Source of the DNA: Octopus vulgaris
Taxonomy: Eukaryota
DNA: 64,000 nt
Reading direction: 5' to 3'
Assembly: GCA_951406725.2 (NCBI GenBank)
Contig: OX597819.1
Span: 129,580,001 to 129,644,000 of the forward strand
Both the position numbers and the translations under genes were made by a program. Every line of letters starts with the position of its first letter. Positions within the stretch are counted from its first letter, which is position 1. This document shows positions 1 to 64,000 of the stretch, piece after piece. Below the pieces are notes generated by a model. That model saw only the letters and a program-made list of their open reading frames with translations, ran no database searches and had not been told where the DNA came from.

Positions 1-1042
1 GTATATGCTACAAATTTTATTAGTATATTTGGCATTCTTTCGGAAGAATACTGTGTGTGTATTATATATATATATATATATATATATTCATTCGTGGTTG
101 TATGGCATGAAGCTGGTTTCTAAACCACATGGTTCTAGTTTTATTCCTCCTGTGTGGAACCATGGCGGAGTGTCTTATAGCTTCAGGCTGACCAAAGATT
201 TGGTAGACGGTAACTGAAAGAAGCCCTTTGTATATATCACCATCGTTTTTAACGTCTGCTTTCCATGCTAGCATGGGTTGGACGTATGACTGAGGGCTGG
301 CGAACCAGATGGCTGTACCAGGCTTCAATCTTGATCTGGTAGAGTTTCTACAGCTGGATGCCCTTCCTTACGCCAACCACTTTGAGAGTGTAGTGGGTGC
401 TTTTACGTGCCAGTCAGGTGGTACTGGCAACGACCTCGCTCAAATCTTTTACACATGCCACGACACAGGTGCCAGTAAGGTGATGCTGGTAACGATCACA
501 CTCGGATAGTGCTCTTAATACCCTACTAGCACGGGGCTCGAGTGCCAGTAAAGCGACACTGGTAACGATCACGCTCGAATGGTGCCTTTTAAGTGCCACT
601 GGCATGGAAGCCAGTTAGCCGCTCTGTCAATGCTCACACTCGTATACATATATATATATATTTGTGTTTCTGTGTTTGTTCCACACTACAACTTGATAAC
701 TGGTGTTGGTTTGTTAACGTCCCTGTAACTTAGCATTTTGGCTGAAATCATTGATAGAATAAGTACCAGGCTTTTTGAAAAAAAGTGCTGGGATCAGTAA
801 GTTTGACAAAACATTCTTCATGGTGGTGCCCCAGCATGACCACAGTCTAACGACTGAAACAAATAAAAGGTTAAAGTGATATGATATTCTACTGCATGAC
901 ACCTTGGGCAAGTTTCTTCTGCTATAGTCCCAGACCAACTAAACTATATATAAAAATATCTAATTTGATGAGTGCCAATGCATGAAAATCTTGGCCCTTG
1001 AGTCACTCTGTTGCTTTTGTTAAATATTAATAATATATATGT

Positions 1043-1444
1043 GTAGGAGTGGCTGTGTGGTAAGTAGCTTGTCTACCAACCACATGGTTCCGGGTTCATC
1101 CCACTGCATGGCATCTTGGGCAAGTGTCTTCTGCTATAGCCCCGGGCCGACCAAAGCCTTGTGAGTGGATTTGGTAGACGGAAACTGAAAAGAAGCCCGT
1201 CGTATATATGTATATGTATATATATGTGTGTGTGTGTGTTTGTGTGTCTGTGTTTGTCCCCCTAGCATTGCTTGACAACCGATGCTGGTGTGTTTACGTC
1301 CCTGTCACTTAGCGGTTCGGCAAAAAGAGACCGATAGAATAAGTACTAGGCTTACAAAAGAATAAGTCCCGGGGTCGAGTTGCTCGACTAAAGGTGGTGC
1401 TCTAGCATGGCCGCAGTCAAATGACTGAAACAAGTAAAAAGAGT
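1043..1444 (+). mobile_element. tRNA-derived SINE with CORE-like domain and internal microsatellite (copies 28268-28650 -, 46963-47342 -, 60008-60411 +, many partial)
   Basis: tggctgtgtggtaag..ccgggttca..cttgggcaagtgtctt head, (TA/TG)n middle, 3' end atgactgaaacaagtaaaa. Confidence 0.85.
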
Positions 1445-1495
1445 ATATGTGTGCCTTTGTGTTTGTCACTCCCCCCCTTCCTTGACAATGATGTC

Positions 1496-1799
1496 GTGGA
1501 GGCACATGGTCTAGTGGTTAGAGCAGCGGACTCGTGGTCGAGGGATCGCGGGTTCGAATCTCAGACCGGGCGATGTGTGTGTTTATGAGCGAAACACCTA
1601 AGCTCCATGCGGCTCCGGCAGAAGGTAATGGCAAACTTCTGCTGACTCTTTCGCCACAACTTTCTCTCACTCTTTCCTCCTGCGTCTTGCAGCTCACCTG
1701 CGACGGATCGGCGTCCCGTCCAGGTGGAGAACCTATACGCCAAGGAAACCGGGAAAACCGGCCCTTATGAGCCAGGCATGGCTCGAGAAGGACCAAATA
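1496..1799 (+). mobile_element. tRNA-derived SINE, family 2 (further copies 29622-29930 +, 36670-36979 -)
   Basis: Head tggtctagtggttagagcagcggactcgtggtcgagggatcgcgggttcgaatc has A and B boxes; the other copies carry TSDs (actactttaacct; tgttattcagttg). Confidence 0.88.
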
Positions 1800-3251
1800 A
1801 ATGATGTTGGCTTGTTTACTTCTCGTAACTTAGCGGTTCAGCAAAAGAACTGATAGAATAAATTAAGCATTGGGGTCAATTCATTTGACTAAAACCCCAC
1901 ATGGTGGCGCCCTAGTATGACTGTAGTTGAATGAATAAAACAAGAATAAAAATATATATAAATTTTAGGTACAGTCATGGCTGTGTGAACCCAGAACCAA
2001 CCACATGGTTCTGGGTTCAGTCCCATTGCATGCCACCTTGGGCAAGTGTCTTCTGCTATAACCTCGGGCTGATCAAACCCTTGTGAATAGATTTGGTAGA
2101 GAGGAAATTGAAAGAAGCTCATTGTACACATATATACATATACCTGTGCTTGTGCCCGTATATAACACCCACTGCACTCTCGGAGTGGTTGGCATTAGGA
2201 AGGGCATCCCGCTGTAGAAATTCTGCCAGATCAAGACTAGAGTCTGGTGCAACCATCTGGTTCGCCAGCCCTCAGTCAAAATCGTCCAACCCATGCTAGC
2301 ATGGAAGGCAGATGTTAAACGATGATGATGTGTGTCTTTGTGTTTGTTTCCCACCACTTTTGGTTTGTTTATGTCCCTGTAACCTAGTAGTTCAACAAAA
2401 AGAGACTGATAGAATAAGAAGCAGGCTTAAAAATAAATTTCTTCAAAGTGACAGTCTAATGATTGAAATAATAAAAGATATCTGATCGTTAATTAGCCAC
2501 AGGTCATCTTTCATTTAGTGACCTTTGAAGCTGAAAAATGTTCCACCTTTGGCATTTCTCTGTTGTATGTATTATCACTTTGCATCCAAGACCACATTAT
2601 CCAATATATTCTTACTCTTTCAAAACAGTAGGGCAAGGTATAAAGATTTGGCTGCTATTTCTAGTAGATTGAATGATCATATAGGCAGCTTGGTTTCAAT
2701 GTCTGGTTTTAATGTTTTGGAAAATTGGATGTTCTTGTTTTGAATTGATTCTTGTGTGTGTAAATATGTGTATATATATATCATCATCATCCGCTTTCCA
2801 TGCTAGCATGGGTTGGATGGTTCGACCGGGGTCTGGGAAGCCAGGAGGCTGCACCAGGCTCCAGTCTGATCTGGCAGTGTTTCTACAGCTGGATGCCCTT
2901 CCTAATGCCAACCACTTCAAGAGTGTAGTGGGTGCTTTTTACGTGCCACCAGCACAGGTGCCAGGCGAGGCTGGCAGCAGCCACGATCGGTTGGTGCTTT
3001 TTACATGCCACTGGCACAGGAGCCAGTCAAGGCAGCACTGGCACCAACCACATTCGGATGGTGCTTTTTACGTGCCACCGGCACAAGTATCACAACTACA
3101 ATTTCCATTTGATATTTATTTTAATATTGATGTACTTGACTCAATAGGTCTCCTCAAGCACAGCAGGTCACCCTACGATCCAAGGTAAGCACAGCAGGTT
3201 GTTCTGCAATTCAAGGTACTTTGGATATATATATGTATGTATGTATATGCT

Positions 3252-4225
3252 TAGTAGGCTTCTGTTGGTCTTGAGAGACCATGGATCTGCACCCAAAGAA
3301 ATCGTGACAGCTGCTGATAATGGGGCAACATCTGCTGTGGCTGTAGAGGCCTACATGCGAGTGGCAGTCACTCATGCAGTGACTGTGCATTTGAAGGAGT
3401 TCTCTGCCAGTGCTACTGGTTTTTCCTTTTGTCGAATACACTTTTCTTAAGTGGCAAGTTCACGTTTCTTTACCCTTTGCTTCATCCCCTTTCGTAACAT
3501 CTGTCCCCAGCCTGATCGATCATTTATGACCTCTTCCCATCTCAGGACGTCCAGATCAACCAGCTTCATATCTCTCTTGCAGACGTCCTTGAAACAAAGA
3601 TGGGGTCATCCTTGTGCTCTTGTGCTGGTGGCCAATTCCCCATACAGGAGGTCTTTTGGGATCCTCCCATCTGGAGCAGGGTGAATATACTGGGTATCTT
3701 GGCATGGTTGAGGACTTCAGTGCTGGTGATTCAGTTGTTCCACTTGATATCCAAGATGGGTCTCAAATTACGAAGGTGAGAAATGTTGAGATGCCCTTTC
3801 TGTCTAGAGTAGAGGCTCCATGTCTCACTGCCATGAAAGTAGTTTACCGAGGACATCTTCTAGGCAGCAATTATTGGTGTTTGTGACCAGTTCTCTGTTT
3901 TCTGAGACTCTCTTTGTGAGCCTGGCAAATGTGAAGGATGCTTGTTCAATTCGCCTGCTGATCTGAGGGTCCAGGGAGAGGGCATCAGCGATGGTAGAGA
4001 GCTGTGATAGAGCTGAATTCATGGACTGCCTCTAGCTTGTAGTTGCGGAGGGAGGGGTTGCATGACACCTTGGCCCAATGTTTTGGTCTTCTTCAGACTG
4101 AGAGTCTGGCTTTTGAGAGTTTGTCCACATGGTGCTGCATTTGCTTCTCAGAGTGTGCTGTCAGTGCTGTGTCATCCACAAACAGCATTTCTCTGATGAG
4201 CCCTGGATTTTGCTTTCAGCCTCGA
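3252..4225 (-). mobile_element. Degenerate RTE-clade LINE, 3' portion
   Basis: Minus-strand remnants RRIEQASFTFARLTKRV and DGRIPKDLLYGEL..FKDVCKRDMK. Confidence 0.75.
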
Positions 4226-4539
4226 CAGTCCGCAGTCAAATCGTCCAACCCATGCTAGCATGGAAAGCAGAGGCAAAGTGGCTCAGCTCTTTTTTAGGGT
4301 TGGGCCTCTTGAAGGCAATGACTGAGACCTTTGGCATTATGTTGTGCTTGAGAAGGAGACCTGTCAAGCCAAGTAAAACTTCTAGGTTAACTCTCTTCCT
4401 GATTTATTAGGCTACGACTCTTTCTCTAACTTTCGTGACCTGATCCGGTAGTTTTATACTTCTGTAATTACATCTAAGGCAATATCTTATATAATTGTAA
4501 CAGGTACTTATTTAATAAGTACCAGTCATTTTGCTTTCA

Positions 4540-4935
4540 GACTAAACAGTTTACTGTCTGATCTGGTACGAAGGTAGTCACCATCAGTTGATGATCCAAA
4601 TGTGTGTTTCAGCATGGCTCTGAAGAGGATGCTAAACAGGATGGGGGTAAGCGCAGCCTTACTTCATGTCGCTACATATGTCGAATGCCTCTGAAGAAGA
4701 GCCATCAAACTGAATGATGCTTTTCATATCCACATAAGATGACTGGACAATCCTGAGGAGTCTTGGAGGATAGCCAGTCTTGGCTAGGATATTGAACAGG
4801 CCATCTCTACTAACTAGATCAAAAGCCTTTGTGAGGTCAATGAAGGTGATGATGAGGGGTTGCCTTTGCTCTTCATACTTATTTTGTAGCTGTTGAAGAG
4901 AGAAGATCATGTTCTGTAATGCGAATGACCTGATG
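4540..4935 (-). mobile_element. RTE-clade LINE reverse transcriptase fragment
   Basis: MIFSLQQLQNKYEEQRQPLIITFIDLTKAFDLVSRDGLF matches RT motifs of RTE elements. Confidence 0.8.
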
Positions 4936-5855
4936 ATATCATCATTTAACATCCATTTTCCATGCTGGCATGGCTTAGACAGTTTGATTGGAGCTAGTGA
5001 GTCAGAGAGCTGCACCAGGCTCCAGCAAAAGGAAGTGACGAAGGCCTAAATACATAGGGAACAATCTGAAATTTAGAGAACTACTACTTGAAACATTTGA
5101 TGGAGATGAAGATGAGATAGAGATGTGTAATGTAGAGGAGAGCTGGCGGTTCCTTTGGACCAATCCATTGAGGGCAACAGACTAAATCTGGCTGGTGAAA
5201 AGTTCCAGCCAGGCCAAGGGTGATATGGTGGAACAGTGAAGTATACAGAATCATAAAACTGAAGAGACTTGCTTGGAAGGATTGGAAGTATGGGGGTAGC
5301 AGAGAATTATACTGGCTGGCTAGAAGAAAAGCTAGGGGACATATTTAGCAAGGGGAGAAACAGAGCAGGTGGTCCTTGCCAATATTCTACAGTGGGGATC
5401 AGAGGTATGAGGTTTTTTGGATTACAAAACATTGAGGCAGAAAGAATCAAGATCATCATCATCGTTTAACGTCTGTTTTCCATGCTAGCATGGGTTGGAC
5501 GGTTCGGCCGGGGTCTGGGAAGCCAGGAGGCTGCACCAGGCTCCAATCTTGATCTGGTAGAGTTTCTACAGCTGGATGCTCTTTCTAACACCAACCACTC
5601 TGAGAGTGTAGTGGGTGCTTTTTATGTGCCGCCAGGGGAGGCTGGCAACGGCCACGATCGGTTGGTGTTTTTTATGTGCCACCAGCACGGAAGCCAGTCA
5701 AGGTGGCGCTGGCATCGGCCATGTATGGATGGTGCTTTTTAGGTGCCACCGGCACAGGTGCCAGGGTAGGCTGGCAATGGCCACGAATGGTTGGTGCTTT
5801 TTATGTGCCACTGGCACAGAAGCCAGTCAAGGCGGCGCTGGATAATGGTATACTT

Positions 5856-6305
5856 ATACTTGGTGATTCTGAAGAGAAAGAGGCATGGGAGAGCTACTAC
5901 GAAAGGCTATTGAATGTGGAAAAAGCATAGGAGAAAGAGGGTCTTCCCAACATGGACCTAACAGAGGACCCAGCTATCCTTGTTGGCAGTAGTATGATAG
6001 ATAAAGCAATGGAGGCAGGGAAAACCTCTGGCAAACCAGGAATCACTGTTGGGATGCTTAAAATATCTGGTGGAGTAGGATATAGTTTAGTTACCCATAT
6101 AGCTAATCACGTTGAACAGGAAGGTGTTATTTCCAGTGATTAGTGTAGTAGCATTGTTGCCAACTGTTACAATTATATAAGATATGCCTTGGATGTAATT
6201 ACAGAAGAATAAAACTACCGGGTCAGGTCACGAAAGTTAGAGAAAGAGTCATAGCCTAATTAATCAGGAAGAGAGTTAACCTAGATGAGATGCCATTTGT
6301 TTTTT
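5856..6305 (+). mobile_element. Degenerate RTE-like LINE ORF2 fragment
   Basis: EKEAWESYYERLLNVE, GKTSGKPGITVGMLK and an RVNLDEM-like remnant of the pre-RT region. Confidence 0.6.
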
Positions 6306-6319
6306 TTATGTCATGGATA

Positions 6320-6822
6320 AGTACTACCAGGGCTGTCTTTTTTGTAAGATAATTGCTAGAGATCTACTGTGAGCGGCTTGAGCAACTGAAGTCAGTGCTA
6401 GAAGGAAAATGATCATCTTTGGTTTCAAGATGAAAGGTGTTCTTCCATCAGGATAATGCTCGGCCACATACATCGAGGATGACATTCCAAAAGCTGGAGC
6501 AGTTTGAATGGGAAAAGGTGCTCCACCCACCATATTCGTCAGACATTACCCCATCTGATTATCATTTATTCCACAGTTTTCAAAATCATCTGGATGGAAA
6601 AAATATACATTCTCTAGACGAAGTCAGAACAGTACTGGAGGAGTATTTTCCGTCACGTACAAGTGAATTTTGGAAGAGGGGCCTTGCAAGTCTACCAGTT
6701 AGATGGCAGAGCATTGTAGAAAATGGAGAGTATATTTTAGATTGAAAAAGAACTTTGTTTTTCTTAATTTTGAAAAATAAAAAAAGTACAAAAAATCTGC
6801 ATTATTTATGGGATGACCCTAT
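6320..6822 (+). mobile_element. Mariner (Tc1/mariner) transposase 3' remnant with right terminus
   Basis: FHQDNARPH...HPPYSSDITPSDYHLF resembles the mariner DNA.PH and YSPDLAPSD motifs; ends in tgcattatttatgggatgaccc-TA. Confidence 0.85.
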
Positions 6823-6854
6823 GTGTGTGTGTATATATATATATTGAACCAAAT

Positions 6855-7630
6855 TTGGTGACTGGCACCTGTGCCATTGGAGCGCTAACAGCTCCATCCG
6901 AGCAGAATCACTGCAAGAGCAGCTGTCTGGCTTCCGTGCCGGTGGCACGTAAAAGGCACCATTTGAGCGTCATCATTACCAGCATCGCTTTACTGGCACT
7001 TGTGCCGGTGGCATGTAAACAAAAACATTCGAGTGAGGTCATTGCCAGTGTCGCTGGACTGACTCCTGTGCAGGTGGCACGTAAAAAACACCATTTTGAA
7101 CGTGACCATTGCCAGTACCGCTAGGCTGGCCTTCATGCCGGTGGCACGTAAAATCACCCACAACACTCTCGGAGTGGTTGGCGTTAGGAAGAGCATCCAG
7201 CTGTAGAAACTCTGCCAGATCAAGACTGGAGCCTGGTGCAGCCATCTGGTTCGCCAGTCCTCAGTCAAATCGTCCAACCCATGCTAGCATGGAAAGCAGA
7301 GGCAAAGTGGCTGAGCTCTTTTTTAGGGTTGGGCCTCTTGGAGGCAATGACTGAGACCTTTGGCATTATGTTGTGCTTGAGAAGAAGACCCGTCAAGCCA
7401 AGTAAAATCACAGTCATGGCAGATACTGGTGTCATGCAAATGGCACCCATGTTGGTGGCATGTAAAAGCACCAATTACACTCTCGGAGTGGTTGGCGTTA
7501 GGAAGGGCATCCAGCCATAGAAACCATGCCAAATCAGACAGGAGTCTGGTGCAGCCTTTCAGCTTGCCAGCCCTGGTCAAACTGTCCAACCCATGCCAGC
7601 ATGGACAACGGACATTAAATGATGCTGATG
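6855..7630 (+). mobile_element. RTE-LINE 3' end/UTR repeat with (GAT)n tail and ~55-60 bp internal minisatellite (representative of 20 or more copies)
   Basis: Conserved gagtggttggcgttaggaagggcatccagctgtagaaac...ccaacccatgctagcatggaaagcggacgttaaacgatgatg. Other copies at about 240-640, 2780-3200, 5455-5845, 25490-26250, 27090-27520, 32250-32460, 34640-34990, 38560-38970, 41450-41790, 43900-44535, 49440-49855, 51685-51960, 54510-54750, 55985-56390, 56940-57475 and 62240-62480. Confidence 0.85.
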
Positions 7631-8248
7631 TGTGTTGTGTGTGTGTGTGTGTGTGTATGTATATATATATATATAAGAACGCATTAAGAGGCTTCCAAAT
7701 AGGAAAGCCTTGTGCTAGAAAGAGCAGTAGAAAACTCAAACCACTAATTATGGATAAATTCTCAAAAGGATTGAACATTAAAAACGTTTACCATCTAATT
7801 TAGTTCCTAGACTATGGTTTCTAACTCATTCCAGTAAAAAAAGCATGGTGGTATCTCGTATATACCCTAATTTATAATTTTAATAATTATTACCTTTGAA
7901 GGTTATTTTTTCCATGCTGACCACTTGATAAAATTGTTACTTTATATTTAAATTAACAATCTTATCCTTATATATATATATATGTGTGTGTGTGTGTTTG
8001 TGTGTGGCTTTGCAAATGAAAATCCATGAATAAGGGAAAAAGTTGACTATGTTAATAGTAGACACATTTGTAGTTGTATAGACTAATAAATGTTATGCAG
8101 ATCAAGCTTAACAACTGCAAGTGAAATTCTATCCAAAAGTCCAAATGCTGCTGTTTCATGTTTCTTCCTCAAAATTCTTTTGAATTCAAAGTCAGCTCTG
8201 CTGGCATTCTTGAAGGAGATGACAAACTGGGGATGGTATTTCCTCAAA

Positions 8249-9219
8249 AGGCGGCAAGCTGGCCGAATTGTAGTGCGCTGGACGAAATTCTTAGCGGTAT
8301 TTTGTCTGCTGCTACATTCTGAGTTCAAATTCCGATGAAGTCGACTTTGCCTTTCATCCTTTCGGGGTTGATTAAATAAGTACCAGTTACGCACTGGGGT
8401 CGATATAATCAACTTAATCTGTTTGTCTGTCCTTGTTTGTCCCCTCTGTGTTTAGCCCCTTGTGGGTAGTAAAGAAATAGGTATTTCGTCTGCCATTACG
8501 TTCTGAGTCCAAATTCTGCCGAGGTCGACTTTGCCTTTCATCCTTTCGGGGGTCGATTAAATAAGTACCAGTTACGCACTGGGGTCGATATAATCGACTT
8601 AATCTGTTTGTCTGTCCTTGTTTGTCCCCTCTGTGTTTAGCCCCTTGTGGGTAGTAAAGAAATAGGTATTTCGCCTGCCGCTACATTCTGAGTTCAAATT
8701 CCGCCGAGGTCGACTTTGCCTTTCATCCTTTCAGGGGTTGATTAAATAAGTACCAGTTATGCACTGGGGTCGATATAATCGACTTAATCTGTTTGTCTGT
8801 CCATGTTTGTCCCCTCTGTGTTTAGCCCCTTGTGGGTAGTAAAGAAATAGGTATTTCGTCTGCCATTACGTTCTGAGTCCAAATTCTGCCGAGGTCGACT
8901 TTGCCTTTCATCCTTTCGGGGGTCGATTAAATAAGTACCAGTTACGCACTGGGGTCGATATAATCGACTTAATCCCTTTGTCTGTCCTTGTTTGTCCCCT
9001 CTGGGTTTAGCCCCTTGTGGGTAGTAAAGAAATAGGTATTTCGTCTGCCATTACGTTCTGAGTCCAAATTCTGCCGAGGTCGACTTTGCCTTTCATTCTT
9101 TCGGGGGTCGATTAAATAAGTACCAGTTACGCACTGGGGTCGATATAATCGACTTAATCTGTTTGTCTGTCCTTGTTTGTCCCCTCTGTGTTTAGCCCCT
9201 TGTGGGTAGCAAAGGAATA
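8249..9219 (+). repeat. SINE-derived tandem array: one tRNA-like head plus 5 x ~185 bp bodies, flanked by a 14-bp TSD
   Basis: AAAG(A/G)AATAG recurs at 8471, 8656, 8841, 9026 and 9211; TSD ggtat(t/g)tcctcaaa at 8235-8248 and 9220-9233. Confidence 0.92.
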
Positions 9220-9999
9220 GGTATGTCCTCAAACTTCATAATTTAATGGATAACCATTGCTCAATATGACATGCAACGAGGGTTTTATTCAGGGCAACTT
9301 TGTGTCTTTTTCTTTTGAGCTCCTCTAACATAGTGGTCTGTGCAGGGGTCACTATACAATCTAGGGCAGGTGAGGGCTCTCCATTGGGGAAGTGTGTCCT
9401 CCACATAAGAGCTGTGACTTTATAGTATGGCCTTGGTGCTTGTGATTTCTGCCATATATGTTGGTAATATATACTGGATGGAAGCACTCCGTCGGTTACG
9501 ACGACGAGGGTTCCGGTTGATCCGATCAATGGAACAGCCTGCTCGTGAAATTAACGTGTAAGTGGCTGAGCACTCCACAGACACGTGTACCCTTAACGTA
9601 GTTCTCGGGGATATTCAGCGTGACACAGAGAGTAACAAGGCCGGCCCCTTGAAATACAGGTACAACAGAAACAGGAAGTAATAGTAAGAGAAAGTTGTGG
9701 TGAAAGAGTACAGCAGGGATCACCACCCCCTGCCGGAGCCTTGTGGAGCTTTAGGTGTTTTTGCTCAATAAACACTCACAACGCCCGGTCTGGGAATCGA
9801 AACCGCGATCCTATGACTGCGAGTCCGCTGCCCTAACCACTGGGCCATTGCGCCTCCACTAATATATACTAGTGGATGATGTAAATGTAGCTCTGTTGGA
9901 AGGAGTTGTTGGTGGTAATGGTAGATATCCATGATTCAGAGCTACACAAGGGGATGACCTGTACAATGTTTCTGTACATGCTGATCTCTGTGTCTTTCC

Positions 10000-10345
10000 T
10001 CAGGTGTTATCAAAGAAGCTTGAGAGGCGGTTGGATGGAACTTACACTCGCCTTCTTATGAGAGCTCAAAATCTCTCGTGGAAGCGTCATCCAACCAAAG
10101 TAGAAATATATGGGAAACTACCACCTGTATCATCTTTTGTGAAAGGTAGAAGAGTCCAGTTTGCTGGACATTGTTGTAGAGCGGAAAACGAAGTAATTTC
10201 TACTCTTCTCCTCTGGAAGCCATCTGCTCGTGACACCAGAGGGCACACACTCTCCTACCCTGATGTAATCTCCAGGGATACAAACATCCAGCAACAGGAC
10301 TTCCATAATGCATTGTCTCGACCACGGTTGAACGATGATGATGAT
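10000..10345 (+). mobile_element. Non-LTR (RTE-like) retrotransposon C-terminal fragment
   Basis: LERRLDGTYTRLLMRAQNLSWKRHPT..RRVQFAGHCCR..LLLWKP, followed by a (GAT)n tail. Confidence 0.65.
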
Positions 10346-11276
10346 GACTCTAGATGTCTTTGTATGGTCTGTTGACTGTACTTTACTGTTTGCTTTTGTC
10401 AGTCTGTTGTCTACCTCTTTGCTAATTTCGGCATCAGGTGAGATGATGATGATGCATTCTAGGAAGCTGAACTGTTGGTCATCCAGTTGGAAATTGATAC
10501 TTCAAGAGGTCCTGCTCAACCCATGCCAGCATGGAAAAGCTGCAATAAAAAGTGAAAATGATGATGTAATGAGCTATCAAATATTTTACATTTATATTCA
10601 TTACATTGGAATTAGTCAAATAGGATACAAACCTAATATTTCACTGCTGTGTCAAAGTTGTTTGATATTTCTCTAGACTTTTATTATTATTAATTCATGT
10701 TTATGTCAAATACGTCCATTATTTCTCAAGTCATTGAAGCAATAAAGAAGCTTTGGGGAGAGGGTCATTGAAGGAAAGAGAGATTGAGGGTCATGGAAGT
10801 GGGGGGCAAAGAAGGAGAGTGAGAGTGTCGCGGCAGAGAAACTGCGACGATGAGAGGGCAGCTGGAGAAGTAGAATGAAGGGTGGGTAGCTGTGGGTGAA
10901 TGAAGTGAGAGCAATGAGAAAGGAGAGGCTGGAGGGTATTGTAGGGATGACGAAGGGTAGAGAATAGAGGCTGGATGCAGTGAAAGCATCCAAGGCTTGG
11001 GAGGCTGTAAAGTGAGGACAGAGGAAGAGAAGCTAAGAGGAGGGGGAGCTCTGTAAGAACATAATGGTTTTAGACTTCTACCTTTCTTCTTTATGTAGTC
11101 TGTCCTCATCTCTAAGTGTAGCAAGAGGCTGACTTAACCAAAATAAAAAAAGTATTATTAATTCTTCTCTACCATGGTGTGCTGGAATTGTCTTTTTTCT
11201 TTTTTCCGACAATCAACTTTAAATGGATACACACACACATAACAAACATAACTAAAAAATCAACCCTGAACTCAAC

Positions 11277-11310
<34 letters not shown>

Positions 11311-11639
11311 AATGTATTTATGGCAATATTGTTAAGAAACTTCACTTTAGAACCATATGGTTTGGGATTTGCTCCCACTGCAGCTGTGACCCGGTGATAA
11401 TAAAAAGACTGAAAGGAGGTCTGCAATCAAATAACTTTACTCAACACTTTGCAACTGAATCAGTGGAAGCAAAGATGCCTCATTTACTTGACAATTTATA
11501 CACCACATTGCAGAAATCACAATCTAAGTGTATGTCAAAGCAAACTGTTACACTGTTGTACCATTGAATTACAAATAATACTCATCTTCTATGCTCGGAT
11601 GACCCCACAGCTTCCAAGAGTACAACTGTATTCGTCTTT

Positions 11640-12280
11640 GTTTAAATAAAATGGCTAAATTGTGGGTGTTAAGTCCCCATGAAGGGGTCTTTCTAACTTG
11701 TAAGAAGATAAAATTTTATAAATATTACTTCATTTGTATCTAATATCTATGGTTAAAATTTCATCAACAGCAAAAATATATGAATTGTCATGGGGATTAT
11801 GGCCCTTATGCATAGAATATAATTTCCAAATTTCCTAAAGATCCATTCAGTACTTTTGACCTAGGTTTGGATCATAAAAGAAATGACTAAAATTTGGGAG
11901 TTAAGGCCTCCATTAGGGTGTCTTAGAATCCTCATGTGAAGTGTAAACTTTGAGAATACTTCTTGATGTGTGTCAATTACTCATGGTTGAAATTTCATCA
12001 ACATCGAAAATTTATGAATTTTCATGGGGGTCCTGCCCCCTTTAAGCCATCTGAAATTCAAGCCAAACATATTGCATTATACCCGCCCTTATGCATTGAA
12101 TCTAAGTTTCAAATATCATAAGGATCCATTCAGTAATTTTGGTCCATGAAACACACAGCATTACCCTTCTCCCTAGGCTTGGATTTTGTGTTCTAAATTT
12201 CATTATGATCGGTGCAGCAGTTTTCGAATGTATAAGTAACACACGAACACATAAAGCCATTGACTTTGATATAATAGATA
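11640..12280 (-). mobile_element. Degenerate Helitron-like element with internal repeats
   Basis: Repeated aaatttcatcaaca..tatgaatt.tcatgggg, gcccttatgcat and gatccattcagta blocks; ends in tataatagat like the other Helitron's 5' terminus. Confidence 0.45.
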
Positions 12281-12295
12281 TGAATGTGCACATAT

Positions 12296-12329
<34 letters not shown>

Positions 12330-12915
12330 ATGTGCGTGTGTAGGCGCGGGCATGGCTGTGTGGTTAGGGAGCTTGCTTTCTAGCTACATGATTTCGGGTT
12401 CAGTCCCACTGCGTGGCACTATGGGTAGGTGTCTTCCACTATAGCCCCGAGCTGACCGGAGCTTTGTGATTGAATTCGAATTCGGTAGGTGGAAGTTACT
12501 GGCGTGTGTGTATGTGTGCGTATAGCTGCTCAGTGCCTCTCCGAAAGAGAGAGAGTGATGTGTATTATATATATATATATATATATACACACACGCAAAA
12601 ATAGATTGATAGATACAGCTGAGTGGGCAAACAAAAATATGAGATACAGCGCTAGTGCTGTTTTATATTTTGATAAGCCTGGTACTTATTCTATCAGTTT
12701 CTTGCTCTTCAGTGAAACGAATTCAAAATATATCATGAATGAACAAAACCAACATACGAGGCGGAACCAGACAGACAACCGTCGTCTCCATCGTAGCATA
12801 TGAAAATGTTCACCCCTCATATATTTATGTAAATTCTGTTTTTAAATGTCTTGCTTCGAGAGCTGCATTTGGTATGATTTGTTTATTTTTGGTAGTTATG
12901 TGTAATAATGCCCTC

Positions 12916-12960
<45 letters not shown>

Positions 12961-13084
12961 TGTAAATTTAAATTTAAAATAATAAGGGTGAAAAATTGAA
13001 TATTTATTTGATTAATATCAATTGAAAACCAGTGGTGTAGCATATTGAAAAGTCTGAAGTTTCAGAAAAAATTATATTACATAC

Positions 13085-13230
13085 ATATAAGAGGGATGAC
13101 CTGTATGTGGACATCGATTATGCTAGAAGAAGATCCACTATGGTCTTACCATTCCTTTGTTAGTGGTAAGACCATAGTGGATCTTCTTCTAGCAAAATGG
13201 ATGTCCACTAACAAGTCATCCCTCTTATAT
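13085..13230. repeat. Long hairpin/inverted repeat (31-bp perfect stem, arms extend to ~65 bp)
   Basis: 13121-13151 is the exact reverse complement of 13164-13194; outer arms ataagagggatgac/gtcatccctcttat and gtggacatc/gatgtccac. Confidence 0.92.
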
Positions 13231-13501
13231 AATAGTTTCAGTATTAAAGTGAAAGTATTAAAGTGAAAGCATCTGATATTACAATAGAGAGATGTTTTTG
13301 TTTCACTTTTAACACGTAATACTGAAATAGTGGAGAAGATATGATATTGTTGTGGGCTCACCCTATGCAAGAAGTTAGAAGTTTTTTTTGCCCATGACAC
13401 TACATGGACCCTAAGTAAGGCATGTGTAAAATTTGAATGAAATTGGTTGTGTAGTTCTCAAGTTTTAGGGATTCACACAGACAGACAGACACACATTCTC
13501 A

Positions 13502-13970
<469 letters not shown>

Positions 13971-14036
13971 TTGTTTCAAGCCTTATGTACGTTTATTTTA
14001 TTCACTTTATTTACTCAGTGTTTTGTTTCTTTTCAG

Positions 14037-15321
14037 CAGTCACAGTTTCACTCGGCTTCTAAGTCGACTCTGCTCAATAAAGCAGTGCATGACATATCTG
14101 ACTCGGATGCAACAGAAGAACCAGAGTCTCTCCCAGACTCAGAACCTGACTCTGATGTTACAGTTGATCCTGATACCTTAGCATACAATAGTGGTCAAGA
14201 TCTCTTTTCTGACTATTCCAATAACTCTTTTGATAAGGCGGACACTGTAGTCACACCTTGTCTATCTACGGAACTTTTGAAAATAATGTCTTCAAAAAAA
14301 TCCAGACAAGAAACACATGCAATTTCTGAAAGTGATTCTGACTCGGAAAGCGAACAAAATTCTAGAAGTAAATACAATTCCAAGCACCATGTCCAGAAGT
14401 TATCCAGTTCTGTCAAAGTCGATTCCAGAAAGCATCAGAATCCCTGCCGCGAGAATGGCTCTCGGTCTTCTTCACATGAATCCAGACAGAAAGCTAATAA
14501 AACAAATCATCATACTCTTCAACATAGCTCTTCTTCATCTTCAAAAGATAGTTCTAATTCTTCAAAAAAATCATCGCATAAACCTGATAGTTCAGCTGTT
14601 AACGGGTCAGAATTATTTTCAAATCCAGTAAATTTATGTCATCGTTCGTCTTCTCTGCCCAGCCAATCAAACAATTCATCGACATCAAAGAAGACATCCC
14701 ATTCTTCTCCTACTCCTACTCCTACTCCTACCCCTAAGAAAACATCCCATACAGAAAAGGCTACGAATCAAAATAATACTTCATCTTCTTTGAACTCAAA
14801 AATGCATGATATTTTTGGAAGTGATTCTGATGAAGATTTTGTTGTAAATAACAATTCTAGTGATAGCGAGAATGAGAGCAGTAGCAACAGTGATGTAAAT
14901 GGCAACTCACCAGAGACAAACTCCCATAGTCCCATGACACATTCATCATCAAGTCATCATAAAATGTCACCATCATCTTCACATTCATCTTCTTCATCTT
15001 CTGCATCAAGTTCTTCAGATTCAGATTCAGATTCAGATGATGATAACTCAAGCGTTGATACGCATTCGCCAAAATCTAAAATCAAAAGTGTTAAGTCAGA
15101 CAGCTCTGACACTTCCCACAAACCCTCCAAAACAAACTCTTCAGGTAAAAGCTCTGTCACATCAACAACTGAAACTGCCTTAGACAAATTGGTTTCATCA
15201 TCTGAAGACAGTGAAACTGTTAAAAGAAAACGGCCAGTCACACCAACCAAACTTATTTGCAGGTTTGGAACTGCTTGTACAAGAAAAAATCCTACACATT
15301 GGGAGGACTTTGAGCATCATG
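14037..15321 (+). CDS. TDP1: TDP1 exon A: large Ser/Asp-rich N-terminal exon ending in a PBZ zinc finger
   Basis: Acceptor tttcag|CAG at 14036/14037 (NAGNAG alternative 14040). Open frame for 428 codons, first in-frame ATG at 14286. Donor CATG|gtaatt, phase 1, matching the next exon. The 5' boundary is less certain than the 3' boundary. Confidence 0.85.
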
Positions 15322-15917
15322 GTAATTATTATATTTTCCCTTTTTCTTTGCCCTTTTATTTATTGTTGTTTATCAAAAAATTGTTCTGGTTGGCTAGCGG
15401 TTATATAAATTTTTGTAGTTTATATAGTATTTTTTAAAATTGCACAGAATTGAAAGCCAAATCTTTCGAAGCCGTGTATCAACAATACGATATTCCTTTT
15501 CAAGAATGCACCATCAGTGATGTTTCTGGGGTCTCAAGAGATTTCAGCCCTTTCAACATCAGGACACTTTGCTCAGTTGACCCACCTGGTTTATTGAATA
15601 AAAAATATTCCAGAAAAATGCCTACAAATTATTTAAACCTGGATATATATATATATATATATTCTACCAAATATATACGTTTTTATTATTATTTTGCATT
15701 TTACTTAATCATTGGTATATTATTGTTATTTTATTTTCAACATTTCTATTATATGTAATTTTCTAAATGGTGTAATTTAATTGTTCATTTTGAATTGATA
15801 ATAGGTGGTTTTTTTCTAATTTTTATATATATATATATTATATTTTGTGAAATCTGATTTAGTAGTTCTAAATTGAATTTTTCCCTGTAAGTTAGGAATA
15901 ATATTCTGTTATATAAT

Positions 15918-15968
<51 letters not shown>

Positions 15969-16756
15969 CTTACACCTGATTGTTCAGCTGTTAATGGGTC
16001 AGAATATTAGACTATTTTCTTTAGTCATTACTCGGTGATCACTTATAAGCTTTAATCTTATAAGATATCATCATCATCATTTATAGAATTGTAAAAAATC
16101 AACACTGCTTACCATAAACCATCGAGCGTGCACGCATGCACATGCACATGTCTGTATGTGTGTGTATATCCATCTATCTATCTATCTCATATCCTCCATT
16201 ACTTTCCCTTTGCACACTTATGAAAGTAGCCATTCTCTCTCTCCTTCCTCTTGCCAACAGTCTGTTATGCTCTCTTATTCTCACCTTTTTGTACCTTGAG
16301 AGTTTGCTCTGGCACTCCATCACTACCTTCTTTTTATCTCCTTCACAACTGCTCCCATCCATCCTATGTATATAATGTTGGGAAACCATATATCTCCTCT
16401 GTTGCAAGACACCTATGCCTGTCCCTCTATTATACTCTAGCCTCTCTATTCTTAACATAAAGCTACTTCCCCCCTCTCGAAATCTCCTCCACCCAGTTAA
16501 TTGTGGGAGCTGTTTGCTTTTCCATTTTTCCTGTACTTTTCCTGACTTGCAGGTTACTTGGCAACCTCACTAGCGCTGGTGCCACAAAAAAAAGCAATGA
16601 ACATGCATTGTAAAGTGGTTGGCTTTAGGAAGGCATCCAACCATGGAAACCATGCTGAAGTTGACACTGGAGCTTGGCACAGCCCTGCAGCTCATCAGAT
16701 CCTGTCAAACTGTCCAACTCATGCCAACATGGAAAACGAACATTAAATGATGATGA

Positions 16757-16787
<31 letters not shown>

Positions 16788-17789
16788 GTGGAAGCGTAAT
16801 GGCCCAGTGGTTAGGGCAGCGGACTCGCGGTTTCGATTCCCAGGCTGGGCATTGTGAGTGTTTATTGAGCGAAAACACCTAAAGCTCCACGAGGCTCTGG
16901 TGGAGGGGGGTGGGTGGCGATCCTTGCTGTACTTTTTCCCCACAACTATGTCTCACACTTTCTTCTGTTGGCCTGCTCGCTTAGCCAGCGGGGTGGCGTC
17001 GTTTGAAGGCTAAAACAATGTAAAGCGCATTGTGACCAGCGATGTGTAACAACATCTGACAGCCTGGTCGGTCACGGGGATCATGGTGGTATATGTATAT
17101 ATGTAGAAAGAGCAGTAAACAATATTTAATTACAAGTTTCATGATTAAATTTTTTATTTGCAGAGATTGAGGAGAAGAAACCTTCTGTGAAGAAACAAAA
17201 GGCAAATAATGACTCGCCGCCTGCTGCTGCTTCAGTGTCTAAGTCTCCTGTTGTCTCCCCAACGACAGAGAAAAAGTCTCAATCGGGGGATAAGCCAATG
17301 AGCTTAGAAAAGTCTATCCGTACAACATACCGTGAGGGTCAACCTTTCAGCTTCTTTCTTACTCGTGTTAAAGGGATTAGTTCACAGTACAATTCCTCTT
17401 TTGTCATGGGAATCTCTGGTAAGTAATTTTTTTCTTCTTTTTACCCTAATTCATATTTTTTTCTTCTTACTTGTTTTTCTTTTTTTTTAACACCCTGTAC
17501 ACTATGGATCTCTATTGCAATCAGACCTGGACACAATGCAGCAGTGGATCATGGACTGGCAACTCAAGCTGGCTGTGGACAAATGTACCACCATGCATTT
17601 TGGGAGGAAAAACCCAGCGTCTACCTACTCCCCCCACAATACTAATCTCAAAAAATCTTCGTGTGAATGTGACTTGGGTGTTATTGTCGATAGCGATTTG
17701 CGTTGGACAAAACACATCGCTAAAATTGCCAAGAAGGCTGAGGGTGTCTTGGCATCACTCACCAAGTCCTTTGTGAGCTGCTCTCCGGC

Positions 17790-17828
<39 letters not shown>

Positions 17829-20800
17829 TGTGTACAGTGCTCAGGTGCACTACAACTCATCTAAAGTCTATATATAATCAGGTGAAGTTTCGGCGGATTT
17901 CGGAAAGCATGAGGGCCTTAAAAGATGCAGTGTCATGGCAGTCAACAACTGACGCAGGCAGTTTATTCCATGCTTCAGCAACTCTGAGCGTGAAAAAATG
18001 TTTCCGAAAGTCATGGGAGCTGTATTGTTTTCTGACTTTGTAGGCATGTCCACGTGTGTTAGACACATGGAGATCAAAAAGGTGTTCAGTGTTGTTGTTG
18101 GTGAGGTGGTTGATAACTTTGTGGGTGTTTACCAAGTCCGTCGCCAAACGCCGGAGCTTCAGTGAATCCATGCCCAGGGAAACAAGGCGCTCAGAATATG
18201 GTAGGTGTCTGATGGAGGGTATGCGTTTGGTTGCACGTCTCTGAACAGATTCCAGGAGGTCAATGTTCTGTGCAAGATAGGGGTTCCAAACTGATGATGC
18301 GAATTCCAAGTGTGGTCGTACCATAGCTGTATACAGTTTTAAATAGATGGCTGGAGAGCGGCTAACAAAAGACCTGCTGAGTGATGCCAAGACACCCTCG
18401 GCCTTCCTGACAATCTTAGAGATATGCTTTAACCAACGCAAATCACTGCTGACAGTGATGCCTAGGTCACGCTCGCAAGAGGATTTCTTGATATCAGTGT
18501 TGTGGAGGGAGTATGTGAACGCAGGGTTTTTTCTCCCAAAATGCATGGTGGTACACTTGTCCACAGCCAGTTTCAGTTGCCAGTCTGTGATCCATTGCTG
18601 CATTGTGTCTAGGTCTGATTGCAGGAAAGAGTTGTAGACATCAGGATCTGTCCTCTTGATTTCAAGGTACAGCTTGATGTCGTCTGCATATTTCAATACT
18701 GTGGCATTCCTTAAATTGGCATCTATGTCGTTAATGTATGCCACAAACAAGAGGGGGCCAAGGACAGATCCCTGTGGTACACCCGATGACATCTCATATG
18801 GTGTAGAGTGCTGTCCTAGAACTGTGACTACCTCCTTTCGGCTGAGGATGAAGGATTTCAACCAGTTAAAAAGGTCATCCCCCACACCCATTGCAGAGAG
18901 TTTCACCATAAGCCTTTTGTGTGGCACAGAGTTGAAAGCCTTAGCAAAGTCAAGGTAGACAACATCCACCCATGAGCCACTGTCAGTAATCTGAGTAATG
19001 TCCTCAAGGAACTCGACAAGCTGGTCACTGCAGCTGGAGTTAGGGACAAATCCATATTGTGGGGGTCGGATGAGACTGTGAGAGCTCCAGAAGTTCCAGA
19101 GTGTTTCTCTGACACACGATTCCATCAGTTTTGCAATACAGCTAGTGAGACTGACTGGGCGATAGTTGACAGGTGATGTGCGGTCGCCCTTTTTGAACAG
19201 AGGAATGACACTGGCAGTTTTCCACTGCTCCGGAGTAGCACCATTGTTGAGACAGTACTGGAAGAAAATAGAAAGCTGGTGTAAAAGGAAGTGCCTGCCA
19301 CGTTTGAGAAGCAGGTATGTAACTCCATCGAGACCAGGGGAGGCATAGTTGCGCTTATTTTGAAGGTGACATCGCAGCATTGCAGGTGTAAATTCCATAG
19401 TTGTTATGGAGTTTGCTGTTAGTGATGGTGAAGATGGTACATTTTGACTTTCAACAGTGAATATGTTTGCATAGCACTCGGCAATGAGTTCTGCGCATTC
19501 CTTGGGGTCGTCAGTGATCTGGTTTGTGTGAGGGTTGCGAAGAGGGCCCACTGGAGAGTGAGGTCTCTGCTTTGAGTGCACATATTTCCAGAAAACCTTG
19601 CTGTCAGGATTGGCTGCTATGCACTGTTCAAATTCAAGCACTGCTTTTTTTGTCACTTGCTTGAGATGGTTGGAGGATTTATTCCGCTTCTTCCTGTTGG
19701 TGTCTGATTTATGCAACCTGTATTCCCGTTCAGCAGTCCGACGTTCCCTCCTGGCAAGTCGGACCGCTGAAGTTTCCCAAATTGCCCTTTTGGGGCGGTT
19801 CTTCTTTTTTTGTTTACGTGGCACTGATGCTGCACATGCTGCCCATATTGAGTCCAGGATACTCTGGAGTATAGTATTCACATCTCCAGAGTTGTAGAAT
19901 TCACGCCAGTTTGGGTGCTGTAGTTCAGTGTGGTACAGGTTCCAATCTGCTCTCTTCCAATCGAAGGAAGCAGATTGGAGATGGTTCAGGTTTTTGTTGC
20001 CCGCAAGAGCCAGATTGGCGATGATCATAGCATGATCAGAGTCACCTAGAGGTTCCTCCGTAGTGCAATTGATAACCGCTTCAGGAGTTGTGGTGAAGAG
20101 CAGGTCCAAGGTGTTGTCGCCTCTTGTTGGAGAGGTGACTACTTGTGACCAGTTTGAGTCCAGCACAAGCTCAACAAAATCGTTTGCACTCTGTGGCCAA
20201 TGGAAGGTCTCCCAATCGATCTCAGGATGATTGAAATCGCCTGCAATAAACACATAAGTGGCTGTTTTCCTGGCAGCAGCTCGGAGGACATTGCAAAGCT
20301 GTGTGTCCCGATGGTAACTTGGGGGACGATAAACAACGCCAAGCAGGAGTGTTGACATGGTCATACGCACGTCACAGAAAAAACTTCTTCTTGTGATTCG
20401 TTCAAATCGGCACAAGGAATTACCAAAAAATTTGAACGAACGTAGACCATCACACCACCACCACGGCGGTTAGTGCGGTCCTTACGGAAGAGGTTGTACC
20501 CCGTAATGTTGAAAACCCCATCACAGAGTAAGGAATGCGCCCATGTTTCCGTGACAGTGATGAAGTCAGGGTCAACACTTCTGACGTAGGCGTTGAACAA
20601 ATGTATTTTGTTGCATAAACTGCGAGCATTTAAGGACAACAATTTGTACCCTGCTCGCAGTTTATGATGGTGTGTAGAGGATGGCAGGTTGTTCTGGCTT
20701 AGTTTCCCTGAGTTGCTGTAGTTTTTTTAGTTATTGTGGGTAGAGAGCACTCAGACCAGCTGGTATCTCTTCCACGTTTCAGCAGTCTTGACAAATCTCC

Positions 20801-22467
20801 AGATTTGTCCATCTTCCCGAAGACTGAAGCTTTCCTGTAGAGCTGAGTTCCTATTCAGGGAAGCCACTACACGTAGCTTTGGGCGTACATCGGACGGTAA
20901 GCCTGGGCGTGTTCGGAAGGTGGTCCGATTTTCCCGCCCAGCTTTAACTGAGGCCAGATGGTAAGAGGTTGCCTCAGTGGGGTCCGTAAAAGACAACTTG
21001 ATGAGCCTAGGTTTTGGGCCAGGTCGTCCAAGGCGGATAGCACCCGTTGGGGGAACGCAGCCTAGGTCTTTGGCTGAGTTGGCAGCAAAAGCCTGAAGAT
21101 CAGCCATGTCTTCTGGCACCCCAATGGCAATGACTTCATGGGTGGCAGAATCCGCGGTCTTAAATGCGACAAGAGGTACAGGTACAGGGAGGTTCTTTAG
21201 CAGAGCATTCCGATAAGACCCCTCATTGTGGAGTCCAACCTGAATGGTTGCTTTTATTCCTGCTACTTCCCCTTTTAAAGCACAGATCGATTGTTGCAGT
21301 TCTGCAAGAACCGCACTGGTCAATTGGTGTTGTTGTTGTTGCTGCTGTTGCTCTGGTTGTGGTTGATTTTGTTGTTGCTGTTGTTGTTGTTGATGTTGTT
21401 GTTGCTGCTGCTCTGGTTGTGGTTGATTTTGTTGTTGCTGCTGCTCTGGTTGTGGTTGATTTTGTTGTTGCTGCTGCTGCTGCTCTAGTTGTTGCTGCTG
21501 CTGTTGTTGTTGCTGTTGTTGTTGCTGCTGCTCTGGTTGTGGTTGATTTTGTTGTTGCTGCTGTTGCTGTTCCGCCTCCTCCACGGGAGTGGCAGGGGGA
21601 GACACAATCGTCGGTTGTGGAGGCACGCAGGCCTGACACTGAAAAGTCCAAGATTTAAGCTGAACCATCTTCCAGAGTCTATCCATCATAGCATTATGAT
21701 GGCTCTTTTTTTGGCCTGGGATCTTCTGAAAGTCCGTGGCACATTGGAGGCAGACAGAGATGAGACATGTCCCACATTCGACCCAGCGATTACGGAACGT
21801 ATTTTCGGGTTCCGTACAGATGTGGCAGGTGTGATTTTCTGGGCAGTGTTCTATTTTAGAGCAGCGACCAGTCTTATCGCACGCCGCTATGGATTTCACC
21901 ATGGCGATTCTGTTGGTTCTGGTCATCCGTAGAGACAGAAAATGTATCTACGGCTTTATATAGTTATGGTGTGACCAAGAGAATACCCTCCATCAGGCAT
22001 TTTCCATATTCTGAACACCTTACTTCCCTGGGCACGGACACATTGAAACTCCGACATCTGGCAGCTGACTTGGCAGACACCCATAAAATTATTAACCATC
22101 TTACAAACAATAACTTTGAGCACCTTTTCAAACTCCACCTGTCTAACACCCGTGGACATGTTTACAAAGTCAGAAAACAGCACAGCTCCCATGACTTTCG
22201 GAAACATTTTTTTCACGCTGAGAGTTGCTGAAGTATGGAACAAACTGCCGGCATCAGTTGTTAGTTGTCGGAGCACTGCATCCTTCAAAACTTCCATGAT
22301 TCCTGAGATTCGTCAACACTACACCTGATTTTCACCCCTCCATACACACACAAGCATGTATCTAACTCATACACTGTTCGCTTCCCAGACATTTGTACAT
22401 TACTGCATATACTTTATACGCACTTTCTGACAAGTTGTGGTGCACCTGAGCACTATATACAATAATT

Positions 22468-22516
<49 letters not shown>

Positions 22517-22990
22517 TTTTTTTTCTTCTTCTTTCAAATTTGCTATCATTTCTTGCCGAGTGTCTTCCCGACTCCTAGGGCAAAGAAACTCATAGTATAC
22601 ATTGGTAGGCCATTAAACCAAACTCAGTAGTTCGTTCATTTTTTTTTTTTTTTTTTTTAAAGTTAAATTAAAATACATGAGCAGCAACAGTTCTCACATC
22701 GACAATGCTCTTCTCAATACGTGTGATGTACCAGTTAAGACAATCTTTTGCACTTCTTGCAGGGATGATAAGCCAGGGATCATTCTCATATAATTTTTGG
22801 TTCCCTTCTTGATCATTCCTAGTGCTCCTACGATCACTGGTATTGTAACCGCCTTGAGATGCCACATTTTCTCAATTTCAATGAGTAGGTCTTTATATTT
22901 TCTGAGCTTGTCAAACTCTTTCGCTGAGATATTATGATCACAGGGGATGCTCATGTCGATCAATAAGCAAACTTTATTGTTTTGGTCTTT

Positions 22991-23048
<58 letters not shown>

Positions 23049-26000
23049 TCATCTTTATTATTTATTCCACAATAAAAGAAAATATAACTGTAAAGACAGA
23101 ATAAAAAATTGCATTTTAAAAACTAGGCTTTATTTTATTCTAATAATGTGTAACCTTTTTTTTTTTTATTTCTCTTTAGATATTTTGTCATCAGCATTTG
23201 GTAACCTCCAGGCATCATGTCAGGTAAGCATCTTTTACGAAAAAGAAAAATATCGAAATATCTCCCCCAAAATTTAAATATCAGTTTTTACCATTCTGCC
23301 ATGTCACGTTGATGATGATGATGATGATGATGGTGGTAGCAGTGGTGGCAGCCATTGTCATCATCATCATCATCATCATCATCATAACCACTGTTGGCCA
23401 CATGTCATCTTGTAGTAATTTTTCTGATTTTACATAAAAACTTTAAATATACAGATGTATGTGTGTGTGTCATTGCATACCTATTTCTTTACTACCCACA
23501 AGGAGCTAAACACAGAGAGGACAAACAAGGACAGACAAACGGATTAAGTCGATTATATCAACCCCCAGTGCATAACTGGTACTTATTTAATCGACCCTGA
23601 AAGGATAAAAGGCAAAGTCGACCTCGATGGAATTTGAACTCAGAATGTAGCGGCAGACGAAATACCTATTTCTTTACTACCCACAAGGAGCTAAACACAG
23701 AGAGGACAAACAAGGACAGACAAACGGATTAAGTCGATTATATCAACCCCCAGTGCATAACTGGTACTTATTTAATCGACCCCGAAAGGATAAAAGGCAA
23801 AGTCAACCTCGGTGGAATTTGAACTCAGAACGTAGCGGCAGACGAAATACCTATTTCTTTACTACCCACAAGGGGCTAAACACAGAGAGGACAAACAAGG
23901 ACAGACAAACGGATTAAGTCGATTATATCAACCCCAGTGCATAACTGGTACTTATTTAATCGAACCTGAAAGGATAAAAGGCAAAGTCAACCTCGGTGGA
24001 ATTTGAACTCAGAACGTAGCGGCAGACGAAATACCTATTTCTTTACTACCCACAAGGGGCTAAACACAGAGAAGACAAACAAGGACAGACAAAGGGATTA
24101 AGTCGATTATATCAACCCCAGTGCATAACTGGTACTTATTTAATCGACCCTGAAAGGATAAAAGGCAAAGTCAACCTTGGTGGAATTTGAACTCAGAACG
24201 TAGCGGCAGACAAAATACCTATTTCTTTACTACCCACAAGGGGCTAAACACAGAGAGGACAAACAAGGACAGAAAAAGGGATTAAGTCGATTATATCAAC
24301 CCCAGTGCATAACTGGTACTTATTTAATCGACCCCGAAAGGATAAAAGGCAAAGTCAACCTCGATGGAATTTGAACTCAGAACGTAGCGGCAGACGAAAT
24401 ACCTATTTCTTTACGACCCACAAGGGGCTAAACACAGAGGGGACAAACAAGGACAGACAAACGGATTAAGTCGATTATATCAACCCCAGTGCATAACTGG
24501 TACTTATTTAATCGACCCTGAAAGGATAAAAGGCAAAGTCGACCTCGGTGGAATTTGAACTCAGAACGTAGCGGCAGACGAAATACCTATTTCTTTACTA
24601 CCCACAAGGGGCTAAACACAGAGAGGACAAACAAGGACAGAAAAAGGGATTAAGTCGATTATATCAACCCCAGTGCATAACTGGTACTTATTTAATCGAC
24701 CCTGAAAGGATAAAAGGCAAAGTCAACCTCGGTGGAATTTGAACTCAGAACGTAGCGGCAGACAAAATACCTATTTCTTTACTACCCACAAGGGGCTAAA
24801 CACAGAGAGGACAAACAAGGACAGAAAAAGGGATTAAGTCGATTATATCAACCCCAGTGCATAACTGGTACTTATTTAATCGACCCCGAAAGGATAAAAG
24901 GCAAAGTCAACCTCGATGGAATTTGAACTCAGAACGTAGCGGCAGACGAAATACCTATTTCTTTACTACCCACAAGGGGCTAAACACAGAGAGGACAAAC
25001 AAGGACAGAAAAAGGGATTAAGTCGATTATATCAACCCCAGTGCATAACTGGTACTTATTTAATCGACCCCGAAAGGATAAAAGGCAAAGTCGACCTCGG
25101 TGGAATTTGAACTCAGAACGTAGCGACAGACGAAATACTGCTAAGCATTTCACCCGGCGTGCTAACGTTTCTGCCAGCTTTCCACCCTACTGTGTGTGTC
25201 ATCGCATACCTTTGCACTGACCCCGTTTCAACCGTGCCTGGTGTTGTTTATGTCCTTCATGAGCAAAAAGTCTCGCAGCTTAGACATTTTTAACTTGAGA
25301 AACAAAGGTTGGTATTTAGAAGGATGCCAACGTTAATTAATAGAGTCCTACTGTACCAGATATAAAGGTACATTGGATAGATGTAGTCCTCGGTCCTCTA
25401 TGTCTGACCCCACAACCTCAATTATCACTGTGTAACAAAATCAAAATTCTGTTTTGCCTTTAATCAGTAAGTATTATTTCTTATTTACTTCATCATCATC
25501 ATTTAATGTCCGCTTTCCATGCTAGAATGGGTTGGACGATTTGACTGAGGTCTGGCGAACCAGGCTCCAATCTGATCTGGCAGAGTTTCTACAGCTGGAT
25601 GCCCTTCCTAATGCCAACCACTCCGAGAGTGTAGTGGGTGCTTTTACGTGTCACCAGTACGAGGGCCAGTTTGGTGGTACTGGCAACAGCCACGCTCAAA
25701 TTTTTTTTTTTTTTGGGACTTGGGACACATCCCTTCTTGGGACACAAAACTCTACTTGTGAAGACCTGTTGAGGCGAGTGAGGATCAGAATCGAAATCGA
25801 TCAATGGAAATTGCAGATGTGTTACCAGTGCCGGTGGCATGTCGAAACTCTACTTGTGAAGACCTGTTGAGGCAAGTGAGGATCAGAATCGAAATCGATC
25901 AATGGAAATTGCAGATGTGTTACCAGTGCCGGTGGCATGTAAGAGAACCTTCCATTTCGCGACCGTTGCCAGCGCCGCCCCAACTGGCCTCGTGCTGGTG

Positions 26001-28468
26001 GCACGTAAAAAGCACCATCCGTTCGTGGCCGTTTGCCAGCTCTGTCTGGCATCTGTGCGGGTGGCACGTAAAAAGCACCCACTACACTCACGGAGTGGTT
26101 GGCATTAGGAAGGGCATCCAGCCGTAGAAACACTGCCAGATTTGACTGGGCCTGATGAAGCCTTCTGGCTTCACAGACCCCTGTAGAACCGTCCAACCCA
26201 TGCTAGCATGGAAAGCGGACGCTAAACGATGATGATGATGATGATGACATGCCAACGAAATGTGTCCAACACTTGTTAATGCTGTAATGATATTGGTTTC
26301 GAATTTTTGCAATTATTTTAAATGCATGTGTTAAAAGAATCGTAGTACTCCTGTCTTTCTTAACGAACTCTATTTTCTATTTTGGTTTCCAGTTTAATTA
26401 CATGTTTGATATCAAGTTTCTGATGCAGCAATATGCTCCAGAATTCCGGTGAGTCTCTTTTTTTTATCTTTCACTTGTTTCAGTCATTAGACTGGCCCAT
26501 GCTGGGGCACCATTTTGAAGAATCTTTTAGTTGAATAAATGGACCCCAATACTTATTTTTATTAAGCCTGGTAGTTATTCTGTCAGTCTCTTTTGCTGAA
26601 CTACTAAGTTACAGGGATATAAACACCAATACTGGTTGTCAATTGATAGTGGAAGACAAGTACAGACACACATAGGCAATAGACTGCTCTTTCTAAAAAT
26701 AAGCTCATGGGCTTAAATACAGACTTAAATAATTTTGCTTAAATAACCTTTTTTCTGAAAATAAAAAATTACTAGGGCTATACATGAAAACAGTTTCTGA
26801 AAATAAGCCCATAGGCTTAAAATCAGATGGGCTTATTTTTGGTAAAATCCAGTAATGTTTTTATAATTTTTGTTCGAATAAAATATAGTAAATTTTAAAA
26901 ATGTTATTCTCGGCAATAATATTTCAAGTGCAGCAGAATTTTAATTTTAAGTACTTTTTAGTTTCCTTTAGAGGTGATTAATTAGGCAAATTCTGCTGTA
27001 GAAACCTTGTTCTGTACTTTTCCAGGTGTAATAACTTAAGAATGTTAACATGCATGCACCTGCATTTTTCATTGTAATATGTGTATGTATCATCATCATC
27101 ATCGTTTAATGTCCACTTTCCATGCTAGCATGGGTTGGACGGTTCGATCAGGATCTGGGAATCCAGAGGCTGCACCAAGCTCCAGTCTGATCTGGCAGTG
27201 TTTCTACAGCTGGATGCCCTTCCTAACGCCAACCACTCCGTGAGTGTAGTGGGTGCTTTTTACGTGCCACCTGCACAGGTGCCAGGGGGGTCTGGCATCA
27301 TCCACGATCGGTTGGTGCTTTTAACGTGCCACCGGCATGGAAGCCAGCCAAGGTGGCGCTGGCATCGACCACGTTCGGATGGTGCTTTTTATGTGCCACC
27401 AGCACAGAAGCCAGTCGAGGCGGCACTGGCAACGGCCACGTTCGGATGGTGCTTTTTATGTGCCACCGGCACAGGTATCACAACTACTATTTCCATTGAT
27501 ATTTATTTTGATGTTCATGTATGTATATATATTTTTATTATTCTTCAACAAGAATGTTGTTGACAGTGATTTTGAAGTTTTGGCCCCCAACTATAGCTTA
27601 GCTAGCCAAAACTTCGCAGTCACTGTCAACAACATTGTTTAAGAATTATAAATTTGTACTCTCTGAAAGTATAGAGTAACCCATTCAATTAATGTAACAT
27701 TGTTTTTATTACGACTGAACATAAACACACACACACACACACAAGCTCTGTTATTAGTACCATTAGTGACACAATGAGCTATAATGATATTTTCATATAG
27801 AAAATAAAATTCATCTTTATCAATCCCTCTTATTTCCATATTCTTGAACTAGTTTTCTCTAAATTCCAGGCAAAAACCTGTCCTAATAGTCCACGGGTTT
27901 AAAGGTTCTGAGATGACTGGTTTACAGAATGATGCATCTAAATTCCCCAATGTGTCATTATGTCAAGTAAGTACATTCTACTTCTTATACTCTTCTCAGT
28001 TATTTTCCATTTTATCAAATGCTCTTTTAGCTTTTTTTTTGTTCTAGCTACTCACCATTTGGGATTAGTGAACTTACAGGGATGGAGGCAGTGTGAAATG
28101 GCAAAGGAGGAGACAAATCAGTTTATTGAGCTAAAGGAGAAAGCAGCTCAATTTGTTGAGGCATATGAGGGTTTCTCTCATGGTATCTACCCCAGTTTAG
28201 TTTTTGTCTCATAGAAAACATCCATGTTCAAGTGGAGATAACTATTACCTCTAGTTATCAATATTCTTTTACTCTTTTACTTGTTTCAGTCATTTGACTG
28301 CGGCCATGCTAGAGCACTGCCTTTAGTCGAGCAAATCGACCCCGGGACTTATTCTTTGTAAGCCTAGTACTTATTCTATCAGTCTCTACTGCCGAACCGC
28401 TAAGTGATGGGGACGTAAACACACCAGAATTGGTTGTCAAGCAATGCTAGGGGGACAAACACAGAAAA

Positions 28469-28499
<31 letters not shown>

Positions 28500-31400
28500 C
28501 GACAGGCTTCTTTCAGTTTCCGTCTACCAAATCCACTCACAAGGCATTATTCGGCCCGGGGCTATAGCAGAAGACACTTGCCCAAGATGCCATGCAGTGG
28601 GACTGAACCCGGAACCATGTGGTTGGTTAGCAAGCTACTTACCACACAATTTGTTAACCACAACACCAGCATCTGTTCTAGCATTGTCAATCTATATATC
28701 GCTAGAGGGCAGATAAATTGCTATTGCCTCCAGTGGTTGACTGTCCATCATTGACAAGACCAAACAAGGCTGAAATCACTTGATTGGGGGTCTCAGTACT
28801 GGAGGTGGAAGGGGTTTATCTTCCTGCTAGTGATATAAACAACAGTGTGTTTTGCACTCAAAGCCAATATGCAAGTGGTAACCACTGCAATGTAGTTTGT
28901 TCTAATAGAACATTCATTCTTTAAGTGGGGATAAATATTACCTCTCAGTATTAATAATGCCTCTGTCACTAATATATATATATTTCTTTACTACCCACAA
29001 GGGGCTAAACATAGAGGAGACAAACAAGGACAGACAAAGGGATTAAGTCAATTACATCGACTCCTAGTGCAAAACTGGTACTTTATTTATCGACCCCGAA
29101 AGGATGAAAGGCAAAGTCTACCTTGGTGGAATTTGAACTCAGAACGTAACGACAAACGAAATACCACTAAGCATTTCGCTCAGCGTGCTAACGTTTCTGC
29201 CAGCTCACCACCTCTGTCACTAATATATATAGTTAAGGTAGATTTGTAATGCTTTGTAATGTACTGTTAGAGTACTTTAAATGTTACCTATTCTTTCTGA
29301 TCATGGATTTACCTATAGAGTACCTGATCTCACAGGATTTAATTGGACCCTTCCACCCTCCAGGGCATAATGAACCACAACAAATATTATTGATGAGGGA
29401 CTTTCTGTCTCTGACTAACCTATACCTCTCTGATGACGGTATACTCCCCTTGCAGGGTCTTCACTCAATACAATGCTCCAAAAGCTGGGATATCCAGAAA
29501 CAGCTGTCGGAGACTATTTTTTACTATTTGTTATGTAGCTAAATTAGATTGAATTAAATTGAATTAAATGTCTTTGTCATGTCTTGCCTAATTGTTTGTC
29601 TTTCCTCACTACTTTAACCTAGTGGAGGCACATGGCCTAGTGGTTAGAGCAGCGGACTTGCGGTTGAGGGATCGCAGGTTCGAATCTCAGACTGGATGAT
29701 GTGTGTGTTTATGAGCGAAACACCTAAGCTCCACGCGGCTCCGGCAGAAGGTAATGGCGAACTTCTGCTGACTCTTTCGCAACAACTTTCTCTCACTCTT
29801 TCCTCCTGCATCTTGCAGCTCACCTGCGACGGACTGGTGTCCCGTCCAGGTGGGGGAACCTATACGCCAAGAAACCGGGAAACCGGCCCTTATGAGCCAG
29901 GCGTGGCTCGAGAAGGAACAAACAACAACAACTACTTTAACCTGCATTAAAATATCTTTTTCCAGAATATGCGCTGCTCAAATTGGGTTCTTTCTAATAT
30001 GCCTGTGTGACTTATATGTCATTAAATACAGTAATTTCAGTATTTTTGATATGAAAAAGATAGTTTTGTAAAACTCAAAAAAGCCTTTGATATTTTCTTT
30101 AGCAGTGGTATCTCTGGCCTTTTAAGTCTGAGTTATGATTCAGTATTTTACATACTAAATAAAAATTTGGTAGGGTTTCCCATAGGTAGTATAGAGAGTT
30201 GGAAAGTTCTAATCAACTGAAATTCTCCAAGCAGTTATTCATCAAAAATGAACAACCACCCTGGTTTCACAACGATGCTCATCTACAAGCATCTTGTGAT
30301 GTCTAGACAAGGGTACCCTTCACATTTTACATATATACAGGCTTACCTAAGCTTACATTGGTAATTAGTTCCTAGACATGCGACTTGTAAAAATCACAAA
30401 ACGCAAAAAATCATTTTAAAAATGTATTGACATATATTTGTTTTAATAAATGGTTTATACATATTTTCACATGTATTCCTTTTTTGTTAATGCTCCACTT
30501 CAGTATTTGTTTTTTTTTAGGTATTTTTAAAATCAGATAGAATGACTAAAATATATTTTTGCCATTACTTTCTTTAACCCCCACCCACCCCACCCAGCAG
30601 TGTAAAGTCGAAATAGGCACAGACATGGCTGTATGGTAAGAAGCTTGCTTCCCGACCACATGATTCTGAGTTCAGTCCCACTGTGTGGAACCTTGGGCAA
30701 GTGTCTTCTACTTATAGCCTCAGGCGGACTAAAGCCTTGTGAGTGGATTTGGTAAATAGAAACTGAAAGAAGCCCATCATCAGTGTGCATGTATGACAGA
30801 GTGTAAGTATCTTGAGAGAAAAGTTGGGCATAAGAGGCATCATATGTGGTGTGCAAGCGAGACTACTGTGCTGGTATAGTCATGATGTGTATGGATGAGG
30901 TCAGCTGTGTGAAGAGGTGCTGAACTCTAATGGTGGAGGGAACCTGTCGAAGCGGTCGACCCAGGAAGACATGAGATGAGGTGGTGAAGCATAATCTTCA
31001 AATGTTGGGCCTCGTGAAGGCAATGCCAAGTGACTGAGACCTTTGGCAATATGCTGTGCCAAGTGAAATTGTAGTCGTGGCCGATGCCAGTGTTGTGTTA
31101 TTAGCATGTAAAAAGCATCCTTTGAACGTTAGGCAATGTACTGTGCTTGAGAGGCCCCATCAGGGCCAGTGAAATTGTAATCATGACTGGTGCAAGCGTT
31201 GCGTAACTGGCACCTGTTAATTTGTTAATAGTATTTATGTTCCTCTTTAAGCAGTATTAAATACAGTTTGATATCTTTTTTCATTTCTTAATTCCCTTTT
31301 CTTTTCTATTTTTAGGCCCGTTTAGATATTCCTTTTGGAACTCATCATTCGTGAGTATAATTAATATTAATGAGCATTAATTAATGCTCATGTTTCTTTT

Positions 31401-32457
31401 TATTGTTATTGTTGTCAACTACAGGTTAGATCTTATTGAACAAGATTTATATAAAAAGCATTCCAACCATGACCCTTTTGTCATATTTGTAGACACAATA
31501 TGCTTAGGACCACATTATCAAATGTGTCCCTTTTAATTTTTCAAAGGTAGCAGGTGTGATTTGAAGGAGAGTTATCTACCTGCTATTTCTAGCAAAACGA
31601 ATGCTTGCATGGGATCTGGCTCATTGCCCTGTTGACTTATTGTGGTTGTTTTTGAACCACAGGTCAGTCCTAACCAAGCAAACTTATATATGATCTTAAG
31701 TTTTCCAGCTATGGCCATCCAATCTTATTTCTAAACACTGCATATGGGACCACATTATTCAGTGTGTCCTTTTTATTTCTTAAAACAATGGTATATTATT
31801 TGATGGAGATTTAACTGCTATTTCTCACAAACATATACAGAATCTGTAAGTTGGAATATTGCCATGTTCCACACTTTAAGCATTTTACTCTCCTGCAAAC
31901 TAACCAAACGCCAGTAACATGTCTTGATTGAAAGTTGTTTTGAAAACATCCTCCTGTAAACCACCATACAAGGAAATAACATCCCTGTTGTCTTAAGATA
32001 ACTTCACTAAAGAGAATTCTTATGCAAGCAATATTTTAAACCAGTTCTAACCATTATTTACTCATCATATCAAATAACAGTATTCAGATTTTTCACATAA
32101 TCAATCCCACTGCATATTACCTTGGGCACATGTCTTCTACTGTAGTCTCAGGATAACCAATACCTTGTGGGTGAATTTGGTCGATGGAAAGTGTGTGGAA
32201 GTCTGTCATACATACATACATCCATACATGCATGCATCCATCCATACATGCATCATCATCATCATCATCGTTTGATGTCCGCTTTCCATGCTAGCATGGG
32301 TTGGACGAATGACTGAGGGCTGGTGAGCTAGATAGCTGCACCAGGCTTCAATCTTGATCTGGCAGAGTTTCTGCAGTTGGATGCCCTTCCTAACGCCAAC
32401 CACTCTGAGAGTGTAGTGGGTGCTTTTACGTGCCACTGGCACGGGGGCCAGTCAGGT

Positions 32458-32509
<52 letters not shown>

Positions 32510-35500
32510 CATACATACATGCATAGATACATACGTATGTACATATGAGATGTCATCGGGTGTACCACAGGGATCTGTCCTTGGTCCCCTCTTGTTTGTG
32601 GCATACATTAATGACATAGATGCAAATTTAAAGAATGCCACAGTATTAAAATATGCAGACGACATCAAGCTGTACCTTGAAATCAAGAGGACAGATCCTG
32701 TTGTCTACAGCTCTTTCCTGCAATCAGACCTAGACACAATGCAGCAATGGATCACAGACTGGCAACTGAAACTGGCTGTGGACAAGTGTACCACCATGCA
32801 TTTTGGGAGAAAAACCCTGCGTCCACATACTCCCTCCACAACACTGATATCAAGAAATCCTTTTGTGAGCGTGACCTAGACATCACTGTCAGCAGTGATT
32901 TGCGTTGGACAAAGCATATCTCTAAAATTGTCAAGAAGGCCAAGGGTGTCTTGGCATCACTCAGCAAGACTTTTGTTAGCCGCTCTCCAGCCATCTATTT
33001 AAAACTGTATACAGCTATGGTACAACCACACTTGGAATTCGCATCATCAGTTTGGAACCCCTATCTTGCTCAGAACATTGACCTCCTGGAATCTGTTCAG
33101 AGATGTACAACCAAACGCATACCCTCCATCAGACACCTACCATATTCTGAGCGCCTTGTTTCCCTGGGCATGGATTCACTGAAGCTCCGGCGTCTGGCGA
33201 CGGACTTGGCAAACGCCCACAAAGTTGTCAACCACCTCACCAATAACAACACTGAACACCTTTTTGATCTCCATGTGTCTAACACACGTGGACATGCCTA
33301 CAAAGTCAGAAAACAACACAGCTCCCATGACTTTCGGAAACATTTCTTCACGTTCAGAGTTGCTGAAGCATGGAATAAACTGCCTGCGTCAGTTGTTGAC
33401 TGCCATGACACTGCATCCTTTAAGGCCCTCATGCTTTCCGAAATCCGCCGAAACTACACCTGATTATATATGCACTTTAGATGAGTTGTAGTGCACCTGA
33501 GCACTGTACACAATGTTTATTATTATTATTATTATTATATGTACATACATACCTATGTTTTTGTGTTTGCTCCACGCTTGACAACCAGTGTTGGTTTGCT
33601 TACATCCTCATAACCTAGCAGTTCAGCAAAAGTGACCAGCAGAATAAGTACCAGACTTCAAAACAAGTACTGGTGCCGAGTTCTTGTTGGTCACAGTTCA
33701 ATGATCAAAAACAAGTAAAAGATAAAAGAAGACGTGTTCTGTGTGTGTAAATGTGTTATGTGTATATATACACACAAACCTTTCTCTTTGTTTGTATAAA
33801 ACGTCTTCTTTGATAATGGCCATTTTTTTATAGATTTAAGATTTTTTTTTTATATAGATTTAAGAGCATCTTGTGAATATTCCCTCTCTCTCTTTCGGAG
33901 AGGCACTGAGCAGCTATGCGCACACATACACACACGGCAGTAACTTCCACCTACCGAATTCAATCACAAAGCTCCGGTCGGCTCGGGGCTATAGCAGAAG
34001 ACACTTGCCCAAGATGCCACACAGTGGGACTGAACCCGAAGCCATGTAGCTAGGAAGCAAGCTCCCTAACCACACAGCCATCCCGCGCCTACTATGTTTT
34101 AGACAAACGATATTGAGCTTGTGAATAATGTTGCATTTCATAACTCTTTGCTATAATTTCTTAACTATTTTTTCTTCTTTTATAGAAAGATGATGTTTCT
34201 TCTCTATGACAATGGTATGAGGGTTGTTATTCACACTGCTAACCTTATTCCTGGAGATTGGTACCAGAAAACTCAAGGGTATATATTTTTCTTCATAATA
34301 TTTTTATGTAGGATTCGTTCCAACCTATTCTGATTTACAATAACACATTTACGATATTCTTGCATTTCTTCTTTATCTTTTTACCACTTTCTCACTTTTC
34401 TTGCCCTGTTGGTCAGGCACCTGTGGCTTTTGTGGACTTCCCATGAGTAGCCCTAAAGCACCTGTGGCTTTTGTGGACTTCCCATGAGTAGCCCTAAAGC
34501 ACCTCGCCCTATTGAGAGTTTTATTTGTTTAATTTTGACTGTTGTTTACACGCTTTTAAAACCCTTTGTTTTGTCCTGTTTTGTCCTCTGTTGTTTTATG
34601 TAAGCCCTTGTGGCCAATAAACGAAATATTATTATTATTCGGCCGATGCCAGCGCCGCCCCGACTGGCTCTAGTGCCGGTGGCACATAAAAAACACCATC
34701 CGAACATGGCCGTTGCCAGCGCCGCCTTGGCTGGCTTCCGTGCCGGTGGCACGTTAAAAGCTCCAACCGATCGTGGCCGATGCCGGACCCCCCTGGCACC
34801 TGTGCAGGTGGCACGTAAAAGCACCCACTACACTCGTGGAGTGGTTGGCGTTAGATAGGGCATCCAGCTGTAGAAACACTGCCAGATCAGACTGGAGCCT
34901 GGTGCAGCCCCTGGCTTCCCAAACCCCGGTCGAACCGTCCAACCCATGCTAGCGCGGAAAAAGGACGTTAAACGATGATGATGATGATGATTTGCTTTGT
35001 ATTATATGAGCTGATCCAAATCTCACCCAGTGACTTCAAGACATATTAAGCTAGAATTCTTAGTGTGTGTGTTATTTCAGAGAAAGGCAGCCAAGTTCAA
35101 AGAATTAAGGCTTCGTTAAAAACTTGTTATTTTTTAAGGGCTCTCGTATTTTTGCATTGATAGTATTTTTAGTTAGGAACGATTTTTTGCTGTTCTAAAG
35201 GGTTTTGAATGAGAGTCAAAAACCTTCAGAACTACATGCATGATTCCGGAGCATCAACTCAGACTGGTTGGTCATGTTGCTCAATTTTAGACTTGGATCC
35301 TGCATTTCGTGTTCTTTTCTCTGAGGATCTGGCTGGGGTGAGAGCCCATGTTGGTCAACCACGTGTCATAGGGTCATGGTGGATGAGGAAATATGTTACA
35401 GAGAAGGGGACTAACTGGAACAAATACTGGACAAATGCTCTTCTCTGCAAACTTCTGGTTTTGGTGCTCTTGTTAGAAATGGTTATATGAAAGAATTGGT

Positions 35501-38500
35501 ACAGCACCAAACTAAATAAATACTTTTTGGCATTTAGTTACATACTTTACTTGATGAGTTGAAATGAAGCTGGGTTAATTTTGCTTTTTGTCCTTTGGAG
35601 TACAGTAAAATGAGTACCTGCTGAGTACTGATTAAATTGTCTGTTCTTTCTCTGAAGCCAGTGTTGGAAATCATTATTATTGTTATGGTTAGCAGAATCT
35701 TAAACTTAAATATCCTGTTTATATTTAGTTGTCTCTTTACATTCTGAGTTCAAATCCCATAGAGGACTACTTTCCTTTTTGTTTTTATGTGGTCAGTGAC
35801 ATAGAGCACATCTCAAATACTAGAGTTGATAAAATTGACCCGATGCCTTTCCTCAGATTTCTGGCCCTGTATTCATCATCATTATTACAAGGGTGCTGGA
35901 TTAGCAGATTAAGCTCTATTAGTTCTAGCATTAAAGAAACAGCACACTCTGTGCAACAAACTGTCATGCAATTGCCTTCCATCCTGTTGGGGTTAATAAA
36001 ATAAAGGACCAGTCAAGTACTTAGCTTGATGTTATCGACTGACCCCTTCTCCCAAATTGCTGGCCTCATTCCTAAATTAAGAACAATTATTATTATCATC
36101 ATTATTCAGGTGGTAGATTAGCAGAATCATTAGAGCATTGGATTATATTCCTTGCCATATTTGTTCCAGCTTTTTATGTTCTGAGTTCAAATTCTGTTGA
36201 GTTCAAATTTGCTATCCTGTAGGAGTCAACAGAATACAGAACCATTCTAAATGCTAGTGTTGGTGTCATTGACTAACTCCTTCCCTTGATATTACAGGCC
36301 TTGTGCCTAAATTAGAAACCATTATTAATATATTTCATGTTTCCTGTTTAGGGTTTGGGTGAGTCCATTATTTCCAAAGCTCCGTGGTGGTGCCAACAAG
36401 AATGACGGACAGTCACCAACAGCTTTCAAGAGAGACCTTATTCAGTATGTTGCTGCATATCGCAATCCCAGTCTGGCTAGGTGGGAGAAACATCTTCTAG
36501 AACACGACATGTCTAGCGCCAAGTAAGTTGGAAATTCAGTTTTTTTATAGTTTTTTTCTCTTTTTTTCACATGCATGCACGCATGCACATGCTCTTGACA
36601 TCATGTGTTAATTGTGGATAAATGTCAATGTCATACAAGCAGTTATACAAGTGTTATTCAGTTGTTTTGTTTTTGTTTGTTTGTTCCTTCTCAAGCCATG
36701 CCTGGCTCATAAGGGCCAGTTTCCCAGTTTCTTGGCGTATAGGTTCCCCACCTGGACGGGACGCCGGTCCATCACAGGTGAGCTGCAAGATGCAGGAGGA
36801 AAGAGTGAGAGAAAGTTGTGGCGAAAGAATCAGCAGAAGTTCGCCATTACCTTCTGCTGGAGCCGCGTGGAGCTTAGGTGTTTTCGCTCATAAACACACA
36901 CATTGCACGGTCTGAGATTCAAACCCAGGATCCCTCCACCGCGAGTCCACTGCTCTAACCACTAGGCCATGTACCTCCATATGTTATTCAGTTGCAGTCT
37001 TCTGGCCAACATTCTGTCCATGTCTGAAGGACTAGAGGAGATGTTACCTTACTTAGGAACTTGTGAAGTTTGGCAGCAGGAAAAGCATCTTGCCATAGAA
37101 AATCTTCTTCATCAAATTTCATCTGTCCCATGCAAGGAAAGAAAAGTGGACCAAACATCATTGAAGTTGGTAATTCCTCTGTGGCTGGTGGAGAAATGGC
37201 AGGAAGAAGGTGGAAGTCTTTTCTAGATGTTTGCCACAGAGGATTCCATCTACTCAATTCACTCAAGGTGGTGTTAAATGGACCAATAGATTAACTGTAT
37301 AAGCTCTGCCATTCAAGAACAAGCACATTCCACCCAACAAGCTTCAGCACAGTTTCCATCTGTTCTGTTTCACTCACAAGGATTGGGTTGACATAAGTCT
37401 ATGGTAGAAGACAATTTACTCAGGATGCTGTGCAGTGAGACTGAACTCAGAACCCCTTGAATGCAAAGTGAACTTCTTAATCACAGGGCCATGACTGTAC
37501 CCTTATTGATTCATTCCAATATCATACACCTGTAAAGGTCCCACACACTACACTTCCCTTTCTGACAGTTTCCCCTTAACTCTGTGAGTTATTTTTGTAT
37601 TTTTGTTTTCCTTTGTAGAGTGTATTTAATTGCTTCTGTGCCTGGCAGACATTCAATGCTCCAGAAAAACGCTTGGGGTCACCTGAAGTTAAGAAAGGTA
37701 TGAGGATTAATAATATGATTAATGTTAAATATGATGATGATATATTTGCATATTATTTTGTATATAATACTAGCAGTATCGCCCGGCGTTGCTCGGGTTT
37801 GTAAGGGAAATAACTATATAAGCATTTTTAGAGAGTTATAGCCAAAAATTAGCAAAAAAATGCATTAGAAATGGAAAAAAAATGATGGTAAATTTTTTTA
37901 AAAATCGTTGACTCATCGTAGACATTTTTAGAGAGTTACTTCCCTTATATAATAGCGAAAAAATGCATTAAAATGGAAAAAAATGATGGTAAATTTTTTT
38001 TAAAATCGTAGACTCATCGTAGACGCGCGCTAATACCCAGAAGGGTTCGATATGAATCACGACTATAAGATACCCGGTTTTGGTTAAACTGCACCGCAAA
38101 ATGTGGGAGTAGTTAGGAATCTAAATCGTAGGAGACAGACACACAACTTCACTTTTATATATAAAGATATATAATGAAATTATTGTATACAGTGCTCAGG
38201 TGCACCACAACTTGTCAAAAAGTGCGTATTATAGACTCAGTCGAGTACCAAACTAATCAACAACTTACAGTGCAACACTTTAGAAAACAATTAAAATATA
38301 AGGCAAAGGATCAATCTTAATTCTTTTTTCTTTCTTAAAAAAGAAAAATCTGGCTGAAAATAATTATGCTATGGAAAAAAAATAAATTTAAGACTTCAGC
38401 AAATATGGGAGACAACTCTGTACATATTTAGGCTCGTGACCAACTTCAACTAATATATTTTTCCTTGCTACAAATAATTATTTGTTGGTAGTTTTTGTTT

Positions 38501-41500
38501 TTAAATGTTCCCTGACTTAATATGTTTATACTAATCTAGCTATTATTTTTCATCACCATCATCATCATCATCATCATCGTTTAACGTCCGCTTTCCATGC
38601 TAGTATGGGTTGGACGGTTTGACTGTGGGCTGGTGAACCAGATGGCTGCACCAGGCTTCAATCTTGATCTGGCAGAGTTTCTACAGCTGGATGCCCTTCC
38701 TAACACCAACCATTCCGAGAGTATAGTGGGTGCTTTTACGTGCCACCAGCACGGGGGCCAGTCAGGCGGTATTGGCAACGACCTCACTCGAATCTTTTTA
38801 TTTTTTTTTTACACATGCCAATGGCACAGGTGCTACTAAGGCAATGCTGATAACGATCTCGCTTGAATGGTGCCTCCTACATGCCACCGGCATGGAAGCC
38901 AGTTAGCCGCTCTGGCAATGATCAAGCTCAAATGGTGCTCTTAGCACCCTACTAGCACGGGGCACAAGTGCCATTTTCTCTGAGTACTTTGTTTTTTAAA
39001 ACAATTCTAGTATTCTATGATCAACCAGTGTATACCATTACAGTGGTTCTGCCAAATACCAACCATTTCCCTGTCAACAATATTAGAGATTATTTTGCCA
39101 CCTTCCCTTTCTTTATTCTTGAGAAGACAAAATCGAGTTTGCATGCCTGTAATACTTCTTCCTTCACCATGATGTTGGACAGGCTTGAAATGTTTAAAAT
39201 TATCTAATTTAATTAAACACAGCAATTTATTCCTTTTGCAATTTTCACAATTTCCCCCCACCAAAGAAGCCTGTACCTCCATCAGAGATACTGTGTTATA
39301 CATCTGCTTAGTGATCCACCTATCACTGCTTCATCTAGGACAGGGAAGTCTATAATCTGCCAATGGTGGTTATGGTGTCAGAAACATGCCTGGAATTGTC
39401 AGCTGTATTCAACAAAAGAATTACGAATAAACATATTAATTAGTTGATGAGCATTGATTGAGTCAGTAGATTATCTGGTGAAATACCTTGCACTATTTTG
39501 TTGAGTTCAAATTCCACGAAGGTCAATTTCGACTTTCATTCTTCAGTGGTCAATAAATTAAACGCCTGTTAAATATTAAGGTTGAAAATCCTATTTGAGT
39601 CACGCTTCCCTTTTGTCATTTGGAGTTTGAAAGGAAGTGAGCTGGCAGAATCTTTAGCATGCCGGGCAAAATGCTTAGCAGCATTTTGTCTATCTTTATG
39701 TTCTGAGTTCAAACTCCACCAAGGTCAACTTTGCTTTTCATCCTTTGAGGTCCATTAAAATAAATACCAGTTAAGCACTGGGATTGATGTAATTGACTTA
39801 TCCACTTTTCCAAAATTGCTGGCCATGTACTGAAATTGAAAACCATTATTTGAAGTTTGATAAAATAAGTACAAGCGTAGAGCCAGAAATCCTCTCAGGG
39901 CTAAAACCCTGCTGAGGTCACCATTGCTTTTCATCAAATGGGGTTAGATAAAATAATTTTCTGATCAAATACTTGAGATGAAAATCTCGCAATGTCAGAA
40001 ATCACTATTATCATTTTTCTATAAAACAAAATTATTTCCTGTTAACTTTTTAATGTTCCTTGCATTAACCCTTTCGTTACCGTATTTATATTGAGATGCT
40101 CTGTGTTTCTTTCAATTATTTTAAAATATAATAAAGAATTTAGTAAAATAACTTAGTTATCATTAAGCTAGTATTAGGAACGTAAATTGTGACTAAGGTT
40201 TGGTGGAAGATTTTAATTCAAAACTTATGAAAACAAGACATTTGCACTACAGAGCCAGAGGCGGTTTCAGCCGGGTTGGTAACGAAAGGGTTAAATATCT
40301 TTTCTAAACTAGTATAATGTCTTGCTTGAAACAAAGGAATGGCAGGTGTCGTAGTTAGTTTGTTCTGATTCCAGCTGTGAGCTTGTTTCTTTTTGTTGGA
40401 AACTGAAGTTTATAATACCTAATATTATTTATTGATGTTTTTGTTTTTTTTTTCTTTTCTCTTTTCTCAGATTTTATTAGAAAATGGTCCTGATAAACTA
40501 GAAGTTGGTTCTTGGCCTGTTGTTTGTCAGTTCTCTAGTATTGGTTCACTTGGGCCTACTGCAGATAAATGGTTGTGTGGAGAATTTCACCAGAGTTTGG
40601 CTGCCTGTCGTTCCAGTATATATTCCCCATTGACACCTGATAAAATGAAACTGGTGAGCAAACATTTGACACATTCATGTTTATGTGTGTTGTATGGAAT
40701 GTATGTTGTGGTATTAATGTTGTGTTTATTACACTGTGTCGAGTGTATTATGTTTGCATATATATGTTGTGTGCGTGTTTTATCTCTTAGTCAGAAGCCA
40801 AGGACTGTGCACATGACACCTGACAGGGTCTCCAAGACTGGTAGGAAGAAAGAAGGAAGTTGTTCTTAAACTGAAAATCTAGCTTGTATGCTTGCAACAG
40901 AGTAAATTCTGTTAAAGGTACCAAGAGAGCAGATGATGGTATTAGGCTGGGAAGGCGGCGAGCTGGCAGAAATGTTAGCGCGCCGGGCGAAATGCGAAGC
41001 CGTATTTCGTCTGCCGTTATGTTCTGAGTTCAAATTCCACCGAGGTCGACTTTGCCTTTCATCCTTTCGGGGTCGATAAATTAAGTACCAGTTACGCACT
41101 GGGGTCGATGTAATCGACTTAATACCTATGTCTGTCCTTATTTGTCCCCTCCCTGTTTAGCCCCCTGAGGGTAGTAAAGAAATAGGTATTAGACTGGGAA
41201 ACAGATTAGGACTATCACTCAAGGTTTAAATTCAGAATGCAAAATGCCTGACCAAGTGCCACAAGGCTCATGTCTGGTGTTCTAATGTTTCCATGAGTTC
41301 ATCACCTGAGACTGAATTTATTAACCCCAGAAAGATGAAATCTGATAATTCACCACCTGTGTTGTGTACTACCTGTGTTATATTCACTGTGTTTGCATTG
41401 TTAGTGTTTGTAGTACATGTGTATGTGTGTGCGGCATTGTTTGTGTATTAGCACTTGTGTACCATGTCGCCTTACTAGCTCTTGTGCTGGTGGCACGTGT

Positions 41501-44500
41501 AACATTCGAGCGAGGTCGTCACCAGTGCCACTGGACTGGCTCCTCTGCAGGTGGCATGTAAAAAGCACCATTTGGGCGTGGCCGTTGCCAGTACCACCAA
41601 ACTGGCCCTCGTGCTGGTGGCATGTAAAAGCACCCACTACACTCTCGGAGTGGTTGGCGTTAGGAAGGGCATCCAGGTGTAGAAACTCTGCCAGATCAGA
41701 TTGGAATCTGGCTCGCCAGACCTCAATCAAATCGTCCAACCCATTCTAGCATGGAAAGTGGACGTTAAATGATGATGATGATGATGTGTTGGGTGTGAGA
41801 ATAGTGTGTGTGTGTGTGTGCTGCATCGTTTGTGTGTGTTGCATTCACTGTGTTGGGTTTATGAAAGATGTGTACATGTATGTTTATGAGTATATGAATA
41901 TAGAAAGATGACATCCTCTTCAACAAAGATATGGCATTGAATGCAAATCTTTCACCCAATTAGTCGTACACCAAACTAAGATTTGCTGGAAACTAACACC
42001 CAAAATCAGTGCAAATTAAAATCTAATTTTCTAATCTAATCTAAAGTTTAACCAGAGTAATCTCCCTTGATAACCATAATCCTTTAGAATTTCAAATAAT
42101 CGGCTTCAGTTTCGTCAGGGGTTGTTTCAAAGTAATCTCCCATGACAATCCCCACCCTTGCTCCTATAATCTTTAATCTAATTTATTTTATGTTGAAAGT
42201 CTATTCAGTGTTTTTTTTCTCAGACTTGGCCTCATTTGATAATTACCTGACATTCAGTTTCTATTGGCGTTAATCTATATTAGGATATGGTATGAATTTA
42301 CAATTTAAAAATAGGATAAAATCTTCATAAGAATTTATCAAGTAGTTAGCATGAAAAACCTCATAAGAGAAAAAAAAAACATCAATTTTTTTCTTTTAAA
42401 CTTATTTATTTATATTATATAGAGGGCACTATTACACATAGATGCCTCATGCTATGAGGGACTCTTAAAGTCAAAACTACTAAAATAAATAAACACGTCG
42501 TACTGAAACAATTCTCGAAGCAGGTCATTTAAAAACAGGATTTAGCCACATATCACACTGTGATTTCGTAATCAGCGCAATAATATGCGCTCTTTACTCT
42601 TCAGTGTGTGCATAATTCAAGATATATAATAAATAAACAAAAACAACATACCAAGCGAACAGCTATCGTATCCAGCGCAGCATGTAGGAATGTTTACCCC
42701 TTACACATCTATGTAAATGGCAGGCTTTTTCGAATTGCATTTTGGTAACAATGTAGCGTGAGGATATGGTATGTGTAGGAGAAAGGAATTCTGATGTTTC
42801 AAGCAAAGCCTTTCTGTGGAGCAAAACAGGAATAAATCTATGTTAAGAATTAGCAAAATTAATTTGCTCTGTGTCACCGTAAAGATAAATCTAATTAATG
42901 TGTACTGAAGGAACAAAAATGAAATACAACTTAATTCGTCTTTCCTATGCGATATGAACTTATCTTAGCTTATGAACTTTAAGACGTTTTACTGATACAA
43001 ACTACCATTAATTTCTTTGGACTCTAGATTTGATTCTGTAATTTTATCTACTTAACAGCTCCCATGTATGCAAACGTGTGTGTGTCTGTATGTGTGTGTG
43101 TATATACATATATATCTATGTATGTATGTGGGTATTTTGAAAACGCCTCATGGAGTGACAGCTGTGCCCTGCATAGTTACAGGTTGCCCTTTGGCAAGGT
43201 ATTGCACTCATTCAGCCACCCTGCCAAGGACATATATTTCTTTACTGCCCACAAGGGGCTAAACACAGAGGGGACAAACAAGGACAGACAAAGAGATTAA
43301 GTCGATTACATCGACCCCAGTGCATAACTGGTACTTATTTAATTGACCCCGAAAGGATGAAAGGCAAAGTCGACCTCGGCGAAATTTGAACTCAGAACGC
43401 AGCGACAGACGAAATACCGCTAAGCATTTCGCCCGGCGTGCTAACGGTTCTGCCAGCTCACCACCTTGAGCAAGTATGTGTATAATAGAATAAAGGAATA
43501 AACAAGCAAACAACTGATATTAAGTCAGATTATGACATTTATATATTTAAACATTGACACAAAATGAGGGTGGAACTGAATGCCATAGGAGTTTAGGTGG
43601 CAAGAGGTCACTAAAAGACCAGTTGACAAATCTTTTCATCTTTGATTTACTTCACTCATTAGACTGTGGCCATGCTGGGGGAACTATGCTGAAGAATTTT
43701 AGTTGAAGAAATTGACCCTGATACTTATTCTATCAGTCGCTTTTGCCAAACTGCTAAGTTATAGGCATGTAAACACAGCAACACTGGTTATCAATTGGTG
43801 ATGGTGGACTAAATAGAAACACTACACCCATGTATTTGTATATGGTACATGCTAGTATTTTGGAACAGTGATATGGTCTGTCCGAATTATTGTTATTACA
43901 ACTGGCTTTCGTGCCAGTGGCACGTAAAAAGCACCATCCGATTGTGGCCATTGCCAGCCTCGCCTGGCCTCCGTGCCGGTGGCACGTAAAAAGCACCCAC
44001 TACACTCATGGAGTGGTTGGCGTTAGGAAGGGCATCCAGCTGTAGAAACATTGCCAGATCAGATTGGATCTGGTGCAGCCTTCTGGCTTACCAGACCCGA
44101 GTTGCACCGTCCAACCCATGCCAGCATGGAAAGCGGAAGCTAAACGACGATGATGATGATGATGATGATGACATAAAACTGATCATCATAAGTTGAATCC
44201 AAAGCTAGATGAGAAAAAAGGAGGAAAGAAGGTGTGCAGATAGTCTCTGTACGCATGCTGGCAGGGCTTGCTCTGAGCATTCTAATTTTTTACGTGGCAT
44301 GTGTAAAAGATTCAAGCGAGGTTGTTGCCAGTACCGCCTGACTGGCCTCCATGCCGGTGGCATGTAAAAGCACCCACTACACTCTCAGAGTGGTTGGCAT
44401 TAGGAAGGGCATCCAGCAGTAGAAACTCTGCCAGATCAAGATTGGAGCCTGGTGCAGCCATCTGGTTCGCCAGCCCTCAGTCATGCCTCCAACCCATGCT

Positions 44501-45506
44501 AGCATGGAAAGCGGACGTTAAACGATGATGATGTACTGGCCACTTTGGGCAGTTCATGAAGAGCACTCTCAGAGGAACTGTGTGGACTAAAGTGACTGGG
44601 AGGTGGATACATTACCACAATACAGATGGTGCCTGATGACATGTGCCTCATGGCATCTGATGAATTCATAGACAGCTGTGTTCTGCTGCTTTAAGGTGAA
44701 AACAGAGGAGGGTGGTGAAGCAATGGAATGTGTGCAGAGCTCTGTGGCTTGACCACGCATACACTGAAGCAGATTCATACAAAGTACTTGTGTGACAGTA
44801 TCTATTTCTTTACTACCCACAAGGGGCTAAACACAGAGAGGACAAACAAAGGGATTGAGTCGATTTTATCGACCCCAGTGCATAACTGGTACTTAATTTA
44901 TCGATCCCAAAAGGATGAAAGGCAAAGTCGACCTCGGCGGAATTTTAAATTCAGAACGTAGCGGCTGACGAAATACCTATTTCTTTACTACCCACAAGGG
45001 GCTAAACACAGAGAGGACAAACAAGGACAGATAAGGAGATTAAGTCGATTATATCGACCCCAGTGCATAACTGGTACTTAATTTATTGACCCCGAAAGGA
45101 TGAAAGGCAAAGTCGACCTCGGCAGAATTTGAACTCAGAACGTAAAGACAGGCGAAATACTGCTAAACATTTCGCCCGGCGTGCTAATGATTCTGCCAGC
45201 TCGCCGCCATCATGTTGGCTTGCATACAGATGCTATCTGCACACCTTCATCTTTCTTCCCTTTTTCTCATCCAGGTGTGGATTTTACCTATGATGACCAG
45301 CTTAACCTAACACCATTATCGACAACTAATATTGATTTGTTTAAACTCCCGTAACTTAGCAGTTCAGCAAAAGACTCTGATAGAATAAACACCAAACATA
45401 AAAGGAACAAGTACTGCAGTCAGTTTGTCCAATTAAACCCTTGAAAGTTGTTTGCCAACATGGCTGCAGTCTAATAAGGGAAACAAATGAAAGAATGGAA
45501 ACTGAA

Positions 45507-45556
<50 letters not shown>

Positions 45557-45559
45557 CTC

Positions 45560-45592
<33 letters not shown>

Positions 45593-48500
45593 TCTCATAT
45601 ATGGCCGCAGTCAAATGACTGAAACAAGTAAAAGAATAAGAGAATATGTAAAAAATGTGAGCAAATAGGCTTCTTTCAGTTTCTCTCTACCAGATCCACT
45701 GACAAGGCTTTAATCGGCCCAGGGATATAGTAGAAGACATTTGCCCAAGGTGCCATGCAGTGGGATTGAACTTGGATCCATGTGGTTGAAAAGCAAGCTT
45801 TTTACAACACAGCTACACTTGTATAAAAAAAATTTTTAATAATATTTTGTGTCCTGTAGAAGTTTAACTAGTTTATTGGACATAAATTTTAGCAATAAAA
45901 TCTTCTGTAGACCTTCATGGGTCATATGGACTCTAGTTAAGGATTTAGATTTAGATTGAAGAAATACGAAGGAAAATAGTTGGTGGTAGAACTTTTGATA
46001 TTCAGAAAAATATGAGCAACTATTTCCGGTTCACAAAACACAATATTTTTTCACTTTTTCTGTGAAATGACAATTTTGTAATGTATATAATAATAATGAA
46101 ATGATTGTCTACAGTGTTCAGGTGCACCACAACTTGTCAAAAGTGCGTATAAAGTATATGCAGTAATGTACAAATGCCTGGAAAGCGAACAGTGTATGAG
46201 TCAGATACATGCTTGTGTGTGTGTATGGAGGGGAGAAAATCAGGTGTAGTGTTGACGAATCTCAAGAAGCATGGAAGTTTTGAAGGATGCAGTGCTCCGA
46301 CAACTAACAACCGACGCCGGCAGTTTGTTCCATGCTTCAGCAACTCTTTGCGTGAAAAAATGTTTCCGAAAGTCATGGAAGGAGCTGTGCTGTTTTCTGA
46401 CTTTGTAAACATGTCCACGGGTGTTAGACAGGTGGAGTTTGAAAAGGTGCTCAGAGTTATTGTTTGTATGATGGTTAATAATTTTATGGGTGTCTGCCAA
46501 GTCAGCTGCCAGACATCCGTGTTTCAATGTGTCCATGCCCAGGGAAGTAAGGTATGTAAGGAATATTATCTCTGCTAATATTTTTTGATTAGAAATCACT
46601 CCTCTCGTTACACACGAAAAAGCTCTAAATTGAAAAAACGATCCTACTACACTAATAATAGGTTATTGGTAACTGTAAGCCATCGATCAACGTTTAACCG
46701 CCATCACTAATGCGATGCGGAATTGTCTCCCTTGCACCCATGGATTAGTTCTTTCTCCGTGGTAAAATCTAAACGGTTCTTTTATTCTTTTACTGCTTTT
46801 AGTAATTGTGGTGCAAGCTTCAGTCTGTTATATTGACACTGGTATTTTGACTGGTACTTAATTTATCGATCCTTGCAAGGAAGGGAGGTAAAATGGACCT
46901 GGTGGCGGTGGCGACGTCTTTGACCCAGAATATATAGGAATATAACCAAATATATTTTTTTATTACTTGTTTCAGTCATTTGACTGTGGCCATGCTGGAG
47001 CACCGCTTCTAGTCGAGCAAATCGACCCCAGGACTTATTCTTTGTATGCCTAGTACTTATTCTATCAGTTTCTTTTGCTGAACTGCTAAGTAACAAGGAT
47101 GTAAACACACCAACATTGTTTGTCAAGCAATGGGGGGAGGGGGCGGGGGCAAACAGACAGACAGACACACACATAAAATATATATATAAATGGGCTTCTT
47201 CCAGTTTTCATCTTCCAAATCCACTGACAAGGCTTTGGTTGGCGCAAGACTTTAGTAGAAGACGCCCAAGGCACTATGCAGTGGGATTGAACCCAGAACC
47301 ATGTGGTTGGGAAGCGAGCTTCTTACCACACAGCCATGCCTGCTCACACACACACACACACATCAGGCCTACTATGTGTTTAAAAAATTTGCTTCGCAGC
47401 CACATGGTTTTCAGTTCTGTCCTGCTACGTGACATCTTTGGCAAGTGTCTTTTACTAAAGCCTCAGGCCAACCAAAGGTTTGTGAGTGGGTTTGGTAGAC
47501 GGAAGTTCAAAACGGCCCCTTTCTGTGTGTTTGTGTCTGTTTGTCTTGACATCACATGATGGTTATAAACGTCATTGTCATAGAAGCAATATTATTTGTT
47601 TCCAATGAAAAAATTTCTCTGGCTTTGGCTAAATATTGGCTTGCTTAGAAACAGGCGATACACACACAGCAGGAGGGGGTGCATTCAGACATAGAAAAAA
47701 ATTTACCTCAGTGAATTCTGTCTGATCAGAGAGAGAGAGCATGGAAAAGTAAATGTTAAAATTCTGACCCACTCCTCTTACCTCCACCCACGTTCACCAT
47801 TCACTGCATTCCCCTCTACCTCCATCTCTCTCCATCTACCACTCTCCTTTCACACTCTCATCAATTTACTAACCTTCCCACTTGCCCTGTCCAATTCTCT
47901 GTACCACTTCTCTTGTCTTCACCTTCCTGTGACTCGAAACTGTCCTCTGGTGCATCTTCACCACCATCTCTTGGGACAGCCATGTATCTCCTCTGCAGCA
48001 AGATACATGTCCCTGTCTTCCTATCATAATTTAACCCATTAGCATTCATAATACGTTGTTAAATCATCATCTAACATCTGTCTTCCATGCTGGCATGGGT
48101 TGGACGGTTTGACAAGAACTGACCAGCTAAAGTGCTGCCCAGACTCCACGTCTGTTTTGGCATGGTTTCTACAGCTCGATGGCCTTCCTAATGCCAATCA
48201 CTTCACAGAGTGTACCAGGTGCTTTTACGCAACACTGACCTGGGTGCTTTTATGTGGCACTGGCACAAGTGCACTTTACGTGGCATCAGCGCCCATGAGC
48301 CTGCAAGATTAGGAACACTCAGCAGGAGAAGGATTCAAGGGGCCGTACCTGTCTGCAAGGACAACTATGATTTTACTTAGTTTCACCTATTCTCAAGCAC
48401 AGCAAACTGTCAGGTGTCTCAGTTCCTTGTCATTGCCTCTGTGAGGCCCAATGTCTGAAGATCCTATCTCACCACTTCGTCCCATGTCTTCCTGGGTCTG

Positions 48501-51500
48501 CTCCTTTTATACGTCCCCTCCACAATTAGAGACTGGCATCTCTTGATGCAAATGCTTCTTTATTCACATTGTGTTTTTAATTTACCATTCATTATCTCGT
48601 AGCATCAAGATTTTGATCATATGATTGTATATTTTTAGAATGACATTGTAGGGTAGGTGTAAAAGTCCAGAGCTGTCTGGTTTGAATGTAAAACAGGTTG
48701 AATATTTGGGCCGGATATGGTCAGTTTAAATGCTAAAGGGTTAATTTTTCATCACCTGGCATAAAACCACCTCCCTCAATACAACTCCCTGTCCCAGTTG
48801 AGGGGTTCTTAATCTTGCAAATTACTTAGTGATGATGCTGCCAGTACTGGTGCCACATGGAAAGCACCAGGTACCCTCTGTAAAGTGGTTGGCATTAGGA
48901 AGGGCATCCAGCCATGGAAACCACGGCAAGGTAGATGCCAGACTTTGGTACAGTCCTCTGGCTTGCTGTTCCTGTCCAACTGTCCAACTCATACCAGCAT
49001 GGAAAATGTATGTTATTGATGATGATGATACATATATGTGTGTTTTTCTTCAGATCTTCCCTAGTGTGGAAAATGTTCGGATCAGTCTTGAAGGCTACCC
49101 AGCTGGCACCTGTCTTCCATATAGTATACAAACAGCTTCCAAACAGCCGTACTTGTTGAAATTCTTACAGTAAGTTCTTTATTTTTTTTTTTTATTTCTT
49201 AAAATCTTTTTCACTATTTGTTCATAATATTCTTCCATGTTCACATTATTGGGATAGCTTCTGTTAATTTGGATATTTGTATTTTGTGAGATCAGTAATC
49301 TTTTTACTTCTAGGTGTCCTACCCACTGTCAACTGCTCATTCGTGAAGAAAAATGTTGTAGGACTCCCTGTCAATTAAGAATTGGGTGGAATTATTTGCT
49401 GAAACAATCATATTACGTATCAGTTTCCATCCCATTTCAATTCATCATCATCATCGATTAACGACTGTTCTCCATGCTAGCATGGGTTGGACGGTTCGAC
49501 CGGGGTCTGGGAAGCCAGGAGGCTGCGCCAGGCTCCAGTCTGATCTGGCAGTGTTTCTACAGCTGGATGCTTTTCCTAATGCCAACCACTCCATGAGTGT
49601 AGTAGGTGCTTTTAACGTGCCACCGGCACATGGGCCAGAGGAGGCTGACAAATGGCCATGATTGGTTGGTGCTTTTTACGTGCTACCGGCACACAGGCTA
49701 GAGGAGGCTGGCACATGGCCACGATCGGTTGTGCTTTTTTGTGCCACCGTCACAGGTGCCAGAGGAGGCTGGCAAATGGCCACGATCGGTTGGTGCTTTT
49801 TATGTGCCACCGTCACATGGGCCAGAGGAGGCTGGCAAATGGCCACAATCGGTCAGTACTTTAAAATTCTGTTGCAGGTTTGTATTAGCTTCAACTCAGC
49901 ACTGATGGTGCAAACCTCTGGTCACAAGCCCTCCCTCTGTGACCATCATATCTTTTATTTAGTCATAGTGAATCTCAGATGCTTATCAAATCCTCATGCA
50001 GTGTGTATTGGACACAATTCAGCACTGACTGTGCAAACTTATTGATACAAGCCTTCCATCTATGGCCATCATGTCTTTTATTCAGCCATACTCAACATAC
50101 CTCTACATTTATAGTGTATCCTTTCTTTTTCTTTTTTTTTTTAAAAAGATTGCTGAGTATCATTTGAGTGTGATTTGACTGTTATTTCTAGCAAGTTGAG
50201 TATCCATATAGAGGCTCTCATGTTGCCTTTTTTTTTTATATTCTAAGATTTTTAAAGGCATTATGTACTGACTTGGCCTAGAATTGAACTTGCATAATCT
50301 TGCATACATCTCAGAGGTTTCAACATTCTTATCCATCAGACATTCTCGTTCAACCCATGCTAGCATGGAAAGCAGACGTTAAACGATGATGATGATGATA
50401 ATGATGATTCTCCTTATTGAGATAAAATGTGGGTAAAAGGCACAGATGCTACTGAAAGTACGAGTTTAATAACACATTATTAATGCAGCACACAGTTTTG
50501 TCAGTGAAGAGGTTGCGGTCTCAAAGCGCCGAAAATATTTTGACAAATTAAATTTAAATGTTGAAGTGAATCTAACGGTTTTTGTGTGTTTCTTAAATGG
50601 CTTACAAACACCTTCCACGCTGCAATTGTTTTCGTTCCAGCACACGATCTCAGATCAGGTCACTTGCTATGCAAGTACATCTCCGTAACATTATTAACTA
50701 TGGTAATGAAAATCAGAACATCTATCTCTGCTTCTGTCTGTCTCTTTGCCTTTGTGTCTCTTTCTCTCTTTCCCTTTGCCTTTGTGTCTCTTTCCCTTTG
50801 CCTTTGTGTCTCTTTCTCTCTTTCCCTTTGCCTTTGTGTCTTTCTCTCTTTCTCTTTGTCTTTGTGTCTTTCTCTCTTTCTCTCACTTTCTCTCTTTTAT
50901 TTCAGTCAGTGGAAATCTGAAGGCCGTGGTCGCACCAGAGCTTGTCCCCACATAAAAACATACATGCGACCATCTCCGGACTATTCTCTCGCCTCTTGGT
51001 TTATGGTTACAAGGTGAGTATCCATAAAAGAATATAGTACCAGATGAAATACTTTGCAGTTTATTATTTGTTAGTATTTGTTGTTTAGTTGTGACCTTTT
51101 ATGTTCTGTGCTCAAATCACCAAACTTATTGCCTTTCATTCGCCTGAGGCCCGTGAAATGAAAAACTGTCAAATTCTGGGAGTCAATAAAATCAACTATA
51201 TTCTATGCTCGTAATAAATGGGATCTTGTGTCTAAGCAATCATCATCATTTAGTGTCTGCTTTCCATGCTGGCATGGGTTAGATAGTTGGAGTAGAACTG
51301 CTAAGTGAGAGATTCTAGTCTGATTTGGTATAATTTCTACTGCTGGATGCCCTTCCTAATGCCAACCATTCCATAAAGTGTACTGGGTACTTTTAGTTCT
51401 TTTATCCAGTTTGAGGATAATGTCCTTCCTCTTATCAATCTCAGAGCCTCAGAAAAAGAGAGCAATGCTCTCCCTCTTTTGAATAAATGATAAAAAAAGC

Positions 51501-54500
51501 CATCAATGAAATTCTTCCAGTGTCAAAGATAATCCTAATTATGATGCTTTTCAATCAGTTTCAGATAACAAGTATTTAGTGTTTTAGACTTTTCTAGAAG
51601 ATAGGTCACTGGCAATGGAATATGAACTTAAGTTGCTTCAGCTGATATTTGCTTATATATTTGCTGATATGTCAGCAATTTCTCATCATCATCATCATTT
51701 AACGTCTGCTTTCCATGCTAGCATGGGTTGGACGATTTGACAGAGGACCAGCAAACCGGGAGGCTGCACCAGGCTCCAATCTTGATCTCGCTGAGTTTCT
51801 ACAGCTGGATGCCCTTCCTAATGCCAACCACTTCGAGAGTGTAGTGGGTGCTTTTACGTGCCACTGGCACAAGGGCCAGTCAGGCGGTACTGGCAACAGC
51901 CATGCTCGAATGGTGCTTTTTACGTGCCACCAGCACAGGAGTCAGACCAGCGGCACTGATGATGATAACGATTAGTGCTGAGTGGTTGAGTGTCTAAAAG
52001 CTGGTTCTTTCTTTTAGTTTTATGGTGTTAAGCAGATGAAATAAATCTTCTCTCAGCTGAGATATTTGGCTACTTTGAGTGACATTTCCCAACTGTTAAA
52101 GTGAAGTGAAATGAAGCTCATAGAAATGAAGATATTGTTCAAAAACAAAATGAAATAACTGTAATGGATTTGAACTCAGTACCTTATCTATTTGGCTATC
52201 TCACTTCTACCACATGATTGGTTGGTTGTTCACTATATAACCTTCATAACCATTGTAATAGTTGTTGTTGTTGTTCAACTTCAGGCCAGTCCTCATTAAG
52301 CAGATACCTGTAACCAAAAGCATTCCAACTTTGGCCATGTGATCTATTTTGTAGATCTAGGATTATATTATGTAAATTATCCTTTTCACTTTTTCAGACA
52401 GCAGAGTGTGATTTGAAGGAGATTTAACTGCTATTTCTAGTAGGTTGAGTAACTGCATAGAATCTTTCTCATTCAAAGCATTAGAGTGTTGGCTGAAATG
52501 CCTTGCAGTATTTGTTCTGGCTCTCTGGTCTCTGAGTTCAAATCCCACCAACGTCAACTTTGTCTTCCATTTTTACAGGATCAATGACAAACGAGTCGAC
52601 TATGGTGGTGGATCAGCAGAATTCTTAGATTATCAGTATTTGTTCTCCTCTTTATGTTTGGAGACTTCTTGGCTTGCAGACTTAATCTGTTGCCCAGTTT
52701 AGCACCACCACCTGATCCTCGTGTGTCCTTATCAGAGTTCATTCTATTCCAAGCATCCAAGTCAGACCCCCAGTTTGAGCACAACTGCCTCCCTTCTTAT
52801 TAGTCTTGGAGTCCCTAAAACAATAAAGTATTGAGTCATAGGCACTGTCTTTCTCTTCCTGACTAATTTGTAAAGAAAAGGCAAAAGAAAAAAGTACTGA
52901 TTTACATGCCTTGTAAAATATTTTGATGGCTTATTACGAGTATGATACTTAGAAATGCTTGTGTGTTTGTATGTCTTCAAATGTCTACTCTCTATCTCTC
53001 TCTCTCTCTCTCAGATTCTATTGATATTTGTATTCTACTCTTTTGCAGTGCTAATTTGTCCAAAGCAGCTTGGGGTGTACTGGAGAAGGATGGATCACAG
53101 GTCATGATACGTTCATACGAAATTGGAGTCCTTTTCTTACCAAATGTCTTTGTAAGTTACATATTATTTGTAGGAGTGTGGTGAAAGTAAACTTTATTTT
53201 TTCACAAAACAATTTAAATTTATTCTGACAAATGTAAAGAAATATCTTCTTTTTACTTTCTCTGGACAGAAAAAAAAAATGAATCTACCTAACTAGTTTT
53301 GAATCTTCTTTGATTCTTTTCTGCCAAACAGACTTTATATTTTGCGCTTAGAGCCCACTTGGTGAATAAAATAATTGCTGTTGTTCTGTCGAAGGTTGAC
53401 CTTGATCAAGTCTAGACTCGTGATCAGTCATTCCAGCTGAGACTTTTGTAGCGATATGTGTTTTCCTTATTTAGGATGGGAAGGGTATATTGTGAGGGTA
53501 ATTTGGCTGTTATTTCTAACATGTAGAGACAAAAGTCAGAAAACAGCACAGCTCCCATGAAAGTCAGAAAACAGCATAGCTCCTTCTATGACTTTTGGGA
53601 GCATTTTTTCAAGCTAAGAGTTGCTGAAGCATGGAACAAACTGCCGGTATCAGTTGTTAGTTGTCGGAGCACTGCATCCTTCAAAACCCCCGGGCTTCCT
53701 GAGATTCGCCAACACTACACCTGATTTTCTCCCCTCCATACACACACGGGCATGTATCTGACTCATACACTGTTCACTTCCCAGACATTTGTACATTACT
53801 GCATATGCTTTATATGCACTTTTGACAAGTTGTGGTGCACCTGAGCACTGTATACAATAATTTCATTAGTATTAAAACAGATTAGTGTCTTGTAACTTTA
53901 GTGTCGGAGCTAGGTAGATACAGAAATGAAAGGCGACATGGTAAACAAAAATCATAATCATTTTTCTTTAATGTCTGCTTTCCATGCTGGCATGGGTTGG
54001 ACAGTTTGATCAGAGCTGGCAAGTTGCACCAGGGTCCAGCCTGATTTGGCTTAGTTTCTATGGGTGGATGCCCTTTCTAACGCTAACCACTTTATAGTGT
54101 GTACTGGGTGCTTTTAGTGTGCCACCATCGTGAGCACTTTTACATGGCACTGGTAGAGGACGCTTGCAGGCCAATCCTCTTCACCAGGGGATGTGGCCTT
54201 AACACTTCTGTTGTGGAGGACAGGTGTTTTTGAGTACGGATGGCTCTTTGGAAACTAAAAGTTCCTGTAATGGAGAGTGAAAAAGTATTGCATTTAACAG
54301 AGTAATATGAATTCTAAAGGGTTAAACATGTCACCATCATAAAAGTGTTGTTGTCCATTTCCAGTTTTCTGTGCATGTTTTAGCGATGAGGAATAAACAA
54401 CTTGCTTGAAAATGGGTGAGGGTTAGCAACAGGAAGAGCATCTGGCTGTAGGAAATCTGCCTCAATAAATTCCATCTGATTCATGGAAGCATAGAAATTA

Positions 54501-56885
54501 AAATAATCATCATCATCATCATCATTTAACGTCCGCTTTCCATGCTAGCATGGGTTTGATGAATGACTGAGGGCTGGCGAACCAGATGGCCGCACCAGGC
54601 TTCAATCTTGATCTGGCAGAGTTTCTACAGCTGGATGCCCTTCCTAACGCCAACCACTTCAAGAGTGTAGTGGGTGCTTTTTATGTGCCACCGGCACGGG
54701 GCCAGTCAGGCGGCACTGGCAACAACCTTGCTCGAATCTTTTACACATGCCACCAATGATGATTTTTATGTCTTCTCTATATAGAACCAACAAGGGAAGT
54801 GCTATGCAGTTGCTTGATCCACTAGAAATAGCAGCCATATTTTCCTCAGCTCCTGCCATGTTATCTTAAATAAAGAAGAATATATTGGACAGTGTAGTGT
54901 CCGATATACAAAAAGAGGTGACGGTCATGACTGGAATGTTTTGATCTGGATTGGCTCAGGGCTAAACAACATTTCATTTCCACACTACAATACTCTAGTT
55001 AAGAAAATCACTCTGTAATCCCCTCAACCTGCTAGAAATGGCAGCCAGATCTCCCCTTCCAGTCACACCCTACAAGTTTAAATAAAGGATTTGCTGAACA
55101 ATATACTCTTTGATGCACAACATAGATGGGGTGGTCATGGCTGAATTGCCTTTGCTTATAAATCTACTTGATTGAGGCTGATCTGGCTGACCTAAACAAC
55201 TATAGCAGCAGCAACATTACACTTGTTTTTTTTTTTTTACACCAAGTCAATGTAGGAACCACTACGTGGTTGCTTGGCCTGCTAGAAATAGCAGTCATAT
55301 CTCTATCGAATTACATCTTACCATTTTAGAAAGGAAAAAAGAAGGAACAAATAGGTGGGGGTGGATGTGGAGAAGGTTGAATGTTGGGGCATATTGATTC
55401 GGTTGGTGTTGGTGGAGGATAAGTTTTTTTGTGTGTTGATGGGGGTGGTGTTGTGACTAGAGTTGTTAGGTATTTACAAGAACTGCCTCCCACCCTCACT
55501 CTTCTACCCCCACCCCCTCCTAGCTAGTTCATGTTACTTGCCTTGCTGTCAGCTAATGTCACATGGCAGTTGGCAGTAATATAGTCTTACAGTGACTGGA
55601 TGGTGTGGTTAGCTGTCGGAATGCTGTGTGTGTGTGTGTGTGTGTGTGTGTTTATGGATGTGTATGGACGTGTATACACACACACACAATGAGGAGGAGG
55701 CACAAGCATGGGTGTGTGGTAAGAAGTTTGGTTCCCAGCCGTATGGTTCATGGTTCAGTCCCACTGCATGGTACCTTGGGTAAATATCTTCTACTATAGC
55801 CTTGGGCTGACTAAAGCCTTGTGTCAGGATTTGCTAGATGGAAACTGAAAGAAGCCCATTATGTGTCTGTGTCAGTGTTTGTCTCCCACCACTGCTTGAT
55901 AACTAGTGTTGATGAGTTTACATTCCTGTAACTTAGCAGTTTGGCAAAAGAGACCAATGGAATAAGTACCTGGCTTTAAAATGGCACATGACCTGCTGTG
56001 CTTGAGGAGACCTATTGAGTCAAGTACATCAACATCAAAATAAATATCAAATGGAAATTGTAATTGTGATACCTCTGCCGGTGGCACGTAAAAAGCACCA
56101 TTCGAACATGGCCGATGCCAGTGCCGCCTTGACTGGCTCCTGTGCCAGTGGAATGTAAAAAGCACCAACTGATTGTGACCGTTGCCAGCCTCCCCTGGCA
56201 CCTGTGCTGGTGGCACGTAAAAAGCACCCACTACACTCACGGAGTGGTTGGCGTTAGGAAGGGCATCCAGCTGTAGAAACACTGCAAGATCAGAATGGGC
56301 CTGGTGCAGCCTTCTGGCTTCCCAGATCCCAGTCAAACCGTCCAACCCGTGCTAGCATGGAAAACGGATGTTAAACGATGATGATGATGATTATATATAT
56401 TATATATATATATACAAACGTGATGATGATGATGTGTGTACTCTTGACAACATGTGATGATTGAAAATAAACATCACCATCATACAAGTGATGCTCCTTT
56501 CAAGTCTTTGGAGAAAAACTGGTCTAGTTATGGGGAAATAATACCATGCTTGAAAGCAGGTGAGAGTTGGCAACAGGAAAGGCATGCAGCTATAGAGTGT
56601 GTGCTTCAGAAATTTTCATTTGACCCATGCAAATATGGGAAAGTAGAGGGTAAAACAACAACAATGATGAAGATGATGATGATGATTTATATACATCATT
56701 TATTCAAAGCTGAGACTGCATGGCAGCAGCCTTTGACTTTTTCTACTCAAAAGGGATTTTAACCCAGTATTTACATACTATTTTTTATAGCTTTATCCAC
56801 TTTGAGTTCTCCAATTAAAAAAAAAACTTAACATAATTTCATGTTCTCATGAAGTTACTAAATTCTCATGACATATATGTATATG

Positions 56886-56919
<34 letters not shown>

Positions 56920-57791
56920 CATATATAATATTTGTTGTGACACTTGTGAAGACCTGTTGAGGCAAGTGAAAATCAAATCAAAACAAATCAAAATAGATGA
57001 ACATCAATGGAATTTGTATCTTTGTGGTACCAGTGCCGGTGGCACACAAGAAAATCATCCGAACGTGGCCGTAGCCAGTACCGCATAGACTGGCCTCCGT
57101 GCTTGGGGGACGTAACAAACACCATCCGATCGTGGCCGTCCGCCAGCCTCATCTGGCACCTGTGTCGGTGGCACATAAAAACACCATCCGAGCGTGGCCG
57201 TCTGCCAGCCTCGTCTGGCACCTGTGTCGGTGGCACATAAAAACACCATCCGAGCGTGGCCGTTCGCCAGCCTCGTCTGGCACCTGTGTCGGTGGCACAT
57301 AAAATCACCCACTACACTCTCGGAGTGGTTGGCGTTAGGAAGGGCATCCAGCTGTAGAAACACTGCCAGATCTGACTGGCCTGGTGCAGCCTTCGGGCTC
57401 CCCAGACCCCAGTTGAACCGTCCAACCCATGCTAGCATGGAAAGCGGACGTTAAATGATGATGATGATGATGATATGGTGTGTTGTGAATTTATGGAAAG
57501 AAATCCCATAAAAGCTCAACAATTTTGTTAAAAATTGAGAAGAGAAGATGTTAAAATGAATGAGAGAGTTTTAATTAATGCAGACGATTGTTTCGTAAAG
57601 AGATATAAAAAAATCATGCAAGTTCATGGTTGAATAGAATTAATTAAATTAAATTAAATTAAATTGAATTAAATTGAATTAAATTATATATCACTCAGTG
57701 CAAGAAGTATAAACAAAGTTTTTACAAAGGACTTGAGAAAGGAAACAGCAGAACTGTAAGAATCAATGCTGCTTAACAAAAACCATCACGT

Positions 57792-57834
<43 letters not shown>

Positions 57835-59744
57835 ATAAAATAGCTCTGTGAAGCACAGCTCTTAACCAAAGATTGGGCTCAATAGAGTATTCCACACTCC
57901 ATGTCAATATTTGTAGTTTAGTTAGTTAGATAGTTAGTTAATTTTTTGGCTCAAAAAGCAAAAAGCAAGGCCATGTAGGGAGACATGGAGTTATGTACAG
58001 GGTGGTGTTCATGTAAAGAGTTCAGGCCACTAGAGGTCAAGGGAGACTTTGAACTGAGCGGTCGTTGGCTTCTTCACTATCTCGTCCGGCAGCTTATTCC
58101 ATGGATCCGCAACCCAGACGGAGAAAGCCCCTCTCCTTCGATTGAGATGAAATCGTCACAGATAGAGCTTTTCGGAGTGACCCCGCAGCCGACGCTCCGG
58201 AGCAGGAGTGAAGAACAGCTCTTTCAAGAGGTTACACTTTCCGCTTATGATGTTGTGAGCAAGAATGAGATCACCACGGCGGCGGCGTTTTTCTAGAGAA
58301 TAAAGGTCGAGCGTCTTCAGCCTTTCTTCATAAGACAAATGCTTGAGACCATGAACCATGCGGGTAGCCAGCTTCTGGACTCTTTCGAGATGCTGTATGT
58401 CTTTGAGGAGATAAGGAGAAGAGGCTAACTAACTAACTAACTGGTAGTTTGTAGTATGTTTGATATTAGGAAGGGCATCCAGCTGTAGAAACCATGCCAA
58501 AACAGATAGGGAGCCTGGAAAGTCCTTCAGCTGGTTAGCTCCTGTCAAACTGTCCAACCCATGCCAGTGTGGAAAACAGATGCTAAATGATGAGAATGAT
58601 GATGATGATTCAGGGCATCTACTAGGAGCCAAATAATAGAAATAAAATATAAAAAAATAGATATGGTATTCAATGCTTTATAGAACATACGCATTTCACC
58701 ATCAGTGTTTTGATGTTGAAACAGATTGAATAAGTGGTAGGCTTACGAAAAATATACTATGTACTGGGAGTCAATTTGTTCGACTAAATCCTTGAAGGTA
58801 GTGCCCCAGCATGACCATAGTCCAATGACTGAAACAAATAAATGATAAAAGTTAGCTACATAAAAATAGAAAGTGGGGTTGCAAACAGTTCCTATCAATC
58901 AGATTTCACTAGGAGCTATGGGTACAGCACATTTGTCCAAGATCTGCACACTGGGTTTTGAACTTGGAACTACATGGCTCAAATCAAACCTCTTAACCAC
59001 ACAGCCATATACATTCATATGTGCAGGTCCAGTTTCCAAATTAAAACCTGATACTGCTTTCCCCCTCCCTTTTACTATACCTTCTCCTTGCTAACAATCC
59101 ATGCTATTCTCCAGACATAATCTCTCTAAGAACTTCAGGCTTTTTGAGTGCAAAAGCTGTTCCTTTTAATTATAGTTTATTTATTGTTCCTTAATAAGCA
59201 ATTTCAGACCACCTCCACCATCCCCTAAACACAACCACCCCAACTCCTTAATCACTCTTACACCCACTGTGCTGCACTCAGTTTGTTCATCATCACTAGT
59301 ATCATTACCATAACCACCATCATCTCCACCATCATCATTATCATAACCATTATCATTGTCATCATCATCATCACCAGCAGCATTGTTACTATCTCCACCA
59401 CCAACACCACTACAACACCACTACAATCATCACTTCTATCATCACCACCAACAGTGTCACCACCACCACCACCACCATTATTATTACTACCATCACCACC
59501 ATCATAGTTATCATCATCATGATATTTTCTTTTGAAATCCTTCTTTTCTCCAATTTCCTCTTCACTTTCTTCTCTTTTTTGTTTTTATTTTTCTTCTCTG
59601 AAATGTATAAAAGAATACAAGAATATATATATTCTTTTATTCTTTTCTGCCCAAAGGTTGTGGCCATACTGGAGCACACACATGCAGAGGGAAAGAGGAC
59701 TAGTGGGATACATTTTCATTAAACTTATCTTCTTTATATACATA

Positions 59745-59798
<54 letters not shown>

Positions 59799-62700
59799 AT
59801 TTAGGGCTAAAAAAAAAATCCACTAGGTGGATAGCCATATGCTAGAAGAAGATCACATACGATCTTTTTTAGCCCTAAATATACACATGTATTGAAATTT
59901 TTTCTGATTTTTCAGATTTTTTATATGCTAGGCTACTGGTTTTCAATTGATATTAATTAAATTCTCATTATTTAAATATATATAATATATATATATAATG
60001 TATATGTCGCAGGCGTGGCTGTGTGGTAAGAAGCTTGCTTCCCAGCCACATGGTTCCAGGTTCAGTCCTACTGCGTAGCACCTTAGGCAAGTGTCTTCTA
60101 CTATAGCCTCAAGCTGAGCAAGTCTTGTGAGTGGATTTGCTAGACAGAAACTGAAAGAAGCTCATTGTGATGATGATGATATATATGCATATATATGTGT
60201 GTGTGTGTATTTGTGTGTCTGTTTTTGTCCCCCACACCATTGCTTGACAACCAGTGATGGTGTGTTTACATTCTCGTAACTTAGCGGTTTGGCTAAAGAG
60301 ACCAATAGAATAAGTACTAAGCTTACAAAGAATATGTCCTGGGGTTGATTTGTTTGACTGAAGGCAGTGCTCCGGCATGGCCACAGTCAAATGACTTGAA
60401 TCGAATAAAAGATTATGTAAACACACATGCACGTTCATACACACACACACACACACACACACAAATTTACACTGCTAGATGCCTACACACACAGACACAC
60501 ACAAATAGAAATATCTTCATTAAATGTATCTTCTTCATACATAACTTCATACTTATTTATTTATTTTTGAGGCTTTCCCATTTGCTGTGACACTTGAAGC
60601 CTTAAAAAAAACCCCCTCTCCCTCCCCCATCTCCTCGCAAATGGCAAACGCTAATAGTAGTTTGCCATGTTAATCCAGGAGCTTAACTCGTTAAATGATT
60701 GGCTCAGCAGGATGTTTCTATGACAGAGCCAGTGTCTTCCAAGTCACTGAAACTGGATAGCTAAACAACATGAATTCTCACTTGTCAACCTGGGATTTGA
60801 AACCCAACTTTGTTTTCTGCATCTTTTTCTTTTTTTTTTTTTTTGCTATCACCTGACAATGCTAGATTCCTTAGGCTTGTTGTCTATAAGTCTTTTCTCT
60901 GTGTGTGTGTGTAAGATCGAGCAGGGCTTTGATTGAAGGTGATAAGATGATCTTGGTCATGACCATCCTGTCTTACAGCTTCGGACATTATATCTAGGAC
61001 TACATCAGTCAATGTGTTCTTCTCTTTTTTTTGTTTCAGCTGTGTGGATCTGGAGTTTACTTTGTTACTTGTAGTCTTGACTTCTATTTCACTGAATGGT
61101 ACTTTGGGAAAGTACCATAAAAGGACGGCGAGCTGGCAGAAACTTTAGCATGCCAGGTGAAATGCATAGCCATATTTCATCTGCCGCTACGTTCTGAGTT
61201 CAAATTCCGCCGAGGTCGACTTTGCCTTTCATCCTTTCGGGGTTGATAAATTAAGTACCATTTACGCACTGGGGTTGATATAATCGACTTAATCCCTTTG
61301 TCTGTCCTTGTTTGTCCCCTCTGTGTTTAGCCCCCTGTGGGTAGTAAAGAAATAGGTACTTTGGGAAAGTGTTTTCTCCTTTAGCCTTTGGGCCAACTGA
61401 GCCTTGGAAGTGGAATTGCTAACTGTAAACAAGATGGAGGCATTTGGGAATATCATATGGAGATTGTGTCAGAAATGAGGAAGTAAAAAGAAGAAAGAAG
61501 TAGGCAATAGGGTCCTATGAGGAACTCCCTTACCACAGTAAAGAAATGCAAGCTCAGGTTGTGTGGGCATGTCACCCACTCATCAGAGATGGCCAAAACA
61601 ATCCTTCAGAGAACAGTCAAAGGTGGGAGATGCAGAGGTAGAGAGGAAAAGAGGTGGGAAAACATCTCTGAGTGGACAGGCTTAAAGATGAGAGATGCAG
61701 TGCGAGAGGTAGAAGACGGAGACATGTGGAGGGAGCTGGTCACAAGGTCATCAGTGGTGGCTGAACAGTCAGCCAGACTAAAGGATACGTAATGTAAAAA
61801 CAGGATGGAAACTCATTATAAGATTGTAGCAAACCTTACCAAAACAGACAGCAGGGCTTGGTGTAGTCTTTTAGCTTGGTCAGTTCCTGTCAAACTGCCC
61901 AACCCATGGAAGCATGGGAAATGGGTGTTAAATGATGGTGATGGTGATGATATAATCATCACCAATTGATGTCTGCTTTTCCATACTCGCGTGGGCAGAT
62001 GGAATTTGTTGAGGTAAATATTTTATGGCTGGATGCCTTACCTGTTACCTGCTCTCACCTGTTTCCATGCAAGGTAATATTTTCCCCATAGTTAGACATG
62101 TTTTTTTTGCAGAAGATTGGAAATGAACAACCTTACTTGTATAAAAATGATACTTATTTACAAATATTACATGTGATGTCTAGACACTGGCACACACAAG
62201 TATACACTCATACATACATACATACATACATTATATATATATGGCACGTAAAAAGCACCATCCGATTGTGGCCGTTTGCCAGCCTCGTCTGGCCCCCGTG
62301 CCGGTGGCACGTAAAAAGCACCCACTACACTCACAGAGTGGTTGGTGTTAGGAAGGGCATCCAGCCGTAGAAACATTGCCAAATCAGACTGGGCTTGGTG
62401 CAGCCTTCTGGCTTCACAGACCCCAGTTGAACCGTCCAACCCATGCCAGCATGGAAAGCGGACGCTAAATGATGATGATAAATTAGAAAAAACCCACCTT
62501 TTATCAATTCAAAATGAACAATTATAGGTTTTTATTATGTTTTTATTATCATTTTGCAATTTACTTTGCATCTCAAAATAAATACAGTAACGAAAGGGTT
62601 ATAAGCAAAAATGCATGGAAAAAGGAAAGAAATTATGGTTTAAATTAGGTCATAGATTAAATCATGGTTTTATTTTTGTTGAATGTTTAATGAAATATCT

Positions 62701-62847
62701 TAATGGCTCTTCTTGAATAGCTATTTTCCATTTTCTAGGACATGAAGCGGCTTAAGTTGACCAACGATGTAAATGAAGGTTTGTCCTCTGAAAAACCAAG
62801 TTTTGTTCTCCCATATGATATTCCATTGAAACCGTACAAGAAAGATG
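14037..62847 (+). CDS. TDP1: Tyrosyl-DNA phosphodiesterase 1, spliced gene (14 coding exons in window; final exon beyond 64000; start codon uncertain)
   Basis: Exons join in frame with AG/GT boundaries. The translation follows the TDP1 family throughout: [136 protein letters not shown]. The C-terminal PWIW-type exon was not found in the window. Confidence 0.97.
15249..15317 (+). other. PBZ (poly(ADP-ribose)-binding zinc finger) motif within TDP1
   Basis: [23 protein letters not shown] fits the PBZ consensus [KR]xxCx[FY]GxxCxbbxxxxHxxx[FY]xH; preceded by a basic KRKRP NLS-like patch. Confidence 0.9.
17164..17418 (+). CDS. TDP1: TDP1 exon B
   Basis: ttgcag|AG ... TCTG|gtaagt; encodes [13 protein letters not shown]...[27 protein letters not shown], the start of the catalytic domain. 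Confidence 0.95.
17493..17790 (+). mobile_element. Older CR1 LINE copy, 5' part (interrupted by the full-length copy)
   Basis: Translation [35 protein letters not shown] is homologous to the ORF2 C-terminus. Confidence 0.9.
17878..20642 (-). CDS. LINE ORF2: APE endonuclease + reverse transcriptase, one frameshift near 20378-20383
   Basis: N-terminal part 20361-20642 (LNARSL..VTETW..RKDR..GGGV) continues in another frame at 17878-20415 ([49 protein letters not shown]). Confidence 0.93.
20751..21926 (-). CDS. LINE ORF1: PHD-type zinc finger, polyQ tract, coiled coil and RRM-like C-terminal part
   Basis: 391-aa ORF with CHIC...WVECGTC...CLQC...WTFQCQAC, a Q-rich (Qn-NQPQPE) repeat, and IAIGVPE...[17 protein letters not shown] typical of CR1/L2 ORF1. 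Confidence 0.85.
   Translation of the reverse strand: MTRTNRIAMVKSIAACDKTGRCSKIEHCPENHTCHICTEPENTFRNRWVECGTCLISVCLQCATDFQKIPGQKKSHHNAMMDRLWKMVQLKSWTFQCQACVPPQPTIVSPPATPVEEAEQQQQQQQNQPQPEQQQQQQQQQQQQQQLEQQQQQQQNQPQPEQQQQQNQPQPEQQQQQHQQQQQQQQNQPQPEQQQQQQQHQLTSAVLAELQQSICALKGEVAGIKATIQVGLHNEGSYRNALLKNLPVPVPLVAFKTADSATHEVIAIGVPEDMADLQAFAANSAKDLGCVPPTGAIRLGRPGPKPRLIKLSFTDPTEATSYHLASVKAGRENRTTFRTRPGLPSDVRPKLRVVASLNRNSALQESFSLREDGQIWRFVKTAETWKRYQLV
21945..22515 (+). mobile_element. Older CR1 LINE copy, 3' part with long 3' UTR and (ATT)n tail
   Basis: Resumes [34 protein letters not shown], followed by the 3' UTR and (ATT)n. Confidence 0.9.
22516..22992 (-). mobile_element. 5'-truncated R4/Dong-type non-LTR retrotransposon (restriction-like endonuclease C-terminus)
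   Basis: ORF 22694-22993 [35 protein letters not shown] is an RLE domain tail; flanked on both sides by (TAA)n. Confidence 0.8.
23180..23223 (+). CDS. TDP1: TDP1 exon C (44 nt)
   Basis: tttag|AT ... CAG|gtaagc; [15 protein letters not shown]. Confidence 0.95.
23482..25190 (-). repeat. SINE-derived tandem array: one head plus 9 x 184-185 bp bodies, flanked by a 20-bp TSD
   Basis: Period 184-185 (aatac at 23661, 23846, 24030...); head at ~25135-25188; TSD tgtgtgtgtcat(t/c)gcatacc at 23462-23481 and 25191-25210. Confidence 0.93.
26393..26448 (+). CDS. TDP1: TDP1 exon D (56 nt)
   Basis: ttccag|TTT ... CG|gtgagt; [19 protein letters not shown]. Confidence 0.95.
27870..27966 (+). CDS. TDP1: TDP1 exon E (97 nt)
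   Basis: ttccag|G ... CAA|gtaagt; [32 protein letters not shown]. Confidence 0.95.
28982..29210 (-). mobile_element. Monomeric copy of the array-forming SINE
   Basis: Same sequence; TSD cctctgtcactaatatatata on both sides. Confidence 0.88.
30850..31215 (+). mobile_element. RTE-clade LINE 3' end (degenerate)
   Basis: Remnant [24 protein letters not shown] leading into the UTR shared with the abundant (GAT)n-tailed repeats. Confidence 0.65.
31316..31350 (+). CDS. TDP1: TDP1 exon F (35 nt), carries the first catalytic His
   Basis: tttag|GCC ... TC|gtgagt; [12 protein letters not shown]. Confidence 0.95.
32542..33538 (+). mobile_element. 5'-truncated CR1 LINE copy, same young subfamily as 17791-21944
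   Basis: [29 protein letters not shown] is nearly identical to the full-length copy, with the same short 3' UTR and ATT tail; one frameshift near 32810. Confidence 0.93.
34186..34278 (+). CDS. TDP1: TDP1 exon G (93 nt), K and N of the first HxK...N motif
   Basis: tatag|A ... GG|gtatat; [31 protein letters not shown]. Confidence 0.95.
34417..34505. repeat. 41-bp perfect tandem duplication
   Basis: gcacctgtggcttttgtggacttcccatgagtagccctaaa x2 followed by gcacct. Confidence 0.92.
36352..36522 (+). CDS. TDP1: TDP1 exon H (171 nt)
   Basis: tttag|G ... AA|gtaagt; [57 protein letters not shown]. Confidence 0.95.
37619..37697 (+). CDS. TDP1: TDP1 exon I (79 nt)
   Basis: tgtag|A ... AAG|gtatga; [26 protein letters not shown]. 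Confidence 0.95.
37770..38167 (-). mobile_element. Non-autonomous Helitron
   Basis: On the minus strand it begins A^TC and ends with the hairpin CCCG-AGCAACGC-CGGG followed by CTAG^T; no TSD; internal ~100-bp duplication. Confidence 0.85.
40069..40290. mobile_element. piggyBac-type MITE
   Basis: TTAA|CCCTTTCGTTACC ... GGTAACGAAAGGG|TTAA: 13-bp TIR with TTAA target duplication. Confidence 0.9.
40471..40653 (+). CDS. TDP1: TDP1 exon J (183 nt)
   Basis: tctcag|ATT ... CTG|gtgagc; [43 protein letters not shown]...KMKL. Confidence 0.95.
40951..41184 (+). mobile_element. Monomeric copy of the array-forming tRNA-derived SINE
   Basis: Head ggcggcgagctggcagaa..gagttcaaattcc (A/B-box-like); core gtcgactttgcctttcatcctttcggggtcgataaattaagtacc; TSD 40938-40953 / 41185-41200. 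Confidence 0.9.
43234..43466 (-). mobile_element. Monomeric copy of the array-forming SINE
   Basis: Same sequence, reverse orientation. Confidence 0.88.
44798..45210 (-). repeat. Same SINE, head plus 2 tandem bodies
   Basis: Two bodies joined at the same gacgaaatacctatttc junction. Confidence 0.88.
46088..46556 (-). mobile_element. CR1 LINE 3' fragment (long-UTR subfamily)
   Basis: [26 protein letters not shown] plus a 3' UTR matching 22330-22470. Confidence 0.88.
48035..48740. mobile_element. piggyBac-type MITE interrupted by an RTE 3' fragment
   Basis: TTAA|CCCATTAGCATT ... AATGCTAAAGGG|TTAA; RTE remnant inside at ~48064-48560. Confidence 0.7.
49054..49169 (+). CDS. TDP1: TDP1 exon K (116 nt)
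   Basis: cttcag|ATC ... CA|gtaagt; [39 protein letters not shown]. Confidence 0.95.
50735..50900. repeat. CT-rich minisatellite forming an extended polypyrimidine tract before exon L
   Basis: Repeated tttgcctttgtgtctctttc(tc)n units up to the 50905 acceptor. Confidence 0.85.
50906..51013 (+). CDS. TDP1: TDP1 exon L (108 nt), second HxK motif
   Basis: tttcag|T ... AG|gtgagt; [36 protein letters not shown]. Confidence 0.95.
53049..53151 (+). CDS. TDP1: TDP1 exon M (103 nt)
   Basis: ttgcag|T ... TTT|gtaagt; [34 protein letters not shown]. Confidence 0.95.
53532..53872 (+). mobile_element. CR1 LINE 3' fragment (long-UTR subfamily)
   Basis: Matches 22165-22475; small tandem duplication at its 5' end. 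Confidence 0.85.
57915..58425 (-). mobile_element. CR1 LINE 3' fragment of a different family with a (TAAC)n tail
   Basis: [50 protein letters not shown]; tail repeat at 57915-57940. Confidence 0.85.
59290..59520. repeat. (CAT/CAC)n low-complexity tract
   Basis: Degenerate trinucleotide repeat. Confidence 0.85.
61122..61354 (+). mobile_element. Monomeric copy of the array-forming SINE
   Basis: Same sequence; TSD ggtactttgggaaagt at 61098-61113 / 61355-61370. Confidence 0.9.
61517..61795 (+). mobile_element. RTE-clade LINE C-terminal fragment
   Basis: [44 protein letters not shown]. Confidence 0.75.
62739..62847 (+). CDS. TDP1: TDP1 exon N (109 nt)
   Basis: ttctag|GAC ... GATG|gtttgt; [36 protein letters not shown] (conserved PYD.P..Y). 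Confidence 0.9.
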
Positions 62848-62979
62848 GTTTGTATATTTTTAACTTTTTGTTTTTGAGTTCAGATCTCACCTAAGTTACT
62901 TTTGTCTTTTATCCTTTGTAAATTGACCGTTCCTTCCTCTCAAATTCCTGGCATTGTGTCTTTGTTAAGAATGATTACC

Positions 62980-63515
62980 CTGGAGAACATTTAAAAAAAA
63001 AAATGTTTAGTTGTCTTGCTTTTTACAATTAGTCCTACTTAATTTGGTGGTGTTGGGCTCAGAAATGCCCCCAGAAATTTTATATCATGTCATAATTTTT
63101 GTTAAACAGGAATTAATTTTTTTACCAAAAAATGTCAATTTTGCCATTAAATGCAAGACTGAAATAAGAAACTAACACAAACCAAATGATATTTTTTTAT
63201 TGTTTAACAGATATATTACACAAAATGTTTAATTACACATCTCAAAATAGATATTTCTGTCAAATTGGAGTTTGAACTACTCAAGGAATGAACTTTCTCT
63301 GTTGCTTTATGGGAATAAATTGCATCATGTCCAGTCTCTTTGCAGTGGTCAGCAGTAGACAGCCCCATGCTGGTGTTCCACCTGCCTTGATACTTAGTGC
63401 CCATGTTCTTGATGTCTTGGAGGAATCTTTTTCCTTGCTCATCACTATTGCTTTAGGATTTTCAAGCAAGTAGTCCAGATGACTGTGCAGCAAATGCACA
63501 TTTACACTCATGTGT
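62980..63515 (-). mobile_element. DNA transposon transposase remnant (Sola-like)
   Basis: MSVNVHLLHSHLDYLLEN.. and KYQGRWNTSM..ADHC resemble the C-terminus of a DDE transposase (HFLHSHLD..ENLGAVSDE.GERFHQD..YQG.W). Family assignment is from memory. Confidence 0.55.
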
Positions 63516-63628
63516 AAAGTGACTGGACATGATGCAATTTATTCCCATAAAGCAACAAAGAGAGAGTTTATTCCTTGAGTAGTTCAAACTCCAATTTGAG
63601 AGAAATATCTATTCTAAAATGTGGAATT
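63229..63628. repeat. ~110-bp inverted duplication
   Basis: 63229-63343 is approximately the reverse complement of 63514-63628. Confidence 0.88.
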
Positions 63629-63645
63629 ATTCTTTTTATTTTTAA

Positions 63646-64000
63646 CTAGCAGTATCGCCCGGTGTTGCTCGGGTTTGTAAGGGAAATAACTATATAAGCA
63701 TTTTTAGAGATGTAAAGTATAATAGCCATCTCAATATGGCTAAACCACAAAGGGGTGGGGGTGTTACTGTAGCTTTTTACGTTCTGAGATTTAATAATAA
63801 ATTTTTAGAGAGTTACTTCCCTTATATATGCCAAAAATGCATTAAAAATGGAAAAAATTGATGGTAAATTCTTTTTAAAATCGTAGACTCATCGTAGAAG
63901 GGCTCAATATGAATCACGACTATAAGATACCCGGTTTTGGTTAAACTGCACTGGAAAATGTGGGAGTAGTTAGGAATCTAAATCGTAGGAGACAGACACA
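63646..64000 (-). mobile_element. Second copy of the same non-autonomous Helitron (runs off window)
   Basis: ctagcagtatcgcccggtgttgctcgggtttgtaagggaaataac is nearly identical to 37770 onward. Confidence 0.85.

Follow-up and report, generated by a model that had tools for sequence, protein, structure and literature searches.

The window, a 64-kb stretch of the Octopus vulgaris genome (G000:C6:129580001-129644000, from an assembly of 2.8 Gb in 227 contigs), contains three tandem arrays of a tRNA-like SINE, with five, nine and two units and one head each. The 231-bp consensus of this SINE consists of a head (1-47), a GGTATTT site at 48, a core extending to 166 and a tail ending in AAAGAAATA, termed here the T tail. 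All internal junctions in the window (13/13) read AAAGAAATA|GGTATTT. The coordinates were re-derived, and the features are as follows.

8235..8248, plus strand: array 1, left copy of the target site duplication (TSD), GGTATTTCCTCAAA, 14 bp, 1 mismatch between copies
8250..8295, plus strand: array 1, single SINE head, consensus 1-47, with the A-box-like motif
8296..9219, plus strand: array 1, five bodies of 184, 185, 185, 185 and 185 bp
9220..9233, plus strand: array 1, right TSD copy, GGTATGTCCTCAAA
23462..25210, minus strand: array 2, whole (TSD, head, nine bodies, TSD)
25191-25210 and 23462-23481, minus strand: array 2 TSDs, 20 bp, 1 mismatch
25139-25186, minus strand: array 2 head
23482-25138, minus strand: array 2, nine bodies, with private variants common to units
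28963..29231, minus strand: monomer 28981-29212, 18-bp TATATA-type TSD
39633..39850, plus strand: older sister SINE with an "O" tail, head and core as in the T family, other 3' tail; end approximate
40938..41200, plus strand: monomer 40954-41184, 16-bp GGTATTAG TSD (40938/41185), 1 mismatch
43235..43465, minus strand: monomer, no TSD found
44803..45208, minus strand: dimer, head and two bodies 9% apart, no TSD found
61098..61370, plus strand: monomer 61124-61354, exact 16-bp GGTACTTT TSD (61098/61355)
2931-3085, 5631-5841, 6927-7153, 27252-27474, 34641-34820, 49605-49853, 57117-57309: sites of a second repeat

The initial annotation had described the three single-head arrays, the enclosure of the 5- and 9-unit arrays each in one TSD, the TSDs at 8235/9220, 23462/25191, 40938/41185 and 61098/61355, and a copy at 28982 with a TA-rich TSD, and all of these were recovered. 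The head of array 1 differs from the consensus by ~20% and its bodies, which correspond to consensus 48-231 (B-box-like motif, core and LINE-like tail), by 2-5%. The second repeat is also abundant, with internal 62-67-bp tandem units in 2-4 copies at each of its seven window sites. Other features are a LINE-like element at 17878-21947 (minus strand), recognized by eye from two frames, one endonuclease/RT-like (863 aa) and one rich in glutamine (398 aa), a long serine-rich open frame at 13767-15437 (plus strand) that may be a host-gene exon, and a 98-bp tandem duplication at 25747-25940 with 98% matches.

The elements have the features of SINEs, being short, non-coding, present in high copy number and flanked by TSDs of mostly 10-22 bp. 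Putative A-box-like and B-box-like motifs lie at consensus 11-23 and 73-85, and the repeated body begins between them, within the tRNA-like region. ARAGORN found no tRNA in the 64-kb window, and an Rfam search of 8200-9300 returned one chance match (E=5.3) and no family above noise. The core may resemble a MetaSINE-type domain. In the available text on MetaSINEs, the criterion is a 66-bp Meta domain directly after the tRNA region (PMC4824008). The body length was earlier described as nucleosome-sized; 231 minus 47 equals 184, so it probably needs no further explanation.

The family was sampled from 160 random stretches of 10 kb (1.6 Mb, with distal contig parts under-sampled), from 30 loci retrieved with a head-plus-junction query, which is biased to arrays and low divergence, and from exact pattern counts for genome-wide figures. 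The random sample contained 96 T-tail elements and 202 other matches, mostly older sister SINEs whose head and core are as in the T family and whose 3' tails differ (O tails). The random loci held 83 headed T elements. Single-unit copies numbered 49, two-unit copies 22 and three-unit copies 10, with one copy each of four and seven units, so that 34/83 (about 41%) were multi-unit. Exact T 3' ends number 134,670 genome-wide (reversed-pattern control, 4), of which 30,049 run into site 48 and 2,730 into site 15 (control 0 for both). The T elements often carry 1-4 additional bases, mostly AA, between the left TSD and the head. The O-tail SINEs end in (ATT)n, often followed by the next SINE head, forming full-length chains (e.g., L079, L109, L134, L163).

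Array 1 was compared with contigs from four independent runs, labelled as four organisms. The 5' end of array 1 was bridged in 4/4 runs and its 3' end in 3/4, the remaining run (X8) having no right-flank cover, and the site-48 junction was found at loose contig ends in 4/4. Since independent contigs show them, the junctions themselves are not artefacts of this assembly. No empty allele of the array 1 insertion was listed in the four runs, and no RNA dataset was listed as covering its left flank.

The insertion target of the SINE was examined through its TSDs. The TSD calls reached a score of at least 9 in 58/98 elements compared with 0.4% of shuffled pairs, and a TSD was found for 38/71 T-ended random elements. 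These 38 TSDs start with TATA (8), GGTA (7), GATA (5), AATA (3), AGAA (3) or other sequences (12); NNTA accounts for 27/38 against a background of 9.7%, and GGTA for 7/38 against 0.26% (p=8e-12). Bases before the nick are biased as well: a purine occupies position -3 in 31/38 (p=1e-4), and G occupies position -1 in 2/38. The target motif is RNH^DRTAT, within which GGTA is the most enriched 4-mer yet a minority class. The GGTAT preference proposed from the window is thus real as an enrichment, but it belongs to a wider motif and its window share of 4/5 overstates the genome. Exact SINE ends followed by GGTAYV number 8,479 genome-wide, and a GGTA TSD was present in 0/7 random multi-unit copies with a TSD.

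The junction was said to be always the same, which holds in the window but not genome-wide. Among 52 junctions following a T end in random loci, 43 were at 48, 5 at apparent 42-43 (likely site 48 plus a short insert), 2 at 15 and 2 elsewhere. The GGGCA tail variant prefers AGAA targets and joins at 15: AGAA follows 11,081 of 33,606 GGGCA-tail ends compared with 1,866 of 101,064 GGGTA-tail ends. Among the first 100 matches listed in each case, the C tail was present in 87 junction-15 ends, and the GGGTA tail in 91 junction-48 ends and 95 GGTAYV ends. Each internal site fits its own target class (site 15, GGC^AGAAAC; site 48, AGC^GGTAT), and position -1 is C in 6/7 AGAA sites.

Tail-only matches led to a LINE with a 1146-aa ORF2 (L053:996-4433), which has the features of the L1/Tx1 group: it contains Exo_endo_phos, RVT_1 and zf-RVT domains, and its best solved match is L1 ORF2p (E=5e-51). 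Among the top 30 zf-RVT loci, 17, all of one family, align to the SINE tail over 37-42 of 43-46 bases and end in AAAGAAAT; identity between LINE and SINE tails reaches 42/45 bases, with AAAGAAATA as the common end. The SINE tail matches the 3' ends of L1/Tx1-like LINEs. Elements of the Tx1 clade are noted for targets within other repeats (PMC4494074). In 20 further copies assigned by their tails to the closest LINE family (20 of 40 tail matches were examined), AGAA followed the tail in 8/20, the C tail was present in 6/20, and 2/20 tails lay at SINE site 15 (L289 and L291, LINE 3' ends at head position 15). These observations make it likely that the AGAA-cutting partner LINE has been identified. 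A GGTA-cutting partner was not found in the loci covered: GGTA followed 0/20 tail matches of the closest family, and no LINE with a GGTA target or at site 48 was seen among the 50 of 150 zf-RVT loci listed.

Sequence-specific targets occur among these LINEs, one family abutting (TATC)n and another AGAA in 8/20. The (TATC)n-associated sequences, L053:2-4827 and nine other loci, form an L1/Tx1-like family with a related tail, most copies of which are followed by (TATC)n; the 1146-aa ORF2 is open in L053. Further LINE families with related tails were found at L255, L263-L267, L271 and L272, several copies having identical downstream sequence, which suggests specific targets.

Insertion of the SINE into its own position 48 is shown at the DNA level. 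The arrangement of site 48, at most 8 intervening bases and a head, which describes a nested precursor with the second head and inner TSD kept, has 110 exact matches genome-wide (control 0). In 28 distinct nested loci examined, the insertion is preceded by a resident head in 18 and by an existing junction in 10, and in 24/28 a full T unit stands between two copies of the site-48 sequence. The earlier proposal that the element targets itself is thus confirmed. By an estimate using exact-match rates, retained-head forms make up ~1 in 100 junctions. The SINE also lands at an antisense GGTAC site in its own core, with 777 exact ends and a head and TSD in 6/10 examined. Tandem arrays of head plus inner TSD, with a ~64-bp period, were also observed (G000:C10:17996023-17996502, with at least 8 copies, L195 and L213); they are the counterpart of the body arrays.

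The composition of the multimers bears on how a single head is left. In two-unit chains (n=30), the median unit-unit difference was 0.098, compared with 0.098 for unlinked copies (p=0.71), and the last unit belonged to the older O-tail family in 17/60 site-48 multimers. Dimers thus join two separate copies. The site-destroying C48 variant occurs in 10/60 first units, 0/55 second units and 15/54 monomers, which argues that head and first body come from one donor, and G43, an allele of the head, shows linkage with the first body (p=0.003) and not with the last (p=0.21).

The T-O chimeras, in which T units end in an O unit, were compared with other copies for the state of their TSDs (intact meaning at most 1 mismatch in 13, with simple-repeat flanks excluded). 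The outer TSD was intact in 0/12 T-O chimeras, of which the O-tail end was placed heuristically and 4/12 came from the query-biased search, compared with 23/48 T monomers (p=0.002), 19/34 T-T multimers (p=0.0005) and 7/17 O monomers of similar divergence (p=0.023). Restricted to random loci, the count was 0/8 (p=0.016 against the pooled monomer figure), and an alternative TSD score gave 3/10 for T-O chimeras, 32/50 for T monomers, 24/37 for T-T multimers and 7/8 for O monomers. In several T-O chimeras a decayed TSD adjoins the head. The heads themselves are young: their median divergence of ~0.08 (n=12 with old hosts) is like that of T monomers (p=0.63) and below the 0.18 of same-age O monomer heads (n=66, p=0.0004). 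Had these chimeras moved as one RNA while the T family was active, their TSDs would be expected to be as fresh as those of T monomers; they are decayed. A young head inside an old TSD, although seen at few loci, suggests that the resident head was replaced by that of an incoming copy. For T-O chimeras, homology-driven exchange of the resident head for that of the new copy is therefore likely.

On balance, we consider it somewhat probable that this holds for the single-head multimers in general, a new copy landing at position 48 of a resident, its head replacing the resident head and a 184-bp body being added within the old TSD. The SINE head carries the SINE's own insertion motif, site 48 (AGC^GGTAT) fitting the preferred RNH^DRTAT. 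An L1/Tx1-like LINE with a 3' end matched by the SINE tail would supply the nicking endonuclease, with two putative partner specificities, the GGGCA tail being directed to AGAA and junction 15 and the commoner GGGTA tail to GGTA and junction 48. After target-primed reverse transcription, the cDNA end would share homology with the 47 bp that precede the nick, and pairing between them may resolve the 5' junction; about one event in 100 would be resolved without homology and retain the second head. Arrays of four or more units would then arise by local duplication of one or two units, which the variant patterns support.

Several observations limit this reading. The TSDs of T-T multimers are as intact as those of monomers, and the T-O age test has no bearing on these multimers, the two window arrays among them. 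That no LINE copy followed by GGTA was found in the loci covered also counts against it. The TSDs of T-O chimeras are worse than those of O monomers of similar age, which head replacement does not predict. The model also requires a hit frequency at site 48 that is ~40-fold that at the antisense GGTAC site (30,049 vs 777 exact ends, the former including later duplications). Two candidate signatures were rejected. Host-type heads are not the rule, A36 occurring in 2/17 T-O heads compared with 60/87 O monomers. A last unit older than the first was suggested by a pooled rare-variant excess (p=0.007) that was driven by loci from the head-plus-junction query; random loci gave 8 up and 5 down (p=0.49). 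Head divergence did not track last-unit divergence.

The strongest rival, which we regard as rather unlikely, is nested insertion followed by remobilisation, in which Pol III transcription continues through the body and tail of the host copy, and the resulting multimer RNA inserts elsewhere as a single unit with a new TSD. Nested precursors exist, the consensus has no T4 terminator, head and first body have alleles in common, and T-T TSDs are as intact as those of monomers (19/34 vs 23/48). No special hot spot would be needed either, as the retained-head rate per site is estimated at ~0.3% compared with ~0.5% for the antisense site. However, this reading is lowered by the absence of fresh TSDs in T-O chimeras (0/12), and old-type O tails would require a partner that was still active. 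Among 32 last units compared, no pair had 3 or more shared rare variants and no dimer family from one master was seen, and by our estimate about a thousand precursors would need to give tens of thousands of multimers. For T-T arrays, including the two window arrays, remobilised multimer RNA is possible.

A second rival concerns the nick and partner step and can coexist with head replacement. Priming by microhomology had been offered as one way for the element to target itself; alone it is unlikely, because the target preference reaches upstream of the nick and the LINE family itself prefers AGAA. In this rival, the target class would be inherited through pairing of the primer with RNA downstream of the tail and not chosen by the endonuclease. 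The discrete TSD-start classes (GGTA, TATA, AGAA) do match sequences frequent after the tail, and mismatches between TSD copies are slightly more frequent at positions 1-2 (7 and 5 of 52). We nevertheless find it improbable, given the -3 purine, the -1 C in 6/7 AGAA sites and the AGAA preference of the LINE.

Template switching, with the cDNA stopping at 48 and jumping to the 3' end of another SINE RNA, would account for mixed units within a single TSD, and a hairpin predicted at consensus 34-58 has site 48 in its loop. However, random loci contained no headless TSD-flanked insertion starting at 48, insertion exactly at 48 is seen in DNA, T-O chimeras carry old TSDs, and the dependence of the junction site on the tail-specific target class would be left unexplained, so that we give this mechanism little credence.

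Retrozymes are tandem retroelements copied by a rolling circle. Rolling-circle copying of a circular 184-nt RNA, also raised initially, would fit the near-identical units of long arrays (minimum 0.000-0.038 in 6 arrays of four or more), but it is hardly tenable in view of unrelated dimer units, last units from a sister family, hierarchical and ABAB variant patterns with shared CpG decay, two junction sites, a count of 0 among 96 random elements for headless insertions that begin at 48 and do not touch a locus edge, and no Rfam ribozyme match in 8200-9300, where the retrozyme hallmark of a self-cleaving ribozyme in each unit is lacking.

Long arrays have a different internal structure from dimers. 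In arrays of four or more T units (n=6), the closest pair of units differs by 0.000-0.038, below the 1st percentile of between-locus differences (0.041). Variants are ordered A B A B B in array 1, A B A B at L118 and alternately at L149. In array 2, units 2 and 5 are identical, and four variants are common to all nine units, one of them absent from every unit outside the array. The ABAB orders, the identical units and the variants private to an array are best explained by sequential local duplication; reiteration by the reverse transcriptase is possible.

Taken together, these results would describe a self-homing SINE whose own head is the landing site for its partner endonuclease, in which at least a third of insertions exchange the resident head for their own by homology, rejuvenating the promoter and adding a body, and in which a single-base change in the tail alters partner specificity together with the junction, giving two parallel minisatellite routes. 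As a complete scheme this is tentative, and we would place it short of probable. Self-insertion is likely a route from scattered repeats to small satellites, and it is a countable one, since the genome still contains the intermediates between the dispersed retroposon and the tandem repeats. Should head replacement be true, homology-resolved 5' joining would here be a main outcome of retrotransposition and not a rarity, SINE tails and heads would be swapped between families in place, as in T-O chimeras, and insertion ages based on SINE divergence would be misleading for ~40% of copies. The two tail-defined classes comprise tens of thousands of loci, enough for comparative genomics alone to test the specificity of the endonuclease and the formation of 5' junctions.

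Homology-resolved 5' junctions, in which the cDNA end pairs with DNA upstream of the nick, are known from R2 and chimeric L1 insertions as rare or engineered events, and not as the main outcome for a SINE family. We found no report of a SINE with its own head as target, of head replacement or of two tail-matched junctions in a search outside which lie subscription papers, Repbase and Dfam, any of which may describe the family. The available text on octopus repeat annotation gives class totals only (PMC13282606). Among repeat-targeting pairs, the crocodilian SINEU-3 and Tx1-Mar LINEs, and Xenopus Tx1 in Tx1D, are described in the available text (PMC4494074). As in SINEU-3/Tx1-Mar, there is a preferred site in another repeat, tandems form by sequential insertion and the endonuclease sets the Tx1-clade target (PMC4494074); there, however, insertion is into a DNA transposon, and a TSD is found between tandem copies. 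The octopus SINE targets its own head, mostly leaves neither an extra head nor an inner TSD, and still has dispersed copies as the majority of its insertions.

Among single-head arrays, the blood clam Scapharca broughtonii has TSD-(SINE)n-TSD arrays of similar structure, with one full head, head-truncated units and a single outer TSD (PMC11481361). Those arrays make up ~3% of copies, their internal units are without the tail end as well, and the suggested mechanism is unequal recombination (PMC11481361), whereas the octopus arrays make up ~41% of headed copies, their units end at the true 3' end and the junction is the insertion target. Squamate sSat likewise has tandem units of partial SINEs, one longer terminal unit, dimeric higher-order patterns and homogenised long arrays; it lies near telomeres and is ascribed to duplication by recombination, and the available text does not propose self-targeting (PMC10702118). 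The B2, Dip and Ves SINEs of rodents and bats are similar in multimer frequency, 40-49% of B2 and Dip being in multimers, with insertion and dimer RNA left undecided between in that text, but their units are full-length, joined at the tail and each with its own head (PMC8466645). Single-head arrays, SINE satellites, multimers and repeat-targeting SINE-LINE pairs are thus already known, and targeting of a SINE's own head appears, within the literature searched, to be new.

Follow-up and report, generated by a model that had tools for sequence, protein, structure and literature searches.

A slippery heptamer at the ORF1-ORF2 junction of CR1-like LINEs in Octopus vulgaris and a predicted -1 frameshift route to ORF2

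The LINE copy in the window and its family

The window analysed here, a 64,000-nucleotide stretch of the Octopus vulgaris genome (GCA_951406725.2, OX597819.1:129580001-129644000), was found to carry on its minus strand a LINE copy (17805..21946) of a family here designated A. The copy is truncated at its 5' end within the 5' UTR, closes with an (ATT)n tail and shares 99.76% identity with the intact copy L098 across 4145 nt. ORF1 of this copy (20751..21926, minus strand) includes a PHD-like N-terminus, a poly-Q stretch, a coiled coil, an RRM and a CTD, and it is closed early by a premature TGA (20753-20751) because an AG run in the ORF1 tail (20762..20773, minus strand) is 2 nt short relative to the other copies. 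The remainder of ORF2 (17878..20469, minus strand) encodes an APE endonuclease and a reverse transcriptase (Pfam PF14529, E 8.5e-14, and PF00078, E 1.1e-37), and is disrupted by a T run (20375..20387, minus strand) that is 1 nt short relative to the intact copy. These two losses, of 2 nt from the ORF1 tail and of 1 nt from the endonuclease, mark the window copy as dead. Family A has the make-up of a LINE, namely an ORF2 with APE and reverse transcriptase, dispersed 5'-truncated copies and a simple-repeat (ATT)n 3' tail, and it is young, its copies being 99-100% identical and many of them retaining a full-length open ORF2.

An ORF1 with PHD plus RRM, together with a microsatellite 3' end, is the type found in CR1-group elements. 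In the model of an ORF1 relative, P0001 (mean pLDDT 55), the coiled coil, RRM and CTD are visible, the best Foldseek match is the L1 ORF1p trimer (E 4.8e-4), and residues 395-405 of the tail are at pLDDT <50. The PHD finger at the ORF1 N-terminus is a lead only: Atlas hits of 0.90-0.92 carry PHD families on 11-21% of their members, and the window ORF1 protein gave no Pfam match to PHD. The reverse transcriptase tree (FastTree, 113 of 115 rows) was almost without named references, two bird hits having been removed by the RT-length filter. In relation to the CR1 LINE proposed in the preliminary description, the element is here called CR1-like, by its CR1-group architecture only. The ORF1 of vertebrate CR1 is, in the accessible text of PMC13343379, of the esterase type and unlike the ORF1 described here.

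The family A copy is inserted in an oppositely oriented 3' fragment of a second family, B (17494-17792 and 21974-22494, plus strand, 90-93% identical to L066). Further 3' fragments in the window belong to family A (32542-33536, plus strand, 96% identical to L098) and to family B (46087-46552, minus strand, 89% identical to L066). Positions 13767-15437 of the plus strand hold a long open frame rich in Ser, which is probably a host exon, and the LINE cluster lies downstream of it. Full-length family A copies (L006, L007, L017, L018 and L028, positions 1-570) begin with an AT-rich 5' region of >500 nt that contains an internal direct repeat, and their ORF1 frame is open for about 90 codons 5' of the first ATG.

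The ORF1-ORF2 junction and its conservation

On the minus strand of the window, GGGAAAC (20708-20702) is followed directly by TAA (20701-20699). The heptamer G_GGA_AAC is in phase with the ORF1 of the family, whose stop codon is the triplet immediately 3' of it (TAA in families A and B, TAG in a metagenome contig, L101, described below). The ORF2 frame opens at 20726 after a TAA (20729-20727) that closes it upstream, and the two ORFs overlap by 28 nt. This frame reads through the heptamer as G-K-L, continues into an open linker of 16-17 codons lacking ATG (20649..20698, minus strand) up to the first endonuclease strand, and meets its first in-frame ATG at 20450-20448, within the endonuclease domain (GGGVM). 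The heptamer with its adjoining stop, the -1 position of the ORF2 frame relative to it and the lack of an ATG between the upstream TAA and the APE motif had all been put forward in the preliminary description, and each is borne out.

The early end of ORF1 had likewise been ascribed to two bases missing from the AG run. Indeed, all 29 other close copies (from a set of 30 loci fetched from 40 listed, in a DNA search with 357 candidates) carry two extra bases in this run, at about 20762-20773, and end ORF1 as ...TTATQGN* exactly at the heptamer; at the level of the family, ORF1 ends at GGAAACTAA. The same 2-nt deletion as in the window occurs in one older copy, L084. Three of the four full-length loci taken for the layout are intact (L098-L100), with an ORF1 of 409 aa ending in QGN* and an ORF2 of 943 aa counted from the heptamer, the first Met of which is codon 86; in the fourth, L097, a break occurs further on. 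At the base composition of the element, a canonical heptamer is expected in phase right before the stop with a chance of ~0.002, and anywhere in the 28-nt overlap with a chance of 0.014.

Two other candidate signals were considered and rejected. The A run at the ORF2 opening, as a second slippery site, is not XXXYYYZ in ORF1 phase and is not conserved, and a UGGGA motif of the calicivirus type is present only in family B and in some older A copies, where it adjoins the stop.

Loci L001-L100 collapse to 75 distinct copies with a parsable junction; outside this set are L069, in which the heptamer was seen by eye, and L077, in which the junction is deleted. A canonical heptamer is present in 72 of the 75 (GGGAAAC in 69 and GGGAAAT, which is canonical too, in 3), the last 3 having single-base changes. 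It stands in ORF1 phase in 69 of the 71 copies with a readable ORF1 anchor, the exceptions being the window copy and L084, and L089, one of the four copies without an anchor, is also shifted. All heptamer-to-anchor distances are multiples of 3 (102, 105, 111, 114, 123 or 126 nt), hence the ORF1 tail has gained or lost whole codons several times and has still ended on the heptamer. None of the 71 readable linkers contains a Met or an in-frame ATG; thus ORF2 has no ATG of its own at the level of the family, and the AUG at or overlapping the ORF1 stop that marks SART1-type coupling is absent from them.

The copies L031-L096 were not selected for the heptamer, because the ORF1 query used stops short of the tail. 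The same query found the older A copies and also family B, at ~60% ORF1 identity, in which ORF1 closes with ...KILGN* on this heptamer and its stop, and the ORF2, again ATG-less, occupies the -1 frame. No further family of this ORF1 clade was found in the octopus genome among the matches examined. The public gene model of the family B ORF1 (P0002, compared with L065) departs from the element after 'FRT', which masks the junction.

The metagenome contig L101, one of 114 pattern matches, carries a more distant relative, its ORF1 being 35% identical to P0001 and its ORF2 53% identical to that of family A. Its ORF1 ends DQQGN* at CAG GGA AAC TAG, at the same heptamer, and ORF2 opens a mere 6 nt upstream. 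In A, B and L101 alike, the overlapping ORF2 uses the -1 frame relative to ORF1, and this frame is open at the heptamer. Identity at fourfold-degenerate sites is 51% between A and B, 37% between A and L101 and 31% between B and L101, and in the 24-nt flanks 3-11 of 24 bases match L101. The 9-nt run GGGAAACTA does not vary among the three; of all invariant runs in the 1022 aligned columns, only that of the catalytic DSDH codons is longer. The heptamer, the conservation of which had been named as a check on the original proposal, is thus kept well beyond its flanks and the synonymous sites.

From G-K-L to the first endonuclease strand, the linker measures 16-17 codons in A, B and L101 and differs by whole codons, and its sequence in A and B shows little likeness to that of L101, which has a Met two codons ahead of NARS. 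P0003, an ORF2 placed within the A/B/L101 clade, has 54 open residues before the endonuclease and no G-K-L. The search of genome contigs gave six distant loci, with the junction looked at in L102 only. This single, more distant copy, on a eukaryote-like contig contaminating a bacterial MAG (~1165-1300), has a similar ORF1 layout (PHD-coiled coil-RRM-like), no such heptamer, and an ORF2 that lacks an ATG and lies in the +1 frame; it is a counter-example to the -1 layout. Nothing was found in the viral contigs searched for more such DNA, and a pattern search for further DNA, which passed over family A since its gap fell one base short, gave as many control matches as real ones.

A change at the RNA level could also set ORF2 in frame, whether by splicing into CAG|G, by polymerase slippage in the A7 run or by A-to-I editing of the stop. 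CAG|G does precede the heptamer in young A copies and in L101, an A run lies at the ORF2-frame opening in young A copies, and in one family B contig the heptamer shows an additional G (run X12, depth 5.5). However, TTG|G or CTG|G stands at this position in family B and in some of the older A copies, family B has no A run, and contigs of four out of four runs (three of them guessed to be RNA) cross the family A junction unbroken, with no indel or joint, a comparison that speaks to presence only. As for editing, readthrough of the ORF1 stop stays in frame 0, where another stop follows 23 codons later. Such a change is given very little credence, the least of the readings weighed here.

Tails of distant ORF1 proteins

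Searching a 50%-identity clustered library with a profile from six ORF1s gave 116 relatives, of which 104 had a parsable tail and the other 12 were excluded; the survey covers proteins only, in which neither the codons nor the ORF2 frame of the distant ORF1s is visible. Gly-Asn was present in 79 of the 104 tails, as compared with 14.3 +/- 3.3 in shuffles (maximum 26 in 2000 shuffles), at 2-34 residues past the last conserved Trp and 0-23 residues before the stop. Fifteen of the 79 tails end exactly on Gly-Asn, and 64 carry 1-23 further residues. After Gly-Asn, a codon beginning with G comes next in 48 of the 79. The cores of the GN-bearing ORF1s have a median identity of 40%. Since the heptamer is G_GGA_AAC, the preceding codon must end in G, and N, D, H, Y, F, C and I have no such codon; not one of the 79 Gly-Asn pairs is preceded by any of these residues, as against 17.8% expected (P 2e-7, this and other P values being nominal because the distant ORF1s are related to one another).

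Among the remaining 25 tails, 16 carry Glu-Asn or Lys-Asn (shuffled mean 7.7, with 1 of 5000 shuffles as high), and GD or GS occurs in none. Glu-Asn and Lys-Asn would be the traces of G_GAA_AAC and A_AAA_AAC, respectively, and in these protein sequences a GN, EN or KN trace is seen in 95 of the 104 distant tails. The EN form is scattered over the tree, with 10 changes for 10 rows in a quick tree with many open forks. The excess of Gly-Asn, the barred preceding residues and the swaps to Glu-Asn and Lys-Asn therefore indicate a nucleotide signal. In the accessible part of PMC5009743, G_GGA_AAC is placed among the shiftiest heptamers, and the 'G_GA' type, such as G_GAA_AAC, is tolerated in natural sites.

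Ser or Gln stands before GN in 62 of the 79 tails, and a survey made at the protein level only would equally detect a short protein motif of the ORF1p tail, [S/Q]-G-N, of which the heptamer would be a codon by-product, ORF2 being made by an unrelated route. This is very improbable. At near-saturated divergence, the synonymous positions are invariant in the DNA of A, B and L101; the swaps are from G to E or K, not mostly from G to A or S, and never from N to D or S; and the motif floats in a tail that is variable in length and modelled at low confidence.

Predicted frameshifting, its stimulator and known systems

The usual spacer between a heptamer and its downstream structure is 5-9 nt, with a minority at 11-15 nt, according to the portion of PMC5009743 available. 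In families A and B, no structure was found 5-14 nt past the heptamer (z +0.5 to -1.6). L101 has a hairpin ~5 nt past it (-15.2 kcal/mol, z -3.2 against mononucleotide shuffles), and its 70-nt window gave z -2.2 against dinucleotide shuffles. The downstream stem suggested in the preliminary description, CCTGC...GCAGG, did not hold up: it has 5 bp, starts 13 nt downstream with a long loop, gives up its 3' arm to a much stronger hairpin and is not present in family B, and folding of the 70 nt past the heptamer is no stronger than in shuffled sequence (z +0.89). The stronger hairpin of family A (20614..20666, minus strand; -28.3 kcal/mol, z -7.0), with a perfect 15-bp outer stem, begins 35 nt past the heptamer. 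It is not in the same register in family B, which reuses the 3' arm with a 5' arm farther downstream, and neither this hairpin nor the weaker, shifted one of family B is at a stimulatory distance. Speculatively, a leading ribosome might be held up by the hairpin at +35 nt, roughly a footprint's length ahead of the heptamer. In older family A copies, the 15-bp inverted repeat contains an A-C mismatch, which is absent from the youngest copies through a non-synonymous change.

Pairing of the bases after the heptamer with the 3' tail gave no top duplex there in family A (L098) or B (L063, L066, L072), in a comparison with no shuffle control. The one strongly recurring pairing partner was the G-rich RRGGG coding stretch, with which the purine-rich linker of L101 cannot pair. 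Pea enation mosaic virus RNA 2 shifts efficiently only with a stop close by, as related in the accessible text of PMC5009743, and the adjacent ORF1 stop is therefore a plausible stimulator candidate.

The main rival to frameshifting is AUG-independent termination-reinitiation, by which ribosomes would restart at a near-cognate codon of the -1 frame after the ORF1 stop, helped by the downstream hairpin, and produce a separate ORF2p. It has a precedent in L1 and, with an AUG and a downstream structure, in SART1, the stop-restart site of which is reportedly UAAUG, going by the title of its paper. The stop directly after the motif in A, B and L101 would suit it, as would the CUGs that form codons 7 and 16 of the family A linker, both having A at -3. 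The one at codon 7 precedes the strong hairpin by 18 nt, and the one at codon 16 has a counterpart CUG in family B. However, no near-cognate start is common to A, B and L101, the register of the hairpin is not conserved, and in 64 of the 79 distant tails the stop lies 1-23 codons past GN, so that the motif is not tied to the stop. Reinitiation, which moreover leaves the retention of an in-phase XXXYYYZ and the swaps to EN and KN unexplained, is considered unlikely.

It appears likely that ORF2 is synthesized as part of an ORF1-ORF2 fusion through programmed -1 ribosomal frameshifting, because ORF1 ends on the heptamer, ORF2 lies one base back without a start codon, and about 100 relatives carry the trace; this comparison of sequences lends support to the gag-pol-style fusion first proposed for the window copy. 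Most ribosomes would halt at UAA and release ORF1p, and a minority, with tRNA-Gly on GGA and tRNA-Asn on AAC, would move one base backwards to GGG and AAA, decode CUA next and proceed through the linker of 16-17 codons into the endonuclease and the reverse transcriptase. The efficiency of the shift is probably low, and the fusion product, of ~1350 residues, would be made at low frequency, giving a low ORF2:ORF1 ratio and an enzyme tethered to ORF1p. As for the stimulator in the octopus families, the slow decoding of the adjacent stop is our guess. A weak search among 7990 candidates found no naturally fused long relative. We hold with moderate confidence the wider proposal that a large clade of CR1-like LINEs (~100 families, ~40% core identity) as a rule makes ORF2 by -1 frameshifting at G_GGA_AAC, or its variants G_GAA_AAC and A_AAA_AAC, the reverse transcriptase occurring solely as an ORF1-ORF2 fusion within ORF1p trimers and some members lacking a canonical stimulator.

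G_GGA_AAC is the heptamer of PEG10 and SRV-1. The junction is like the retroviral gag-pro/gag-pol and viral -1 cassettes, as these are presented in the accessible part of PMC5009743, in having X_XXY_YYZ in phase with a structural nucleic-acid-binding ORF and a -1 enzyme ORF without a start. It differs from them in belonging to a non-LTR element, in the two octopus families having no pseudoknot or hairpin 5-9 nt downstream, and in ORF2, in which a Pfam search found no protease domain to release the enzyme. Pea enation mosaic virus RNA 2, an umbravirus, has the stop just 3' of the heptamer as well, but its 3' structure with long-range pairing, described in the same text, has no counterpart found here.

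Among non-LTR elements, a figure legend of PMC5911963 says that ORF2 of the APE-type TRE5-A and TRE3-A of Dictyostelium requires a -1 frameshift, which makes them two-ORF LINEs with a stated frameshift for ORF2. The accessible text of that paper gives neither a slippery site nor an assay, and that of PMC5006619 has nothing further on the subject. The octopus element differs in its host, in its ORF1 and in a canonical heptamer kept over many lineages. The two LINEs with experimental tests, L1 and SART1, are described in the available portions of PMC2881922, PMC5972666 and PMC11485995 as translating ORF2 by reinitiation. The likeness to human L1 and silkworm SART1 lies in a bicistronic LINE RNA with ORF2 dependent on ORF1 translation, that of L1 ORF2 being AUG-independent, and the modelled coiled coil-RRM-CTD fold of ORF1 here appears L1-like. 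In L1, however, the ORFs are 63 nt apart, and in SART1 stop and restart overlap, both being read as reinitiation that yields separate proteins, whereas here the ORFs overlap at a heptamer and no AUG is present.

The accessible text of PMC5009743 mentions HeT-A, TART and L1 and contains no CR1-type frameshift case, and the words 'frameshift' and 'slippery' are absent from the main text of a 2026 survey of the vertebrate CR1 group (PMC13343379). No description of a slippery site in a CR1-like LINE was found in the literature searched, which consisted mostly of the main texts of openly available papers. The junction is best read as a known mechanism in an element class for which it was found stated solely for the Dictyostelium TREs.

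An unrelated LINE family of the same genome (L110, L114, L122, L123, L125, L128 and L135; e.g. C15:21612192-21615554), with an ORF2 29% identical to that of family A, has a cysteine-rich zinc-finger-like ORF1, and its -1-frame ORF2 opens 3 nt ahead of a U_UUU_UUA in ORF1 phase. This heptamer may be there by chance, since the ORFs overlap by ~140 nt and, 26 codons into ORF2, there is an ATG of its own. In another copy of this family, L134 (C8:68147019-68150381), a 2-nt deletion at the heptamer places ORF1 and ORF2 in a single open frame of 1439 aa.

How ORF2 is translated in LINEs is a long-standing question, and the answers given so far, for L1 and SART1, are reinitiation. If the conserved frameshift signal is true, a large group of animal LINEs would be built on the Gag-Pol plan, with a fixed ratio of enzyme to coat, and the physical tie of the reverse transcriptase to ORF1p would offer a simple basis for cis preference. 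The annotation of these LINEs would change as well, because their ORF2 models currently begin at internal Met codons.
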